Below, piece by piece: positions 1 through 64,000 of a stretch of DNA of 64,000 bases. The notes under the pieces were generated by a model that was given only the letters and a program-made list of their open reading frames with translations, made no database searches and was not told the origin of the DNA. Positions within the stretch are counted from its first letter, which is position 1. Every line of letters begins with the position of its first letter. Made by a program: the position numbers and the translations under genes. The stretch covers positions 128,001 through 192,000 of the forward strand of contig OY969811.1 in NCBI GenBank assembly GCA_963703315.1, written 5' to 3'. Source of the stretch: an uncultured cyanobacterium. Its GTDB lineage: Bacteria; Cyanobacteriota; Cyanobacteriia; Pseudanabaenales; Pseudanabaenaceae.

Positions 1-105
1 TACCTTTTGAATCGCTCATCAACATAATGCGATGAGATCGCCGCAAAGAAGAACACTTGATTAAGCCATAATTAGCATTGAACCACAATTTTTAGGAGTA
101 AAAAC

Positions 106-453
106 TTGAAATTGCCGAATTATGATCAAGCAAATGTTCCAGAATCTAAAATCACCAAATATCTATTATCGACTACCCATGAAGATGGAAAAAGCAAAGA
201 GCAATTTTTTACGTCATTTGGATTCTCAATCTCAGGATGGGAAACAATGGCAAATTCTCTATGTCTTCACGCTGCTTCACATGAAGTATCTGAAATCAAA
301 GAAACTACTTTTGGCACTAAATATATTATAGAAGGAGAAATAGAAACACCTGATGGGAGAAATCCTTATATACGATCTGTTTGGATAATTGAAGATGGCG
401 AAAGTATTCCAAGTTTTGTTACTGCACATAAATTAAGGAGACGTAGACAATGA
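106..453 (+). CDS. DUF6883-like protein (putative toxin of a DUF6883/DUF4926 pair)
   Basis: 115-aa ORF, TTG start after AGGAG. Pattern KITKYLLS..H..GKSK..FF..FGF and C-terminal PDGRNPYIRSVW resemble this family; overlaps the next gene by 4 nt (ATGA). Confidence 0.6.
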   Translation: MKLPNYDQANVPESKITKYLLSTTHEDGKSKEQFFTSFGFSISGWETMANSLCLHAASHEVSEIKETTFGTKYIIEGEIETPDGRNPYIRSVWIIEDGESIPSFVTAHKLRRRRQ

Positions 454-674
454 TTAAAGAATTAGACCGTGTTGTATTAGCCGCTCGCATTGATGAAGCA
501 GACTTAGAAATTGGAGATATTGGCACTGTGGTATTTGTTTATAAACAACAGAAAGGCTATGAAGTCGAATTTATGACCCTCACAGGAGAGACAGTTGCCG
601 TTGTTTCTGTATTGCCATCACAAGTTAGAACAATCCGCGATCGTGAAATCGCTCATGTCAGGGCGATCGCCTGA
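450..674 (+). CDS. DUF4926 family protein
   Basis: 74 aa, ELDRVVL...GDIGTVV...GYEVEF motif; translationally coupled to the upstream gene. Confidence 0.7.
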   Translation: MIKELDRVVLAARIDEADLEIGDIGTVVFVYKQQKGYEVEFMTLTGETVAVVSVLPSQVRTIRDREIAHVRAIA

Positions 675-713
675 TCGCTAAAGCTACCGATTTTGTTAAT
701 TTATTCTCTTAGT

Positions 714-983
714 ATGAACACAAACCAAGTAACCGTAAACTTATCTCTACCTTTTGAATCGCTCGTTGAAATGATGCGATCTTTGGAGATACAAGAGAAA
801 ATAAAACTGAGAGACCTGTTAAACCAAGAAATCATTGCAAGTCAAGAACAAAAACTAGATCCTGCTGTAGAATGCTTTCAACGAGGCTGGGACGATGTTA
901 TGAATGGTAGAACTCATCCAATCTCTGAACTTTGGGATGGAATTGAAGTTTTAGAAGTTCGGCGCATTATTGGAAAAACTTAG
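714..983 (+). CDS. small hypothetical protein, antitoxin-like
   Basis: ORF 693-983, likely ATG at 714. C-terminal FQRGWDDVMNGRTHPISELWDGI resembles small cyanobacterial antitoxin-like proteins. Confidence 0.5.
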   Translation: MNTNQVTVNLSLPFESLVEMMRSLEIQEKIKLRDLLNQEIIASQEQKLDPAVECFQRGWDDVMNGRTHPISELWDGIEVLEVRRIIGKT

Positions 984-1006
984 CAAACACTATAAAGAGA
1001 TACAAA

Positions 1007-1258
1007 ATGTTAACTACTGTTGAAGGAATTTATCGCAATGGACAAGTAGAACTTATAGAAAGCCCAAACAATCTACTTGAAGGAACGCGAGTAATTGTTA
1101 CTTTCCTAGAAACGAAAACAATTGACCTAGCCTCTCAAGGCATTGACAAATCCCAAGCAGAACTCTTGCGAACAAGTCTAGCCACCTTTGCCGAAGACTG
1201 GAATAGCCCCGAAATGAGCATTTATGATGACTATGACGCAGCCAAAGCCAAACTTTAA
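1007..1258 (+). CDS. putative antitoxin (AF2212/DUF104-like N-terminus)
   Basis: 83 aa; TVEGIYRNGQVEL N-terminus and acidic tail EDWNSPEMSIYDDY; overlaps the downstream PemK gene. Confidence 0.6.
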   Translation: MLTTVEGIYRNGQVELIESPNNLLEGTRVIVTFLETKTIDLASQGIDKSQAELLRTSLATFAEDWNSPEMSIYDDYDAAKAKL

Positions 1259-1595
1259 ACGGGGCGATATAGTTCTCGTATTATTCCCAAACTCTGACTT
1301 GACAACCGCCAAAACCCGCCCCGCGATAATTGTGCAAGCAGACAATTTGCAAACAGGACTACCCCAAATTATTGTCGCCATGATTACCAGTCAGATGTTT
1401 CGGGCAGGTCAGCCCAGCCGCGTTAGTATTTTACGAAACTCGCCAGAGGGGCAACATTCAGGACTACTCGTTGATTCTGTAATCATGACCGACAATTTGG
1501 CAACGATCGCCACATCAGCAATTTATCGATTGATTGGTTCGATTTCAACAGAAAATGTTGATGTAGCCCTGAAACATACTCTCAATTTGCAGTAA
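1233..1595 (+). CDS. type II toxin, PemK/MazF family endoribonuclease
   Basis: KRGDIVLVLFP.SD...AKTRPAIIVQ...IIVAMITS...SGLLVDS motifs; start could also be 1224. Confidence 0.85.
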   Translation: MTQPKPNFKRGDIVLVLFPNSDLTTAKTRPAIIVQADNLQTGLPQIIVAMITSQMFRAGQPSRVSILRNSPEGQHSGLLVDSVIMTDNLATIATSAIYRLIGSISTENVDVALKHTLNLQ

Positions 1596-1790
1596 AAATA
1601 GTTTTTATTGGGCGATCGCATTGCAAATCAGAAAATAGGCGATCGCTCAATAAAAAAGGTATATGTAATTCTAGCCGTTTAAGCAGGTCGAGTTAAATCC
1701 GTTGAAGAAGTGCGATCGCAGTTTGGACTTCAAGCATGAACGTATTTTGGACAAACAAAGCGATCAAACAGTTGACAGCAATTCGCGAAA

Positions 1791-2972
1791 TCAATAATGC
1801 GTCACCCTTTGGTAGAGATCGGCAGTAAGTTGAGCTATCTTATCCCAAGTAAATTTTGCATATAACTTTTGTTGCCCAGCTTGTCCCATTTCTTGAGCCT
1901 GACTAGGATTTTGTAATATTTGACAGATGGCATCGACAATTTCCGCAGGGTTTTGATGCACAAGATAGCCATTAATACCATGATCAACCACTTCAGAGAC
2001 CGCAGGAATATTACACCCGATCACAGGTTTGGCAAAGTGCCAAGCTTCGGTAAAAACACCGCCAAAACTTTCTTGACTAGATGGCACACAAAGGAGAGTA
2101 CAAGCAGCTAGGGCGTTGGTTTTATCCTGAAGGTTTAGGGAGCCGAGACGATGAATTCTAGAGTCTTGATTTTTAAAATACTTTTCCGAGTCAGCAACAG
2201 TTGGTCCCACAAACACAAATTGCGCTTCAGGAAATTTTTGCCAGACGAGGGGCGCAGCTTGCAAAAGTTGTTGATATCCCTTATAGGGATAATGCTGTGC
2301 TAAAAACAGAATAATAGGATCAGAAATTTTATAGGTTTCTTTAAAGACTTGACTATCAGCATTTTCGGCTAAGGCTGGACCAATACCTGTAACTGTAATG
2401 CGATCAGGCTGCACACCTAGTTTAATTAAAGTTTGTTTTTCAGTTTCCGTGAGCGCAATGATCGCATCAGCAAGTTGATAGAGTTTGAGATAAGCACGAT
2501 ATCGCCAACCTACCCATCGAGGATGATGCACAGGATTAAAAATGAAGGGAATATCGTACTTTTTCGCAGTGTGGTAAGAGGCATAGCTCAATCCCTCGCG
2601 CCCAATGCGGATGTTGTGGATCAGGTCGGCTGATTGGGCATAACTATCGAGATATTTACCGATACACTTAGCGATCGGTGGTAGAGCCACATCCATCCAA
2701 GGATAGTAAAGTGGTAGATAAGGAAGCAGTTTTGCTTTATCGGCGATCGCCATTCCCATTCGATGCACAGGAATATCTTCAATAATGTAGTCATAACTTT
2801 GTGAAGGAGCCTTAACCGTAGTCCCCATTAACCAGTCAGTCCGATTTTGATTCCAATGCGTAAAAACTTGAATTTGGTGCTGTTGTTTGAGTTGCTGAGC
2901 GATCAAATGTTGATGGAGTTGTGCGCCACCAATAGCAGGAGGATAAGTTGTTAAAGTATAAAGAAGTTTCAT
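1791..2972 (-). CDS. glycosyltransferase family 4
   Basis: YPPAIGGAQ N-terminus; KG motif; PSSQESFGGVFTEAW (EX7E). Confidence 0.9.
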   Translation of the reverse strand: MKLLYTLTTYPPAIGGAQLHQHLIAQQLKQQHQIQVFTHWNQNRTDWLMGTTVKAPSQSYDYIIEDIPVHRMGMAIADKAKLLPYLPLYYPWMDVALPPIAKCIGKYLDSYAQSADLIHNIRIGREGLSYASYHTAKKYDIPFIFNPVHHPRWVGWRYRAYLKLYQLADAIIALTETEKQTLIKLGVQPDRITVTGIGPALAENADSQVFKETYKISDPIILFLAQHYPYKGYQQLLQAAPLVWQKFPEAQFVFVGPTVADSEKYFKNQDSRIHRLGSLNLQDKTNALAACTLLCVPSSQESFGGVFTEAWHFAKPVIGCNIPAVSEVVDHGINGYLVHQNPAEIVDAICQILQNPSQAQEMGQAGQQKLYAKFTWDKIAQLTADLYQRVTHY

Positions 2973-3112
2973 TAAAAAATCTTGTTTTCCACATGATGAA
3001 TCTTCTCAAATACCTTATAGTTATTTTCGATAAGCGTATGAGGAAGAATTTACTTGTTATTAGTATAAGGTTTTAGTATTCATACCTTGTTGAAACTTAC
3101 CGTATAGTTAAT

Positions 3113-3820
3113 ATGACTCAAGAACTAAAGAAACTACTTGAACTGACAATTCCTAATGATCATAGTAATCAAGTAACATCAGAATACTATATCGATCAAT
3201 TACTTACTAACAAGAGTAATGATGAATTAAAGGTTCTAGATTTAGGTTGTGGCTCAGGTAGATCAATTCATACTTTTAGATTAAGAAACTCCAAAATAGA
3301 ATGGTTCGGCTTAGATATAGCAAGTTCTTCAGAAGTTGATTCACGAGATAGAAATGATGCCAGTTTTTATACGTTTGACGGTATTAATATACCTTTTGAA
3401 GACAACTATTTTGATATAGTCTATTCTAATCAAGTATTTGAACACGTAAGATATCCTACGGAATTACTTGAAGAAGTTTATAGAGTCTTAAAAAGTGGGG
3501 GCTATTTTATTGGTTCTGTATCCTATTTAGAACCTTTCCATTCTCTTAGTTTCTGGAATTATACTCCCTATGGTTTTAAAGTACTAGTTGAAAAATCTGG
3601 GCTTATCTTAAAAGAGATACGTCCTAGTATTGATTCTATAACACTAATCATTGCTGTAGGTCTGGGTATCCCAAAATTCTTTAGAAGATGGTGGCAACAA
3701 GAATCTCCTTTAAATTACTTAATTGGCATAGCTGGAAAACTAAAAAAGTTTGACCATGCTAAAATCAACTCCACAAAACTAATGTTTTGTGGTCAATTTT
3801 GTTTTTTGACAATTAAATAG
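3113..3820 (+). CDS. class I SAM-dependent methyltransferase
   Basis: VLDLGCGSG motif I; IPFEDNYFDIV, VFEHV, RVLKSGG. Confidence 0.9.
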   Translation: MTQELKKLLELTIPNDHSNQVTSEYYIDQLLTNKSNDELKVLDLGCGSGRSIHTFRLRNSKIEWFGLDIASSSEVDSRDRNDASFYTFDGINIPFEDNYFDIVYSNQVFEHVRYPTELLEEVYRVLKSGGYFIGSVSYLEPFHSLSFWNYTPYGFKVLVEKSGLILKEIRPSIDSITLIIAVGLGIPKFFRRWWQQESPLNYLIGIAGKLKKFDHAKINSTKLMFCGQFCFLTIK

Positions 3821-3823
3821 AAG

Positions 3824-4669
3824 TTAATTCTTATAGATAACTGCTTGTAATGCTGCACCTAAACCCAAAACAGGTGCAATTCGATATACTATTTTAACAA
3901 TTTGAGGTAAAGGTGGAACCCAGTTAGAAACCTTTTCTATTGTATAAGGTGCATTACTGAAGACCTCAAATCTATTGAAATTTGCAATTTTTAAAGCATA
4001 TTGAAGAGAAGATGTGTCAAAGTAGTTTATATGTTCTGGCGGAATAATATGAGACCATTTTTTGCCCCTAACTCTTGCACCTAAGCTTCCTATATTTGGA
4101 GTTTCAATAAACGCCATTCCTTGAGGCTTCAATAGTGATCTAATTTTTTCTAATGTGGGAATAGGGTTAATTAAATGTTCTATAACATGATAAATAGTAA
4201 TTAAGTCAAAAGAATTTTCTGGAATATCTAACGATAATATGTCGCCAGTAAAAATCTGACTTCCTAAATTTTGAGTAGCTTGATTAGCTGCCTTAGAGGA
4301 AATTTCTGTTCCTGTAACTTGCCATCCATCACTCCTTGCTAAACCTAATAAATCACCTAGACCACAACCAATATCAAGAAATGTTCGCTCTGGTTTATTC
4401 AATAATTCAGGGTTATATTTTTTAATTATTTGTTTTAATTCTTTATATCTATTAATCGAAAAGTTTTTGTCAGACATTGTACTTTGCTCGTAGTCTTGAC
4501 GATAAGATTGGCGATCGTAAAAATCTACTAGTTCTTCTGGTGTTGGGCGAGGAGTATAAAAAACTAATTGGCAATTCTGACAGGTCAGCAGCTTGCCTTG
4601 ATCGATTGTATAAAGATGTTTATGTTGAGTGTATTTACACACTGGGCATATATACATATTCAAATCCAT
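3824..4669 (-). CDS. class I SAM-dependent methyltransferase with N-terminal Zn finger
   Basis: CPVC...CQNC, FLDIGCGLG, HVIEHL, ETPN motifs. Confidence 0.9.
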   Translation of the reverse strand: MDLNMYICPVCKYTQHKHLYTIDQGKLLTCQNCQLVFYTPRPTPEELVDFYDRQSYRQDYEQSTMSDKNFSINRYKELKQIIKKYNPELLNKPERTFLDIGCGLGDLLGLARSDGWQVTGTEISSKAANQATQNLGSQIFTGDILSLDIPENSFDLITIYHVIEHLINPIPTLEKIRSLLKPQGMAFIETPNIGSLGARVRGKKWSHIIPPEHINYFDTSSLQYALKIANFNRFEVFSNAPYTIEKVSNWVPPLPQIVKIVYRIAPVLGLGAALQAVIYKN

Positions 4670-4671
4670 AG

Positions 4672-5568
4672 CTACAAATATTCTCTTAGCTTATGCTTAA
4701 CTCGAGACCAGATGCTAAATAGTTTCTTATAGGTAAAATCATCAGCTTGACGATCGCGTATAACAAAGGGTGGATGTTTTAGGGGAAACTGCATAGTTTC
4801 CGTAGGCATATTCGCAAGAGGACTATTTTTATTTTTTGTATGTGTACTTGATTCGCGATCAAAACCAATATTAGAAACTAAGTTTTGATTCGGCAGAATA
4901 GTTAATCCACTTTGCAGCCAGCAGCTTAATGTCCATGGATAGCCCCAATCATCAAATTTTCCTGCATAGGTCTGTTGAAGTTTATGCTTCCAGTATTTTA
5001 CTGCTGCTTTATTTTGCAAAATATCATTTAACCAACCATCATCGCAAATAGTTTCCCATAATTTCATGTCCCCATCATAATGCTGCCAAGCTCGCCGCCA
5101 TGTAGCCCAACCCCATAAATGGTTATAGAGAGAATAATAATAACTGTAATTAGTGCGCTGTTTGCCAAACTGAAAATTATCACCTGATATAGCAAAAATA
5201 CGCTGATCATCTCGATATTTCTCTAATAATTCTTCGCAAAATGGAAAGAAAGAGCGATCGGGTAAGCAATCATCATCAAGAATAATCGCTGACTCCACCT
5301 GACTAAATACCCAGTCTAGCCCTGTCGATGTTCTCTTTTTACATCCTAAATTAATGTCTGAATAATTAGTCAATAATTCACATTGCCAATCTACTGAGTC
5401 AATAACTTTTCTAGCTTGTTGACATTTTTCAAACTCCCCTTGCTTATTTTTTCTATGACCATCAGCAATCACAAAAAGTTGAAGTGGTTTAATGTGTCGA
5501 ATCACCTCAAAAACTTTTTGAGTCGTATCTGGGCGATTAAAAATAATTAGAACAACAGGGGTTTTCAT
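4672..5568 (-). CDS. GT-A fold nucleotide-diphospho-sugar transferase (GT2-like)
   Basis: PVVLIIFNRP, ADG, NLGC, IILDDDC, WGWATW, NLVSNIGF motifs. Confidence 0.85.
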   Translation of the reverse strand: MKTPVVLIIFNRPDTTQKVFEVIRHIKPLQLFVIADGHRKNKQGEFEKCQQARKVIDSVDWQCELLTNYSDINLGCKKRTSTGLDWVFSQVESAIILDDDCLPDRSFFPFCEELLEKYRDDQRIFAISGDNFQFGKQRTNYSYYYSLYNHLWGWATWRRAWQHYDGDMKLWETICDDGWLNDILQNKAAVKYWKHKLQQTYAGKFDDWGYPWTLSCWLQSGLTILPNQNLVSNIGFDRESSTHTKNKNSPLANMPTETMQFPLKHPPFVIRDRQADDFTYKKLFSIWSRVKHKLREYL

Positions 5569-6680
5569 TGCTTTTCAGTAATTCTATAATACAAGGATAA
5601 AAACTTTTCTGATTGAATTGTTTCTGAAAAATATTCAGTTACTCTTTTCTTCCCTAAAGTTCCCATGCGCTTTATCAGATTTGTATCTTCTAGCAAACTA
5701 AGTAACTTAGATACAAACTTGTCAACATCTTGGCTAGGACAAATGAACCCAGTTTGTCCTTCTATAACTGATTCTGGTAATCCACCTATATCTGAAACAA
5801 CACAAGGCAACCCATAGCTCATAGCTTCTAAAACTGCAATACCTTGACTTTCTACTAAGCTAGGTTGAAGGTATATAGATGATTTAGCATAATATATATC
5901 TACATTTGTACAATTGCCTTTAAATATAACTTGATGACTTAAACCAAGTTCATCAACCTTAGCTTTCATTTCATTCAATAAATCACCTCCCCCTAACCAA
6001 ATAAATTTTACTGATGATTTCTTTTTAATTAATTGTTGTGCAATTTTTAACCAAAAATCAGGATTTTTGTACCATGTAACATGACCTACTGTCAAAATTA
6101 TTTGTGAATCTAAATTTGAGTAATGCTCAGAATATGGAACTGCATTAGGAATAACATCAACTACTTGATAAGGAATCTTGAAATATCTACTGATAAAATT
6201 TGCAGAAGCTTGGGACACAGTAACAAAGTACTTCTTATTTCCTATAAATCGAGAAATAAAGTAGTAAATACCTATCAAAAAAACTGATAATTTGCTAACA
6301 AATAGTTTTGAGATTGGATAAGTATGCATAGTAAACACTATCGAGCAGGGAAATACCAATACTCCTAACATCAAGCCTGGAGTTCCATTTGAAACATGAA
6401 TAATATCTGGTTTAAATGTATAAAAGCTTTGACAAACAAAAAAAATATCAAAAATTAGTGATAAATAAGGCAAGTTAAATAATTTATGTCTATTACACAC
6501 CTTAAATATTTTAATATTTTGCTCTTCTAATTGTTTAACTAGACCAGAGTTTAATTGCTCTTTCGCCAAGACAACAGCCGTTTCTATATTGTGATCAAGA
6601 TGTATCTTTATTAGAGCCTCAAAAAAACGAAATGTTCCAGATTGTCGATTACTAAATTCGGGAATAATTAATATTTTCAT
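5565..6680 (-). CDS. glycosyltransferase family 4
   Basis: PSLVESQGIAVLEAMSYGLPCVVSDIGG (EX7E). Confidence 0.9.
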   Translation of the reverse strand: MKILIIPEFSNRQSGTFRFFEALIKIHLDHNIETAVVLAKEQLNSGLVKQLEEQNIKIFKVCNRHKLFNLPYLSLIFDIFFVCQSFYTFKPDIIHVSNGTPGLMLGVLVFPCSIVFTMHTYPISKLFVSKLSVFLIGIYYFISRFIGNKKYFVTVSQASANFISRYFKIPYQVVDVIPNAVPYSEHYSNLDSQIILTVGHVTWYKNPDFWLKIAQQLIKKKSSVKFIWLGGGDLLNEMKAKVDELGLSHQVIFKGNCTNVDIYYAKSSIYLQPSLVESQGIAVLEAMSYGLPCVVSDIGGLPESVIEGQTGFICPSQDVDKFVSKLLSLLEDTNLIKRMGTLGKKRVTEYFSETIQSEKFLSLYYRITEKQ

Positions 6681-6698
6681 TTTTCAATATTTATATAA

Positions 6699-7631
6699 TC
6701 AAGAAAATTCCTTCTGAAAGATAAACTTTATCCATGCTTCAAAATAACCGTAGGCTTCACCAATATTAATAATTATCCATGACATCAGATATATTTTAAT
6801 TCTTGTCAACAAAGATATTTGCTGCGACGGGAAGGGTAACAACTTCCAGTTTGGTTTACGCAGTGAGCCTACTATTTTAAGACATCTTAGGGGATGTTTC
6901 CAGCCATATTTACCCGTCCATTTTGGATTTTGTTGACACAATATAAAAATTCCCTTTCCATCTCTTTTTGACCTGTGCCACATTTCCTTAAAAGTTTTGC
7001 GAGGAGGATGCCAGACGATTACTTTATCCGCATAGGCTAGAGTAACTCCTAATCGAGTCGCTCTCATCCCAAATTCCATGTCTTCAACTGATGCTTCAGG
7101 AAAAGTTTCGTTAAATGTACCAACCTTCTTAAAAACATCTCGTTTGACAAACAAATTAGGTGTGATACAAGCACCTACACCATTTATTACACTTTCTTGA
7201 TCGTAGCAAAATAGAGCCTCAATCAAAGAATAAATAGAACTGTCATAGGTAAGCGGTCTAATATTAATTCTTCCACCTACTCTATCTACATTGTTATCTT
7301 GCATAAATTGAATACCTTTTTGTAGCCAGTCAGATTCTGGAATACAATCACCATCAATAAAAGCAAGTATCTCGCCTGTGGCAATTTCAATACCTTTATT
7401 GCGAGTTGCAGCAACGCTTTGGATTTTGTCTTGATTTACAACCGTTATGTTAGAGAAATGTGTAAACTTTTTAGCGATTTCTAATGAGTCATCGGTTGAA
7501 TTATTATCAACAATAATAATTTCTATTCTCTGTTCATTATCTTGAGATTGTAATGCTGAAATGAGATCTACAATATTAAATGAACAATTATATATAGGCG
7601 TGATAATGCTGACTCTAGGATATTGCTCCAT
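6699..7631 (-). CDS. glycosyltransferase family 2
   Basis: VSIITPIYN, VDNNSTD, TRNKGI, FIDGD, EDMEF. Confidence 0.9.
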   Translation of the reverse strand: MEQYPRVSIITPIYNCSFNIVDLISALQSQDNEQRIEIIIVDNNSTDDSLEIAKKFTHFSNITVVNQDKIQSVAATRNKGIEIATGEILAFIDGDCIPESDWLQKGIQFMQDNNVDRVGGRINIRPLTYDSSIYSLIEALFCYDQESVINGVGACITPNLFVKRDVFKKVGTFNETFPEASVEDMEFGMRATRLGVTLAYADKVIVWHPPRKTFKEMWHRSKRDGKGIFILCQQNPKWTGKYGWKHPLRCLKIVGSLRKPNWKLLPFPSQQISLLTRIKIYLMSWIIINIGEAYGYFEAWIKFIFQKEFS

Positions 7632-7646
7632 ATTGTTTTATTTCGT

Positions 7647-8824
7647 CTAAAAATACGTGGTAAATCTGCGTTTGAATTCTGATACTCGCAATCGAAAAGA
7701 CTGCGGAAAAAACCGCAAAAATGTTATAAATACAATTGGAACAAAATATTGCCATCCGTAATAATTGATAAAACTTATGAATCCTTTAAAATATGAGTAT
7801 TCTGTTAAATGATAAGCTAACCATACACGCCAAGACAAGAGAGATTGAGGCGTAAACATTAGTTTAATAATATCAAGAGTTTTCCCTTCTTGAATCAGCC
7901 AATTCTGAGGGTTTAAACGAGAAAATTCTGATAACGTATTAAGGATTAAATACTGGTTGCTTACATATATTTTAAATCTCTGGTTCTGAACTTGAGTAAG
8001 ATAAATAAAGTCTCCAAGATAGTGAGGATATAAGTTAGATTTTGGATATCCAGTTGTATCAACAACACTTCTTGGTAAGCATACAAAATTACCGTTCAAC
8101 ATATCACATTCCTCAATTTTATTCTGGGGACAATTAATGGATTCAAATAGAGGTTTGTTTGGATATTGAAAGATTTGTTTGTTTTTTCGATGTCCTCCAA
8201 AAGCAATTTGCTGATGATTTGTAGATTGATAACCTTGATAACCAATGATCGTATTAATATTTTGTTTGCAAAAAACAATGAGATTATTGATTGATTCTTT
8301 TGCTACTAAACAATCATCATTTAACCAAATAAAATATTCTGCTCCTTTTTTATAGGCATATTCCATTCCCTTTTTAATTGCACCTGTCCACCATAAATTA
8401 CCATCTCCTTCCAATATAATCACTTCTGGATAAAGAGACTTGATAGCCTCACTAGTTCCATCTGTTGAACTATCATCGACAACAATTGCATAATATTTTG
8501 CGAGATCACCGTTGTCTTTTAATGTCTCTAAGCTAAACAATCATCATTTAACCAAATAAAATATTCTGCTCCTTTTTTATAGGCATATTCCATTCCCTTT
8601 TTAATTGCACCTGTCCACCATAAATTACCATCTCCTTCCAATATAATCACTTCTGGATAAAGAGACTTGATAGCCTCACTAGTTCCATCTGTTGAACTAT
8701 CATCGACAACAATTGCATAATATTTTGCGAGATCACCGTTGTCTTTTAATGTCTCTAAGCATTTAAGGGTGATATCTTTGCGGTTATGGACAGGAATAAT
8801 GATATAGACATTCTCTTTATTCAT
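7647..8824 (-). pseudogene. glycosyltransferase family 2, frameshifted by an internal 227-bp tandem duplication
   Basis: N-terminus MNKENVYIIIPVHNRK starts at 8824. 8306-8532 and 8533-8759 are identical; removing one copy gives a 951-nt intact ORF (316 aa). Confidence 0.8.
8306..8759. repeat. perfect 227-bp direct tandem duplication
   Basis: CTAAACAATCATC...AATGTCTCTAAG occurs twice back to back. Confidence 0.95.
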
Positions 8825-9644
8825 AGTCAATACCAAGCGATCGCATTTTTGCTTGCAACGCCTGCAACTTAGCCTCAGCCAAATCTGCACGATTTAGCTG
8901 CTCTTCTGCTTTAACACGTTCCTGCTCAGCTTTAACACGTTCCTGCTCAGCTTTAACACGTTCTTGTTCAGCCTTGATACGTTCCTGCTCAGCTTTAATA
9001 CGTTCTTGATTAGCTTTTTGAATTTCCCTTTGTGCTGCCTCTTGGGGTGTGGGTAACAACATACCTTCTAGTGAAAAATAGCGTAGTTCGCCATCATGAA
9101 TTCCGAGAAACATTCCTAGTACTTCACTCCACAACCAACCTTGAGGATTAGGTGTAATTGGCTGGTAGCGATTGATGTCTAGCCTAAATCCTGAGAATTC
9201 TAGAGTGTCAGGAGCAAAGTAGAAATATTCGGGCGTATGAAATCTTTCAGCATACAAATCTCTCTTTAAGGTGCGATCGACATTTGCGGTTGAGTCGGAT
9301 AGTAACTCGATAATTAGATCAGGATATCGTCCATCTTCTTCCCAGACTACCCATGATTTGCGTGGTGATCTAGTAGTGTTTTTGACTAGGAAAAAGTCGG
9401 GACCGCGAAAGTCATGATTTTTTAGTTGCTGGCGGCTAAAATAAATCGTGAGATTTGCGCCAATAAAAAAGTCATTGCGATCTTGCCAAGCCCATTCGAG
9501 ACAGGTTACAAGTAATAACAACTGCATATAATGCAAGGAACTTTCCATCTCAGGCTCATCACTCAAGAGTTGACTAGCATCGGGCATTTGCATCTCTAAT
9601 TCACGGGCGGTAATTGCTGCCATGTATGTACTCTCCTGATGCAC
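8817..9644 (-). CDS. Uma2 family (DUF820) endonuclease-like protein with C-terminal heptad repeats
   Basis: SDEPEMES..H, FRGPDFF, PDLIIELLSDST; tail (QERIKAE/QERVKAE)n encoded by 21-bp tandem repeats at about 8905-9015. Confidence 0.9.
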   Translation of the reverse strand: MHQESTYMAAITARELEMQMPDASQLLSDEPEMESSLHYMQLLLLVTCLEWAWQDRNDFFIGANLTIYFSRQQLKNHDFRGPDFFLVKNTTRSPRKSWVVWEEDGRYPDLIIELLSDSTANVDRTLKRDLYAERFHTPEYFYFAPDTLEFSGFRLDINRYQPITPNPQGWLWSEVLGMFLGIHDGELRYFSLEGMLLPTPQEAAQREIQKANQERIKAEQERIKAEQERVKAEQERVKAEQERVKAEEQLNRADLAEAKLQALQAKMRSLGIDYE

Positions 9645-9733
9645 TTTTACAGCGCTTTTCGTTCAAACCCGAATCAAAAATTCTTGGGATTCGTTTGATC
9701 GGAAATTGCTGTAATGATTATAACCATCATTAG

Positions 9734-10798
9734 TTATAGCTGCGATTCGATCGCCTGTAACAATTTTTCCTGTGTCCAATTTTGGTAGAGATGAGCCGCG
9801 ATCGCTGCTGCACCTGCGCCCACACCTTCTTTAACAAAGCCCTGCTCATAAGCCCGTAACTGCGGAAATTGGGACTTGGCAAAACTTAGTTGGGTTGCGA
9901 GTAATGGCACATCACGCACAGCTAAGGCTAGCTCCATCGTTTTACCTGTGGGGTCTTCGGCAACCCATCGGGTTGTGCCGATCGCGATCGCGTTAGGATG
10001 CCATGTGAGATTTTGATAGATAGCGATCGCTCTGGCTAGGGCATAGACTGCCAGCATTTGTGTACCGCCTGCGAGTAATACACCTGCATGACGACTGGCG
10101 GCGATCGCCATTCCTGCGACGACAATTTGCATGGGATCGCCTACGGCTGCCACAATTTCAAAAGGTGTTGCTTCTGAGGTGAGATGTTGTAATCCTGATT
10201 GCACGATTTCCCATTTTTGATCATGGTTACAGGTGGGATGGGAGCTATTGACTTTATCTTTCGCCTCAATTCCCAAAGCGGTTAGGACAGCTAAAGCTGT
10301 AGTTGTACCACCGACGACACATTCACTGAGGATGACATAGGCTCCCGATTGCGCTAACTTCTCTCCCCAGACTAATCCCTGTACAAATAATTGCAATACG
10401 GTTTCAATGGGTAATGCTTTCCCTGTACTCACACATTTTGCGGGTAACCCACCGAGGGCGATCGCTTTAGTTTCATCGGTGGGAGAAATTAATAAACCTG
10501 CGTCAAAGATAAAAAGTGGTAGGTCTTGGGCAGCAACAACGGCACGGGAAATTAAGACGGGTGATGCACCTGCCACTAGGGGCGGTAAAGGGAAGTTAAT
10601 ATTTTTGCCTGTAGCCAGAAATTCGGCATCGGCGATCGCCGTATATTTGCGGTCTTCAGGAGTTGCTCCTGCGGCAGAAATATTGGGGATTAAGCCTGTT
10701 TCGGTAAATCCCAACACACAAGCAAATACTGGGCGTTTAGCACGATAGGTTTTGAGCCAAGCTTTGGCTTTTTTGCGTTGTGTGTAGATTTTAATCAT
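9734..10798 (-). CDS. cobT: nicotinate mononucleotide-dependent phosphoribosyltransferase (CobT, cyanobacterial/archaeal type)
   Basis: ISAAGATPEDRKYTAIADAE, SECVVGGTTTA, LAGGTQM, YEQGFVKEGVGAG. Confidence 0.8.
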   Translation of the reverse strand: MIKIYTQRKKAKAWLKTYRAKRPVFACVLGFTETGLIPNISAAGATPEDRKYTAIADAEFLATGKNINFPLPPLVAGASPVLISRAVVAAQDLPLFIFDAGLLISPTDETKAIALGGLPAKCVSTGKALPIETVLQLFVQGLVWGEKLAQSGAYVILSECVVGGTTTALAVLTALGIEAKDKVNSSHPTCNHDQKWEIVQSGLQHLTSEATPFEIVAAVGDPMQIVVAGMAIAASRHAGVLLAGGTQMLAVYALARAIAIYQNLTWHPNAIAIGTTRWVAEDPTGKTMELALAVRDVPLLATQLSFAKSQFPQLRAYEQGFVKEGVGAGAAAIAAHLYQNWTQEKLLQAIESQL

Positions 10799-10855
10799 TG
10801 ATCTTTTATAGCAAATCCCGTAGGTTCACTTTGTAAATATAGCTGTACCAGAAGA

Positions 10856-10884
10856 CGAGTGGCGGCGCTTCGCGCCGCCACTCG
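10856..10884. repeat. palindromic REP-like hairpin
   Basis: CGAGTGGCGGCGC-TTC-GCGCCGCCACTCG; similar cores at 51093-51143, 52941-52991 and 59032-59076. Confidence 0.8.
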
Positions 10885-10901
10885 CCTATATATTCGCAAG
10901 A

Positions 10902-11042
10902 TTATTTCTGCTTACGACAGCGATCGCTACAATATTTCACATCATCCCAACATTTTTCCCACTTCTTGCGCCATGTAAAGGGTTTGCCACAAACTACACA
11001 TTCTTTGCTGGGGAGAAAAGATTTATTCCCTTTGTAAGCCAT
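10902..11042 (-). CDS. DUF2256 family small Cys-rich protein (not in the ORF track)
   Basis: Manual translation, 46 aa: [46 protein letters not shown]. Confidence 0.85.
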
Positions 11043-11131
11043 ATTTTTGAAAGATAGAGTATTGGTGTGAGGCTTTGCCTCACACCAATACTCTATAGCG
11101 TTTCCCCGTCAAGAATTGGGCAAGGACTAAG

Positions 11132-11226
11132 TAGCTGAGCATAATTAAAAACCAGAGCAAAACCTGTGGCGCACGCTGCGCGTGCGCCACAGGTTTTTGG
11201 GTTTTATATTTAATTGCGCTCAGCTA
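11132..11226. repeat. ~95-bp palindromic MITE/REP-like element, family A
   Basis: TAGCTGAGC...TGTGGCGCACGC-TGC-GCGTGCGCCACA...GCTCAGCTA; related copies at 14942, 40412, 42612, 48016 and a diverged one at 19358. Confidence 0.85.
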
Positions 11227-11238
11227 ATTATCATACTT

Positions 11239-12675
11239 TCAAGTATTTTGAATCGTATTCACCACTCGACGACGGGTTTCAAGAATTTGACTGATTTCGC
11301 GGGCAAAGTTGGGCTGGCGATCAATCATTTGATTCACGGCACTGGCGGAAATCATCATCACTTCTAAATCTTCAACAGCAGTAACGGCGATCGGACTGGG
11401 TTCACCAGAGAAAAGCGTCATCTCTCCAAAAAATTCGCCAGTCTTGACGATGAGAATTTCATGCTCTTTGCCATAGCGATCGCTGACGGTCATCATCGCT
11501 CGCCCTGCAATCACAATATATAAAGCATTACTACTATTTCCTTGCCAGATTACCTTTTCACCCGCACCATAATGCTGTAAATCAATTCCATCGGCATCAG
11601 AATCAGGATTTTGTAATGGCACAAATGCAGGGATTGATTGGAGGCTCTCGGTAAATTTTTTGGAAGTTCCCTCAGCATGGGAAGTGGGACCATGAAAATG
11701 ATAGAGGGTGCGAATCGGAAAGGGAATTGTGAGGCTATTGCGCTGGGCAGCATACCAGAGACGACTCATAAAGCGATCGCGAATTTCTTCTAGTTCAGCA
11801 TATTTATCGATAAAAAACTTCACTTCATAGGTAATCGATGAATCATCATAGGAAATTGTAAAAATTTGAGGTTCAGGATTTTTGAGAATTCCTTGAGTTT
11901 CTAATGCCGTATCGTGGAGAACGTGTTTGGCTAAGTTGGGAGGATCTTTATAGGAGAATCCCACACGAATACGCTCAGCATGGAGAGATTGCGGCTGACT
12001 AAAATTACGAATAATTTCATTGCTGATCAGCTTATGGGGAATAATCACCATCTCTCGCTCAAAGGTAATCAAGCGCACTGCACGCCAATTGATATCAATA
12101 ACTTGACCTTGAATGTCACCGACTTTGAGCCAGTCTCCCACCGAAAAGGGGCGCTCAAATAGAAGTGCAATCCCTGACATAACGCTGCCAAGGGTATCTT
12201 GCAAGGCTAAACCAATCACAATCGAACTCACCCCTAGAGCCGTGACTAGTCCTGCAAGGTCAGCATTCCAGACCGTTGCTAAGACGATCGCTGTACCTAA
12301 GAGAACTAAAAACAATCGAAATAAATCGATTAAGAGTTTCGGAACTCGCGCCCGCCAAGTATCCGCTTTTGCTTGTTCAAAAATGATGGCATTCAGGAGT
12401 GATAGCGCCGCGTGCAGCACACAAATCCAAAATAGAGTTTGGATGCTCTTAACGAGGTCATCACTAGCAGGACGTTGCAGCACATACTGCACAAACAGCA
12501 TGAAGGCAAACATTGGCAGTACCAAGTTCCGCACTACTTGCAAAGTGTTAGCTAGTGGTTTGCGCCGCTTTTGCAAGCGATAAATCACTTCACCAAGAAT
12601 AATTACCGATAGAGCTAAACCGATAATTAAGGCGATCGCCCAAACAAATAGATAACTGGCAGTAGGTTGTGGCAT
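11239..12675 (-). CDS. MscS mechanosensitive channel with C-terminal cyclic-nucleotide-binding domain
   Basis: TM helices, IGLALQDTLG, RPFSVGDW, IPFPIR; C-terminal GEFFGEM CNB motif. Confidence 0.9.
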   Translation of the reverse strand: MPQPTASYLFVWAIALIIGLALSVIILGEVIYRLQKRRKPLANTLQVVRNLVLPMFAFMLFVQYVLQRPASDDLVKSIQTLFWICVLHAALSLLNAIIFEQAKADTWRARVPKLLIDLFRLFLVLLGTAIVLATVWNADLAGLVTALGVSSIVIGLALQDTLGSVMSGIALLFERPFSVGDWLKVGDIQGQVIDINWRAVRLITFEREMVIIPHKLISNEIIRNFSQPQSLHAERIRVGFSYKDPPNLAKHVLHDTALETQGILKNPEPQIFTISYDDSSITYEVKFFIDKYAELEEIRDRFMSRLWYAAQRNSLTIPFPIRTLYHFHGPTSHAEGTSKKFTESLQSIPAFVPLQNPDSDADGIDLQHYGAGEKVIWQGNSSNALYIVIAGRAMMTVSDRYGKEHEILIVKTGEFFGEMTLFSGEPSPIAVTAVEDLEVMMISASAVNQMIDRQPNFAREISQILETRRRVVNTIQNT

Positions 12676-12728
12676 ATAGGCTTGTTAGTAATTGGAAGTA
12701 ATAATTGCCGAGATCCGCATGGCAATCA

Positions 12729-14846
12729 TTACTTAGTTTTTTTGAGTTGCCATGCTTGCAACAGATTTGTACCATCTTCGATCTTGGTGGCTAGAGGGGC
12801 AAACTCATAGAGATCGCCGAGACGGTTATAAATTTCCTGAGAGACTAAAATCGTTCCCTCTGGACAAGCGGATTTTAAAGCACTCGCAATATTGATCGTG
12901 TCGCCCCAGACATCGTAAAGGAATTTATTTCTACCGACAATTCCTGCCACGATATCACCTGAGTTAACTCCTAAACTGATATTCAAATGGAGGTTCCGTT
13001 CTTGGCTAAACCTTCGCACGATCGCTTGCATTTCTAGACCAAAATCGATCGCCCGTTTATCATGGTCGAGGTAAGGGACAGATAATCCACAAACTGCCAT
13101 ATAGCTATCACCGATGGTTTTAATTTTTTCGATGCCATAGCGATCGGCGGTTTCATCAAAGCTGGTCACGAGATCATTGAGAATACTCACAATTTCGTAA
13201 GCGCTCAACGAATCGGATAATTTGGAAAAACCTGTCAAATCAGAAAATATCACCGTTACATTAGAAATACTTTCCGCAATATTTTTTTCGCCTTGCTTGA
13301 GGCGCTTAGCGATCGCCGCAGGAAAGATACTCAGCAATAACTGCTCATTCTCACGATTTTTCTCTTCCACTAAATCGGTTTGATCGCGAAGACTTATCAC
13401 CATTGCATTAAAGGATTGAGCAAGCTCCCCAAATTCATCTTGACTCTCTAAAGTGGCGATCGCATCCAATTGACCAGCCGCCACTTTACGAGCGCTCTCA
13501 ATTAATTGATTAATCGGTTTCACAAAAAAGGATGCCATAACCATCGCTAATACCACGACTACCAGCATGAGCAGCGTTGCCGAAATTAATAACTGACGCT
13601 CAAAATCATAAATAGGGGTATAGGCTTCGGCTAAATCAATTTCTGATAAAACTGCCCAATTCAATCCTTCTATTTGTAAAGGAGCATAGGAACTCAGTAC
13701 AGGAATATCACGATAATCGCGAATAGTTTTAATACCCTGTTTACCCATTAGTGATTCCTCAACCGCAGGTGTACGCACAGTCTGTGCCAAGATCGAAGTC
13801 TTATATTGCCGAATCCGATTAATCGTTTCTTTATTCGCTCCCAAAGCCGTGAGGGTTTTAATATATTCTTCAGGGGTTTCAATCAAAAAGCGGGAAACCG
13901 ATCGCATTAGATAGTCTTGACCAACCAGATAGGTTTCACCACTTTTACCTAAGCCATCACCTTCCCATTTACGATTACCCGTCATCACATTATTAATCTC
14001 ATCCACTGGTACTTGGATGGCGAGAACTCCAATAAATTTAGATTGATTAAAAATGGGAGCCGCAATAAAGGCGGCAGGAGCGCCGTAGGATGGAGCATAG
14101 GATTCAAAATCAATAATTCGGGCATAGTCTTTTTCTTTGGAACGACGGATGGAGGCGAATAGACGGGCTAAGTTACTATCGTTATAAGCGCCAATAGTCA
14201 AACTAGTGGCAAAATCTGTCTCTTTATAAACCGTATAAACAATTCTGCCATCGGCATCAATCAGGAAGAGGTCATAGTAACCAAACTTCTCAATAATATT
14301 TCTAAAAATGGGATGATAACGCTCATGGAGACGGCTATATTCACTGCCATCATTGGCTTTGTCTAAGATATGTTTTTTGCCAACGGGTTGAGAATTTGCC
14401 GCGATGTAATGATATTGCAGATAGTTACTGGCGATCGATTCTGGTAAAAAAGAATTGAGAACGGGAGAACCCTGCTCTGTCTTGGCTAACTTAGGCAAAA
14501 ATTCATTTTGATAATAGGCATTAATTTTTGGAGATGCATCGGCGGGTAAGTTTGCAGTATCAAGCTGTCGATAAGCATTGGTAAATTCAGCGATCGCCGA
14601 TCCCATCGATGGATCATTGCTCAAAGTTTGAATGTGATTGCGAATGGTTTTGAAATAGGACTCAATTTGGTAGGCTTTGGATGCGCGGACACTGGTTAGC
14701 TGATTAAACACGCGATCGGTCAAGTTAGATTTTCCACTTTGATAACCCAGATATGCCGTCACGAGAATGGAGCTACTGCTAACCATTAACAACATCAAAA
14801 TCAGTTTTGATTTGATGCTCAGCCAATTGAATTTAAACCACTGCAT
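12729..14846 (-). CDS. class III adenylate/guanylate cyclase (TM-Cache-TM-HAMP-cyclase)
   Basis: Two TM segments, HAMP DEFGELAQSFNAM, FSDLTGF, EKIKTIGDSYM, YDVWGDTIN; likely start 14846. Confidence 0.85.
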   Translation of the reverse strand: MQWFKFNWLSIKSKLILMLLMVSSSSILVTAYLGYQSGKSNLTDRVFNQLTSVRASKAYQIESYFKTIRNHIQTLSNDPSMGSAIAEFTNAYRQLDTANLPADASPKINAYYQNEFLPKLAKTEQGSPVLNSFLPESIASNYLQYHYIAANSQPVGKKHILDKANDGSEYSRLHERYHPIFRNIIEKFGYYDLFLIDADGRIVYTVYKETDFATSLTIGAYNDSNLARLFASIRRSKEKDYARIIDFESYAPSYGAPAAFIAAPIFNQSKFIGVLAIQVPVDEINNVMTGNRKWEGDGLGKSGETYLVGQDYLMRSVSRFLIETPEEYIKTLTALGANKETINRIRQYKTSILAQTVRTPAVEESLMGKQGIKTIRDYRDIPVLSSYAPLQIEGLNWAVLSEIDLAEAYTPIYDFERQLLISATLLMLVVVVLAMVMASFFVKPINQLIESARKVAAGQLDAIATLESQDEFGELAQSFNAMVISLRDQTDLVEEKNRENEQLLLSIFPAAIAKRLKQGEKNIAESISNVTVIFSDLTGFSKLSDSLSAYEIVSILNDLVTSFDETADRYGIEKIKTIGDSYMAVCGLSVPYLDHDKRAIDFGLEMQAIVRRFSQERNLHLNISLGVNSGDIVAGIVGRNKFLYDVWGDTINIASALKSACPEGTILVSQEIYNRLGDLYEFAPLATKIEDGTNLLQAWQLKKTK

Positions 14847-14941
14847 ATAAAACCGTTTATTTACTTGAGTCAGCAAAGCTGGAAACGCTCTCAGTTTTAC
14901 AGGTAATGACTACATCTATATGGAACCAAATATACTGAATA

Positions 14942-15004
14942 ATATAAAAACCTAAAACCTGTGGCGCACGCGCAGCGTGCGCCACAGGTTTTAGGTTTTT
15001 ATAT
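14942..15004. repeat. family A palindrome, perfect 30-bp arms with GCA triloop
   Basis: ATATAAAAACCTAAAACCTGTGGCGCACGC-GCA-GCGTGCGCCACAGGTTTTAGGTTTTTATAT. Confidence 0.9.
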
Positions 15005-15104
15005 CAAATATCGCAAAATTAAAATCCTGCGCTTTATGCCGTACCTTATTTTTTCGGGTTATGTTCTAAACTTATAGTGACAACACCTCTATGGGTGTCC
15101 CGTT

Positions 15105-15210
15105 TAATAGCAATTTACGAAAGTGTGCCAACACTTTTATGAATTAAAACCCAAATCCAGTAAGGGTTTTCAAAACTAAAAATGGATACGCCATTTTTAG
15201 TTTTGGTATA
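15105..15210 (+). repeat. ~105-bp multi-hairpin dispersed repeat, family C
   Basis: ACGAAAGTGTG..ACACTTT, AAACCC...AAGGGTTT, AAAATGG...CCATTTT...GGTATA; copies at 27901-28006 (+) and 56524-56628 (-). Confidence 0.85.
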
Positions 15211-15243
15211 ACATTTTTTTAGTTTAAGCCGCGCACCAAAACC

Positions 15244-17223
15244 ATGCTAGGGAAAATCCTTGTAAGTCGTTATAAAATTTCTGAAGAATTAGGGCGTGGC
15301 GGTTTTGGTCAGACCTTCATTGCTGAAGATATGCACTTACCTGGTCATCCAAAATGTGTAATTAAGCAATTAAAGCCGAGGGATACACATACATTTGTTT
15401 TGGAGTCAGCCAGAAAGTTATTCGATCGCGAGGCTCAAACTCTCTATAAGTTGGGAAACCATAGTCAAATTCCATCACTCTTAGCTCACTTTGAGTATGA
15501 AACGGAATTTTATTTAGCACAAGAGATGATTGAAGGCAATGTCCTCAGCCGCGAAATCACATCTGGCAAACAATTAAATGAAGCCTATGTTTTATGGCTA
15601 CTGCAAGAAGTATTAGAAGTTTTAGCGTTTGTCCATACCCAGAATGTAATCCATCGCGATATCAAACCATCAAATTTGATTAAACGATTTGCAGATGGCA
15701 AGATTGTCCTGATTGACTTTGGCGCAGTTAAAGAGACTAGTTTACAAACAAGCGGGTCGCAAGAACATACAAGTATCACGGTCACAATTGGCTCCCCTGG
15801 TTATATGCCTGATGAGCAAGCTAACGGCAGACCCAAATTTGCAAGTGATATTTATGCAACGGGGATGATGTGCATTCATGCGCTGACGGGAGTAACGCCT
15901 AGCCAAATGCCCGAAGACCAAAAAACGGGAGAAATTGTTTGGCGCGATCTGGTTCCTCATCTTAATTCGGAACTGGCAAATTTTTTAGACAAGATGACGC
16001 GCCCACATTTTTCGCAGCGTTTTCAAAATGGAACTGAGGCTTTGCTCGCCTTACAGGATTTGCAAAGAGCAGATGCTTTCAGTACGACTATTATTCCCAG
16101 TCAACCAATGCAAGCAGCGATCGCCTCTATTAATGAATCTGATCAACCTAATTCAACTATTGTGCTGACGGAGCCAAATATTACACCTGTAGAGCAACCT
16201 TCAACTGTGATTTCGCCTGACCCTGTAGTTAGTGAACCTCCTCACACAACGATCACTGTACCCAAGTTTGTTGCAGCACAAAATGCATTGCAAGGTACTA
16301 CAGTTTCTAAGCAAGATGATCCATCAGTAACCAATGTTGCTGAAAAGCCGATCGCTAGCAAACTACAAGTCAAGAAGCCGTTTTTGATTATTGCTGCAAT
16401 CATCGCCGTGATCGCCGCAATTTCCAGTCATATAGTTTGGAAACAGTCTGAAGATAGTAAGCGCCTTGCTCAAGAGATAGAATTAATCAAGGGTTTAAAG
16501 GGAAGTCAAAAATATCAAGAATGTAGCGATCGCGCCAAGGCAATTTCTAGCAGTGCAGCCGATACGCCTGTGCAAAGTTTGCTAAAGGAATGTCTCAATG
16601 GTCTGAGTGAGATTGAAGGCAAAGCACAACTAACGGAAGCTCAAAAGTTAGTCAAACAGAATAAGCTAAAAGAGGCGATCGCGATCGCTACTAAAATTAA
16701 TCCCAATAGTTCTGTATATGCAGAGTCTCAGAAATTAATTGATCAATGGTCACAACAACTTTTAGGCATTGCTACAAAAAAATATCAAGAGGAAGGTCAG
16801 TTAAAAGAGGCGATCGCCTTACTACAGGAAATTCCTCTCAATACTCCAACAGGTAGAAAAGTCACTGCACTTACAAATGAATGGCAAATGCAATTTGAAA
16901 AAGAGAGTAAAGCTTTAGCATTAGCAAAAACAGCTTTATCTCAAGCCCGATGGAATGATGCGATCCTAGAATCAAATAAAGTGAAACTACCATTTTTAAG
17001 AATTAAGGCTACGGATATTACAAATCAGGCAAGAGCGGAAATAATTGCCGAAAACTCAGGTACTTACACTGTTTTAGATAGGAGTCCATTACCCCAGCCA
17101 GAGACATCTGTCAAATCAGAGCCATCTATTACAACTAATCCACCGATCACAACTAACTCACCTGTTAATCCATCTTCTTCACCTCAAAATGACTCTGACG
17201 GCTTAACTACAGGTAGTAGATAA
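15244..17223 (+). CDS. Ser/Thr protein kinase (Pkn2-type), membrane-anchored with extracytoplasmic helical domain
   Basis: LGRGGFG, VIKQL, HRDIKPSN, DFG, GSPGYMP; hydrophobic TM segment FLIIAAIIAVIAAIS. Confidence 0.9.
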   Translation: MLGKILVSRYKISEELGRGGFGQTFIAEDMHLPGHPKCVIKQLKPRDTHTFVLESARKLFDREAQTLYKLGNHSQIPSLLAHFEYETEFYLAQEMIEGNVLSREITSGKQLNEAYVLWLLQEVLEVLAFVHTQNVIHRDIKPSNLIKRFADGKIVLIDFGAVKETSLQTSGSQEHTSITVTIGSPGYMPDEQANGRPKFASDIYATGMMCIHALTGVTPSQMPEDQKTGEIVWRDLVPHLNSELANFLDKMTRPHFSQRFQNGTEALLALQDLQRADAFSTTIIPSQPMQAAIASINESDQPNSTIVLTEPNITPVEQPSTVISPDPVVSEPPHTTITVPKFVAAQNALQGTTVSKQDDPSVTNVAEKPIASKLQVKKPFLIIAAIIAVIAAISSHIVWKQSEDSKRLAQEIELIKGLKGSQKYQECSDRAKAISSSAADTPVQSLLKECLNGLSEIEGKAQLTEAQKLVKQNKLKEAIAIATKINPNSSVYAESQKLIDQWSQQLLGIATKKYQEEGQLKEAIALLQEIPLNTPTGRKVTALTNEWQMQFEKESKALALAKTALSQARWNDAILESNKVKLPFLRIKATDITNQARAEIIAENSGTYTVLDRSPLPQPETSVKSEPSITTNPPITTNSPVNPSSSPQNDSDGLTTGSR

Positions 17224-17242
17224 ACTTTATGTACTCAGTTCT

Positions 17243-18484
17243 TTACTCCTTGTTCTCACTCAATAACTTATCGCGGAGTTTGATAGCTTCAGGATAGTCT
17301 GGATTTAGCTCAATTGCCTTATTAACCGCTTCAAGCGATTCTTTATTTCTATTTAGCCTTGCTAATGTCAAACCTAAACCGAACCATGAATTATAAGCAT
17401 CTAGATCCTTATCAATCTTTACCCAATCAGAATCGACCTTAGTTACCAAAGAATAAGCATCTAGCTTTATGGCTTGTTTAAATGACTCTACGGCTTCTAA
17501 ATATTTCTTATCCCTAAAAAGAGTCACACCTTTAAGATGCCAAACCCTAGAGATTCTAACTGTTGAAATCTCCGCCTCACTCAAATCAAAAGGACTAATC
17601 CTTAGACGAACATCATCAGCACTTTGTTTTACAATTTTTTCAAGAATGAGTAGAACTTCTTCATACCTTTCAAGATCAATCAGAAATCTAGCCCTATGAT
17701 ATAAACGCAGTGAATTTGGCTTAAGAAGAATAGATTTATCAAGAGAATTAAGAGCTTCTTGATAAATCTTTTTAGCATCTTCTGGTTTTCCTAGTCTATC
17801 AAGTACTAGTCCTTGCTGTCGAAGTGCCAAACTTCGGTTATACAAATACTCGGAATTACCAAACTGTCTTGGTAATCGAAGTGCTGTACTATAGACATCA
17901 ATAGCCTCTTGATATCGATTTAGAGCATCTTGATCACGCCCTTGTTCTATTTGATAATTGCCTAGCTCTCGCAAAGAATTACCTAACCAATTGAAGTAAT
18001 CTCCATTGTCAGAATTAAGCTCAACCGCCTTTTTGTAAGAATCTACTGCATCCTGATAGAAACCTCTTCTATACATTGATAGTCCTAGATTTGTCCAATA
18101 AATAGACCGATAAGGATTAAGTAGAATTGCCTGATTATAGGAATTAGCCGCCTCCAAATAGCGCCCTAAATTATGCAGAGCATCGCCACGCTTTTTCCAA
18201 ATATTAGGAGCATTAGGCTGAAGTCGAGATGCTTTGTCATACTCTTCAAATGCTTGTCGATATTGCTCAAATTTAAAATTATCACTATCATTGTTATTCC
18301 AAAGAGAAGTATCATTGCCTGATTGTGATAGCAAGAGAGATTTAGATGGAGAGAGATTTTGAGCTTGAGAGGTTTGGATGAATTGACAAGATATTGCTGC
18401 GGTTAATCCTATTTTTAAGAGCAAAGGACGAAATGATAATCTAGACTTGTTGAGTGTAAATTTTTGCATTGTCTTAAAACTCAA
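17243..18484 (-). CDS. TPR-repeat protein with probable signal peptide
   Basis: Multiple W..RG.AL..LGRY.EA..SY..AI.LNP repeats; start uncertain. Confidence 0.85.
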   Translation of the reverse strand: MSFKTMQKFTLNKSRLSFRPLLLKIGLTAAISCQFIQTSQAQNLSPSKSLLLSQSGNDTSLWNNNDSDNFKFEQYRQAFEEYDKASRLQPNAPNIWKKRGDALHNLGRYLEAANSYNQAILLNPYRSIYWTNLGLSMYRRGFYQDAVDSYKKAVELNSDNGDYFNWLGNSLRELGNYQIEQGRDQDALNRYQEAIDVYSTALRLPRQFGNSEYLYNRSLALRQQGLVLDRLGKPEDAKKIYQEALNSLDKSILLKPNSLRLYHRARFLIDLERYEEVLLILEKIVKQSADDVRLRISPFDLSEAEISTVRISRVWHLKGVTLFRDKKYLEAVESFKQAIKLDAYSLVTKVDSDWVKIDKDLDAYNSWFGLGLTLARLNRNKESLEAVNKAIELNPDYPEAIKLRDKLLSENKE

Positions 18485-18581
18485 CTAACTATCAAACTTA
18501 ATTAATTGCTAATTAAAACATACACATAAAAAATTTAGCAATCAGCAATAAATAGTAAGTAGGAAGATTTTCATTGCAAAA

Positions 18582-19283
18582 TCATGATAAATAGGAATCA
18601 ATTAAGCCATGTTGCAACGCATAGCGCACTAACTCGGTGCGGCTACTTGTACCAGTTTTACCAAATAAACGGCTGACATATTTCTCCACATTGCGAATTG
18701 TTGTACCAAGACGCTTAGCAATTTCTTTATTCATCAAGCCCTCAACCACAAGCTCTAACACACTCTGTTCACGAGGCGTGAACTCAATCTTGATGGGGGG
18801 AGGTGTAACGTTAATGGCTGGCTTTTGCTTGAGCAATGCCTTAATTTCCGCAAGTTGTCCTGCTAAGTCGGTAATCTCGGTAGTGTTGCTATTGGCAGTA
18901 ACCGATTGGATCGCACGACGAGCAATCAAGTTTTCGGCGATCGCTACTAACTCATCGGGGTCAAAGGGCTTCGACAAATAGGCATCACAACCTGCGTTAT
19001 AGCCCTCGATCCGATCTTTGGTCATGCCCTTAGCCGTCAAAAACACCACAGGCAAATTCAGAAACCTGACATCTTCACGCATTTGCTTCAGAAACTCATA
19101 CCCACTCACTTGCGGCATCATGATGTCCGAAATCACCAGATCAGGTGTCATTTGCTCTAGCAGTTGCCACGCATCCCTTGCATTGTTGGCAACCTGCACC
19201 GCAAAGCCGCTATCTTCGAGATAGGCTTGGACTGCCTCTCTGAGTCCTGGTTCATCATCCACAAGCAGGATATGTCCTGACAT
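18582..19283 (-). CDS. ycf29: NarL/LuxR response regulator (Ycf29/Rre1-like)
   Basis: LLVDDEPG, ISDIMMP, LTAKG, SKPF receiver; TPREQSVL...GLMNKEIA...RNVEKYVSRL HTH. Confidence 0.8.
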   Translation of the reverse strand: MSGHILLVDDEPGLREAVQAYLEDSGFAVQVANNARDAWQLLEQMTPDLVISDIMMPQVSGYEFLKQMREDVRFLNLPVVFLTAKGMTKDRIEGYNAGCDAYLSKPFDPDELVAIAENLIARRAIQSVTANSNTTEITDLAGQLAEIKALLKQKPAINVTPPPIKIEFTPREQSVLELVVEGLMNKEIAKRLGTTIRNVEKYVSRLFGKTGTSSRTELVRYALQHGLIDSYLS

Positions 19284-19535
19284 AGTTATCCTTTCATTCT
19301 GCGATCGCGATATTACCCACTATATAAGTAAGTAGGCTTAATTAAGTATAAAAACTCCTAAAAGCTGTGCTGTCCACTAGGCGGGCAGCACAGCTTTTAG
19401 ATCTGAAGGTACTTAGCAATCAATCATTCGTTAAGATAACTACAGGGATCTAGTCTGCTAGAATCAGGTCTAGATATTTATACTCCTGTTTAGTTCACGC
19501 CCCACCTATAGGGAACTTAGAGTCACGTCACCGCC

Positions 19536-20537
19536 ATGATGCAATCGGAAAATCTTCGTCAACGTGCCGCCGTCTTAGGTTTGCAAGTCTTTAGCAAGCG
19601 CTCTGCCGTGCGGCTGGGCATTGTCACCCAAATCTGGCTAGATGTCGATCAAAGGCGGGCTGTAGGTATGACCGTAGCTGAGCGATTTATTCCGGGGACA
19701 CCGATTGGGATTGGTGACACATTTTATATGTCCCTCGATAATGTCGATCTATTGGGTCCTGATGCAATTTTGGTGGATGACGAATCGGTACTCGAAGATA
19801 TTTTGATTACTGAGCGCTACACGACTTTAATTAATAATGAAGTAGTTACCGAATCAGGGGAATTACTAGGCAAAGTTCGCGATTTTAAATTTGACCCAGA
19901 GACGGGTGATTTAATGTTTTTGATTGTTGCCTCAGTCGGTAATCCGATTATTCCCGCCAGCTTAATTAGTACCTACGAAATCGATGTGAATGAAATTATT
20001 GCGGTTGGGCGCGATCGCATCATCGTCACCGAGGGCATGGAAGATCGGATGACCCAACTTAGCAAAGGACTGCTAGAACGTCTGGGACTTGGTAAGGCTC
20101 CTTGGGAAGACGATTTTGAAGATGATTACATCATGCCTAACAGCCCAACCATTCGTGATAATGCCCTGTCATCGGGTACGCGCAGCACCTATTCGCCACC
20201 ACCACAGCAACAGCGTCCTGTCTATCGTCAAGAGCAATCATGGGATGACGGTGATAACTGGGCTGAAGAGCGTGTTCCTGTAAATCCACCCCAGCAACAA
20301 CGTCGTCAAGCCAGAGCCGAGGTTCGTCCTGAGCCATCACGCCCGATCGCCCCACCCCCTGCTCCTATCGATAATTACGATGACGAGTACGATGATTTTG
20401 AAGATGATTATTTAGAATCACCTAAAACTAATTTTCGTAACGAAACCCAACAACAGATCCGTGATGCTTGGGGCGAAACCAAAATTCCTGACAAGTCCAA
20501 ACAACGCATTCCCGAAGAGGAATTTGACGAAATCTAA
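19536..20537 (+). CDS. PRC-barrel domain protein with acidic disordered tail
   Basis: Two PRC-barrel-like segments (RLGIVTQIWLD; EVVTESGELLGKVRDFKFD). Confidence 0.8.
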   Translation: MMQSENLRQRAAVLGLQVFSKRSAVRLGIVTQIWLDVDQRRAVGMTVAERFIPGTPIGIGDTFYMSLDNVDLLGPDAILVDDESVLEDILITERYTTLINNEVVTESGELLGKVRDFKFDPETGDLMFLIVASVGNPIIPASLISTYEIDVNEIIAVGRDRIIVTEGMEDRMTQLSKGLLERLGLGKAPWEDDFEDDYIMPNSPTIRDNALSSGTRSTYSPPPQQQRPVYRQEQSWDDGDNWAEERVPVNPPQQQRRQARAEVRPEPSRPIAPPPAPIDNYDDEYDDFEDDYLESPKTNFRNETQQQIRDAWGETKIPDKSKQRIPEEEFDEI

Positions 20538-21313
20538 TGCTACCCCGTGACCTATTGAATCATGTTGAAAATCGCGACACCGTTAGTCGTCTGCTAGATT
20601 TAGGCGATCGCGCTGTTCAGACATGGGAAGTTGTGTGCAGTGATTTCTTGTCTCCCCCTGAAATCACTGAGGGATTGCAAGTATTTGGCAAAATGACCGA
20701 AATCCATTGCTTAGCATGGGGCGGCTATGAACAAGCAGAACGTCAAAGACTAGCGATCGCCCGCTCAGAGTTGCCTCTCGACCCATCACTAGTCAGCCTC
20801 ACGCCCATCTCGATTTCAGGTAATTTCCTATTTGATACCGCAACCCATCGCGATTTCTTAGGCTCAATCCTCGGTACTGGGATCGAGCGTCAAAAAGTTG
20901 GCGATATCAATGTCTTAGGTGAAAAGGGCGCACAGGCGATCGTTGTCCCTGAGCTAGTGGAATATTTGCAACTGCATTTTAATCAAGTGCGAACAGTTCC
21001 CGTTAAGGTCAATGCGATCGCTTGGGAAGAGTTAAAAATTCGCATCCCTGTAACCAAGGAACTCACTTCCACTGAGGCTTCCTTAAGACTAGATGCGATC
21101 GCCTCCTTCGGTTTCGGAATGTCCCGCAGCAAAATGGTTGACCTAATTAACAGTGATGATGTGCGTGTTAATTGGAAAACTGTCTCGCAGCCCAACTATC
21201 AACTCAAATCTGGCGACCTGATCGCAATTCGTGGCAAAGGACGAGTCACCATTGGCGACATTATGATTACCAAAAAGGAACGCTATCGGGTGCAAATGAC
21301 GCGATCAGTCTAA
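20537..21313 (+). CDS. photosystem II S4-domain protein (YlmH/Sll1252 family)
   Basis: SDFLSP, GGYEQAERQR, HRDFLGSILG, SLRLDAIAS..GMSRSK, RGKGR. Confidence 0.85.
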   Translation: MLPRDLLNHVENRDTVSRLLDLGDRAVQTWEVVCSDFLSPPEITEGLQVFGKMTEIHCLAWGGYEQAERQRLAIARSELPLDPSLVSLTPISISGNFLFDTATHRDFLGSILGTGIERQKVGDINVLGEKGAQAIVVPELVEYLQLHFNQVRTVPVKVNAIAWEELKIRIPVTKELTSTEASLRLDAIASFGFGMSRSKMVDLINSDDVRVNWKTVSQPNYQLKSGDLIAIRGKGRVTIGDIMITKKERYRVQMTRSV

Positions 21314-21400
21314 ACTGTGAGCAAGTTTTCAGCATCACTCAAAAATCGAGATCGCCACTTTACCAAAATCAAGCAGCGATCGCCCATTGTTTACGCTATT

Positions 21401-23404
21401 TTACGCTTTACCAATTAAGCGATCGCGCAAAGCCTTGATCTTGTCGCGCAAAGCCGCAGCTTGCTCGAATTCCTGCTTCTTGGCAGCATCCTTCATTTGT
21501 ACTTCCAACTGCTCAATGATTGAGGGAATATCATCTAGAGAAATCTCCTTAGCATTGTTGACCACATACTCAAGTTGACGCTCATTGAGGCGGCGCGAAA
21601 CGGATAGAAACTCAAGGATGGCATTACCTTCTATCGACTTCACAATCGATCGCGGCGTAATCTGATTATCCTCATTATATTTAATCTGAATACGGCGGCG
21701 GCGTTCCGTTTCGGAAATTGCTTTTTCCATACTGTTGGTCATGCGATCGGCATACATAATTACCTGTCCAGCAATATTTCGCGCCGCTCTACCAATGGTC
21801 TGAATTAGCGATCGCTCTGCTCTTAAAAATCCTTCCTTATCGGCATCGAGAATCGCCACCAGTGACACTTCAGGTAAATCTAAACCTTCGCGCAATAAAT
21901 TTACACCAATCAATACATCAAAAGTGCCACGCCGTAAGTCTTGAAGAATTTCAATGCGTTCAATCGATTTAATATCGGAATGGAGATAACGCACTAATAG
22001 ATTCCGTTCTTGAAAATAGGTAGTTAAATCTTCCGCCATCTTCTTGGTCAAAGTCGTAATTAACACCCGTTCCTTTCGCTTAACTCGCAATTGAATTTCG
22101 TGATATAAATCATCAACCTGTCCCTCAGTCGGACGCACAAAGATCTCAGGATCGACTACGCCTGTGGGTCTGATAATCTGTTCAACTACCTGCTCCGAAA
22201 CTTCCATTTCCCAATCTCCGGGGGTTGCCGAGACAAAAATACATTGCTTGACCATCTCCCAGAATTCATCAGCCTTGAGAGGTCGATTATCCGCCGCACT
22301 GGGCAAACGGAAGCCATGATCGATCAGTGTCATCTTTCGGGCGCGATCGCCGTTATACATCCCTCTGATTTGCGGTATGGAAACGTGCGATTCATCAACA
22401 ATCAGCAACCAGTCATCTTTTGGGAAATAATCCACTAAACAAGCAGGAGATTCTCCTGCTTGTCGCCCTGCCAAATGCCGTGAATAGTTCTCTACTCCAT
22501 TACAAAATCCTACCTCCTGCAATAGTTCTAAATCATATTTAGTACGCTGTTCTAGACGTTGAGCCTCTAGTAATTTCCCTGCATTGGTTAATTCTTCCAG
22601 TCGCTCTTCCAGTTCTGCTTTAATATCGGCACAGGCAATTTCGAGGCGATCAGTAGGCGTAACAAAGTGACGCGCAGGATAAATATTCAAGGCTTCTAAG
22701 CTTTGCAAAATCTCACCCGTAACAGGATCAACATAGCGAATCGCTTCAATTTCATCACCAAAAAATTCCACCCGAATGGTGCGATCTTCGTAGGCAGGTC
22801 CTATTTCTAAAATATCGCCCTTGACGCGAAACTTACCCCGCCCCATTTCGATATCATTGCGCTCGTACTGCACATTTGTTAAAGCTTTTAGTAATTCTCT
22901 CTGGTCATATTCCACACCCACTGCTAAGGGAATCGAAGCTTTGAGATATTCTTCGGGAATCCCTAAACCATAGATGCAGCTTACGGAGGCGACGACAATT
23001 ACATCTTTGCGCTCAAACAGCGATCGCGTTGCCGAGTGGCGCAACATATCGATTTCATCGTTAATCGAGGCGGTCTTCTCAATGTAAGTATCGGTAACAG
23101 GAATATAGGCTTCAGGCTGATAGTAATCGTAATAACTGATGAAATATTCAACGGCATTATTGGGAAAGAATTCGCGCAATTCATTACAAAGCTGCGCCGC
23201 TAAAGTCTTGTTATGGGCTAGCACTAAAGTGGGCTTTTGATATTGGGCGATCGCATTGGCTACGGTCATCGTTTTGCCAGTACCAGTTGCGCCTAACAGA
23301 GTCTGATAGCGCAGTCCTTTTTGTAAACCATCAAATAATTGGGCGATCGCTTTGGGTTGATCGGCGGTGGGCTGCCAAGGGGTACGAATATCGAACAGTG
23401 CCAT
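21401..23404 (-). CDS. uvrB: excinuclease ABC subunit B
   Basis: [49 protein letters not shown]-terminal UVR motif; ATG at 23404. Confidence 0.98.
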
Positions 23405-23774
23405 GAGGTTAGTTGAGAACGCTATCAAAATCAAGGATCTCTATCATATCAAACCCAAATTTTATCTGTTGATATTGGGACTAATTTTGATTGCTTCTAG
23501 GAAAAGCGCGATCGCTTAATAATTATCGGTCTTTGCAATGGGACGCTTCCTGAAAGCGATCGCCGATAACTTCTCGGAACTCATCAACGAAGTTAACCAT
23601 TTCTGATGTCAAAATCTCGGATAAAAACAGTCAGCCTCATCGGGGATATCTCTTCGGCAAAAGGTCTTGTATCAACAGTTCCCGATACCTTTCTATCCCA
23701 CCAGAGCGACTTCGGTAAATCCGCTGCACCTGAATTGTTATGCTGTGGTATTCACTACAAACATAGATGCTTTC

Positions 23775-24467
23775 TCACAATTTACTTTTGAGTTCATTAA
23801 TAATATGCTCAATACCTGAAATCGACCGATCAAGGAACCATAGAAGCTCTTCATCTATAACAGTAAAACTTATATAGGTAAAGGTATATTCACCTGAACC
23901 ATCTAATGGAAAATTTTGTAAAAGCATTAGTGGACTTCTTGTGAAAGGAGTTACTCTATCACCTTTGAAGTTTGAAACTCTAAAAATTCCATCATCTGCC
24001 TTACTTGCTATCCCATAGCCCGATGTACATTGAGTGACGCTCAGTTGTTCATGTTTATTCTCGTTACATAATGATGCAAAATCAGATATCCAATTATTAT
24101 TAACTGAAGTGAAAGGCTGAAAGGATTCAAGCACTGCCAAAAGATCAGGTCTTGAATCGAGAACACCAGTCATCAATTTACCAACACGAGACTTAAAATC
24201 ACTTTGTTTAAAATCTTTGGAAACAATAGGAAAATAAACTGCTTTGGAAGGAGCAGCAATGCTATATTGATCACAAATCTCTCTAGCACAATAGTCGAGA
24301 GCTGAACGCAAATGGTCAAAGATTTCTTTAACAATAATTTTTAGTTCTACACTGACAACTCCTGTGAGCAAAGCTTCCTCATATGGATCACCGTGATCAC
24401 CAATTTCATTACGTTGTCTTTTGGCTTTTTCAACTAAGGCTTCAGCCATTTCAAATCGTGTAGTCAT
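23775..24467 (-). CDS. hypothetical protein (HEPN-like motifs possible), AT-rich, HIP1-free
   Basis: 230-aa ORF with HLRSALDY, VYFP and CNENKH motifs; flanked by attC-like core sites. Confidence 0.65.
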   Translation of the reverse strand: MTTRFEMAEALVEKAKRQRNEIGDHGDPYEEALLTGVVSVELKIIVKEIFDHLRSALDYCAREICDQYSIAAPSKAVYFPIVSKDFKQSDFKSRVGKLMTGVLDSRPDLLAVLESFQPFTSVNNNWISDFASLCNENKHEQLSVTQCTSGYGIASKADDGIFRVSNFKGDRVTPFTRSPLMLLQNFPLDGSGEYTFTYISFTVIDEELLWFLDRSISGIEHIINELKSKL

Positions 24468-24828
24468 AACCTTTAACGACGCACGTATCTCTTACTTCAA
24501 GTTAAACATTCCACTGAGAATTTTCAACAACTTGCTTAAAGGAATTAAGTAGTGTAACAAACAGATAACCCTCAAGTGCTCCCTCATTAAGGACTAAGCA
24601 GCCTAACTAGTAATCATACTAAATCTTTTAGTATAGTTATCTTGATTGTGGCAATTATACAAAAAATTTCTGGATAACACAACCATATTTGCATAATATA
24701 CAGAATTTTTCTGGGCATCATCCCAATATTAGGTGAGCTAACCAGAAAAATTCTGGTTAACCTGACAAAACAAAAGCCCAAAAACTTCTAGCCCGATCGC
24801 ACAACACAATCCGCATTAAACACCAACA

Positions 24829-25398
24829 TTAACAGTTTTGTAAAACTTGAGCAGCCGTTAACTGAATGGGAAATATTGGCGAAGCGATCGCTTGCTCACC
24901 TTCATAAACTCTCTCTTCATAAAAGCCTTCCACCCATTCTAATACCGTCACCTTTTGGGCGATCGCATCGATAATCCAATATTCGGCAATCCCTCTCGCT
25001 GTATACTCTGTACGCTTGTAGCGATAATCGCGACTTGCTTGATTGGGGCTGACCACTTCAACTACTAACAATGGTGGTGGCATATCTAGCAATATTAGCG
25101 ATCGGGTTGCACCCTGCATCGCGATCGCTAATTCTTCGGAATAAACTATCAAATCAGGGACACGTACATTTACTTGTTGGCTATGCACAGCTATTTCTGC
25201 TTTCATTCTGAGGCGATTAGCAGGAATTCCTATTTGAGAAAAATAGATCAATAAAAACACAGCAATTAGTTGATTAATATCACTTTCCGAAGACACAGGA
25301 ATTAGTTCTCCATTTTCTAACTCATATAAAGCATCTGTCCCATCGTTATATTCGAGGAAATCCTCAAGGGTCATTTTTGGTGTAGTTGCAACAGTCAT
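24829..25398 (-). CDS. Uma2 family (DUF820) endonuclease-like protein
   Basis: YELENGEL, RVPDL, VVEVVSP, DYRYKRTEY...GIAEYWIID. Confidence 0.9.
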   Translation of the reverse strand: MTVATTPKMTLEDFLEYNDGTDALYELENGELIPVSSESDINQLIAVFLLIYFSQIGIPANRLRMKAEIAVHSQQVNVRVPDLIVYSEELAIAMQGATRSLILLDMPPPLLVVEVVSPNQASRDYRYKRTEYTARGIAEYWIIDAIAQKVTVLEWVEGFYEERVYEGEQAIASPIFPIQLTAAQVLQNC

Positions 25399-25546
25399 TG
25401 TTTTTTCTCCAATGGTTTTGCTTAGACTAATTATCACCGATCGCATCGATAGTTGTTGCCCTCAAAATGCTATGTTGATAAGCCTGACTCTTTTGGTTTT
25501 GAAATGCAACTAGCCTTCCAGACTTCTCTTTCAAACATAGTGCTTC

Positions 25547-26326
25547 ATGTTTGAGCATAATCATCAAGTTTATAAATCTCGTGAGATTGTTCAGCACTAC
25601 AGACAGTTATGCCAATTGCAACCTGCTGAACAAACCATTCTCGATCTTTTACGTGATGAATGGTCGAGTATGAAAATGCTCGATATTGGCGTGGGTGGAG
25701 GACGTACCACTCAACATTTCGCTGGAGTCGTTCAGGAATATCTTGGAATTGATTATTCTGAAGAGATGATTGCAGCTTGCCAGAAACGCTTTGCTTCTCA
25801 AGCAAAAGTCTTCGATGTAGTTGATGCCAGAGATATGAGTCAGTTCCCAGATAACTCTTTTGACTTTATTCTATTTAGCTTTAATGGCATTGATGTTCTT
25901 TCTCATCTAGATCGATTGCAACTTTTTCGAGAAGTCAGCCGAATTGGGAAGTCAGGAGGATATTTTTGCTTTTCAAGTCATAATCTACAAGGGTTAGAAA
26001 GAGAGTTTAACTGGAAAAGTCATATTAGCTTTAATCCTCTCAAAACCTATGTCAACTTGATTATGTTTGGACTGTTGCGATTCTTCAATCGTGAAATTTC
26101 TCGACAGAAGATAGCATCTTCTGACCATGAAATCATTCAAGATGAATCGCATAATTTCCGTTTAAAGCAGTATTATGTGAGACCTCAAGAGCAGATCAAT
26201 CAATTAAAAGCAGATTTTGACAATATCAGGATGTATTCTTGGAAAAGTGGATTAGAAATCAGTACGCCTCAAGAATTAAGCGCTAACTCTGATATGTGGC
26301 TTTATTATCTCTGCAAGATTAAATGA
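25547..26326 (+). CDS. class I SAM-dependent methyltransferase
   Basis: MLDIGVGGGRTT, GIDYSEEM, FSFNGID. Confidence 0.88.
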   Translation: MFEHNHQVYKSREIVQHYRQLCQLQPAEQTILDLLRDEWSSMKMLDIGVGGGRTTQHFAGVVQEYLGIDYSEEMIAACQKRFASQAKVFDVVDARDMSQFPDNSFDFILFSFNGIDVLSHLDRLQLFREVSRIGKSGGYFCFSSHNLQGLEREFNWKSHISFNPLKTYVNLIMFGLLRFFNREISRQKIASSDHEIIQDESHNFRLKQYYVRPQEQINQLKADFDNIRMYSWKSGLEISTPQELSANSDMWLYYLCKIK

Positions 26327-27849
26327 TGTCGAGCATAAATAGCAATGCTGGTAATGCAAAGCAGAGGTGTTAGCCAATCTCCCCATAAAACATATAGAGT
26401 TTTTGTATCGCGCAAATACACTGTTTCTAAATGGGTTTCATAGGTATTTACATCGGAAAGCCAGACTGTGCGTCCATTGGGATCGACAAAGCCTGAATAG
26501 CCTGTATTGGTCGCTCTCACTGCCCAGCGATCGCTTTCAATTGCCCTTGCCACATCTTGAGCATGATGTTGTGCCGACATATAGGATGCAAAGTGAGCAT
26601 TATTAGAAGCAGAAAGAATTAATCGACCACCTGCGGCAGTTTGGAATCGGAAGGTAGCGGGATAGGCGGACTCATAGCAAATGCCAACGATAAAACGTCC
26701 CCAAGGCGTATCTACTAGCTGCTCACTAGAACCTGCTTCTACTTCTCCTCGCAATGGTGATAAACGCTTGATCAAATTCCCTAAAATTGGTTTAAAGGGA
26801 ATATATTCCCCCACAGGCACAAGGCGAACTTTGTCGTATTGACCGAGAATTTGATCAGAACCATTAATCAAAAAAAGACTATTAGTATAATTATTCGGAT
26901 CTTCGGTATTGGGATTGCGAGTTTTGCCGAAGCCTCCTAACCAGACGGGAACACGATACTGCTCAACGATCCGATCAAAAGGTTCACGCCGCGCATCGTA
27001 ATTGGGATAAAGGAAAGAAATCGCAGTTTCGGGTGTGACAATCATTTCCGCACCTGCTTGGGCTAGTTTCTCATAGCCTTTAGTGTAGTTATTTACCGCA
27101 ATTTCCCATCCCTTTGGTTTTACGGTTAAAGCATTAGGGAAGTTCCCTTGAATGATGCCTGCTTTGATCGATTGCCCATTAGTGCTTGCCATGCGATCGC
27201 TTTGCATTTCCCATGCACCATAGCCAGCTATTGTTAACAAAAAAAGAAGGGCGGCGATCGCATAGCGCTTTCTCTCTTGCCAAGATTTATGTAAGAGAGT
27301 TTCTGCTAATAAGCCATTAATTGCCACAATTGCCGCAGTCATCGTCTGTTGTCCAGAAATACGACTAACCTGCAATAGCAATAAATCATGGGGACTTTGG
27401 GTATAGCCCAATGCAGTCCAATATAAAGGTCCCCAACTCCAGATGATTTCTAAACCACTAAAAATGGCACAGGCGATGATGATGCGACTGGTGACGTTTA
27501 GCTTCTGAGTGAGTAAAGACATCCCACCTGCCCATAGTGCTGACAATACGGCTCCCCATGCTGTAATCAAGACCCAAACCAATGTCGCAATCCAAAAGCT
27601 TGTCCACCAAGGAACACCCATCCATTCCATTGGATGTACACTCGTTATCCAAAATAACGCCATACCGTGATAGCAAAATCCCCACGTTGCCCCCATAGCG
27701 ATCGCCCCTTTGACTTTCAGTTTCTGAGCCAGCATCCAGAGAGGAATCAACGTAATCCACGCTAACCACCATTGACTAAAGGGATCGGGGGTGAGTCCCA
27801 TCAGGACACCACCGAGGGCAGCAAATAGAAGATTTTGCAAATTTCGCAT
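26305..27849 (-). CDS. lnt: apolipoprotein N-acyltransferase
   Basis: Multi-TM N-terminus; QGN, PETA, YDKVRLVPVGEYIP, GICYE, RAIE, RATNTGYS (E-K-C triad). Confidence 0.93.
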   Translation of the reverse strand: MRNLQNLLFAALGGVLMGLTPDPFSQWWLAWITLIPLWMLAQKLKVKGAIAMGATWGFCYHGMALFWITSVHPMEWMGVPWWTSFWIATLVWVLITAWGAVLSALWAGGMSLLTQKLNVTSRIIIACAIFSGLEIIWSWGPLYWTALGYTQSPHDLLLLQVSRISGQQTMTAAIVAINGLLAETLLHKSWQERKRYAIAALLFLLTIAGYGAWEMQSDRMASTNGQSIKAGIIQGNFPNALTVKPKGWEIAVNNYTKGYEKLAQAGAEMIVTPETAISFLYPNYDARREPFDRIVEQYRVPVWLGGFGKTRNPNTEDPNNYTNSLFLINGSDQILGQYDKVRLVPVGEYIPFKPILGNLIKRLSPLRGEVEAGSSEQLVDTPWGRFIVGICYESAYPATFRFQTAAGGRLILSASNNAHFASYMSAQHHAQDVARAIESDRWAVRATNTGYSGFVDPNGRTVWLSDVNTYETHLETVYLRDTKTLYVLWGDWLTPLLCITSIAIYARHHLILQR

Positions 27850-27900
27850 AGAGAAAGGAATAGGCTTGATATTGGAATAGGATACTCCCTTCCCATATTT

Positions 27901-28006
27901 TATACCGATTCACGAAAGTGTGGTCACACTTTCGTGAATTGAAACCCAAACCCCATAAGGGTTTCTAAAACCAAAAATGGCGTAGCCATTTTTGGTTTTG
28001 GTATTA
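27901..28006 (+). repeat. family C dispersed repeat between divergent lnt and metH
   Basis: TATACC...ATTCACGAAAGTGTGGTCACACTTTCGTGAAT...AAAACCAAAAATGGC-GTA-GCCATTTTTGGTTTT-GGTATTA. Confidence 0.9.
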
Positions 28007-28117
28007 CTGTAGTGACAATTCATGAATTGCCACTACGTCTCGTTCTTGTTTAGGACTAGCAGATATAGTTTGATATAATGAGCCGCTAGAGTCACTTTGT
28101 TCGCTTAGGGTATACCA

Positions 28118-31100
28118 ATGACCAGTCTGTTTCTGGAACGTCTTCATAGCAGCGATCGCCCCGTCATTGTTTTTGATGGTGCGATGGGTACAAATTTGCA
28201 AGTCCAAAATCTGACTGCCGAGGACTTTGGCGGTGCGGAGTATGAGGGCTGCAACGAGTATCTGGTGATGACGAAACCTGAAGCAGTGGCTAAGGTGCAT
28301 CGGGACTTTTTAGAAGCAGGGGCGGATGTAATCGAGACGGATACCTTTGGCGGTACGTCGATCGTCTTGGCAGAATATGACCTTGCTCACATGGCGTATG
28401 AGCTTAGTAAAAAAGCGACAGAATTAGCCAAGTCTGTTGCTGCCGAATTTTCTACTCCAGAGAAACCGCGTTTTGTGGCGGGATCGATCGGTCCAACTAC
28501 GAAGTTGCCGACCTTGCTGCATATTGATTTCGATACCATGAAGCAGTCCTTTATTGAACAGATCGAGGGGCTGTACGACGGCGGCGCGGATTTGCTGTTG
28601 ATTGAGACTTGTCAGGATGTGCTGCAAATTAAGGTTGCATTGAATGCGATCGCGGAATTTTTTGATAAGAAAGCCGCCGAAGGTAAACCCCGCATCCCTG
28701 TGATGGTATCGGTAACGATGGAAACTACTGGCACAATGCTGGTCGGTTCCGATATCTCGGCAGTTGTAACCATTCTCGAACCCTATCCCATTGATATTTT
28801 AGGGTTGAACTGCGCCACAGGTCCCGACCTGATGAAGGAGCATATCCAATATTTGAGCGCCCATTCTCCTTTTGTGGTGTCCTGTGTCCCTAATGCGGGT
28901 TTACCTGAAAACGTTGGCGGACAAGCATTTTATCGCCTCACTCCCGATGATCTCAAAGGACATTTAGCGCATTTTGTTGAAGATTTAGGCGTGCAGATTA
29001 TCGGTGGTTGTTGTGGCACAAGACCATCCCACATCAAGGCTTTAGCCGATGCTGCGAAGACGCTCAAACCGAAAAAGCGTGAACCCCTAGTAACTCCTTC
29101 AGCAGCTTCCATTTATAGCTCTCAACCCTATATTCAGGATAATTCTTTCTTAATTGTTGGTGAGAGATTAAATGCTAGTGGCTCTAAGAAAACTCGCGAT
29201 TTGCTCAATGCTGAGGATTGGGATGGACTGGTGGCGATCGCGCGATCGCAGGTCAAAGAAGGCGCACATATCCTCGATGTGAATGTGGACTATGTGGGAC
29301 GCGATGGCGTGCGCGATATGCATGAGCTGGTATCGCGTCTTGTCACTAACGTAACTTTGCCTCTAATGCTGGATTCCACCGAATGGGAAAAGATGGAAGC
29401 AGGTCTAAAAGTGGCGGGTGGTAAATGTATTCTCAACTCCACTAACTACGAGGATGGTGAAGAACGCTTCTGTAAGGTCGTGAGTCTCGCTAAGCAATAT
29501 GGTGCGGGAATCGTGATCGGAACCATCGATGAAGATGGCATGGCGCGAACTGCTGATAAGAAGTTTGAAATTGCTTCCCGTGCTTATAAACAGGCAACCG
29601 AAGAGTTAGGAATGCCAGCTAGTGAGATTTTCTTTGATACGCTCGCTTTACCTATTTCCACAGGCATCGAAGAGGATCGCCAAAATGCTGCTGCTACGAT
29701 TGAGTCAATCCGCCGTATTAAGGAAGCAATGCCCGAAACCCATGTGTTGCTTGGTGTTTCCAATGTCTCCTTTGGCTTAAATCCTGCTTCTCGCATTGTT
29801 CTCAACTCGGTATTTTTGCATGAAGCAATGAAGGTTGGGATGGATTCATCAATTGTCCATGCCAGTAAGATCGTGCCGCTTAATCGCATTCCTGAAAGAG
29901 AATTAGAAGTAGCGCGTCAACTCATCTTCGATCAGCGTCAATTTGACGGTGATATCTGCACTTACGATCCCCTTGGTGAATTTACGAAGCTCTTTGAAGG
30001 AGTTTCTGCGAAGCGCGTCAAGGTCGTTGATGATAATCTCTCCATTGAGGAAAAGCTCAAAAATCATATTATCGATGGCGATCGCATTGGGTTAGATGAC
30101 GCACTTACCGAATCGCTCAAGCAATACGAGCCGCTAGTAATCATCAATCAATTTCTGCTTGACGGTATGAAAGTAGTGGGTGAACTCTTTGGCTCAGGAC
30201 AGATGCAACTTCCCTTTGTGCTGCAATCTGCTGAAACCATGAAATCCGCCGTTGCTTTTCTAGAGAAATTCATGGAAAAGGAAGAGGGCGCAAATAAAGG
30301 CGTGTTCTTGATTGCTACAGTCAAAGGTGATGTCCATGATATTGGTAAAAATCTTGTCGATATTATTCTCTCCAACAATGGCTATAAGGTCGTGAATATT
30401 GGCATCAAGCAATCGGTGGAGAATATTATTAAAGCTTATGAAGAGTGCAAGGCTGATTGTATTGCGATGAGTGGCTTATTGGTCAAGTCCACTGCCTTCA
30501 TGAAGGATAACTTGCAGGAATTTAATAATCGCGGTATCACTGTTCCCGTCATTCTTGGTGGCGCAGCGCTCACACCCAAATTTGTCTATAACGATTGTCA
30601 GAATGTCTATAACGGCAAGGTGATCTATGGTAAAGATGCCTTCTCTGACCTCAACTTCATGGATAAATATATGCCTGCTAAGGCTGAGGGTAAATGGGAA
30701 GATGCCAAAGGTTTCCTAGATGAAGAGTTAGCCGTTGTTATTGATACTTCCGAAAAAGACTTAACGACTGCGGCTGAGGATAAAGCTAAGAAAGAAGCGG
30801 CGCTTGCGGAGCGTTATTTAGATATTGGGCGTTCTGAGGCAGTTGATGCCGATATCCCCCGTCCGACACCACCATTCTGGGGAACGAAGATTCTCCAAGG
30901 CGCAGATATTCCCATTGAGGAACTATTCTGGAATCTCGATCTGCAAGCGCTCTTTGCTGGTCAATGGCAGTTCCGTAAGCCTCAAGGTCAGCCCCGTGAG
31001 GAATATGACGCATTTTTGCAGGAAACCGTTTATCCCATTCTGGAAACATGGAAAGAACGGGTAATTAAGGAGAAGTTGCTAGAACCAACATTGGTTTATG

Positions 31101-31678
31101 GCTATTTTCCTGTGATGGCGGAGGGTAATACGGTCTATGTGTATGACCCGAAGGATATCGCTAATATTCAATCAGCACAGCCAATCAATCATTTTGTCTT
31201 CCCCCGTCAAAAGTCTCAACGTCGTCTCTGTATTGCCGATTTCTTCTCACCTAAAGAATCGGGAATTATTGATGTCTTACCATTGCAAGCCGTCACCGTT
31301 GGACATATTGCGACAGAGTTTGCTCAAAGTCTATTCAAAGCCAATCAATACACCGATTATCTCTATTTTCATGGTTTAGCGGTACAGATGGCAGAGGCGA
31401 TCGCGGAGTGGTCACATACGCGCATTCGCCATGAGCTAGGCTTTGGCGCAGAAGATCCTGATAATATCCGCGATATTCTTGCTCAGCGCTATCATGGTTC
31501 TCGCTATAGCTTCGGCTATCCCGCCTGTCCAAATATGCAGGATCAGTACAAGCTGCTAGATTTGCTCGATGCAAAGCGGGTTGGTTTAGAAATGGATGAG
31601 AGCGAACAACTTTATCCCGAACAGTCAACGACTGCGTTAATTGTGCATCATCCTGTAGCTAAGTATTTCAGTGCTTAA
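28118..31678 (+). CDS. metH: cobalamin-dependent methionine synthase
   Basis: DGAMGT, GLNCA, GGCCGT, pterin domain IVGERLN, B12 motif DVHDIGKN...SGL, activation domain [10 protein letters not shown]. Confidence 0.98.
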
Positions 31679-31716
31679 ATGGATTAAAAGTCATAAGTAG
31701 GAACACTTAATTATTT

Positions 31717-31792
31717 GTAGGATGCGTTAGTGTAACGTAACGCATCTATACAGTTAAAGATGATGGGTTACGCGATCGCTAACCCATCCTAC
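31717..31792. repeat. GTAG-type REP doublet
   Basis: GTAGGATGCGTTA...TAACGCATC-spacer-GATGGGTTA...TAACCCATCCTAC (inverted REP pair). Confidence 0.75.
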
Positions 31793-31823
31793 ATATAATT
31801 ACTTATATGCCTAGTACCCAATT

Positions 31824-32891
31824 ATGTTGAAATCCCTCAAAATCGAAAACTTCCGTTGCTTCCCATCCTTTGAAATGGGACAACTAGGAAGGTTAAATCT
31901 CATTGTTGGTACTAACAACAGTGGCAAGACTTCTATTTTAGAAGCACTGCAATTACTCCTTAATACACCATTTACTTTTGATTTTGAAATACTAGAAGAA
32001 ATAATTACTGGTAGAAGTGAGTATATTATAAGTGACGAAAATCAAGATAGAAACTTGGTTGTCCGTCATCTTTTTTATAACCACTATATTGATATTGACA
32101 GTAAATTTACAATTAGTGGTAAAAGCTTTGATGACAAACAGCTAGAGCTAATAGTTTCCATTAAGAATAAAAAAATAGATATAGATCAAGAATCACTATG
32201 CTTATGTGTCAAACGACTAATAAGCTCAATGGTAGTAGAAACACCATTTAAACTTTCTTCAGAAGGAATGCTATCTCTCAAAATACTGCGATCTGCAACC
32301 AATAATTTGAATCATAGTAAGTCAAATATCCAGTTTGTAAATTCATCATCATTAACTACTGAAAAAGCGCTTGATTTATTTGAAGATACGGTACTTACGC
32401 CAGAAGAAGATCTTGTTATTCAAGCTTTACAGATTATTGAGCCTCGAATAAAGCGAATTGCACCTCTTATTGGAAAGAATGGATACAAAGGTACACGCGG
32501 TAGTTTTATTGTCCAAACACCTAAAAATCAACGCATACCAATTGGCAGCATGGGTGATGCGATGTGGCGGATTTTAGGACTTGCTTTAGCGATCGTTAAT
32601 GCAAAAGATGGAGTTTTGTTAGTGGATGAGATCGATACAGGACTACACTTTACAGTCATGTCTGATATGTGGAAAATGCTCTGGGAAACTGCAAAGCGCC
32701 TTAACGTCCAGATTTTTGCGACTACCCATAGCAATGACTGCTGGACAAGTTTAGCGGATATAGCTAATGCCGAAAATCCCAGCGAAGATGGGATTACAAT
32801 TCACAGGATAGAGAAAGGAAAACCTCACAGTATTGTCTTTACTGAGCGACAGATTGCGATCGCTGCCGAGCGTCATATTGAGGTGCGGTAG
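31824..32891 (+). CDS. ABC-type ATPase (AAA_15/AAA_21-like)
   Basis: LKIENFRCF, Walker A GTNNSGKT, SMGDA signature, Walker B LLVDEIDTGLH, H-loop ATTHS. Confidence 0.88.
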   Translation: MLKSLKIENFRCFPSFEMGQLGRLNLIVGTNNSGKTSILEALQLLLNTPFTFDFEILEEIITGRSEYIISDENQDRNLVVRHLFYNHYIDIDSKFTISGKSFDDKQLELIVSIKNKKIDIDQESLCLCVKRLISSMVVETPFKLSSEGMLSLKILRSATNNLNHSKSNIQFVNSSSLTTEKALDLFEDTVLTPEEDLVIQALQIIEPRIKRIAPLIGKNGYKGTRGSFIVQTPKNQRIPIGSMGDAMWRILGLALAIVNAKDGVLLVDEIDTGLHFTVMSDMWKMLWETAKRLNVQIFATTHSNDCWTSLADIANAENPSEDGITIHRIEKGKPHSIVFTERQIAIAAERHIEVR

Positions 32892-32894
32892 TCT

Positions 32895-33545
32895 ATGAGA
32901 GAAAAAGTGTTATTGGTTGAAGGAAAAGACGAGAGGCTTGTTATTCCAGAATTAATGAAGGCAAATGGTGTAGATTGCGGTTCAGAAGAATCTCCCATTG
33001 TCTTTATTGACGATCAAAATGGTTTCGATAATATAGTCAAGCCAGATGTAATTGCTACAGAGCTTCTCGCGTCTGGACTAGTTGCTATTGGCATTATATT
33101 TGATGCAGATGAAAAGCCCCAGAAGGATCGTTGGCGCAGCGTTAGAAATATTTGTCTAAAAGTAGAAAGTATGCCAAATTTGCCTCAAGAACTTCCAGAA
33201 GAAGGATTAATTGTGGATATGCTAAATGGAATTAAGTTTGGAATTTGGATGATGCCTGACAATAAGATGCGTGGTATGTTAGAAACCTTTTTGGCTGACA
33301 TCATTTCTGAGGAAAATCAAGAAATATGGGAGTTTGCAAAACAATCTGTTAATGAAGCAAAAATTAGGGGTGCAAAAATCAAGCCTAACCACATTGACAA
33401 AGCAAATATTTATACTTGGTTGGCTTGGCAAGAGAAACCAGCACAACAAATTGGAATAGCAGTCAAGAAGAAAACAATTTTTGATCCAACCCATCCCAAT
33501 GCTCAGAAATTTGTGAAATGGTTTAGGGATTTATATGGGTTGTGA
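32895..33545 (+). CDS. DUF3226-like TOPRIM-fold protein
   Basis: LLVEGKDE and IIFDAD (TOPRIM E and DxD); GIWMMPDN..GMLETFL; WLAWQEKP. Confidence 0.75.
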   Translation: MREKVLLVEGKDERLVIPELMKANGVDCGSEESPIVFIDDQNGFDNIVKPDVIATELLASGLVAIGIIFDADEKPQKDRWRSVRNICLKVESMPNLPQELPEEGLIVDMLNGIKFGIWMMPDNKMRGMLETFLADIISEENQEIWEFAKQSVNEAKIRGAKIKPNHIDKANIYTWLAWQEKPAQQIGIAVKKKTIFDPTHPNAQKFVKWFRDLYGL

Positions 33546-33730
33546 GCGATCGCCGTCTTTTATAGCCAGATTCTTCTCATCACAGTAATTTAAGGATAAT
33601 TGATTTTGAGTAATTCTACTTATCGCTAAAATATCTCAAAAAATCTGACAAAATAACTGAAAAGAGGTGTCTTGAATCGGCTTTAATTAGAAGTGCGATC
33701 GCAAAAAGCAAAGGAATTCACGGCACATAT

Positions 33731-35953
33731 ATGGGGATTGCAAGGCGACAATTCTTGCAGGCGGGTCTGACCAGTCTGATCGGATGGCAGTTTCTTAGCC
33801 GCGATCGCGTGGCATTTGCTGCCGATCAATTTGTGCGCCAAGCCTCCACGACACAACGGAAGCGAGCGCTATTAATTGGTATTAATCAATATGATGCTAA
33901 GGACGATCCTCAAAGCACTCTAAATTTTTCACAAAATGCTACCTCAAGTGGGTGGTTGCCCTTGCATGGGTGCGTTAATGATGTGGAGTTGCAAAGGGAA
34001 TTACTGATTTATCGATTTGGATTTGCCCCACAAGACATAGTTACCTTGACCGATCGCGAAGCAACGCGCACGAATATTTATGATGCAATTACTGAACACT
34101 TAACTACACAAACTCTTCCTGATGATTTGGTGGTAGTCCATTTTAGTGGGCATGGTTCGCGGCTTGGTAATTACGACACACTGGTTCCTGTAGATAGCGG
34201 CTTACCTCAAAACCTAGACAATTTACGGGACATTACCTTACGGGAATGGCGAAGTTGGCTAAAGGAGATTGCAACGGATCGGCTTTTGTGTGTAATTGAT
34301 GCAGGTTTTTACTATCCCAATAGCTCGGTGATTGGCAATTTCCATTTGCGATCGCGGGTTGGTCTAAAAAGCTGGCAACCATCAACGGAAATAGAGCAGA
34401 TTGAGCAGATTGGGACAACTTTACGCGCTGCATCAGGGGATATGCTGTGTGCTGATGCCCAATGGTCAGGATTTAGTAGTGGTGCATTTACCTACACCCT
34501 AGTGCAGCAACTATGGCAACTGATGCCTGCAACCACAATTCATATAGTTATGAGTGATTTAGCAACTACCCTCGATCGCCGCGCCTTACATGATGAAAAT
34601 CTCTCCATCGATAAACAAGTTACGGCAATGCTAGAAATTGATGTAGCGAAAACTAAGGCGATCGCCACCACTTCCTTTAACTCATTGTTAGCAATTCCTG
34701 ACTTTGGTTCCGATGGCGTGATTATTGGTAGCACAGGCGATCGCCGCACCGCCGATGTAAGCTTGGCAGGTTTACCGATCGCCGTTTTAAGTAATTACAT
34801 GGCAGGTTCTATCTTAAATGTGATAGCTAAAAAAGCTGCCGATATCCCTGCGATTACCAATGAGATGGAATCTACTTCAGCTAGACCAAATCTGGTTACA
34901 GACACTCCACAAGCCACTGTCCAAATCAAATCTCGTAATGGCTTTAATGCCAAAGTTGAAGTTTTAAGCGATCGCAGTGCCAATCAAAAATTAGAATCAG
35001 GGCAATTACTGCAAGAGGTAATCCGAGCGATTTCTTACAATGTCAAACTAGCGATCGCCCTTGATACAGGCTTAAGCAAAATCGAGCGCGTTGATGCCAC
35101 TAGTGCCTTCTCCACTTTGCCGAATATGTTTGGAGTCAATGCGAATGAACAATGTGCTGATTGTCTATTTGGAGTGCAGTCAGCTAGCTATGGCTTGTTT
35201 ACGGTTGGACATACGCCAATTCTTGGTTCCTTTGGCTCCGTTGGCGAGTCTGTCGGTGTAGCCATTAAGCGCCTACAACCCTTTCTTGAAAGTCTATTGG
35301 CAGCGAAGCTAATTCGCACTACTGAAAATCAAGCCTCTTCTCATCTTGATGTGCGGGTTACCCTCAAAGCCATGATAGGTGTTGATGAACGCTCAGTGAC
35401 GATCGCTAGTAAATCCTCTGCTAGATCTTCTTTGCTTCCCGTAAATAACCTAAGTAATACAGTACGAACAAAGCCGATTAATATTGGCGATCGCCTTGAA
35501 TGTCAGATTGAGAACTTTAGTGATCAACCTCTCTATGTGCGAATCTTTTGCCTTGATCCACGCAGCAAAGTACTCACGCCTAACTTTATTGCCACCCCTT
35601 ACGCTAATGATGGCGTGATTCATCCATTAGAAACCTTAACTATTCCCTATCCCAAAGCACCAATGAATTGGGCTGTATCTGCACCAAAAGGAATGGTTGA
35701 TGTCCAAGTTGTGATTAGCCGATCGCCACTGTTGCAAGTTTCTAAAACTTTAGAAACTTCTCAACGTCAAGCTTCATCACTCAATGGTTTGATCGCAATT
35801 CCAAATCCTTTACAAGTTGCCCAAGCCCTACTTGCAGATATTGACCGTGCAGGTAAGCCCTCAGATTTTGGGAATGCAGGTAATCTGAGTGATGTATGGA
35901 TGCTAGATGTGCAGCAATGGGCAACTTTTAACTTCAATTACCAAGTAGCTTAA
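33731..35953 (+). CDS. caspase-family (orthocaspase-like) protein with Tat-like signal and DUF4384-like C-terminus, catalytic Cys absent
   Basis: ARRQFLQ; KRALLIGINQY, LHGCVNDV, VHFSGHG; IDAGF where DxC is expected. Confidence 0.82.
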   Translation: MGIARRQFLQAGLTSLIGWQFLSRDRVAFAADQFVRQASTTQRKRALLIGINQYDAKDDPQSTLNFSQNATSSGWLPLHGCVNDVELQRELLIYRFGFAPQDIVTLTDREATRTNIYDAITEHLTTQTLPDDLVVVHFSGHGSRLGNYDTLVPVDSGLPQNLDNLRDITLREWRSWLKEIATDRLLCVIDAGFYYPNSSVIGNFHLRSRVGLKSWQPSTEIEQIEQIGTTLRAASGDMLCADAQWSGFSSGAFTYTLVQQLWQLMPATTIHIVMSDLATTLDRRALHDENLSIDKQVTAMLEIDVAKTKAIATTSFNSLLAIPDFGSDGVIIGSTGDRRTADVSLAGLPIAVLSNYMAGSILNVIAKKAADIPAITNEMESTSARPNLVTDTPQATVQIKSRNGFNAKVEVLSDRSANQKLESGQLLQEVIRAISYNVKLAIALDTGLSKIERVDATSAFSTLPNMFGVNANEQCADCLFGVQSASYGLFTVGHTPILGSFGSVGESVGVAIKRLQPFLESLLAAKLIRTTENQASSHLDVRVTLKAMIGVDERSVTIASKSSARSSLLPVNNLSNTVRTKPINIGDRLECQIENFSDQPLYVRIFCLDPRSKVLTPNFIATPYANDGVIHPLETLTIPYPKAPMNWAVSAPKGMVDVQVVISRSPLLQVSKTLETSQRQASSLNGLIAIPNPLQVAQALLADIDRAGKPSDFGNAGNLSDVWMLDVQQWATFNFNYQVA

Positions 35954-35957
35954 ATAA

Positions 35958-36040
35958 CCTCTCCCTAGCCCACCCCTTGCAAAGGGGAGGGAACGAGATT
36001 TCTAGTCTTCTCCCTTTGCAAGGGGGAATTAAAGGGGGTT
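35958..36040. repeat. C-rich/G-rich palindromic intergenic repeat between convergent genes
   Basis: CCCCTTGCAAAGGGGAGGG ... CTCCCTTTGCAAGGGGG inverted pair. Confidence 0.65.
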
Positions 36041-36049
36041 TTTGAGACT

Positions 36050-38698
36050 TTATAGTTTTCCTGTTAATAGATAGGTAACCATTTCGCCTTTGCCTTTAAT
36101 CTTAATGGTTCTCTTTGGCGCAAATGTATATTTATCTTTCAAAATTTGATAGGTAACATCAGTAACTTGGATACAACTGGCAATCCCATGTGACTCCATG
36201 CGACTAGCAATATTGACGGTATCGCCCCACAGATCATAAATAAACTTTTTCTTGCCAATTACCCCTGCAACGGCTTGTCCTGTATGGATACCGATTCTCA
36301 GTTCAAAGGGCTTACCATCATGACGGATAAACTTACGAATGGAACTTTGCATTTCTAATGCCATTGAGGCGATCGCTTCAGCATGGTCTGGTCTTGGTAA
36401 AGGCAATCCACCTACTGCCATATAGGAATCACCGATTGTTTTGATTTTTTCTAAGCCATAGTGATCAACGAGACGGTCAAATTCGGAAAAAATCTCGTTC
36501 AGCATATTCACTAATTCATTAGCCGATACAACTGATGCAAACTCCGTAAATCCGACAATATCCGCAAACAGAACCGTTACTTCTTCAAAGGTATCTGCAA
36601 CAATCGTACCGCTAGTCTTGAGCTTGGAGAGAGAATTAGGTAAAGCTTCAGAAAATTTGCTAATGACAACATTAGGCGGAATATTGATGGGTGTATAAAT
36701 CTGAGAGGATTTTAAACGTTCGGCGATCGCTTTCGGTAAAACATTGAGTAGTAAACGTTCTGATCGCATTTGTTCAACGCGCAAATTATCTTCAGCGCGG
36801 CGACGTTCTTGAGCTTCCATACCCAAAGATAATAACTCACCTAAGGAACTCGCAAAGCTGATTTCTTCTAGCATCCAACATCGTTCGATCTCAACCTGCT
36901 CAAACATGATAATTCCTGTCAGTTCTCCAGCGAGGTCAAAGGCTGACACTAATATCGACACCACTCCAAGGGGATTGAGATACTCTTGACGAAATTCGAT
37001 TAAGCTCTCTTCATCCTGTATGTCTTCAATTGCTAAACTCCGTTTTTCTTGGAGAGTCGTAAAAAAGATGGGAAACTCTTCGGCTCCTAAAAAATTAGCC
37101 TCACTATGGGTTTTACTGCTTTTAATATAAAGATCAAGGCAATGTAATTGGGTTTTGGTATTGTCAAATAGCCATACACTGACGCGATCAACATCTAAAG
37201 TCTGACTAGCAGTTTCCGTAATATTTTGAACTGCCATAATAAAATCACCCAGATTGAGCGCTTTATTTTTCGTGAGATCAATCAAGATTTTTTGTTGTCT
37301 CCGCAGTTGCTGTTCTCGGCGTTGCAAGAGAAAATTACTTCTTTGGAGCGATAGTTGTGAATCAGCGAGTTCGCTAGTGCGTTGTTGAACTCTCGACTCT
37401 AACTCAATATTCGCTTTTTCAAGGCGATTGAAGGACTCGGCGAGCATTTCCGCCATGCGATTAAAGGACTCAGACAGAACTTTAACCTCACTAGTGCCTT
37501 TAATGGATACTCTCGAATCTAGATCTCCATTAGCGATCGCTTGAGAAGCACCACTTAGTTTCATCAATGGCGCAGTAATCGAACGAGCCGTCATCATCCC
37601 TACCAAAATAGCGATTATCAGAGCGGCAATGCTAAATAAAATTGTCATCTGGGTGCGATTGTAAATCTGCCCCATGAAGCTGGATTCAGGTACAACCATC
37701 ACAATTAGCCAATCGAGTCCATCGCGATCGCGCCAAGACTGTATTTGAATAAACTGTTTTTCTCCCATTAATACTGGTTCTAGTTGCTGCTTTGTCTGAA
37801 GGGAATCAAAACTACCAAACTGACTAATCAGATAACGGGCGGTAGCACGGGAGAGGGGGTCACTGCTATTGAGAATATTTAAACGCTGTGGTTTTTCATT
37901 TATGATCGAGAAAGTGCGCTCAGAGCTAGAAGTTCCGACAACTAAGCCTGAGCGTTCAATCACAAAAACTCGACTTGATTTATCTAATTTCAAGTCTTGG
38001 AGAAACATATTTAACTGCGTTAGAATATAGTCAACTCCCAATACTCCAATCAATTGGCGATCGCGATCGTAGAGAGGATAACTATGGGAAACTGATAAGA
38101 CTTCAGGACGATCATCCCATTGATAAACCCTTGACCATGTTGGCTTTCCCGCCTTTACCGCATCGGCATACCATCCTTCTTCCCTGACATCTTTAGAGGT
38201 TTCAATTACCTCTTCTAATTTTTGGCGATTGCCTTCTTGATCGGTGGAGAAAACTGCTGTTTTCGTAATTCCTCGCGCTAGAGTTGTCTCATTAATTAAT
38301 ATTTTGCCGTCATCTTTACGCTCAACACCGATAAATTCCTGATTATTAAATGCAAAATTAATATAGCCAACTTCATATAGATTGATTTGCTTCCAGAAAA
38401 AGCGTCCAGTTTGCTGAAAGTTTTTTAAATTCAGCATTCCTAACTTAATGGCATCGACATTAGCTTGATTAATTTGTGGTGGTACGTGCAAGTAATTATC
38501 GAGTTTAGTCTTAACGCGATCGCTGACTTCTTCACTGAGTCTGGTCGCTAGCTCATCGACGGCTTGCTGCCCATTACGAAAGGAAAACACCCCTACAAAC
38601 CCTACTGTCACACAAATCTGCACTACAAAAGGCACAACTAAAATAACCGTTAACGGCATATTTTTGAAGGACTTGGCTATGTAGGAGATTTTAAACAT
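36050..38698 (-). CDS. class III adenylate cyclase (TM-dCache-TM-HAMP-GAF-cyclase)
   Basis: FADIVGFT, EKIKTIGDSYM, YDLWGDTVNIASRMES; GAF DRVSVWLF. Confidence 0.9.
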   Translation of the reverse strand: MFKISYIAKSFKNMPLTVILVVPFVVQICVTVGFVGVFSFRNGQQAVDELATRLSEEVSDRVKTKLDNYLHVPPQINQANVDAIKLGMLNLKNFQQTGRFFWKQINLYEVGYINFAFNNQEFIGVERKDDGKILINETTLARGITKTAVFSTDQEGNRQKLEEVIETSKDVREEGWYADAVKAGKPTWSRVYQWDDRPEVLSVSHSYPLYDRDRQLIGVLGVDYILTQLNMFLQDLKLDKSSRVFVIERSGLVVGTSSSERTFSIINEKPQRLNILNSSDPLSRATARYLISQFGSFDSLQTKQQLEPVLMGEKQFIQIQSWRDRDGLDWLIVMVVPESSFMGQIYNRTQMTILFSIAALIIAILVGMMTARSITAPLMKLSGASQAIANGDLDSRVSIKGTSEVKVLSESFNRMAEMLAESFNRLEKANIELESRVQQRTSELADSQLSLQRSNFLLQRREQQLRRQQKILIDLTKNKALNLGDFIMAVQNITETASQTLDVDRVSVWLFDNTKTQLHCLDLYIKSSKTHSEANFLGAEEFPIFFTTLQEKRSLAIEDIQDEESLIEFRQEYLNPLGVVSILVSAFDLAGELTGIIMFEQVEIERCWMLEEISFASSLGELLSLGMEAQERRRAEDNLRVEQMRSERLLLNVLPKAIAERLKSSQIYTPINIPPNVVISKFSEALPNSLSKLKTSGTIVADTFEEVTVLFADIVGFTEFASVVSANELVNMLNEIFSEFDRLVDHYGLEKIKTIGDSYMAVGGLPLPRPDHAEAIASMALEMQSSIRKFIRHDGKPFELRIGIHTGQAVAGVIGKKKFIYDLWGDTVNIASRMESHGIASCIQVTDVTYQILKDKYTFAPKRTIKIKGKGEMVTYLLTGKL

Positions 38699-40325
38699 TA
38701 CGTCCTTTGAGGAGATAAGTAATCATTTCCCCTTTACCCTTAATATTAATGGCACTTCTCTGCTCAAAGCGATATTTATGCTTTAAGAGTTGATAAGTTG
38801 CTTCTGTTACTTGAATGCAACCTGCCACACCATAGGACTCCATCCGACTAGCGACGTTCACAGTATCACCCCACAGATCATAAATAAACTTTTTCGTGCC
38901 GATGACTCCAGCGATCGCCTGTCCAGTGTGAATCCCAATCCGCAGCAAAAAATCACTACCATCACTACGCTTAAATTTTTGAATTGTTGTTTGCATTTGT
39001 AGTGCCATTTCGGCGATCGCCTCGGCATGATCTTTACTAGGAACTGGTAATCCGCCAACTACCATATAAGAATCACCAATAGTTTTAATTTTTTCGAGAG
39101 TATATTCTTCAACCAGATGATCGAACTCAGAAAAAATTTCATTGAGAAGATGTACCACTTCATTAGGAGAAGTCGATGCGGCATATTCCATAAAGTTGAC
39201 AATATCGGCAAATAGAACGGTGACTTCCTCAAAGGAGTCCGCAATAATTGTTCCACTAGTTTTAATATGTACTTTTTTCAAGGATTGCGCAGATTTCAAG
39301 CGTTCGGCAATCTCTTGAGGTAGGACATTCAGTAATAGACGTTCAGATTTTTTCTGCTCAACGCGCAAGCTCTCTTCTGCTCGTCGCCGTTCTTGAGCTT
39401 CCATACCTAAAGCAAGTAAATCCGATAGAGAATTAGTAAAACTTATCTCTTCTTCTAACCACAAACGTTCTACTTCCGTATGCTCAAAAGCAATGATCCC
39501 AATAATATCTCCGCCCACCTCAAATCTAGTCAACAGCATTGACACAATACCCAAGGGAATACAATATGCTGGTGCAAATTCTTGTAAGGCAGCATCATCT
39601 TGGATATCTTCAACTGCTATAGAACGGTTTTCTAGTAAAGCATCAAAAAAACTAGGATATTTTTCCGCCGTTAAGATATTCTCTTCAGTATGTGAGTTCA
39701 GGCTTTTTTGATAGAGATCAAGGCAATGGAGAACTGTTTTGTTTTTATTAAATAGCCACACACTGACGCGCTCAACATCTAAAGCATAGCTACCTGTTTT
39801 CGTAATATTTTGGACGGCAACTATAAAATCACCTTGATTAATTGCCTTATCTTTAGTCAACGCGAATAAAACATCTTGTTGTTGACGAAGCTGTTGTTCG
39901 CGACGCTCTAACAGAAAATTAGTACGTTGTAATGAAGATTTGGAAGCATCTAGTTCATTACTTTTTGATTGTACAAGTATTTCTAATTCCTGATTTGCGC
40001 TCTTGAGACGCTGTAACGTCAAAAAAGTCGATCGCACTAAAATAATACCAATGGTAATCGCGATCGCTAGCATGATCCAAAGCAAAAAGTTAAGCAATGG
40101 TGTACTGATATTAGGAATGTTTAAGTATTCTGATTTTAGGTCTAACTTAGGATCTAGATTGCCAGATAATAGCGCTTTGCTCCAGACAACTGTAACAATA
40201 ATTTGTAGACTAAAAATTACCGCAAAGGTAACCATTAGCGGCATATTATGAATGATATCAGCAAAGTAGTTAGTGATCAGAATCCTAGATTTGCAAAATA
40301 CAAATACTGGCAAATAATGATTCAT
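38691..40325 (-). CDS. class III adenylate cyclase (TM-GAF-cyclase), paralog of the downstream gene
   Basis: FADIVNF, EKIKTIGDSYM, YDLWGDTVNVASRMES; start uncertain (40361/40325/40244). Confidence 0.88.
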   Translation of the reverse strand: MNHYLPVFVFCKSRILITNYFADIIHNMPLMVTFAVIFSLQIIVTVVWSKALLSGNLDPKLDLKSEYLNIPNISTPLLNFLLWIMLAIAITIGIILVRSTFLTLQRLKSANQELEILVQSKSNELDASKSSLQRTNFLLERREQQLRQQQDVLFALTKDKAINQGDFIVAVQNITKTGSYALDVERVSVWLFNKNKTVLHCLDLYQKSLNSHTEENILTAEKYPSFFDALLENRSIAVEDIQDDAALQEFAPAYCIPLGIVSMLLTRFEVGGDIIGIIAFEHTEVERLWLEEEISFTNSLSDLLALGMEAQERRRAEESLRVEQKKSERLLLNVLPQEIAERLKSAQSLKKVHIKTSGTIIADSFEEVTVLFADIVNFMEYAASTSPNEVVHLLNEIFSEFDHLVEEYTLEKIKTIGDSYMVVGGLPVPSKDHAEAIAEMALQMQTTIQKFKRSDGSDFLLRIGIHTGQAIAGVIGTKKFIYDLWGDTVNVASRMESYGVAGCIQVTEATYQLLKHKYRFEQRSAINIKGKGEMITYLLKGRNV

Positions 40326-40411
40326 GCTAGCTTGATCACTAAGAGGGGTCAATTCGCACAATTGCTGACCTCATTAAAAAAGAGAATTGCGCCGCAATTC
40401 TCTTTTTTAAG

Positions 40412-40501
40412 TAGCTGGATATAATAAAACCCCAAAAACTGTGGCGCACGCTGCGCGTGCGCCACAGTTTTTGGGGTTTTATATTTAATTGCGCCTAGCT
40501 A
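40412..40501. repeat. family A element; supplies the TAG stop of the S4 gene
   Basis: TAGCTGG...TGTGGCGCACGC-TGC-GCGTGCGCCACA...CCTAGCTA; preceded by a separate hairpin at 40374-40410. Confidence 0.85.
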
Positions 40502-40729
40502 CTTATTCGCGATCACGTTAATCGTAAACCCATAGCCACTTACTTTTTGTCCAGCACGGATCTTGCAACCTTTGCGTAATTCCATCTGACCATCAACCTC
40601 AACATCACCATCGATAATCATTAATTTGGCTGCACCCCCAGTATCAGCAACACCACAGACTTTTAGTAAGTTACACAGAGTAATATATTCGCCAGTCAGT
40701 TCAAAGTTCTCTTGAAAGTTTTCTTGCAT
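40499..40729 (-). CDS. RNA-binding S4 domain protein (YaaA/YbcJ-like)
   Basis: EYITLCNLLKVCG..DTGGAAKLMI.DGDVEVDG.MELRKGCKI. Confidence 0.88.
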   Translation of the reverse strand: MQENFQENFELTGEYITLCNLLKVCGVADTGGAAKLMIIDGDVEVDGQMELRKGCKIRAGQKVSGYGFTINVIANK

Positions 40730-40846
40730 TATTTATGAATTCACTAAGGGGAAAGAGCAGAACATTTGCGGATCGAAATTCTAGCGAAAAGTTAAAAAAT
40801 TGTGGCGCAAATGCTCTACCCCTACGTTAAAAACATCATACCAAAA

Positions 40847-42457
40847 CTAGAAACTGAATACTGTTCTCAATGTGCCGACGGTGATTGTGCTATTGCCACT
40901 GTTGTTATTAGGGTTGAAAATGAACTGCAAATCTGGCGTAATACTAATGTTGTCAGAGATGGGGAAGCGATAGAACAATTCCAGATTGGTTTGGGTGGCA
41001 TTACCCACTTGGCTCTCAAGAAAAGGTTGTCCGACCGCGATCGCACCTAAAGCTCCTTCTTTAAATAAGTCTGGAAAAGCAATACCCGCAGACCAAGTTT
41101 GGGGGCTAAGCGAATCATTGGCTGAAGTTGTATAGGTAGGAAGTGCGGCGGAAATAGCAGTACCACGATTGCTAATATTGCCGAATCCATAGCGTCCAAA
41201 AATGGCGATCGCCTTATTAAAAGCCCACTCAAGGTTTACACCACCTGTGTTGTAGTCCAGATTATTTATGGAGGCGCGAGTATATTGCAAACGAATAGTA
41301 AAAGGACTAGCATCATCAGCATTTTTAGGGGCAAATTCTAGCTCAACCGTACCTTGATAGGGATCGCCAAATAGCCCTCGATTGATGGTTCCGTCAGAGG
41401 TGGGGCTACTCGCATTCTGGGCTACATATCCTGCTCGCAACGTAAAAGCGCTACCACCAATATTCCAAGCGATCGCTGCACCTGCCCCATCATTCACAGG
41501 CAAAATTAAGGGATTGTTAATAAACATCCCACTCGAAAAATCGGCGGACTCATCATTGGCAAAGCTATTCGCATCTAGATGATCGTTAAGAGCCATCACT
41601 GCCCCAATTGAAACTCGCATATCTTTGCCGATAGGAAAGTCATAGCGCAAACGATTTAGGCTTGCCGTCGTACTAACGCCACTGTAATCAAGGGCAGAAC
41701 TGTTACCAAATCCTGTAAAACCTGAAAAATCCGCAGCATCTAGAGAACTATGCAGACTTGTGCCGCCGTTGCCAAGTTCGAGCCGAGTAAGCAACAAATC
41801 TTCGCCAGTGAAACTCGTATTCAAATCTAGGTATACACGGCTAATCACAGTTGTATTGACTTTGCCCGCATTAGTTGTAGCCGCGCCCGTTGAGTCTAGT
41901 AAAAAATTAGTTCCTGAGCTTCCCGCCGATACAGCGGCGATCGCCTGTCCTGTTAATTTCGTCGTAGTCGAAAATTGCTGTGCCTCTAGCTTGGCAGTTT
42001 TTGCATCAAGGGCATCGACACGACCACGCAAAGTGGCAAGCTCAGCCGCAAATTCCTCTTGCAGTTTTTGCAAAGTGGCAAGATCTTCTTTACTGACTTT
42101 ATCGGCTAGCCCTGCGGAAATAATCTCGTTGATCTTGTCGAGGCAAGCATTTAAACCTGCGGCGAATTCATAACGGCTGGTGGCTTGCTTACCGCGAAAA
42201 GTGCGATCGGGATAACCTGCGATGCAGCCATAGCGCTCCACCAGAGACTGTAAGGCGGTAAACGCCCAATCTGTCGGTCGGACATCACTGAGTTGTGAAA
42301 CTGAGGTGATATTTTGCGAAAGTGGATCTTGTGCTAGCGACTGTGCCGACAGGCTAGATATATTGCTGGATAACAATCCCAAGGTAGAAAAGGCGATCGC
42401 GCCAACTAAAGATCTTTGTAATTTTATTTGTAATTTTTCCAACTCAACTTTGGACAT
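40847..42457 (-). CDS. SLH-domain outer-membrane porin (OprB/SomA-type)
   Basis: TSVSQLSDVRPTDWAF.ALQSLVERYGCIAGYP, QFSTTTKL, C-terminal TLRTVFSF. Confidence 0.92.
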   Translation of the reverse strand: MSKVELEKLQIKLQRSLVGAIAFSTLGLLSSNISSLSAQSLAQDPLSQNITSVSQLSDVRPTDWAFTALQSLVERYGCIAGYPDRTFRGKQATSRYEFAAGLNACLDKINEIISAGLADKVSKEDLATLQKLQEEFAAELATLRGRVDALDAKTAKLEAQQFSTTTKLTGQAIAAVSAGSSGTNFLLDSTGAATTNAGKVNTTVISRVYLDLNTSFTGEDLLLTRLELGNGGTSLHSSLDAADFSGFTGFGNSSALDYSGVSTTASLNRLRYDFPIGKDMRVSIGAVMALNDHLDANSFANDESADFSSGMFINNPLILPVNDGAGAAIAWNIGGSAFTLRAGYVAQNASSPTSDGTINRGLFGDPYQGTVELEFAPKNADDASPFTIRLQYTRASINNLDYNTGGVNLEWAFNKAIAIFGRYGFGNISNRGTAISAALPTYTTSANDSLSPQTWSAGIAFPDLFKEGALGAIAVGQPFLESQVGNATQTNLELFYRFPISDNISITPDLQFIFNPNNNSGNSTITVGTLRTVFSF

Positions 42458-42611
42458 AGGGTCACTCCTCACTTGCTGATCGTGTCAAACTTAATAGTAA
42501 TAAATGTCATTAGTCTAAGAATAGTTTAAACACTTTTGGAATTATTGCAAGATAAAATTAGTAAAATAGTTGATTATTACTTTCAATAACTTTGCTGTTG
42601 GGTTTCCACAA

Positions 42612-42691
42612 ATTAAAAACCAGAGCCAAAATCTGTGGCGCACGCGCAGCGTGCGCCACAGATTTTGGGGTTTTATATTTAATTGCGCCCA
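42612..42691. repeat. family A palindromic element
   Basis: CCAAAATCTGTGGCGCACGC-GCA-GCGTGCGCCACAGATTTTGG...TTTAATTGCGCCCAG. Confidence 0.85.
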
Positions 42692-42801
42692 GAGTTACAA
42701 ATTCCACAATTAAGACCAGTGATCCTAAAGGAAAACAGACGATCTTGATTGAATATAGGATGTATTGGCTAGAATCTACCTAGCGTTCAACAACCGAGCC
42801 T

Positions 42802-44329
42802 GTGGTACAAATACTCGAAAATCCCTTACGGGTTGGTTTACAGCAAGAAAGAACCCCTGAGCCTTTGATCCTCGTGATCTTTGGGGCTTCGGGTGATTTG
42901 ACTATCCGAAAGCTTGTTCCAGCAATTTATAATCTCAAACAACAGCGTCGCCTCCCCCCCGAACTGACAATCGTTGGTGTGGCACGCAGACCTTGGAGTC
43001 ATGATTACTTCCGCGAACAAATGCGCGAGGGCATCGAAAAGTTCTCAGTGGGCATTGGGGCAGAAGCAATTTGGCAAGATTTTGCGGAGGGCTTGTATTA
43101 TCAATCCCTTGATATGAGTAATCTTGAGGATTATCGTAAACTCGATGAATTTTTAGGGAAACTGGACAAAGAAAGAGGCACTCGCGGTAATCGCGTCTTT
43201 TACTTAGCGGTTTCACCGAACTACTTTACCGATGCGATCGAGAAGTTAGGTGAGGCGGGCATGATTAAAAATCCTCAGAAAACCCGACTGGTGATTGAGA
43301 AACCCTTCGGTCGTGATTTGTCATCATGTCAAGACTTAAATCGCGTCGTCCAGAAATCCTGTGACGAAAAACAGATTTATCGGATTGATCATTACTTAGG
43401 TAAGGAAACTGTTCAAAATCTTTTGGTGCTGCGGTTTGCCAATGCGATTTTTGAACCGTTATGGAATCGGCAGTTTATCGACCATATCCAAATTACAGTT
43501 GCAGAAACTGTCGGTGTTGAAGATCGGGCTGGCTATTACGAAAACTCTGGCGCACTCAGAGATATGTTGCAAAACCATTTGATGCAACTATTTTGCTTGA
43601 CGGCAATGGAACCGCCCAATTCTCTGGATGCTGACTCCCTACGCAATGAAAAGGTGAAGGTCATTCAGGCAACCCAACTCGCTGATACCCGATACTTAGA
43701 GCGATCGGCAGTGCGGGCGCAATATAGCGAGGGTTGGATGAAGGGCAAACAGGTGGAAGGCTATCGCCATGAGCCAAATGTAAATCCTGATTCCCTTGTA
43801 CCGACCTACGTTGCGATGAAGTTTGAGGTCAATAATTGGCGTTGGCAAGGCGTTCCCTTTTACTTGAGAACGGGCAAGCGGATGCCAAAAAAAGTCAGCG
43901 AAATTGCCATTCAGTTTCGTGATGTGCCTTATTTACTGTTTCAGTCGGCGGCTAAACAGGTATCACCAAATGTGTTGACGTTAAGGATTCAACCCAATGA
44001 GGGGATTGCCCTAAAGTTCGAGGCAAAAATGCCAGGGGCTGACCTGCGATCGCGATCGGTCGAAATGGACTTCGGCTATGGCAAAACCTTTGGTATTGAA
44101 GGCTCCGATGCTTACGATCGCCTTTTGTTAGACTGTATGTTAGGCGATCAGACTCTATTTACCCGTGGTGATGAAGTGGAAGCTGCTTGGAAAGTGGTGA
44201 CACCAGCGCTTACTGCATGGGAAATGCCCAACGATCCCAGCGTTGTTCCGCAATATGAGGCAGGAACTTGGCCCTTCTGAAGCTGAACAACTGATCGAAC
44301 GTGATGGGCGACAGTGGCGAAGACTTTGA
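42802..44329 (+). CDS. zwf: glucose-6-phosphate 1-dehydrogenase; frameshift near the 3' end (~44271)
   Basis: [33 protein letters not shown]. The in-frame ORF stops at 44280 (GTWPF*) while the expected tail [18 protein letters not shown] lies in the +1 frame to 44329. Confidence 0.92.
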
Positions 44330-44331
44330 TC

Positions 44332-44444
44332 AATTACGAATTATGAATTACGAATTACGAATTAATCACTCTGAAATTCGTAATTCGTAATTCGTAATTT
44401 CTAACTCCTAATTTCTAATTCGTAATTCGTAATTTCTAACTCCT
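44332..44444. repeat. heptamer short tandem repeats (STRR-like) in inverted arrangement
   Basis: (AATTACG)n, then (TAATTCG / TAATTTC / TAACTCC)n up to the opcA ATG. Confidence 0.9.
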
Positions 44445-45569
44445 ATGAATACGCAAGCAACTTCTGTTGTATCTTTGCAAGCTCCCAAAGATGTCTCAGT
44501 ATCTCAAGTCGAAGCTGAGCTAAGTAAAATCTGGCAGTCTCATGGCGACAGTTCAGCCGTTCGTGCCACCACGTTTAATCTGTTGGTTTACGAACCAGAA
44601 ACAATGGGTACTGCATCACGGATGGCTTCTGTGGATGCGATCGTTTCTCAAAGCCCCTGTAGAGTCATCGATCTTGTGACTCTGGATGAGGAAGATCAAG
44701 GTATCTCGGCTCAAGTGGCAGCCTATTGCCCGATTCAAAAAAGCCGTAGTTCCTTGGTTTGTGGTGAATATATCACCCTCAGTGGGGCAAAACGTGCTTT
44801 TGATCGCGTCCATAGCATTCTTCCAGAGTTACTGATCCCCGACTTACCTGTATTTTTGTGGTGGAAGGATAGCCCTGCACCAAATACAAGGATGTTTGAG
44901 AAGCTGGTCAATTTAAGCGATCGCCTCATTATGGACTCAGCAGCATTCGGCAATTCTGAAGCAGATTTGCTTAAAGTTCAGGGCATGGTGAAATCAGGCA
45001 CGCAAATTGCTGATCTAAATTGGCAACGTCTTGCACCTTGGCAAGAACTTACGGCTCAAGCCTTTGACCAACCCGATCGCCGTGCTGCCGTTTGGGAAAT
45101 TGATGGCATCACCATTGATTACGAACGTGGTAACAGTACCCAAGCTCTGATGTTTCTTGGCTGGATCGCTAGTCGTCTGGGATGGGAACCGATTGAGCGT
45201 ACTAAAGAGGGTGGTGATTACGATATTCAGCACATTATGTTTGAAGGTCGCAACCACATCAAAATCAATGCTGAATTAGCGGCGATCCCCATTGGTGATG
45301 TCGGTGAAGTCATTGGCGATCTCATTGGTTTACGCTTAACCGCATCGAATCAAAATACCGATGCTTGTAATGTGTTCTGCTCGGAGTCCACAGGTTGTAT
45401 GCGGATGGAAGCTGGTGGTGGAGCGCAAAACTATCGTGTCCATCAAGTATCACCGTTGTCTGATCAAAGTGTGGATACCTTGCTTGGTCAACAATTACAA
45501 CGTTGGGGTCAAGAGGTTCTCTATGAGGAAAGTCTCGAACTTACGGCAAAAATCCTCGCCATAATATAA
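44445..45569 (+). CDS. opcA: G6PDH assembly/activator protein OpcA
   Basis: Directly downstream of zwf; RATTFNL, PCRVIDL, AYCP, DLPVFLWW, DLNWQRL.PWQE. Confidence 0.93.
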   Translation: MNTQATSVVSLQAPKDVSVSQVEAELSKIWQSHGDSSAVRATTFNLLVYEPETMGTASRMASVDAIVSQSPCRVIDLVTLDEEDQGISAQVAAYCPIQKSRSSLVCGEYITLSGAKRAFDRVHSILPELLIPDLPVFLWWKDSPAPNTRMFEKLVNLSDRLIMDSAAFGNSEADLLKVQGMVKSGTQIADLNWQRLAPWQELTAQAFDQPDRRAAVWEIDGITIDYERGNSTQALMFLGWIASRLGWEPIERTKEGGDYDIQHIMFEGRNHIKINAELAAIPIGDVGEVIGDLIGLRLTASNQNTDACNVFCSESTGCMRMEAGGGAQNYRVHQVSPLSDQSVDTLLGQQLQRWGQEVLYEESLELTAKILAII

Positions 45570-45601
45570 AAAGAAGGCTCGCTGTGCGAGCCTTCTTTTA
45601 A
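45567..45601 (+). terminator. probable intrinsic terminator after opcA
   Basis: AAAAGAAGGCTCGC-TGT-GCGAGCCTTCTTTT. Confidence 0.6.
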
Positions 45602-45602
45602 T

Positions 45603-45740
45603 TAGGACTTACGCAAATCAATCAAGAACTAAAGTTCTTGGCTTAAAGCTAAAGTCGGCTAAAGCAGACTACATCCCATTTCCGATCAACCCGTTTTAAC
45701 GGGTTTAAGCTTTCAGCCCGTAATTTATTACAGGGCTATT
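45603..45740. repeat. composite REP-like repeat
   Basis: TAGGACTTACGCA end followed by hairpins CAAGAACT..AGTTCTTG, AACCCGTT-TT-AACGGGTT and AGCCCGTAAT..ATTACAGGGCT. Confidence 0.5.
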
Positions 45741-45760
45741 ACTTTTTAAAATTCTTCTTT

Positions 45761-46081
45761 TTAAAATTCTTCGATTTCCAATTGTCCAACAATAAAAGCG
45801 ACACAGCCGAAAGCAAAGGTAATTGGCAGTGGATTTTTGAAAATAAAGCTAAAGATTGATGCTAAACAGGAAATAGCGATCGCTGCAAATGTCCAAGATT
45901 TTTCATCATCGCTCATACCTTTAGCCTTTTTAATTTTACGAAGGGTGGCATTTGGTATTGGCAATGGCATTACCGAGCTTGGTGGAAACGCCCAATAATT
46001 ACAGCAGCGTTCAACAAATAGGTCAGTCCAGCCATTCTCTTGACACCATTCATCAATCCATTCATCCCGAAAACGCTTCAT
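45761..46081 (-). CDS. conserved cyanobacterial membrane protein (slr1957-like)
   Basis: EWIDEWCQENGWTDLF.ER...YWAFPP.SVMP.PIP; two C-terminal TM helices. Confidence 0.7.
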   Translation of the reverse strand: MKRFRDEWIDEWCQENGWTDLFVERCCNYWAFPPSSVMPLPIPNATLRKIKKAKGMSDDEKSWTFAAIAISCLASIFSFIFKNPLPITFAFGCVAFIVGQLEIEEF

Positions 46082-46252
46082 ATACAAAAATTATCAGTAG
46101 TTCTCTAAACAGAGAAACATGAGCGGCACTTGAGTGCTACTCATGTTTCTTGTACTTAGGTTATCAGCAGATTCTATGATTGGAGGATAAGTTACAAAAA
46201 CTTAAAGATGCATAGCATCTTTAAGTTTTTGAATTGGTATTATGGTCTAGAT

Positions 46253-46549
46253 TTATTGTTTCGCTTCAACGTTTACGAATGAGTTGTCACACATATCGAA
46301 AACTGTAGTTTTCCCCGTCGCTAAAGATGACGTTAAATAATATTTACTAATTTTACCTTGGGTATTACGACGATTGACTTGGACATCTCTGACTGTCTTG
46401 CTAGTCGCATTGGTTGCTGTGTAGGTTACACAGTTGGGTCTAGAAGATTGTGTTGTTGATATAGAAAGGTAAACAATTGGGGATTGAGATTGAGCAATGA
46501 TTTGGACTTGGGCGGATTGAACTGGCAAACTTAGAAATAAGTCAAGCAT
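46253..46549 (-). CDS. small hypothetical protein, possibly secreted
   Basis: 98-aa ORF with 2 Cys and a beta-rich pattern. Confidence 0.5.
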   Translation of the reverse strand: MLDLFLSLPVQSAQVQIIAQSQSPIVYLSISTTQSSRPNCVTYTATNATSKTVRDVQVNRRNTQGKISKYYLTSSLATGKTTVFDMCDNSFVNVEAKQ

Positions 46550-46596
46550 AATTTTTAGAATATCATGATCTAATTTATAGATATTCCCCTCTAAAA

Positions 46597-46816
46597 ACCC
46601 ACATTCCGCTCTTATTTTACTGAAAAAAATATTTAGAAAACAAATCCTTATACAGTAAGTATTTTGGGCTTTCGTCAGAAAAATACCACTATCTTAATAT
46701 TGTCAATAATGACGTACTAATAGGAGTCATTATCATTAATTTTCCAGAAAATCGCTGAAACCCTCATTGTCTCGTTGTAAATATTTTTAGGCCTCCATTA
46801 CGAGCGGAATGTGGGT
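46597..46816. mobile_element. 220-bp MITE with 15-bp perfect terminal inverted repeats
   Basis: ACCCACATTCCGCTC (46597-46611) ... GAGCGGAATGTGGGT (46802-46816); non-coding AT-rich interior; A-rich flanks. Confidence 0.75.
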
Positions 46817-46890
46817 AAAAATTAATGTTAGCTTGTTTTAGGTATAAAAAACCTGATAAATAAAATCAAGTAACTAATAAATAACTAAAC

Positions 46891-47595
46891 TCAAATACTC
46901 AATTGTGTAACTGCAATGTTTCCAGAGAAGCAAACATCAACATCGGTATTGGGGGAGCGATCGCGTTGATTGTAGAGACCTGAATAGGTAACTTGATCGC
47001 CATTCACCTTAAAAGCTAAGGGCAATGGTTGACTCGACTTTTTGCAAAATATAAGTTCAGGCCTCTTCTGAAGTTCATCAGTTGTCAAATGGGGCAAATT
47101 CACATTCCAATAGGACTGGGACGGTAATTTAATTTCTAGAAGCTGCTGAATAACTCTCGCGGTAGTCTCTGCTGCCCAAGCCCAATCAAAAGCCTTATGC
47201 CGATCGCGATAATGGGAAATAGCGATCGCAGGAATATTATGAAAAGCTGCTTCCCTCACTGCTGCGACTGTCCCTGACATATAGACATCCACGCCCATAT
47301 TGCCGCCATGATTGATTCCCGAAAGTACCAGTTGCACATCACTATATAAATGCGCGATCGCCACCCTTACACAGTCCGCAGGTGAGCCATCAATGGCATA
47401 GGCATGATCCCCCAGATCATCACGTTTGTTAATCGCGATCGGTGCGTGCGTGGTTACTTGATGTCCACATCCCGAATACTGCCGTGATGGGGCAGCGATC
47501 GCCCCCTTCCGTCCAAACACTAATTCCGTAGCTTTTTGCAAAGACCAAATGCCCTCAGCATCAATGCCATCGTCATTAGTCAAAATAATTGTCAT
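46891..47595 (-). CDS. surE: 5'/3'-nucleotidase SurE
   Basis: ILTNDDGI, SGCGH, GSPADCV, SGINHGGN, YMSGTVAAVREA, NVNLP. Confidence 0.93.
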   Translation of the reverse strand: MTIILTNDDGIDAEGIWSLQKATELVFGRKGAIAAPSRQYSGCGHQVTTHAPIAINKRDDLGDHAYAIDGSPADCVRVAIAHLYSDVQLVLSGINHGGNMGVDVYMSGTVAAVREAAFHNIPAIAISHYRDRHKAFDWAWAAETTARVIQQLLEIKLPSQSYWNVNLPHLTTDELQKRPELIFCKKSSQPLPLAFKVNGDQVTYSGLYNQRDRSPNTDVDVCFSGNIAVTQLSI

Positions 47596-47673
47596 GGATT
47601 TTTGCTTATCCCACTTAGTGCTGATTGATTAAAGAATCGCACCCTGCGCTTCTTTAACCAATTTCTGATTAAA

Positions 47674-47728
47674 GAAGCAAGAATTTTTAAAAGTGTTGCG
47701 GAGCAACACTTTTAAAAATTCTTGCTTC
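47674..47728. repeat. perfect 26-bp-arm hairpin with GGA triloop
   Basis: GAAGCAAGAATTTTTAAAAGTGTTGC-GGA-GCAACACTTTTAAAAATTCTTGCTTC. Confidence 0.85.
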
Positions 47729-47755
47729 GGGTCTGAGCGCAAAGCGCTGTAGAAA

Positions 47756-47974
47756 TTAAGCTGCTTGTTCTTCCAATTGATCTTTGTGCAGCCAAATTAC
47801 AGGGGTTGGTACTTTACCAAACTTGATTTGGACATAATCGCCTCGAAACTCCACAACTTCACCCCATGTCTCAAAAATGTAAGGTGACCAACGGGTATCA
47901 TTTGCCGTTGCTTCAGGGCTATTGTCTAGCTTTTCACGAATTGCGCGAACAAGTGTACCTTTTTTCAGTGCCAT
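47756..47974 (-). CDS. ndhO: NAD(P)H-quinone oxidoreductase subunit O
   Basis: [31 protein letters not shown]...[15 protein letters not shown]. Confidence 0.9.
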
Positions 47975-48015
47975 AGTATTTACTGCAACAAATTATTAAT
48001 AATTTAAAACTTCTC

Positions 48016-48110
48016 AGTAGCTGGGCATAGTTAAAAACCAAAACCAGAGCTTGTGCCGCCCGCGTAGCGGGCGGTACAAGCTTCTAGGTTTTAAGTTATG
48101 CCTAGCTACT
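48016..48110. repeat. family A variant element
   Basis: AGTAGCTGGGCATA...TGTGCCGCCCGC-GTA-GCGGGCGGTACA...TATGCCTAGCTACT. Confidence 0.8.
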
Positions 48111-48182
48111 TACTAGGTATTGTATAGCAAACCCCAAATAATTTTTTGTTAGGATAGGCTGCATGAATTGGGGCTAACTGCT

Positions 48183-48428
48183 ATGTGTATCTGCATTAAC
48201 TGCACCTATGTCGATCGCTGCATTACTTATCACTCGGTTGAGTCACTCCATCTCCAACCACATTTAACTGATACTCCTGACTTTGAGGCAACTTCACCAA
48301 CAATTAATGTCAACATCAAAACCTCTGAAGATATTCAAATGGAATGGGATGTTGTGGGTTGTGAGAGCTTTTCTCCTGAGATGGGAAAATGGAGCAAATT
48401 GCGTCCGGGGGAACTTGTTCCCACTTAA
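48183..48428 (+). CDS. ycf34: Ycf34 family protein
   Basis: MCICINC.YVDRC.TYH.VE..H.QPHL...EWDVVGC.SF..E.GKW..LRPGE.VPT. Confidence 0.92.
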   Translation: MCICINCTYVDRCITYHSVESLHLQPHLTDTPDFEATSPTINVNIKTSEDIQMEWDVVGCESFSPEMGKWSKLRPGELVPT

Positions 48429-48519
48429 GCATTTGGATCTGGCTGCAAAGAATCGCGCAGAGCATGATTCTTTGCAGTCCAAAGCGGCTTAAGATACCTC
48501 AAGAGCAAATTAGGATTTC

Positions 48520-49500
48520 ATGACCATAGTGATCAAGCCATTTTTGTTATGTGCTTTGCTAGGATTATCTTTTAGCGATTATTTTCTGCCCAATGTTAAA
48601 GATGTTGACCACAGCGATCAGATTCTCGTAACTGCGGAAAACCCAATATCTACAATGAAATCCCGATCGCCAGATTTTGAGAATCATCTGGCGATCGCTG
48701 ATGCTTCTGCCGAGAAACGAGAATATCAGAGATTAATGCAGTCATTGATGCAGACACTAGGCGATCGCCCATTAGCTGAATTAACCATAGATAAAGCTCT
48801 CCAAACTGTTTCCACTAAATTTCTGGGAGCAACCTATCGCGAAGGTTTGTTAGATCAAAGCGAAACCGAAAAATTATTTGTTTCACTCACAGAATTCGAC
48901 TGTGTACTATTTGTAGAGACAGTTTTAGCATTCTCTCGTAATTTACTTTCAGCCAATCCAAGTTATGAGAATTTTGTCGAAAATATCCAAACCGTGAGAT
49001 ATACAGATGGCAAACTAGACGGCTATTGTAGTCGTCTGCATTATTTCTCAGAATGGATACGTGATAATCAAAAGCGCAACATCGTCAGGGATATAACCGC
49101 CGATTTAGGAGGGATTTCATTATCCAAAACCCTAAATTTTATGAGTAGCAATTGGCAAAAATATCCCCGTCTCAAGAACAGTGAAGCCAATTATCAATGC
49201 ATTGTGGCAATGGAAAAGAGAATGGAACTAGAAATGCGATCGCAACCCTTACGATATATTCCATCGCATCAAATTCATGGGATTTATCCATTACTAAAAT
49301 CTGGTGATATTGTCGCTGTAGTAACCGATATCAAAGGACTAGATGCCACCCATACAGGGCTTGCTTATCCCACATCTAATGGCATTGGCTTCATCCATGC
49401 ATCACCATCAGGCAAAGTAAAGGTTTCTGCTGATCTTCAGCGTTATGTGGAAAGAGTTGATCATGCGATCGGGATTATGGTTGCCCGTCCTGAATATTAG
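48520..49500 (+). CDS. DUF1460 N-acetylmuramoyl-L-alanine amidase-like (NlpC/P60-related)
   Basis: FLGATY, FDCVLFVETVLA, RLHYFSEW, GLDATHTG, FIHAS. Confidence 0.85.
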   Translation: MTIVIKPFLLCALLGLSFSDYFLPNVKDVDHSDQILVTAENPISTMKSRSPDFENHLAIADASAEKREYQRLMQSLMQTLGDRPLAELTIDKALQTVSTKFLGATYREGLLDQSETEKLFVSLTEFDCVLFVETVLAFSRNLLSANPSYENFVENIQTVRYTDGKLDGYCSRLHYFSEWIRDNQKRNIVRDITADLGGISLSKTLNFMSSNWQKYPRLKNSEANYQCIVAMEKRMELEMRSQPLRYIPSHQIHGIYPLLKSGDIVAVVTDIKGLDATHTGLAYPTSNGIGFIHASPSGKVKVSADLQRYVERVDHAIGIMVARPEY

Positions 49501-49547
49501 CCAAAAACTGCAAAGCAGTTTTTGGCTAATATTCAGCTAATATTCAG
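49490..49547. terminator. bidirectional hairpin between convergent DUF1460 and prmA genes
   Basis: 22-bp perfect arms (49490-49511 / 49515-49536), followed by an extra CTAATATTCAG. Confidence 0.65.
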
Positions 49548-50460
49548 ATCGTCTAATCGTTAAACAAGCCCATTCTTGACGTTTCCAAAAAGTAGCGATT
49601 ACCCATTTATGAGCATCAAGTGCTTCGGCAACCTTGGGTACTTGCTCGACTAAAATTCCACTTAAGATTCCCCAACCATGTTCATCGACGAGCTTATCGA
49701 AATAGGGAACCATCTCTACGATGATATCCGCAAGGATATTACAAGTAAAACCATTGGCAGGAGCAGGCATATTCGCAATCAAATCTTGAATACTACCTTC
49801 TGCAACCCAGATTTTTTCTTCAGGGATATTATTGAGTTCGCGATTGTGATTAGTTGCTTTGATCGCCAAAATATCATTGTCGATCGCATAAGTCTGCCCC
49901 GCACCAATTAGCAATGCACCAATACTGAGAATCCCTGAACCACAACCCACATCGGCAACTACCACATTATCTTCAGGCTTGACACCCCAAAGCCGCATTT
50001 CTAAGGCTTCTAAACAAAGCTGCGTTGTCGCATGAGCGCCTGTACCAAACGCACTACCGGGGTCAAGACGTAAAATTTTGCGATCGCCATCGGTGGGTGG
50101 ATCAATCCAAGCAGGATAAATGACCAACATATCGCCAATTTCCTGTGGACTCCAATGTTGTTTCCAGCTAGACGACCAATCCTCGTCATTAATTACAGTC
50201 CATTGCGTAGTTGGCGCTTCATAATCAATCGCGATCGCATCTTGCTTGAGCCATAGCGCTAATGCCGCCAGATCTAAGACATTCCCCTTCTCGACGGGCA
50301 AATAGCTACTTACGCGCATCTGACCATCTTTTTTTTGGCTTGCCATACCTTGACAGCCAAAACTTTGTAATCGCCAAAAAATTTGCTCTTCTAGAGTTTG
50401 GTCGGCGATAACTTGGATTTCCCACCAACTGTTATTTGAGGTAATCATCGAAGGTGACAT
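49537..50460 (-). CDS. prmA: ribosomal protein L11 methyltransferase
   Basis: EDWSSSWKQHW, LDPGSAFGTGAHATT, DVGCGSGILS, CNILA, ILSGIL; start 50460 or 50448. Confidence 0.93.
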   Translation of the reverse strand: MSPSMITSNNSWWEIQVIADQTLEEQIFWRLQSFGCQGMASQKKDGQMRVSSYLPVEKGNVLDLAALALWLKQDAIAIDYEAPTTQWTVINDEDWSSSWKQHWSPQEIGDMLVIYPAWIDPPTDGDRKILRLDPGSAFGTGAHATTQLCLEALEMRLWGVKPEDNVVVADVGCGSGILSIGALLIGAGQTYAIDNDILAIKATNHNRELNNIPEEKIWVAEGSIQDLIANMPAPANGFTCNILADIIVEMVPYFDKLVDEHGWGILSGILVEQVPKVAEALDAHKWVIATFWKRQEWACLTIRRSEY

Positions 50461-50550
50461 CTGGCGCTTATGACTATGGTATGAATGATTGTATTTGGAG
50501 CTAGGCGATCGCACGAAGCGCTGAATATCGTAACAATTTTTAGCTCTATT

Positions 50551-50952
50551 TTAGTCCTGAATATATTCTTGTTGCTGCAACAACGCTAATTCTGCTCGTT
50601 GTGCTTCCCGTCCCAGATAGGCAGCATGGTCGAATAGTGTAACAGGACAGGGTTGTGTTTTTTCAAAGATTTCCACACAAAGTTCCTTCGCAGTTCTACC
50701 TGTAAATAACTGCACCGCTTGACGATCAACCTTGCCTTTAGCAGGAATTGGCTTGCCAGTTTCAGGATCAACCGCTAACCCTTGGTCATTGATGATATTG
50801 CTATAGTGTTTGGCACAAATTAAATTTTGTTGACGATCAACATAAATAATGAAGTAACCACTAGGATCGAGAGCTAGCGATCGCTTAGATAATTGATCAT
50901 CAATTGTTTGGATTTGTTGGGCAAGAGTATTTGTTTCAGCAGTCAAATTCAT
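50551..50952 (-). CDS. DUF4346 family protein
   Basis: LDPSGYFII, FTGRTAKEL, DHAAYLGRE, YIQD C-terminus. Confidence 0.85.
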   Translation of the reverse strand: MNLTAETNTLAQQIQTIDDQLSKRSLALDPSGYFIIYVDRQQNLICAKHYSNIINDQGLAVDPETGKPIPAKGKVDRQAVQLFTGRTAKELCVEIFEKTQPCPVTLFDHAAYLGREAQRAELALLQQQEYIQD

Positions 50953-51019
50953 TAACTTAAGGACAAGAGAATATTTTTTAATTATTCATAATCATACGGC
51001 TTAACACTATACAATTCAC

Positions 51020-51143
51020 AACCGAAGAAGTGAGTGACAGCGCGAAGCACTACCACTCACTTCTTCGGTTTGTATGCTGACTATAGTTATAAAACCCATT
51101 CATAGAGTTGCGGCGCGAAGCGCCGCAACTCTATGAATGGGTT
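51020..51143. repeat. two adjacent GAA-triloop palindromes
   Basis: 51020-51070 (degenerate core) and 51093-51143 (perfect 24-bp arms, GCGC-GAA-GCGC core). Confidence 0.85.
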
Positions 51144-51235
51144 AACTTGTTTGGCTATGGCTATACAAGCTATACAATGAAGTACAACAGATTGATAGTA
51201 AATATCGTAAGCCTATACCTAGAGAGGCGATCGCC

Positions 51236-52939
51236 ATGCCAGCCAAAGTACTAGATGGACGTTACAAACTGATTAAGCAAATCGGTGCAGGCGGATTTGG
51301 GCATACATTTATTGCGAGAGATATGCGTCGTCCAGGATCGCCTCCCTGTGTCGTCAAGCAACTCAAGCCTGCTAGTGATGATCCTAACTTTATTCGTGAG
51401 GCAAGACGGCTATTTAACACTGAGGCGGAAACTCTCGAAAAGCTGGGCAGGCATGACCAAATTCCGCAATTACTCGCTTATTTTGAAGAAGATAAACAGT
51501 TCTTTTTGGTACAAGAATTTATAGAAGGGCGATCGCTGCATGAGGAACTGAAAGCACCTTCACTGGAAGTGTCAGACCTAGAAAATCAGCCACAAGATCG
51601 GATTCTTGCTGAGCTAGAAAATATTGATGAGCCAGTTAGAGATAAACAACTAAGTGAAGTTGAAGTTCTCCAGATTCTCAAAGATGTTCTTGAGGTTTTG
51701 GAATTTGTACATTCCGAAGGTGTGATTCATCGCGATATTAAACCTGATAATTTAATTCGGCGGAAGAAAGATCAAAAAATTGTGCTGATTGATTTTGGTG
51801 CAGTCCGTGCCATGCAAGACTCGAATACGCAACTAACAGCAAATGAAAAAGGGGAATCACGCTTTACAGTCACCATTGGTACACCTGGTTATATGCCCAG
51901 TGAGCAATGTGCAGGCAGACCAAATTATAGTAGTGATATTTATGCATTAGGCATGGTAGCGATTAAGGCGATCACGGGCTATGGACCTACGGATTTACCG
52001 ACTGATCCTGCTACAGGTGAACTAGTCTGGCGGGATAAAGCTAAGGTTAGTAATGGTTTAGCAATGGTTTTGACGCGCATGGTTCGTTATCACTATACGC
52101 AGCGCTATCAATCCGTTCGCGAAGTCAAACAAGGTGTGAGTACTTTTGCCACGATGACCGAAGTGGAACGACAAGCAACGACAAGCAAGCTTGCCAAAAC
52201 AATATTGACAAATCCCAAGAGCTTAGCTAGTAATAATGCTGCTGATACCTACCAGTCTAGCTCTCAAAATCGTCGATCAGTGCCTGTATCAAATTCTGCT
52301 AGTTCTAATTCAGGAGTTCTATTTCTCTTTGGAGGACTATTGGCAGTTGTGGCAGTAGTGGCTGCTTTTGCTCTGCCAGTGATGATGCGAAATAATCAAT
52401 CATCGGTCATTGTCAACAATCCACCAATTCTGACTAAACCGATTCCCCCTGAAGCTAGTCCTACCACATCTCCAACAACAACTTCCAATCAACCTGTCAA
52501 TCAGGCAATTAATTTAGAAGTGAATAAAGAGTTGACAATCCCTCAAACTATGTTTGAGAATTCTGTTCATACCTACACGATTCAAGCAAAGGCTGGGCAA
52601 GTTTTCAATACTGCGGTTACAGGTGGATTATTCATTACGGTTCTTAATGATCAGGGGCTATCTTTACCTAATGCCGCTAATGTCGCTAGTGCCAATGTAA
52701 CGATCGCTGCTGATGGCACATATACAGTGCAACTAAGAGGAACCGCAGGTAGTGCTGAAGTTCCCTATCAATTAACACTTGGGCTAAAAGATAATGCGAT
52801 CGCGCAACCGACCGCAGTTCCTAGTCAAAGTCCTGTAGCTTCTCCATTGGCATCACCAACGACAGGAACTCCACCTGCGCCAACTTCATCTCCTACAGCA
52901 ACCCCAGCACCACAAATAGAAATTAAAGTTAAAAACTAA
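51236..52939 (+). CDS. Ser/Thr protein kinase, membrane-anchored, with PPC-like extracytoplasmic domain
   Basis: IGAGGFG, HRDIKPDN, DFG, GTPGYMP; TM; HTYTIQAKAGQ...DGTYTVQL; P/T-rich linkers. Confidence 0.9.
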   Translation: MPAKVLDGRYKLIKQIGAGGFGHTFIARDMRRPGSPPCVVKQLKPASDDPNFIREARRLFNTEAETLEKLGRHDQIPQLLAYFEEDKQFFLVQEFIEGRSLHEELKAPSLEVSDLENQPQDRILAELENIDEPVRDKQLSEVEVLQILKDVLEVLEFVHSEGVIHRDIKPDNLIRRKKDQKIVLIDFGAVRAMQDSNTQLTANEKGESRFTVTIGTPGYMPSEQCAGRPNYSSDIYALGMVAIKAITGYGPTDLPTDPATGELVWRDKAKVSNGLAMVLTRMVRYHYTQRYQSVREVKQGVSTFATMTEVERQATTSKLAKTILTNPKSLASNNAADTYQSSSQNRRSVPVSNSASSNSGVLFLFGGLLAVVAVVAAFALPVMMRNNQSSVIVNNPPILTKPIPPEASPTTSPTTTSNQPVNQAINLEVNKELTIPQTMFENSVHTYTIQAKAGQVFNTAVTGGLFITVLNDQGLSLPNAANVASANVTIAADGTYTVQLRGTAGSAEVPYQLTLGLKDNAIAQPTAVPSQSPVASPLASPTTGTPPAPTSSPTATPAPQIEIKVKN

Positions 52940-52940
52940 T

Positions 52941-52991
52941 CAAAACCCAAATAGATGGCGGCGCTTCGCGCCGCCATCTATTTGGGTTTTG
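52941..52991. repeat. perfect palindrome (24-bp arms), possible terminator
   Basis: CAAAACCCAAATAGATGGCGGCGC-TTC-GCGCCGCCATCTATTTGGGTTTTG. Confidence 0.85.
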
Positions 52992-53009
52992 CTATAAGCG
53001 GGGAAAACC

Positions 53010-53831
53010 ATGAAAATATATGGCATTGATTTTACGAGCGCACCTAGCAAAACTAAGGCGATCGCCTGTGCAGAAGCGTGGCTAGAATCAGATATTTTGC
53101 AGATTGAGAAGTTCTATCGCTTTACGGATTTTCCTTCTTTTATGGAATTTCTTCAGCGATCGCCTGTTTGGATGGCAGGAGTAGACTTTCCGCTCGGACA
53201 ACCGCGTAAATTAATTGAGAATCTGCAATGGGGAGAAACTTGGGCGGAATATGTGGAACTGATAGGGCGAATGTCTAAGCAAGAATTTGTGGAAACCTTA
53301 AACCAATATCGTCAAGGTCGGGCTATTGGCGATCGCGAACACTTGCGACAAACAGATAAACTGTCGAGGGCAATCAGTCCGATGAAAGTCTATGGTGTAC
53401 CCGTAGGTAAAATGTTTTTTGAAGGCGCACCGAGAATGCTCAAAGCGGGATTTAGCATTCTGCCCTGTCATCCCACTAATGATCCCCGCACTGTGATCGA
53501 GATTTATCCTGCGCTGATCGCAAGGAGCCTCATCGGTAAACAAAGCTATAAATCTGATACTAAGCTAAAACAAACTACAGCAATGCAGCTTTTGCGCCAA
53601 GAAATCATTAATCAAGTGCGATCGCCTATATCTAAAGAAAAATATGGCTTTGGAGTCAAAATTAATGATCTACTTGCTTTGGAGTCGGTAAATGATCCTT
53701 CAGGGGATACGATTGATGCAATCCTTGCCACGATCCAAACAGCATTTGCATCTCGTCAGCCAAATTATGGGATTCCTGAAACTTGCGATCGCCTCGAAGG
53801 ATGGATTTGTGCGCCATTTTTTGATTTATAA
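53010..53831 (+). CDS. DUF429 family protein (RNase H-like fold predicted)
   Basis: IYGIDFTSAP, GVDFPLGQP, R.TD, IEIYPA, DTIDAIL, LEGWI. Confidence 0.75.
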   Translation: MKIYGIDFTSAPSKTKAIACAEAWLESDILQIEKFYRFTDFPSFMEFLQRSPVWMAGVDFPLGQPRKLIENLQWGETWAEYVELIGRMSKQEFVETLNQYRQGRAIGDREHLRQTDKLSRAISPMKVYGVPVGKMFFEGAPRMLKAGFSILPCHPTNDPRTVIEIYPALIARSLIGKQSYKSDTKLKQTTAMQLLRQEIINQVRSPISKEKYGFGVKINDLLALESVNDPSGDTIDAILATIQTAFASRQPNYGIPETCDRLEGWICAPFFDL

Positions 53832-54206
53832 ATTGGCGATCGCTTTTTGCATTAATTCTTTGATAAAAGGGACATCTTGGTGCGTCAGTTCCCACAAAGT
53901 ATTGAGATCTACTTCTAAATAGCCAAACATCAAGCTATCCCCCACACTAGTTAAGCGCCGCCAGTTAACTTGGGGATATTGATCCATAAAATTAATCGGC
54001 AAACGCTTTGCTGTAGCTCCGATCAGACCGATCGCTCTTTCCACTGCAAAAATCGTTTTTTGATCGTGACTAAACTGCAAAAAATCTATCCCCGATACAA
54101 AGGACTCCGTTGCGGCGATCGCTTCTAAAATGTCATGGATCTGCACTTCTAGTCGATGATTATTGTTCTCGATTTCCGCAGGAATACTCACTTTATCCAT
54201 ATTCAT
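53826..54206 (-). CDS. DUF86/HepT-like HEPN protein with degenerate active site
   Basis: HDILEAI, AVERAIGLIG.TAKRL, YPQVNW; GDSLMFGY in place of RNxxxHxY. Confidence 0.7.
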   Translation of the reverse strand: MNMDKVSIPAEIENNNHRLEVQIHDILEAIAATESFVSGIDFLQFSHDQKTIFAVERAIGLIGATAKRLPINFMDQYPQVNWRRLTSVGDSLMFGYLEVDLNTLWELTHQDVPFIKELMQKAIANL

Positions 54207-54263
54207 TAGCTTTTTTCCATATATTGAGATCTAGGTGCAGTACAAAGGTCTACCCCTAGTATT

Positions 54264-55064
54264 TTAGATATCTCGAAAGTTTACAATATTACCAATGACT
54301 GCGATCGCTGGTGGGGCAAAGTTACTGTTCTGCACAAGTTCTACAATATTACCCAAGCAGCCAATTAGTTCTGACTGATCAGCGCGAGTTCCCTGACGAA
54401 TTAAAGCCACAGGGGTTTTTTCAGATAAACCCGCCACCATAAGTTTAGGGACAATCTCGCCTAAATTATGCAATCCCATATATACCACAATCGTTTCCGC
54501 AGCTTGGGCGATCGCTGTCCAATTGACCTGAGGGCGATACTTTCCCGCCGACTCATGCCCTGTTACAAAAATAATCGACGAACTAAAATCACGATGGGTA
54601 AGCGGAATCCCTGCATAGGCAGGAGCCGCAATTCCTGACGTAATTCCGGGAACGACCTCCACCGCAATTCCCGCCGTCCGCAGATCGGCAAGCTCTTCCC
54701 CACCACGCCCAAAAATAAATGGATCACCCCCCTTCAAGCGCACGACAATTGCGTGATTTTTTGCTTTCTCAATTAATAACTGTGTTGTTTCCTCTTGCAA
54801 TAACGAATGATTGCCGCGCCGCTTCCCTGCATGGATTTTCTCAGCGATCGGATTAATCATTGCCAAAATTTCATCACTAACGAGGGCATCGTAAAGCACC
54901 ACATCGCAATTCTCTAATAACGCCTTGCCCTTTAGAGTCATTAACCCCGCATCACCAGGTCCTGCACCCACTAAATAAACCTTACCTAAAAAACCATCTA
55001 AGGCAGGCGGAATAACTTCTTGTAAATCTGTCTGTAAGTCTTTCTGTAAATCTGTATTTGTCAT
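54264..55064 (-). CDS. cobA: uroporphyrinogen-III C-methyltransferase
   Basis: VYLVGAGPGD, YDALV, RLKGGDPFIFGRGGEE, VPGITS, IPLTHR, YMG. Confidence 0.95.
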   Translation of the reverse strand: MTNTDLQKDLQTDLQEVIPPALDGFLGKVYLVGAGPGDAGLMTLKGKALLENCDVVLYDALVSDEILAMINPIAEKIHAGKRRGNHSLLQEETTQLLIEKAKNHAIVVRLKGGDPFIFGRGGEELADLRTAGIAVEVVPGITSGIAAPAYAGIPLTHRDFSSSIIFVTGHESAGKYRPQVNWTAIAQAAETIVVYMGLHNLGEIVPKLMVAGLSEKTPVALIRQGTRADQSELIGCLGNIVELVQNSNFAPPAIAVIGNIVNFRDI

Positions 55065-55323
55065 TCGTTATCAAAACCTTAATCAGAACCCTAGTATCTA
55101 AGCCAAATATTGCAAGGCGATCGCATCATCATTTTCCTCATGTATTCTAAAGATATGGAATGCATTGCCAAGCGCTACATTTCAGACACTGAGACGCAGC
55201 CATCTTGTCAAACCACATCAAAGAGCAATAAGAATCCTATAGAGGAACCATTCTCAGGAACCTTTATATGTTGAAAAGCCTTCTTGAGATGTAACGAGTA
55301 CAACGAATCAAAACGAGGCAGGC

Positions 55324-56526
55324 GTGAATCTTACCGACTTTACCAAAGCAAATCTTACCAAATCCAGCCTAGAAGGAATCAACCTCAAGGGAGCAGATCT
55401 CAAGCGCGTTAATCTTAGCGATGCAAAACTGGCAGGTGCAATGCTCTCTAAGGCAAACCTCACGGGTGCATTTCTTCATAAAACCGATCTCAGCCGCGCC
55501 ACTTTGGTGGAAGCAAATTTAGCTGAAGCAAATCTCACATCAGCTTACTTAATCAGTGCTGATCTGCAAAGAGCCTGCCTCAATGAAGCCTATCTAGTTG
55601 CCGCCAATCTCAATTCGGCAAATTTAACTAGTGCCTCTTTGATCAACGCCGATCTTAGTCTGGCGACTCTCACAGGAGCCTGTCTCAACGGTGCAAATCT
55701 CAGCCGCGCTAAACTAAATGGCACATTTTTTATCGAGTCCAACTTACTAGGAGCCGATCTTAGTGACTCTGATTTCACGGGCGCACTGATGATCAAGGCA
55801 AATCTCAGTGGTGCAAATCTCAGTCAAGCCTGTTTGATGAATGTCGATCTGACGGAAGCGAATCTCACAGGTGCAGAGTTACATGGAGTCGATCTTTGTG
55901 GCGCAATCTTAAATGAAGCCAATCTCAATGCAGTGGATCTCGTTCGCGCAAATCTGAGTGGTGGTTCGCTGAGTCGCGCTAATTTGGGCTGGGCAAATTT
56001 ACTGGGTGCAAACTTAGAAAAAGCAAATTTAGTTGGTTCTGATCTCAGTTGGGCAAATTTGAACGAAGCCAACTTGACGGAAGCTGACCTGAGTTGGACA
56101 AATCTGACGGGTGCATTTTTAATGAAAGCTAACCTCAGTGGCGCAAATCTCAATGGTGTAAATCTCTCGAATACCAACTTGAGCGGTGCAAATTTGAGCG
56201 GTGCAAATTTGATGGGTGCGAATTTAAGCGGTGCGGACTTAAGTAATGTGGATCTGCGCGGTGCTTACCTAATTCGGACAAATTTACATAATGCCATCCT
56301 CAACGAAGCAAATTTGACGGGTGCAAATCTCGATGAAGCTGTATTAAATGGAGCCAGTTTAAATCGGGCTAATCTCAATCGCGCTAATCTGACGAGGGCA
56401 AGCTTAACAGGCGCAAGTTTACAAGGAGCCTTTATGTTGTGGACTAATTTGAAAGGAGCTTTTATGTTGTGGACAAATTTGGACGGGGCAAATATGACAG
56501 GGGCGATTTTGCCAACGGACAAGTAA
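55324..56526 (+). CDS. pentapeptide repeat protein
   Basis: Almost entirely A(N/D)LxX repeats; GTG start. Confidence 0.9.
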   Translation: MNLTDFTKANLTKSSLEGINLKGADLKRVNLSDAKLAGAMLSKANLTGAFLHKTDLSRATLVEANLAEANLTSAYLISADLQRACLNEAYLVAANLNSANLTSASLINADLSLATLTGACLNGANLSRAKLNGTFFIESNLLGADLSDSDFTGALMIKANLSGANLSQACLMNVDLTEANLTGAELHGVDLCGAILNEANLNAVDLVRANLSGGSLSRANLGWANLLGANLEKANLVGSDLSWANLNEANLTEADLSWTNLTGAFLMKANLSGANLNGVNLSNTNLSGANLSGANLMGANLSGADLSNVDLRGAYLIRTNLHNAILNEANLTGANLDEAVLNGASLNRANLNRANLTRASLTGASLQGAFMLWTNLKGAFMLWTNLDGANMTGAILPTDK

Positions 56527-56628
56527 TACCAAAACACAAAATGGCGTAGCCATTTTGTGTTTTAAAACCTTTACTGGGTTCGGTTTTTAATTTACAAAAG
56601 TGTGGTCACACTTTCGTGAATTGGTATA
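56524..56628 (-). repeat. family C repeat (reverse orientation) overlapping the upstream TAA stop
   Basis: TAATACCAAAACACAAAATGGC-GTA-GCCATTTTGTG...AAAGTGTGGTCACACTTTCGTGAATTGGTATA. Confidence 0.88.
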
Positions 56629-56693
56629 AAAACCGCATAGAAATGGGCAAAGTCCATTCCTATGCGATCGCAAAAATATGGTGTGAAAGAGTA

Positions 56694-57563
56694 ATGAAAG
56701 CTAGAGAACTTGTTGATCGCTATAACCAAGGCTTTCGAGATTTTAGTGAAGTCGATCTCAGCCGTGAGAATCTCAGTGGTGCAAGCTTAACCGCGATCGA
56801 GCTAACTAATGCTGATTTGAGTGAAGCAAACCTGTCTTGTACTACTTTAAATGAAGCCAATTTATACGGTGCAAAGCTCAATACGACTATCCTCTATCGA
56901 GCAAGTCTGAGCGATGCAAATCTCGGTGAGGCACAGCTAAATGGTGCTAGTCTGATTAAGGCTGATTTGCATAGTGCTAGATTGGAACGGGCAAATTTAC
57001 GAGATGCGGATCTAACTGGCGCTAACCTCAATGCAGTGAGTCTTGCTAACGCTGACTTAACAGGAGCTAATTTAAGTTGTGTATCTCTGGTCGGAGCCAA
57101 CCTAGAAGGCGCAAATCTTGCTGAGGCATTTTTGAAAGGAGCAAATCTTGATGGGGCAAAATTAAACGGAGCAAATCTTCAAGGGGCAAATTTAAGTGGG
57201 GCAAGCTTTAGTGAGGCAAATCTGAGTCATGCAAATCTGAGTGCGTCTGATCTTTCTTGTGCGAATTTGTATGCAGCTAATCTTAGTGATGCTTTATTGT
57301 CAAAAGCAGACTTAAGTGGGGCAAATCTAAGTAATGCCAATCTGAATGATGCTGATCTACAGGAAGCTGACCTCAATGGTGCATTTCTAATTGACACTCA
57401 GTTAGGTAGAGCGCGTCTAGATGGCACAAATCTTAGTAAATCGAATTGCTATAAAGCTAATTTTCAAGGTGCATTTTTACTAAAAACAAATTTAAACGGA
57501 GCAAATTTGAATTGCACAAATTTCGCAGATGCTTCTGTACAGCCTGTTATACCCAGCCACTGA
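56694..57563 (+). CDS. pentapeptide repeat protein
   Basis: Typical cap MKARELVDRYNQGFRDF followed by pentapeptide repeats; the ORF-track start (56616) lies inside a repeat. Confidence 0.9.
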   Translation: MKARELVDRYNQGFRDFSEVDLSRENLSGASLTAIELTNADLSEANLSCTTLNEANLYGAKLNTTILYRASLSDANLGEAQLNGASLIKADLHSARLERANLRDADLTGANLNAVSLANADLTGANLSCVSLVGANLEGANLAEAFLKGANLDGAKLNGANLQGANLSGASFSEANLSHANLSASDLSCANLYAANLSDALLSKADLSGANLSNANLNDADLQEADLNGAFLIDTQLGRARLDGTNLSKSNCYKANFQGAFLLKTNLNGANLNCTNFADASVQPVIPSH

Positions 57564-57725
57564 GGTGAGTCAACACTTCAGTGAATAAAAACAAACCTAG
57601 TAAATTACGCCATTTGCCGTAGAAACTTGAATGGTATCGAGATACGTCTTAGTTTTAAAGAGCGATAACTAGCAAAGGCGATCGCTCAGATCAATCGCTC
57701 ACGAAACAATCAGTAGGAATGAAAC

Positions 57726-58502
57726 ATGAACGCAACTACAGAAATTACCAAAGAAATTACAGAGCATGAAGTCCCTAAGTATAAACGTATTTTATTAAAA
57801 CTCAGTGGCGAAGCGCTGATGGGCGATCGCAGTTTTGGGATTGATCCTGAAGTTGTCCAAGATATCGCTTTGCAAGTTGCCGAAATTGTCAAAGATGGCA
57901 TTGAGGTGGCGATCGTTGTCGGTGGCGGCAATATTTTTCGCGGTATTAATGGAGCCGCCAAGGGCATGGATCGAGCCACAGCCGATTACATTGGTATGAT
58001 TGCCACCGTAATGAATGCTCTTACTTTGCAAGATGCCTTAGAAAATTTAGACGACCCCATTCCCACAAGAGTCCAATCAGCGATCGCCATGCAAGAAATC
58101 GCTGAACCATATATTCGCCGTCGTGCCATTCGCCACCTTGAAAACAATCGGGTGGTTATTTTTGGCGCAGGTTCAGGTAATCCTTACTTTACAACCGATA
58201 CAACCGCAGCCTTACGGGGTGCAGAAATTAATGCTGATGTAATCCTCAAAGCTACAAAAGTTGATGGTATTTATGACAGCGATCCCAAGAAAAATCCTGA
58301 GGCAAAACGCTTTCAATCTGTCAGTTTTGACTATGCCTTAATTAACGATCTGCGGGTTATGGATGCGACAGCCTTTGCCTTGTGTAAAGAAAATGGTATC
58401 CCAATTATTGTGTTTGATCTCGGTGTCTCTGGTAACATTCGTCGCGTCGTCATGGGAGAATCGATCGGTACTTATGTTGGAGGTTCCTGTGAAGTTAACT
58501 GA
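57726..58502 (+). CDS. pyrH: UMP kinase
   Basis: [44 protein letters not shown]. Confidence 0.97.
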
Positions 58503-59037
58503 TGTTGAGGCGCGAATGCAGAAAGCTGTAGAAGCGACCCAGCACAATTTTAATAGTGTGCGAACGGGGCGTGCTAATGCTTCGCTATTAGATCGGATTA
58601 CGGTGGAATATTACGGTGCGGAGACGCATCTCAAGGCATTGGCAAATATTTCTTCGCCTGATGCTACCACTTTGCAAATTCAACCTTTTGATCGCAGCTC
58701 GATGCGGGCGATCGAAAAGGCAATTTCGGAGTCAGATATTGGGTTAACCCCTAATAATGATGGCGTAAGTATTCGTCTCAATATTCCACCTTTGACTACC
58801 GATCGCCGTAAAGAGTTGGTAAAAATGGTTTCCAAACTTGCAGAAGAGGGCAAGGTTGCCGTGCGTAATGTGCGTCGTGATGCGATCGATTCGCTTCGCA
58901 AGCTAGAGAAGGCAAAGGAAATTTCGGAAGATGATTCTAAAAGTCAGCAAGAGCAAGTGGATAAGCTAACGGAAAAGTTCATTAAAAATATCGATAAGGT
59001 AACAGCCGAAAAAGAAAAAGAAATTTCCACAATTTAA
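58489..59037 (+). CDS. frr: ribosome recycling factor
   Basis: GTG start after GGAGG; RTGRAN.SLLD, PNNDG..IRL.IP.LT.DRRKEL, RNVRRD; overlaps pyrH by 14 nt. Confidence 0.97.
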
Positions 59038-59076
59038 AATAAAAGGCGGCGCATAGCGCCGCCTTTTATTTTAAAT
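59032..59076 (+). terminator. hairpin/terminator after frr
   Basis: 21-bp perfect arms around ATA, including the frr stop, with a T-rich 3' arm. Confidence 0.7.
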
Positions 59077-59101
59077 ATGTAAAAAAGAGGTAATTGTTCA
59101 G

Positions 59102-59446
59102 ATGGAAAATTTAGAGAAAATCCACAACTACCGCAACATTATCAAACAAATTCTTAGCCAACACGCATCTCATAAACCCTCGCATGGCGAAATTGAAATG
59201 CAAACTTTATTTGATACTGAACAGGATCGTTATCAAGTATTAGCAATTGGTTGGAATAACGAAAAACGGATCTATGGCTGCTCGATGCACCTTGACATTA
59301 AGGCAGGAAAAATCTGGATTCAAGCCAACAATACAGAAATTGATATTGCTGAAGCTTTAGTTGCTCAAGGAGTGCCTAAAGAAGATATCGTAATTGGCTT
59401 ACAACCTGCTTATCTAAGGCAATATACAGGATATGCGATCGCATAA
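59102..59446 (+). CDS. XisI family protein
   Basis: FDTEQDRYQV..GW...RIYG..HLDIK.GKIWIQ.N.TE..IAE.LV..GVPKEDIV.G. Confidence 0.9.
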   Translation: MENLEKIHNYRNIIKQILSQHASHKPSHGEIEMQTLFDTEQDRYQVLAIGWNNEKRIYGCSMHLDIKAGKIWIQANNTEIDIAEALVAQGVPKEDIVIGLQPAYLRQYTGYAIA

Positions 59447-59495
59447 ATGTTATGGCTAAAATAGATGAAGTATATGCAAAAGAGGATGTCCAAAA

Positions 59496-60275
59496 ATGCC
59501 CTCCCCCTTTCCTGGAATGAATCCTTATCTAGAAAATCCTGAACTATGGTCGGCTGTACATAGTCGATTAATTGTGGCGATCGCTGATGCCCTCGCTGAC
59601 ACCCTTAGCCTAGACTATCGTATTGAAATCGAAAAGCGCACTTATTGGAGCGATGAAACGGGAGACGATCTACTAATTGGGATACCAGACGTTTCTTTGC
59701 TTAGTCGAAGTAAAACAAGCAACGAAAAAAATAGTGCAACCGCAGTTGCTGATCGAACAGCGATCGCCCCAATTCGTGTTCTCTTACCAACATACGAGGA
59801 AATTAGCGAACGCTATCTAGAAATTCGTGAAGTCCAAACGGGAAAAGTGATCACTGCGATCGAGATACTTTCTCCTAAAAACAAAAAGACAGGTGAGGGA
59901 CGTGAAGCTTATCTCCGCAAAAGAAGGCGAGTTTTACAAACCCAAACTCATTTTATTGAAATTGATCTCTTAAGAATTAATCCATCCTTTTTACAAGGAC
60001 AACTTCCTGCGTCTGATTATCATATTTTGGTCAGTCGCAGTCACGAGCGTCCTGCTGCTGATTTACATGCTTTTTCAATTCGCGATCGCATTCCTAATTT
60101 TCCTATTCCTCTACGCTTAGGCGAACCAGAACCTACACTAGATCTGCAAATTTTAGTGGATCAAGTTTATCAGCGCGGACGTTATGACCTAGCGATCGAC
60201 TATTCTCAACCCACACAACCACGTTTAAATAGTGAAGATGAACTTTGGGCAAGCAGCTTAATCAAAAATGGCTAA
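59496..60275 (+). CDS. DUF4058 family protein
   Basis: MPSPFPGMNPYLE.P.LW..VH; IEILSPKNK; IEIDLLR; IDYS. Confidence 0.88.
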   Translation: MPSPFPGMNPYLENPELWSAVHSRLIVAIADALADTLSLDYRIEIEKRTYWSDETGDDLLIGIPDVSLLSRSKTSNEKNSATAVADRTAIAPIRVLLPTYEEISERYLEIREVQTGKVITAIEILSPKNKKTGEGREAYLRKRRRVLQTQTHFIEIDLLRINPSFLQGQLPASDYHILVSRSHERPAADLHAFSIRDRIPNFPIPLRLGEPEPTLDLQILVDQVYQRGRYDLAIDYSQPTQPRLNSEDELWASSLIKNG

Positions 60276-60303
60276 ATATTTTTAAAGTTGCTTTCCCCAA
60301 TTG

Positions 60304-61503
60304 CTATGACTGTAAATCAGGTGGCGCAAAATCAAAGGGCAATTCGTTGTTAATTGCTTGAATTTGTTTTGCTTCGTAGGCATTTACCTCATTAATATAA
60401 GGAACCAGAATTTGCTTAAGCCGATCGCGATAAAAGCGATGCAAACTATAATTTGGGGTTGCAGGAAAACCGCGCCGTTTTTTATGTTGTCCCCCTGCCC
60501 CTGGGTCAAAGCGCTTAATTCCTTGAGCGATCGCCCATTCGATCGGTTTGTAATAACAAGCATTAAAGTGCAAACAATCAATTTCCTGAACGCATCCCCA
60601 ATAGCGTCCAAATAACTGATCATCCTTACGAATACAAAATGACATTCCCACAGGTTGCGGATAATCTTCGATTTCACCAGCCACAAATACAAGGCGATCG
60701 CGGAAACTATGGGCTAAATGTTCAAAAAACTTGCGATTGAGATATTTACTTCCACCCCAAAATTTATTGCAATGATCGTTATATAGCTCGTACATATAGC
60801 CATAGAAATAATGGGGAATCTCTTCACCCGTATAAACCCGCATTGTGATACCCGTGCTTTCGACCGACTTGCGCTCTCGCTTAATATTGCGGCGTTGATT
60901 GGCATTGAAATTTTTGAGGTAATCATCAAAATCCGTAAACTCTTGATTTTCCCAAACATAACTATGGTGCATCCAAGTTGTGAAGCCCCGCGACTCCAAC
61001 TCATGTTTCCAACTGGGATCAACATATAAGAAATTACAGCCCGACATCTGATAGCGATCACAAAGTTTGTCAATCTCCGCCAACATCAAATCATAGATTT
61101 TTGATAACTCATCAGGACTATCACTCAGATCAGGATGCACCAAAAAACGATAGCCCACCGCAGGCGTAAAGGGAGCCATCCCCAATAACTTCGGATAATA
61201 CTCAATCCCCAACCGATAGGACAAATCCGCCCATTGATGGTCAAACACAAACTCCCCTTGGCTATGTCCCTTAATGTACAAAGGCGCAGCCGCCACCAAT
61301 ACATCCCCTTGCCAGACCAATAAATGACTAGGTAGCCACCCCTGCTGCGCGATCGCACAGCCTGAAGACTCTAAATTCGAGAGCCACTCCCATTCAAAAA
61401 AAGGAGTCGCCAAAGGTTTTGCGAGAATATTCCATACTTCAGCCTTGACCTTATTAACTGTATCCACCCAAGTCGTCGTATAGCGAGAAGCCTGTTGCAA
61501 CAT
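60304..61503 (-). CDS. FemAB-like GNAT protein (DUF482 family)
   Basis: PFFEWEWL, KGHSQGEFVFDHQWA, PFTPAVG, LFGRYWG, LHFNACYY, FDPGAGGQHK.RRGF. Confidence 0.88.
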   Translation of the reverse strand: MLQQASRYTTTWVDTVNKVKAEVWNILAKPLATPFFEWEWLSNLESSGCAIAQQGWLPSHLLVWQGDVLVAAAPLYIKGHSQGEFVFDHQWADLSYRLGIEYYPKLLGMAPFTPAVGYRFLVHPDLSDSPDELSKIYDLMLAEIDKLCDRYQMSGCNFLYVDPSWKHELESRGFTTWMHHSYVWENQEFTDFDDYLKNFNANQRRNIKRERKSVESTGITMRVYTGEEIPHYFYGYMYELYNDHCNKFWGGSKYLNRKFFEHLAHSFRDRLVFVAGEIEDYPQPVGMSFCIRKDDQLFGRYWGCVQEIDCLHFNACYYKPIEWAIAQGIKRFDPGAGGQHKKRRGFPATPNYSLHRFYRDRLKQILVPYINEVNAYEAKQIQAINNELPFDFAPPDLQS

Positions 61504-61650
61504 AGTAAAAGTCTTGGCAGTATTAAGTAAAATTGCTCAGTGTATATAGTTTAACAAATGCTAATGCCTAAAGTCATAACCACATCTTTATACTGTTTTC
61601 TATTTTGATGCTTTCAATTCTTGCATTTTTTAGATTGGTTTTGATAGGAC

Positions 61651-62641
61651 AGAAACTCATGAATTTATGTAAAGAAATAGTATTGTGTGATACCACCTGA
61701 GCTAATGTATATACATGGCACAAGAGACAAAGAACTCAATCCAAACGCAGTTCCAGCTTACATATTGAAATTAAGCTTTCAATAGGAGGAGGAAGCAAAA
61801 GAAAGAGTTAAAAGTCAAAATCGGATTGACGCTTTGTTGCTCCCCACGATTCTTCGATCTTTACGGGGCAGTGCTTATTCCAAAGATCGGTGTAGTTTTG
61901 ATAGCTTCGATAGCCTGTTCTATTGTTAAGGTCTTTTGAATTTCTCTCAATGTTTGCGTAGGTTTTGACCTAGCATTGTGATTAACGAGACAAACTTATA
62001 TAGTTAAAGAAATAAGGGCTACAGCGTACAGTTAATCAATGCCTAACACGTATTAGTAAACCTCTAGTAGAATCAAAATTGAATTATTTAAAAAAATGAG
62101 TCTAGCAGCCTTCTGCTAGACTCATCTCGTTTTGAGGAATATATTAAGTAGCCGCCAGAAATGCATGAATTTATGTAAAGAAATAGTATCGTCTAACACC
62201 ACCTAAGCTAATGTATATACATGGCACAAGAGACAGAGCAACTCAATCCAAACGCAAGTCCAGCTTTAATTTCAAGAGTAATCTTTAAAAAGGAGGAGGA
62301 AGCAAAAGAAAGAGTTAAAAGTCAAAATCGGATTGACGCTTTGTTGCTCCCCACGATTCTTCGATCTTTACGGGGCAGTGCTTATTCCAAAGATCGGTGC
62401 AGTTTTGATAGCTTCGATAGTCTAGATTGTTGTTAAGGTCTTCTGAATTCTTCTCAATGTATATTTAGGTTTTGACCTAGCATTGTGATTAACGAGACAA
62501 ACTAATTTAGCTTATTTAGCTTAAAAGACAAAGGCTACAGCGTACAGTTAATCAAAACCGAACACGTTACAGTAAACCTCTAGTAGAAACCTAATTGAAT
62601 TACTTAAAGACATGAGTCTAGCAGCCTTCTGCTAGACTCAT
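61651..62641 (+). repeat. diverged tandem duplication of a ~480-bp unit (61651-62125 and 62157-62641)
   Basis: Collinear alignment with a 109-nt identical core (61784-61892 = 62291-62399), an identical 30-nt terminal hairpin and variable internal segments. Confidence 0.95.
61715..62130 (+). ncRNA. candidate structured ncRNA, copy 1
   Basis: Candidate -10 TAATGT at 61703-61708, multiple predicted helices, terminal 13-bp hairpin at 62096-62125; no long ORF. Confidence 0.5.
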
Positions 62642-62650
62642 TCAGTTTTT
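62221..62650 (+). ncRNA. candidate structured ncRNA, copy 2
   Basis: Candidate -10 TAATGT at 62209-62214, the same helices with structure-compatible changes, hairpin at 62612-62641 followed by a T tract. Confidence 0.5.
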
Positions 62651-62762
62651 GGGGGAAATGCGAAAGCGCTGCTGTGACACCTTTGCTGTGAATGATCCAT
62701 CTTTCGGTAAAATAAACAACAATTCATTATTTTTAAAATCCTAACTTAGGGGTAAACGAGCC

Positions 62763-63512
62763 TTGCCTAAAATCGTTATCGCTGGCAACTGGAAAATGTA
62801 TAAAACCCAGTCCGAAGCCAAAGCATTTTTTTCGGAATTTCCTGCTCATCTTAAAGAAACCGCATCTCAGGCGGCGATCGCTGATCGGCAAATCCTTATT
62901 TGCGTACCTTATACCAATCTAGCGATCTTACAAACCGTCATACCAGCGATCGGTCAAGCTAATCTCAGTATTGGCGCTCAAAATGTCCATTGGGCAGAAA
63001 ATGGCGCATTTACAGGTGAAATTTCTGCACCAATGCTAGTCGAGCTTGGCATCAAATACGTGATTATCGGTCATAGCGAACGTCGGCAGTTCTTTGGCGA
63101 AAGCGATGAAACTGTGAACAAACGCCTCAAAGCCGCTCAAGCGCATGGACTAACCCCCATCCTCTGCGTTGGCGAAAGCAAGCAACAACGGGATGCCAAC
63201 GAAACTGAGTCTTGGATTTTCTCGCAGTTGGCTGCCGACCTGATTGATGTTGACCAAAACAATTTAATCATCGCTTACGAACCAATTTGGGCGATCGGGA
63301 CAGGCGATACCTGTGCATCGAGTGAAGCTAATCGCGTAATTGGACTAATTCGTAGTAAACTTACAAATCGCAACGTTACCATCCAATATGGTGGTTCCGT
63401 CAAACCCGATAATATTGACGAAATCATGGCGCAACCTGAAATTGATGGTGTGCTAGTTGGCGGAGCAAGTCTTGACCCAGCAGGCTTTGCCCGAATCGTA
63501 AATTATCGCTAG
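62763..63512 (+). CDS. tpiA: triosephosphate isomerase
   Basis: [52 protein letters not shown] start. Confidence 0.98.
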
Positions 63513-63693
63513 TTTTGCCTAAATTTCTTTTTTGTCTATACGCTGTTCATCCGTAAAAACAGCGATCGCCACAGCCGTCATAACCATAACAAAGCTTATC
63601 AAGTTATAAAAATTGACTTTATGAGATCTACTTTGTTATAATTATGTGCTGTTGATTAGAATACACAGCCGCAGATATACCAAATCATCACTT

Positions 63694-64000
63694 ATGCCCA
63701 CGATCCAACAGCTCATCCGCAGTGAGCGCCAAACCATAAATACCAAAACAAAGTCTCCTGCTCTCAAGAGCTGTCCTCAACGCAGGGGAGTATGTACGCG
63801 CGTTTACACTACAACACCCAAAAAGCCCAACTCTGCACTTAGAAAAGTGGCACGGGTACGCTTGACTTCTGGCTTTGAAGTCACCGCATACATCCCTGGC
63901 ATTGGGCATAACCTCCAAGAACACTCCGTTGTGATGATTAGAGGCGGTCGTGTAAAAGATTTACCAGGTGTTCGCTACCACATTATTCGTGGAACCCTTG
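63694..64000 (+). CDS. rpsL: 30S ribosomal protein S12 (3'-truncated by the window edge)
   Basis: Manual translation MPTIQQLIR...[31 protein letters not shown]...[19 protein letters not shown]. Confidence 0.97.

Follow-up and report, generated by a model that had tools for sequence, protein, structure and literature searches.

A tandem pair of structured RNAs upstream of tpiA belongs to an apparently undescribed family of stand-alone non-coding RNAs in cyanobacteria

Several bacterial RNAs work as decoys: CsrB and RsmZ do so through GGA-type words resembling the Shine-Dalgarno (SD) sequence, and 6S RNA, with which the 6S-like Ms1 is compared, does so for RNA polymerase. Staphylococcus aureus RNAIII is a long, stable RNA in which unpaired C-rich motifs, including three loops, bind SD sequences (PMC2790875, in the part used here), and ROOL, in the part of PMC12286853 used here, is reported to match 16S rRNA in abundance and to assemble through kissing loops. 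In Synechocystis, PmgR1 (Ncr0700) is described in the sections of PMC6596454 and PMC8682795 covered here as an abundant ncRNA of 250-290 nt whose targets are unknown. Here we analyze a 64,000-nt stretch of DNA from an uncultured cyanobacterium (the window; contig OY969811.1, host genome G000), which contains a tandem pair of units that are almost certainly real ncRNAs. They make up a family that is new, although its kind, the large and abundant RNAs of bacteria, is known; its genes stand alone, are absent from Rfam and appear to be undescribed.

The pair occupies the gap between a FemAB-like/GNAT gene and tpiA, the two neighbors named in the original prediction, and its features are listed in Table 1. 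The units are collinear (offsets 506, 507 and 516), extend over 410 nt (copy 1) and 420 nt (copy 2) to the end of the terminal hairpin, and are 85.6% identical. The shared upstream block, the TAATGT -10 element, the identical 109-nt core (starting at 61784 in copy 1 and 62291 in copy 2) and the identical terminal hairpins were all found as claimed. We infer that the + strand is transcribed from the promoter, the terminator and G-U patterns. A family profile finds only these two copies in the host genome. Elsewhere in the window there are two adjacent pentapeptide-repeat-like ORFs (55324-57563 and 59102-60275), and an XisI gene and a DUF4058 gene that come after what we take to be pyrH-frr. The tpiA gene (62763) starts with TTG in all relatives where the start could be located, 113-435 nt 3' of the terminator in those relatives.

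Table 1. Predicted features of the two RNA units (window coordinates)
Feature	Position	Strand	Remark
ncRNA copy 1	61715..62134	+	start and end predicted; 410 nt to hairpin end
ncRNA copy 2	62221..62649	+	predicted; 420 nt to hairpin end
Upstream regulator box, copy 1, TGAATTTATGTAAAG	61660..61674	+	center ~48 nt before predicted start
Upstream regulator box, copy 2	62166..62180	+	
-10 TAATGT, copy 1	61703..61708	+	six bases before ATGGCAC
-10 TAATGT, copy 2	62209..62214	+	six bases before ATGGCAC
PK1 5' strand GGCAC (helix 1)	61717..61721	+	pairs with 61871-61875, 225/225 cells
5' insertion domain (P2/P3 long helix; variable hairpin 61762-61785)	61722..61839	+	helices 2-3 paired 98%, 97%
SD-like AGGAGGAGG	61784..61792	+	conserved ORF absent behind
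Second pseudoknot, CCCC (61842-45) with GGGG (61865-68)	61842..61868	+	tentative
Core hairpin P5, loop with PK1 3' strand GTGCT (61871-61875)	61855..61889	+	99.4% paired
3' domain	61890..62049	+	helices 6-11; long irregular rod, internal loops, covarying apical hairpin
Conserved, largely unpaired motif GTAAACCTCTAGTA	62056..62069	+	between 3' domain and terminator
Intrinsic terminator, copy 1, CCTT loop	62096..62134	+	hairpin 62096-62125
Intrinsic terminator, copy 2	62612..62649	+	hairpin 62612-62641
Copy 2, PK1	62223-27 with 62378-82	+	
Copy 2, SD-like	62291-99	+	
Copy 2, P5	62362-62396	+	
Copy 2, 3' motif	62572-85	+	
Probable separate tpiA -10 TAAAAT	62708..62713	+	read from sequence; outside RNA

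The unit was matched in 45 of 47 other genomes of the same genus, Pseudanabaena (two only partly, at contig ends), with a second copy in ten of the matching genomes. At 30 loci, tpiA lay downstream in 28 and a FemAB-like gene upstream in 21. A search for 18-mer matches returned 35 records, of which 20 carried the unit (17 of them named Pseudanabaena) and 15 were unrelated bacteria without it. In a tree of 47 copies, nine of the 11 upstream copies clustered (support 93/93), as did eight of the 11 downstream copies (98/89); because the two kinds of copy group separately, the pair represents an old duplication that has been retained. The duplications at L020 and L075 probably arose independently. 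The two copies in the window are more alike than those of any other pair, which suggests gene conversion between them.

Searching with the terminal hairpin led to the sister genus (2/3 genomes), to family f23 (5/5), to a single genome of family f14, and to L123, a divergent metagenome contig. In both f23 and the f14 genome just mentioned, the unit lies before a gene without a Pfam family. Using this downstream gene as a handle, 46 of 61 f14 genomes were matched, and among the best 30 loci the unit was present in 28, being recognized by pattern in 26 of the 28 loci scanned and by a covariance model (R2) in the other two; the pattern scan left out L218 and L224, which are incomplete loci without the unit. 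A profile built from 24 f14 units gave exactly two matches in the host genome, the 3' ends of both copies (E = 0.004 and 0.005), as well as a match at the f23 locus L072 (E = 2e-15), and these matches tie the lineages together independently. The units are 244-374 nt long in f14 and 395-495 nt in Pseudanabaena. The downstream gene also varies by lineage, being tpiA, the membrane-like gene without a Pfam family, a glycosyltransferase-like ORF or a crystallin protein gene. At L072:2247-2762 and its relatives (f14/f23), a 170-aa hydrophobic protein without a Pfam family is encoded 3' of the RNA; it was matched in 36 of 61 genomes of the class and, with this query, was not found in f1. In g31 (L070:3818-4129 and L071:2225-2536) the RNA and an RRM (Rbp) gene are divergently oriented. 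The locus L150:1196-1450 (f25) has the same upstream box, extended -10 and gene context, together with a different 5' sequence, GAACCGC, which has a perfect complement ~60 nt further on; it gave no profile match, and is possibly a far-diverged family member.

Wider searches produced chance matches. Model R2 matched 8 of 13 f14 genomes and 0 of 137 others, but its sensitivity is limited, since it misses known homologs (0/13 in f1, 0/3 in f23), so that its negatives elsewhere do not prove absence; this applies to the sampled genomes of the order holding the PmgR1-bearing genus, in which no member was found. Over the order of G226, R2 gave weak matches in 6 of 151 genomes, none with the hairpin or promoter, and a deeper look in the same order yielded one match in five, all of which we ascribe to chance. 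The same verdict was reached for nine new matches from a weak model, R1, in 150 genomes (all without promoter and 5' partner) and for L085 and L086. A relaxed terminator pattern matched 16 of 401 genomes of the phylum, about as often as its reversed control, and the new loci inspected were chance hits, mostly in coding sequence. There were no matches to the terminator pattern in viral contigs, or to the unit in phage and plasmid collections.

Covariance models of Rfam 15, run over 59000-64000 of the window at E values up to 1, gave seven weak matches, of which only MIR405 touched the unit; lying on the terminator, it scored 25 bits against a gathering threshold of 102 and is not meaningful. 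Rfam gave no match in six homolog loci, and only a tRNA in five f14 loci. The original view that the RNA is not tmRNA, RNase P or 6S RNA was borne out, in that the unit had no such match and the host genome carries those genes elsewhere: 6S RNA (RF00013) at 1403156, a canonical gene whose model the unit did not match at E up to 1; tmRNA (RF00023) at 635007, the unit having no conserved frame; and RNase P RNA (RF00010) at 3427069. Identity by homology with ROOL, GOLLD or OLE was discarded for want of an Rfam match, and the f14 profile did not match three PmgR1 loci (L236-L238) at E up to 5. HDV-like ribozymes have a nested double-pseudoknot topology (P1-P2-P3-P1.1-P4); by inspection there is no room here for P3/L3 before the 3' strand of P1, and the 5' end lies at the promoter. 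Guide or omega RNAs, retrons, DRT RNAs and mobile-element ends were considered and set aside, the neighbors being housekeeping or unknown genes, as was a mobile element, with only two copies in G000 and tpiA synteny fixed in 28 of 30 loci. No match by eye was found among 33 abundant Synechocystis sRNAs in a part of the supplement to PMC6596454, and searches of full-text literature, mostly outside subscription papers, turned up no description of the family. Neither Pseudanabaena nor tpiA is mentioned in the portion of PMC12873609, on 409 novel cyanobacterial structures, that was covered; its supplement may list part of the motif.

When single units were folded, their energies were only modestly better than those of shuffles (z = -1.57 and -1.65), and the case for an RNA therefore rests on the homologs. 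We scored a 78-pair structure on an alignment of 45 copies, using 500 shuffles and slid pairings as controls. It was paired in 97.8% of 3,501 cells (slid controls, 30-42%), and 18 pairs changed on both sides compared with 6.7 in shuffles (equaled in 0 of 500), although these figures overstate the support because the structure was partly derived from the same alignment and the sequences are related. Among the stems proposed in the original prediction, the long-range helix, the hairpin formed by the variable segment, CGATCTTT/AAAGATCG and TAGGT/ACCTA hold in folding and across the 45 homologs. The stem TGATTAAC/GTTAATCA failed, being paired in 219 of 360 cells, with only six of 45 copies able to form at least seven of its eight pairs; GTTAATCA pairs instead with a conserved upstream TTGAT (helix 7). 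In helix 10, changes on both sides occurred at all five pairs. In the CCCC/GGGG pairing (helix 4), 96.7% of cells were paired, and only one pair changed on both sides.

The 5' pseudoknot (PK1), which had been overlooked, shows one-sided changes only within Pseudanabaena. Compensatory changes were found in f14 and other genera, and L123 carries a further variant. In f14 the first seven bases pair with the loop of a downstream hairpin, and among 22 units, whose 5' ends were anchored by promoter and alignment, 149 of 154 pairs were Watson-Crick (mean of 5,000 shuffles, 129; maximum, 139), with exchanges between A-T and G-C at positions 1-3 and between C-G and T-A at position 4 (17 versus 5). The corresponding 5' pairing in f23 makes a simple stem, not a pseudoknot. 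Comparison of homologs shows that the predicted 5' end of the family RNA forms an H-type pseudoknot with the P5 loop, and hairpins equivalent to P5 occur in g31, L123 and f14. The 5' insertion domain is a Pseudanabaena-specific expansion of a short P2 hairpin of f14. The covariation expected of a structured RNA was found, both in the 45-copy alignment and in PK1 of f14. The order of parts is common to all lineages: a box near -47, the -10, a 5' strand pairing with the P5 loop, the 3' domain with the long-range helix that closes it, a GT(A/C)(A/C)ACC motif and, after a linker, a terminator whose loop mostly contains CC. Relaxed forms of the 3' motif occur in g31, in L123 and in 22 of the 24 f14 units.

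The suggestion that the variable loops might be guide-like is not supported: in many homologs these segments, which form peripheral hairpins, are truncated or missing, f14 lacks the 5' insertion entirely, and the conserved neighbors include no Cas, TnpB or RT gene. Another reading is that the irregular 3' rod mimics an open promoter, making the RNA a decoy for RNA polymerase like 6S or Ms1. In Pseudanabaena the rod formed by the 3' domain includes a large internal loop, and the RNA, like those two, stands alone and appears to be abundant. This is nevertheless very unlikely, because the 6S model does not match (E up to 1), a separate canonical 6S gene exists, and the rod is not kept family-wide, the f14 3' domain being branched and variable in length.

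No reading frame was conserved across the 45 copies. An ATG stands at the predicted start in 33 and is absent in 12; frames opened by it range from 6 to 71 aa, with 15 aa in 22 copies, and the 71-aa frame occurs once, in agreement with the earlier observation, confirmed in the ORF list, that it is intact in copy 2 only. None of the other start codons in the 45 copies keeps a fixed frame length, and the f14 RNA starts without an ATG. A conserved start and frame of the kind expected for a small-protein mRNA or type I toxin was looked for and not found. The frequent ATG and 15-aa frame are what a leaderless peptide message would give, and the capacity of ACTCA to pair with the 5' arm of the terminator in all 45 copies would suit a leader or attenuator of the downstream gene. 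We consider a cis element or peptide message of this kind highly improbable, since the ATG is missing from 12 copies and from f14 and the frame length is so variable, while the downstream gene differs by lineage and in f14 has a promoter motif of its own, and duplication together with two terminators would not be expected of a leader. The invariant ACTCA lies near the 5' end (61733-61737) and its partner at 62097-62101; in L072 and other f23 loci the equivalent is the AACTCATCAAT loop. This pairing, which is without covariation, could be an antiterminator or a tertiary contact.

Each copy is preceded by promoter-like signals that recur in homologs. The upstream box was found in all 45 Pseudanabaena copies. 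Of 22 f14 promoters, 13 have an equivalent AA(C/T)TT..(A/G)TTAAA box with its center between -46 and -49; a further site occurs at -66 to -68 in six. The -10 has the form TAA(C/T)(G/T)T in 39 of 45 copies, and f14 has an extended -10 at equal spacing; a generic sigma70 scan flags neither promoter because there is no -35. RpaB binds HLR1, two (G/T)TTACA(T/A)(T/A) repeats, and its activating sites lie near -51 (PMC6525291, in the part used here). The position of our box (-50) fits HLR1, but the best match reaches only 12/16 here and 10-12/16 in f14. A matrix of the box scanned over the host genome gave 11 sites, among which no clear regulon was seen. At L236-L238, 60 nt upstream of PmgR1, there is a TGAATAAAGTTAAAT box 29 nt before the -10, resembling the family box and one base shorter, which perhaps has the same regulator. 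This PmgR1-like box and its spacing hint, no more, at dark or low-light control of the RNA. PmgR1 resembles the family in its TGAA..GTTAAA box 29 nt before the -10, and in some strains by also carrying an AAGGAGG-type word toward the 3' end; it differs in having neither the 5' RGAYAC/loop pseudoknot nor a matching terminator, and in occurring in other lineages.

At the other end, the two terminator hairpins have 13 bp, are identical between copies and are followed by T-rich tails. The helix is paired in 100% of the 45 copies, and a near-identical sequence occurs in f23 (5/5) and one f14 genome. Taken jointly, the existence of the RNA, its predicted boundaries, its pseudoknot and its lack of an ORF are well supported. 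The central claim of the original prediction, a duplicated, independently transcribed, structured RNA, is upheld by homolog covariation, the non-conserved ORF and the lack of an Rfam match; its guide-like loops and one stem were not, and it had missed the pseudoknot, an SD without an ORF, and the spread over several cyanobacterial families.

Part of the stretch is contained in 24 sequencing runs from 15 studies, 23 of them recorded as RNA; 19 of the 24 contained less than 0.2 of its sequence words, and four runs (from four studies), including X9 of those 19, were placed as contigs. Depth in X1 was 1,348-16,728 over the RNA, compared with 59-80 over tpiA and ~1,100 over rpsL (contigs, strains pooled), and in X2 was 600-2,391 over the RNA compared with at most 10 over tpiA; such contig depths, having no strand, ends or DNA control, summing other strains and coming from runs chosen for containing the stretch, cannot rank genes. 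In X1 the depth rose from 8 to 16,728 at the bin starting at 61724, and was 82 between the copies and 108 after copy 2. Contigs of X2 were identical to 61763-61918 (depth 2,540) and 61889-62066 (depth 847), both in copy 1 and with a sequence present in no other locus compared; for copy 2 the exact-match RNA contig covered the first 37 nt only. One exact X1 contig, of depth 82, spans 62014-62257, from terminator 1 to promoter 2, representing either low read-through or DNA. There is moderate support for the RNA being, apparently, very abundant in freshwater and sediment metatranscriptomes.

The best-kept sequence of the family is an SD, defined here by the SD consensus, with no gene behind it. 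AGGAGG was present in all 24 f14 units (2.4% in shuffles) and was their most conserved 6-mer; this set left out two near-duplicates of L196, which carry it as well. The word is separated from the closing helix that follows by 34-64 nt (mostly 38-46), with no consistent local partner seen, and in 15 of 22 units no start codon follows within 4-13 nt, the other seven opening unrelated frames of 4-25 aa. The 16S 3' end of the host genome is GATCACCTCCTTA, and f23 has TAAGGAGGTG, which is perfectly complementary to the 16S end over 10 nt. In Pseudanabaena the SD was found in the 3' domain in 0 of 45 copies, but at least 6 nt of the consensus occurred elsewhere in 42 of 45, nearly always in the 5' insertion, indicating that the word was kept after relocation. 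The exceptions are three Pseudanabaena copies with less than 6 nt, and L123 and the f14 paralogs L234 and L235, which are without AGGAG. The latter (L234:1501-1900 and L235, genus g102) are a second, unlinked paralog that keeps the 5' pseudoknot and 3' motif, with AAGGAGG replaced by a TGTCTCA/TGAG(G/A)(C/T)A helix, as in Pseudanabaena; from these sequences, two subtypes of the family may exist.

The explanation that we favor, tentatively, is that the RNA is a decoy for translation, occupying the 30S subunit or an SD-binding factor, a preference based on the SD being the best-kept sequence, the best-kept structure presumably protecting the 5' end, and the RNA appearing abundant. Each unit would act as an independent gene whose product is a stable, untranslated RNA of very high abundance, with transcription started by the upstream activator box and -10 and ended by the intrinsic terminator. 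RNases J and E act in decay from the 5' end; with its first bases locked in the H-type pseudoknot, the RNA could be shielded from them and so accumulate. The SD without an ORF would most likely be the working part, binding the 16S anti-SD and holding the 30S subunit or an SD-binding protein, so that translation would be damped when the upstream factor dictates, perhaps in the dark or when energy is low; both ribosome binding and the link to light are inferred. CC-rich loops of P5 and the terminator could mask the SD reversibly.

In favor of a decoy are the invariance of AGGAGG in f14 and its retention in Pseudanabaena, the lack of a start codon in most f14 units, the perfect f23 complement, the double changes at PK1 positions 1-4, and the high contig depth over the RNA compared with tpiA. 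The decoy logic recalls CsrB and RsmZ, which were rejected as an identity because CsrA (PF02599) is absent from G000 (99.67% complete; a control search was positive in 3 of 14) and the RNA has one SD word, not many GGA loops; nor, therefore, is there a CsrA to account for GGA motifs. Against a decoy, the SD is predicted to be mostly paired (mean unpaired 0.36 in f14, 0.45 in Pseudanabaena), the exceptional units above do without it, and the depths are subject to the limits given. Its conservation could also reflect an intramolecular kiss with the CC-rich loops, as Pseudanabaena lost the 3' SD and the CCTT of the loop together. A stricter version, in which this pseudoknot-capped, hyper-abundant RNA would exist solely to sequester 30S subunits by presenting an ORF-less SD that its own C-rich loops switch, seems to us doubtful.

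The main rival to the decoy is a trans-acting regulator of the RNAIII/RsaE type, in which the tail of the P5 loop, the GTAAACC(C/T)TAG motif and the terminator loop would bind SDs of mRNAs, AGGAGG being only an intramolecular cap. Unpaired C-rich motifs, including a terminator-type loop, are indeed present, as in RNAIII, though the UCCC word itself is not; 19 of 24 f14 units have CC at or within the terminator loop, the 3' motif (22/24) is predicted to be more open than average (0.60 versus 0.42), and binding of SDs by C-rich motifs has a precedent in the part of PMC2790875 already cited. However, when the 3' motif was scanned against 3,461 start regions of one genome, the best energy was -19.8 and the tenth -16.2 kcal/mol, one of eight shuffles beat the real motif, and the ribosome-binding site of tpiA offers only ~6 bp. 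The family also has no sequence relation to RNAIII or RsaE in Rfam, no ORF, a 5' pseudoknot and no target found, and its best-kept word is an SD, not an anti-SD, the C-rich motifs being less conserved. A base-pairing regulator is possible, then, but on balance unlikely.

The complementarity of these loops to the SD allows one further reading, a scaffold or RNA-only assembly like ROOL, GOLLD or OLE, in which CC-rich loops would kiss AGGAGG between molecules, possibly with a protein such as the RRM (Rbp) protein from whose gene the g31 RNA diverges. Like those RNAs, the family is stand-alone, multi-domain, pseudoknotted and apparently abundant, and it is expandable by insertion (244-495 nt); kissing has its precedent in ROOL (PMC12286853, same part). 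But the family RNA is smaller and simpler, with far fewer helices than the ornate RNAs, and lies on cyanobacterial chromosomes, no phage or plasmid having matched it, and because the SD is invariant while the loops vary, there is no covariation for the kiss. We therefore regard an assembly as improbable.

This work adds a large, covariation-supported ncRNA family to the cyanobacteria. That it was not found among sampled genomes from the order of the PmgR1-bearing genus may explain why it has escaped cataloging, and its apparent abundance in freshwater and sediment metatranscriptomes means that it could serve as an activity marker. Two features of the family lend themselves to sharp tests: the pseudoknot at its 5' end, as a naturally occurring stability device in bacteria, and a perfect SD that lacks a gene. 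If the decoy reading is true, it would represent a new way to throttle translation. If the RNA proved to be dedicated to that role, several families of filamentous cyanobacteria would possess an RNA equivalent of hibernation factors, comparable to 6S RNA in the case of RNA polymerase.
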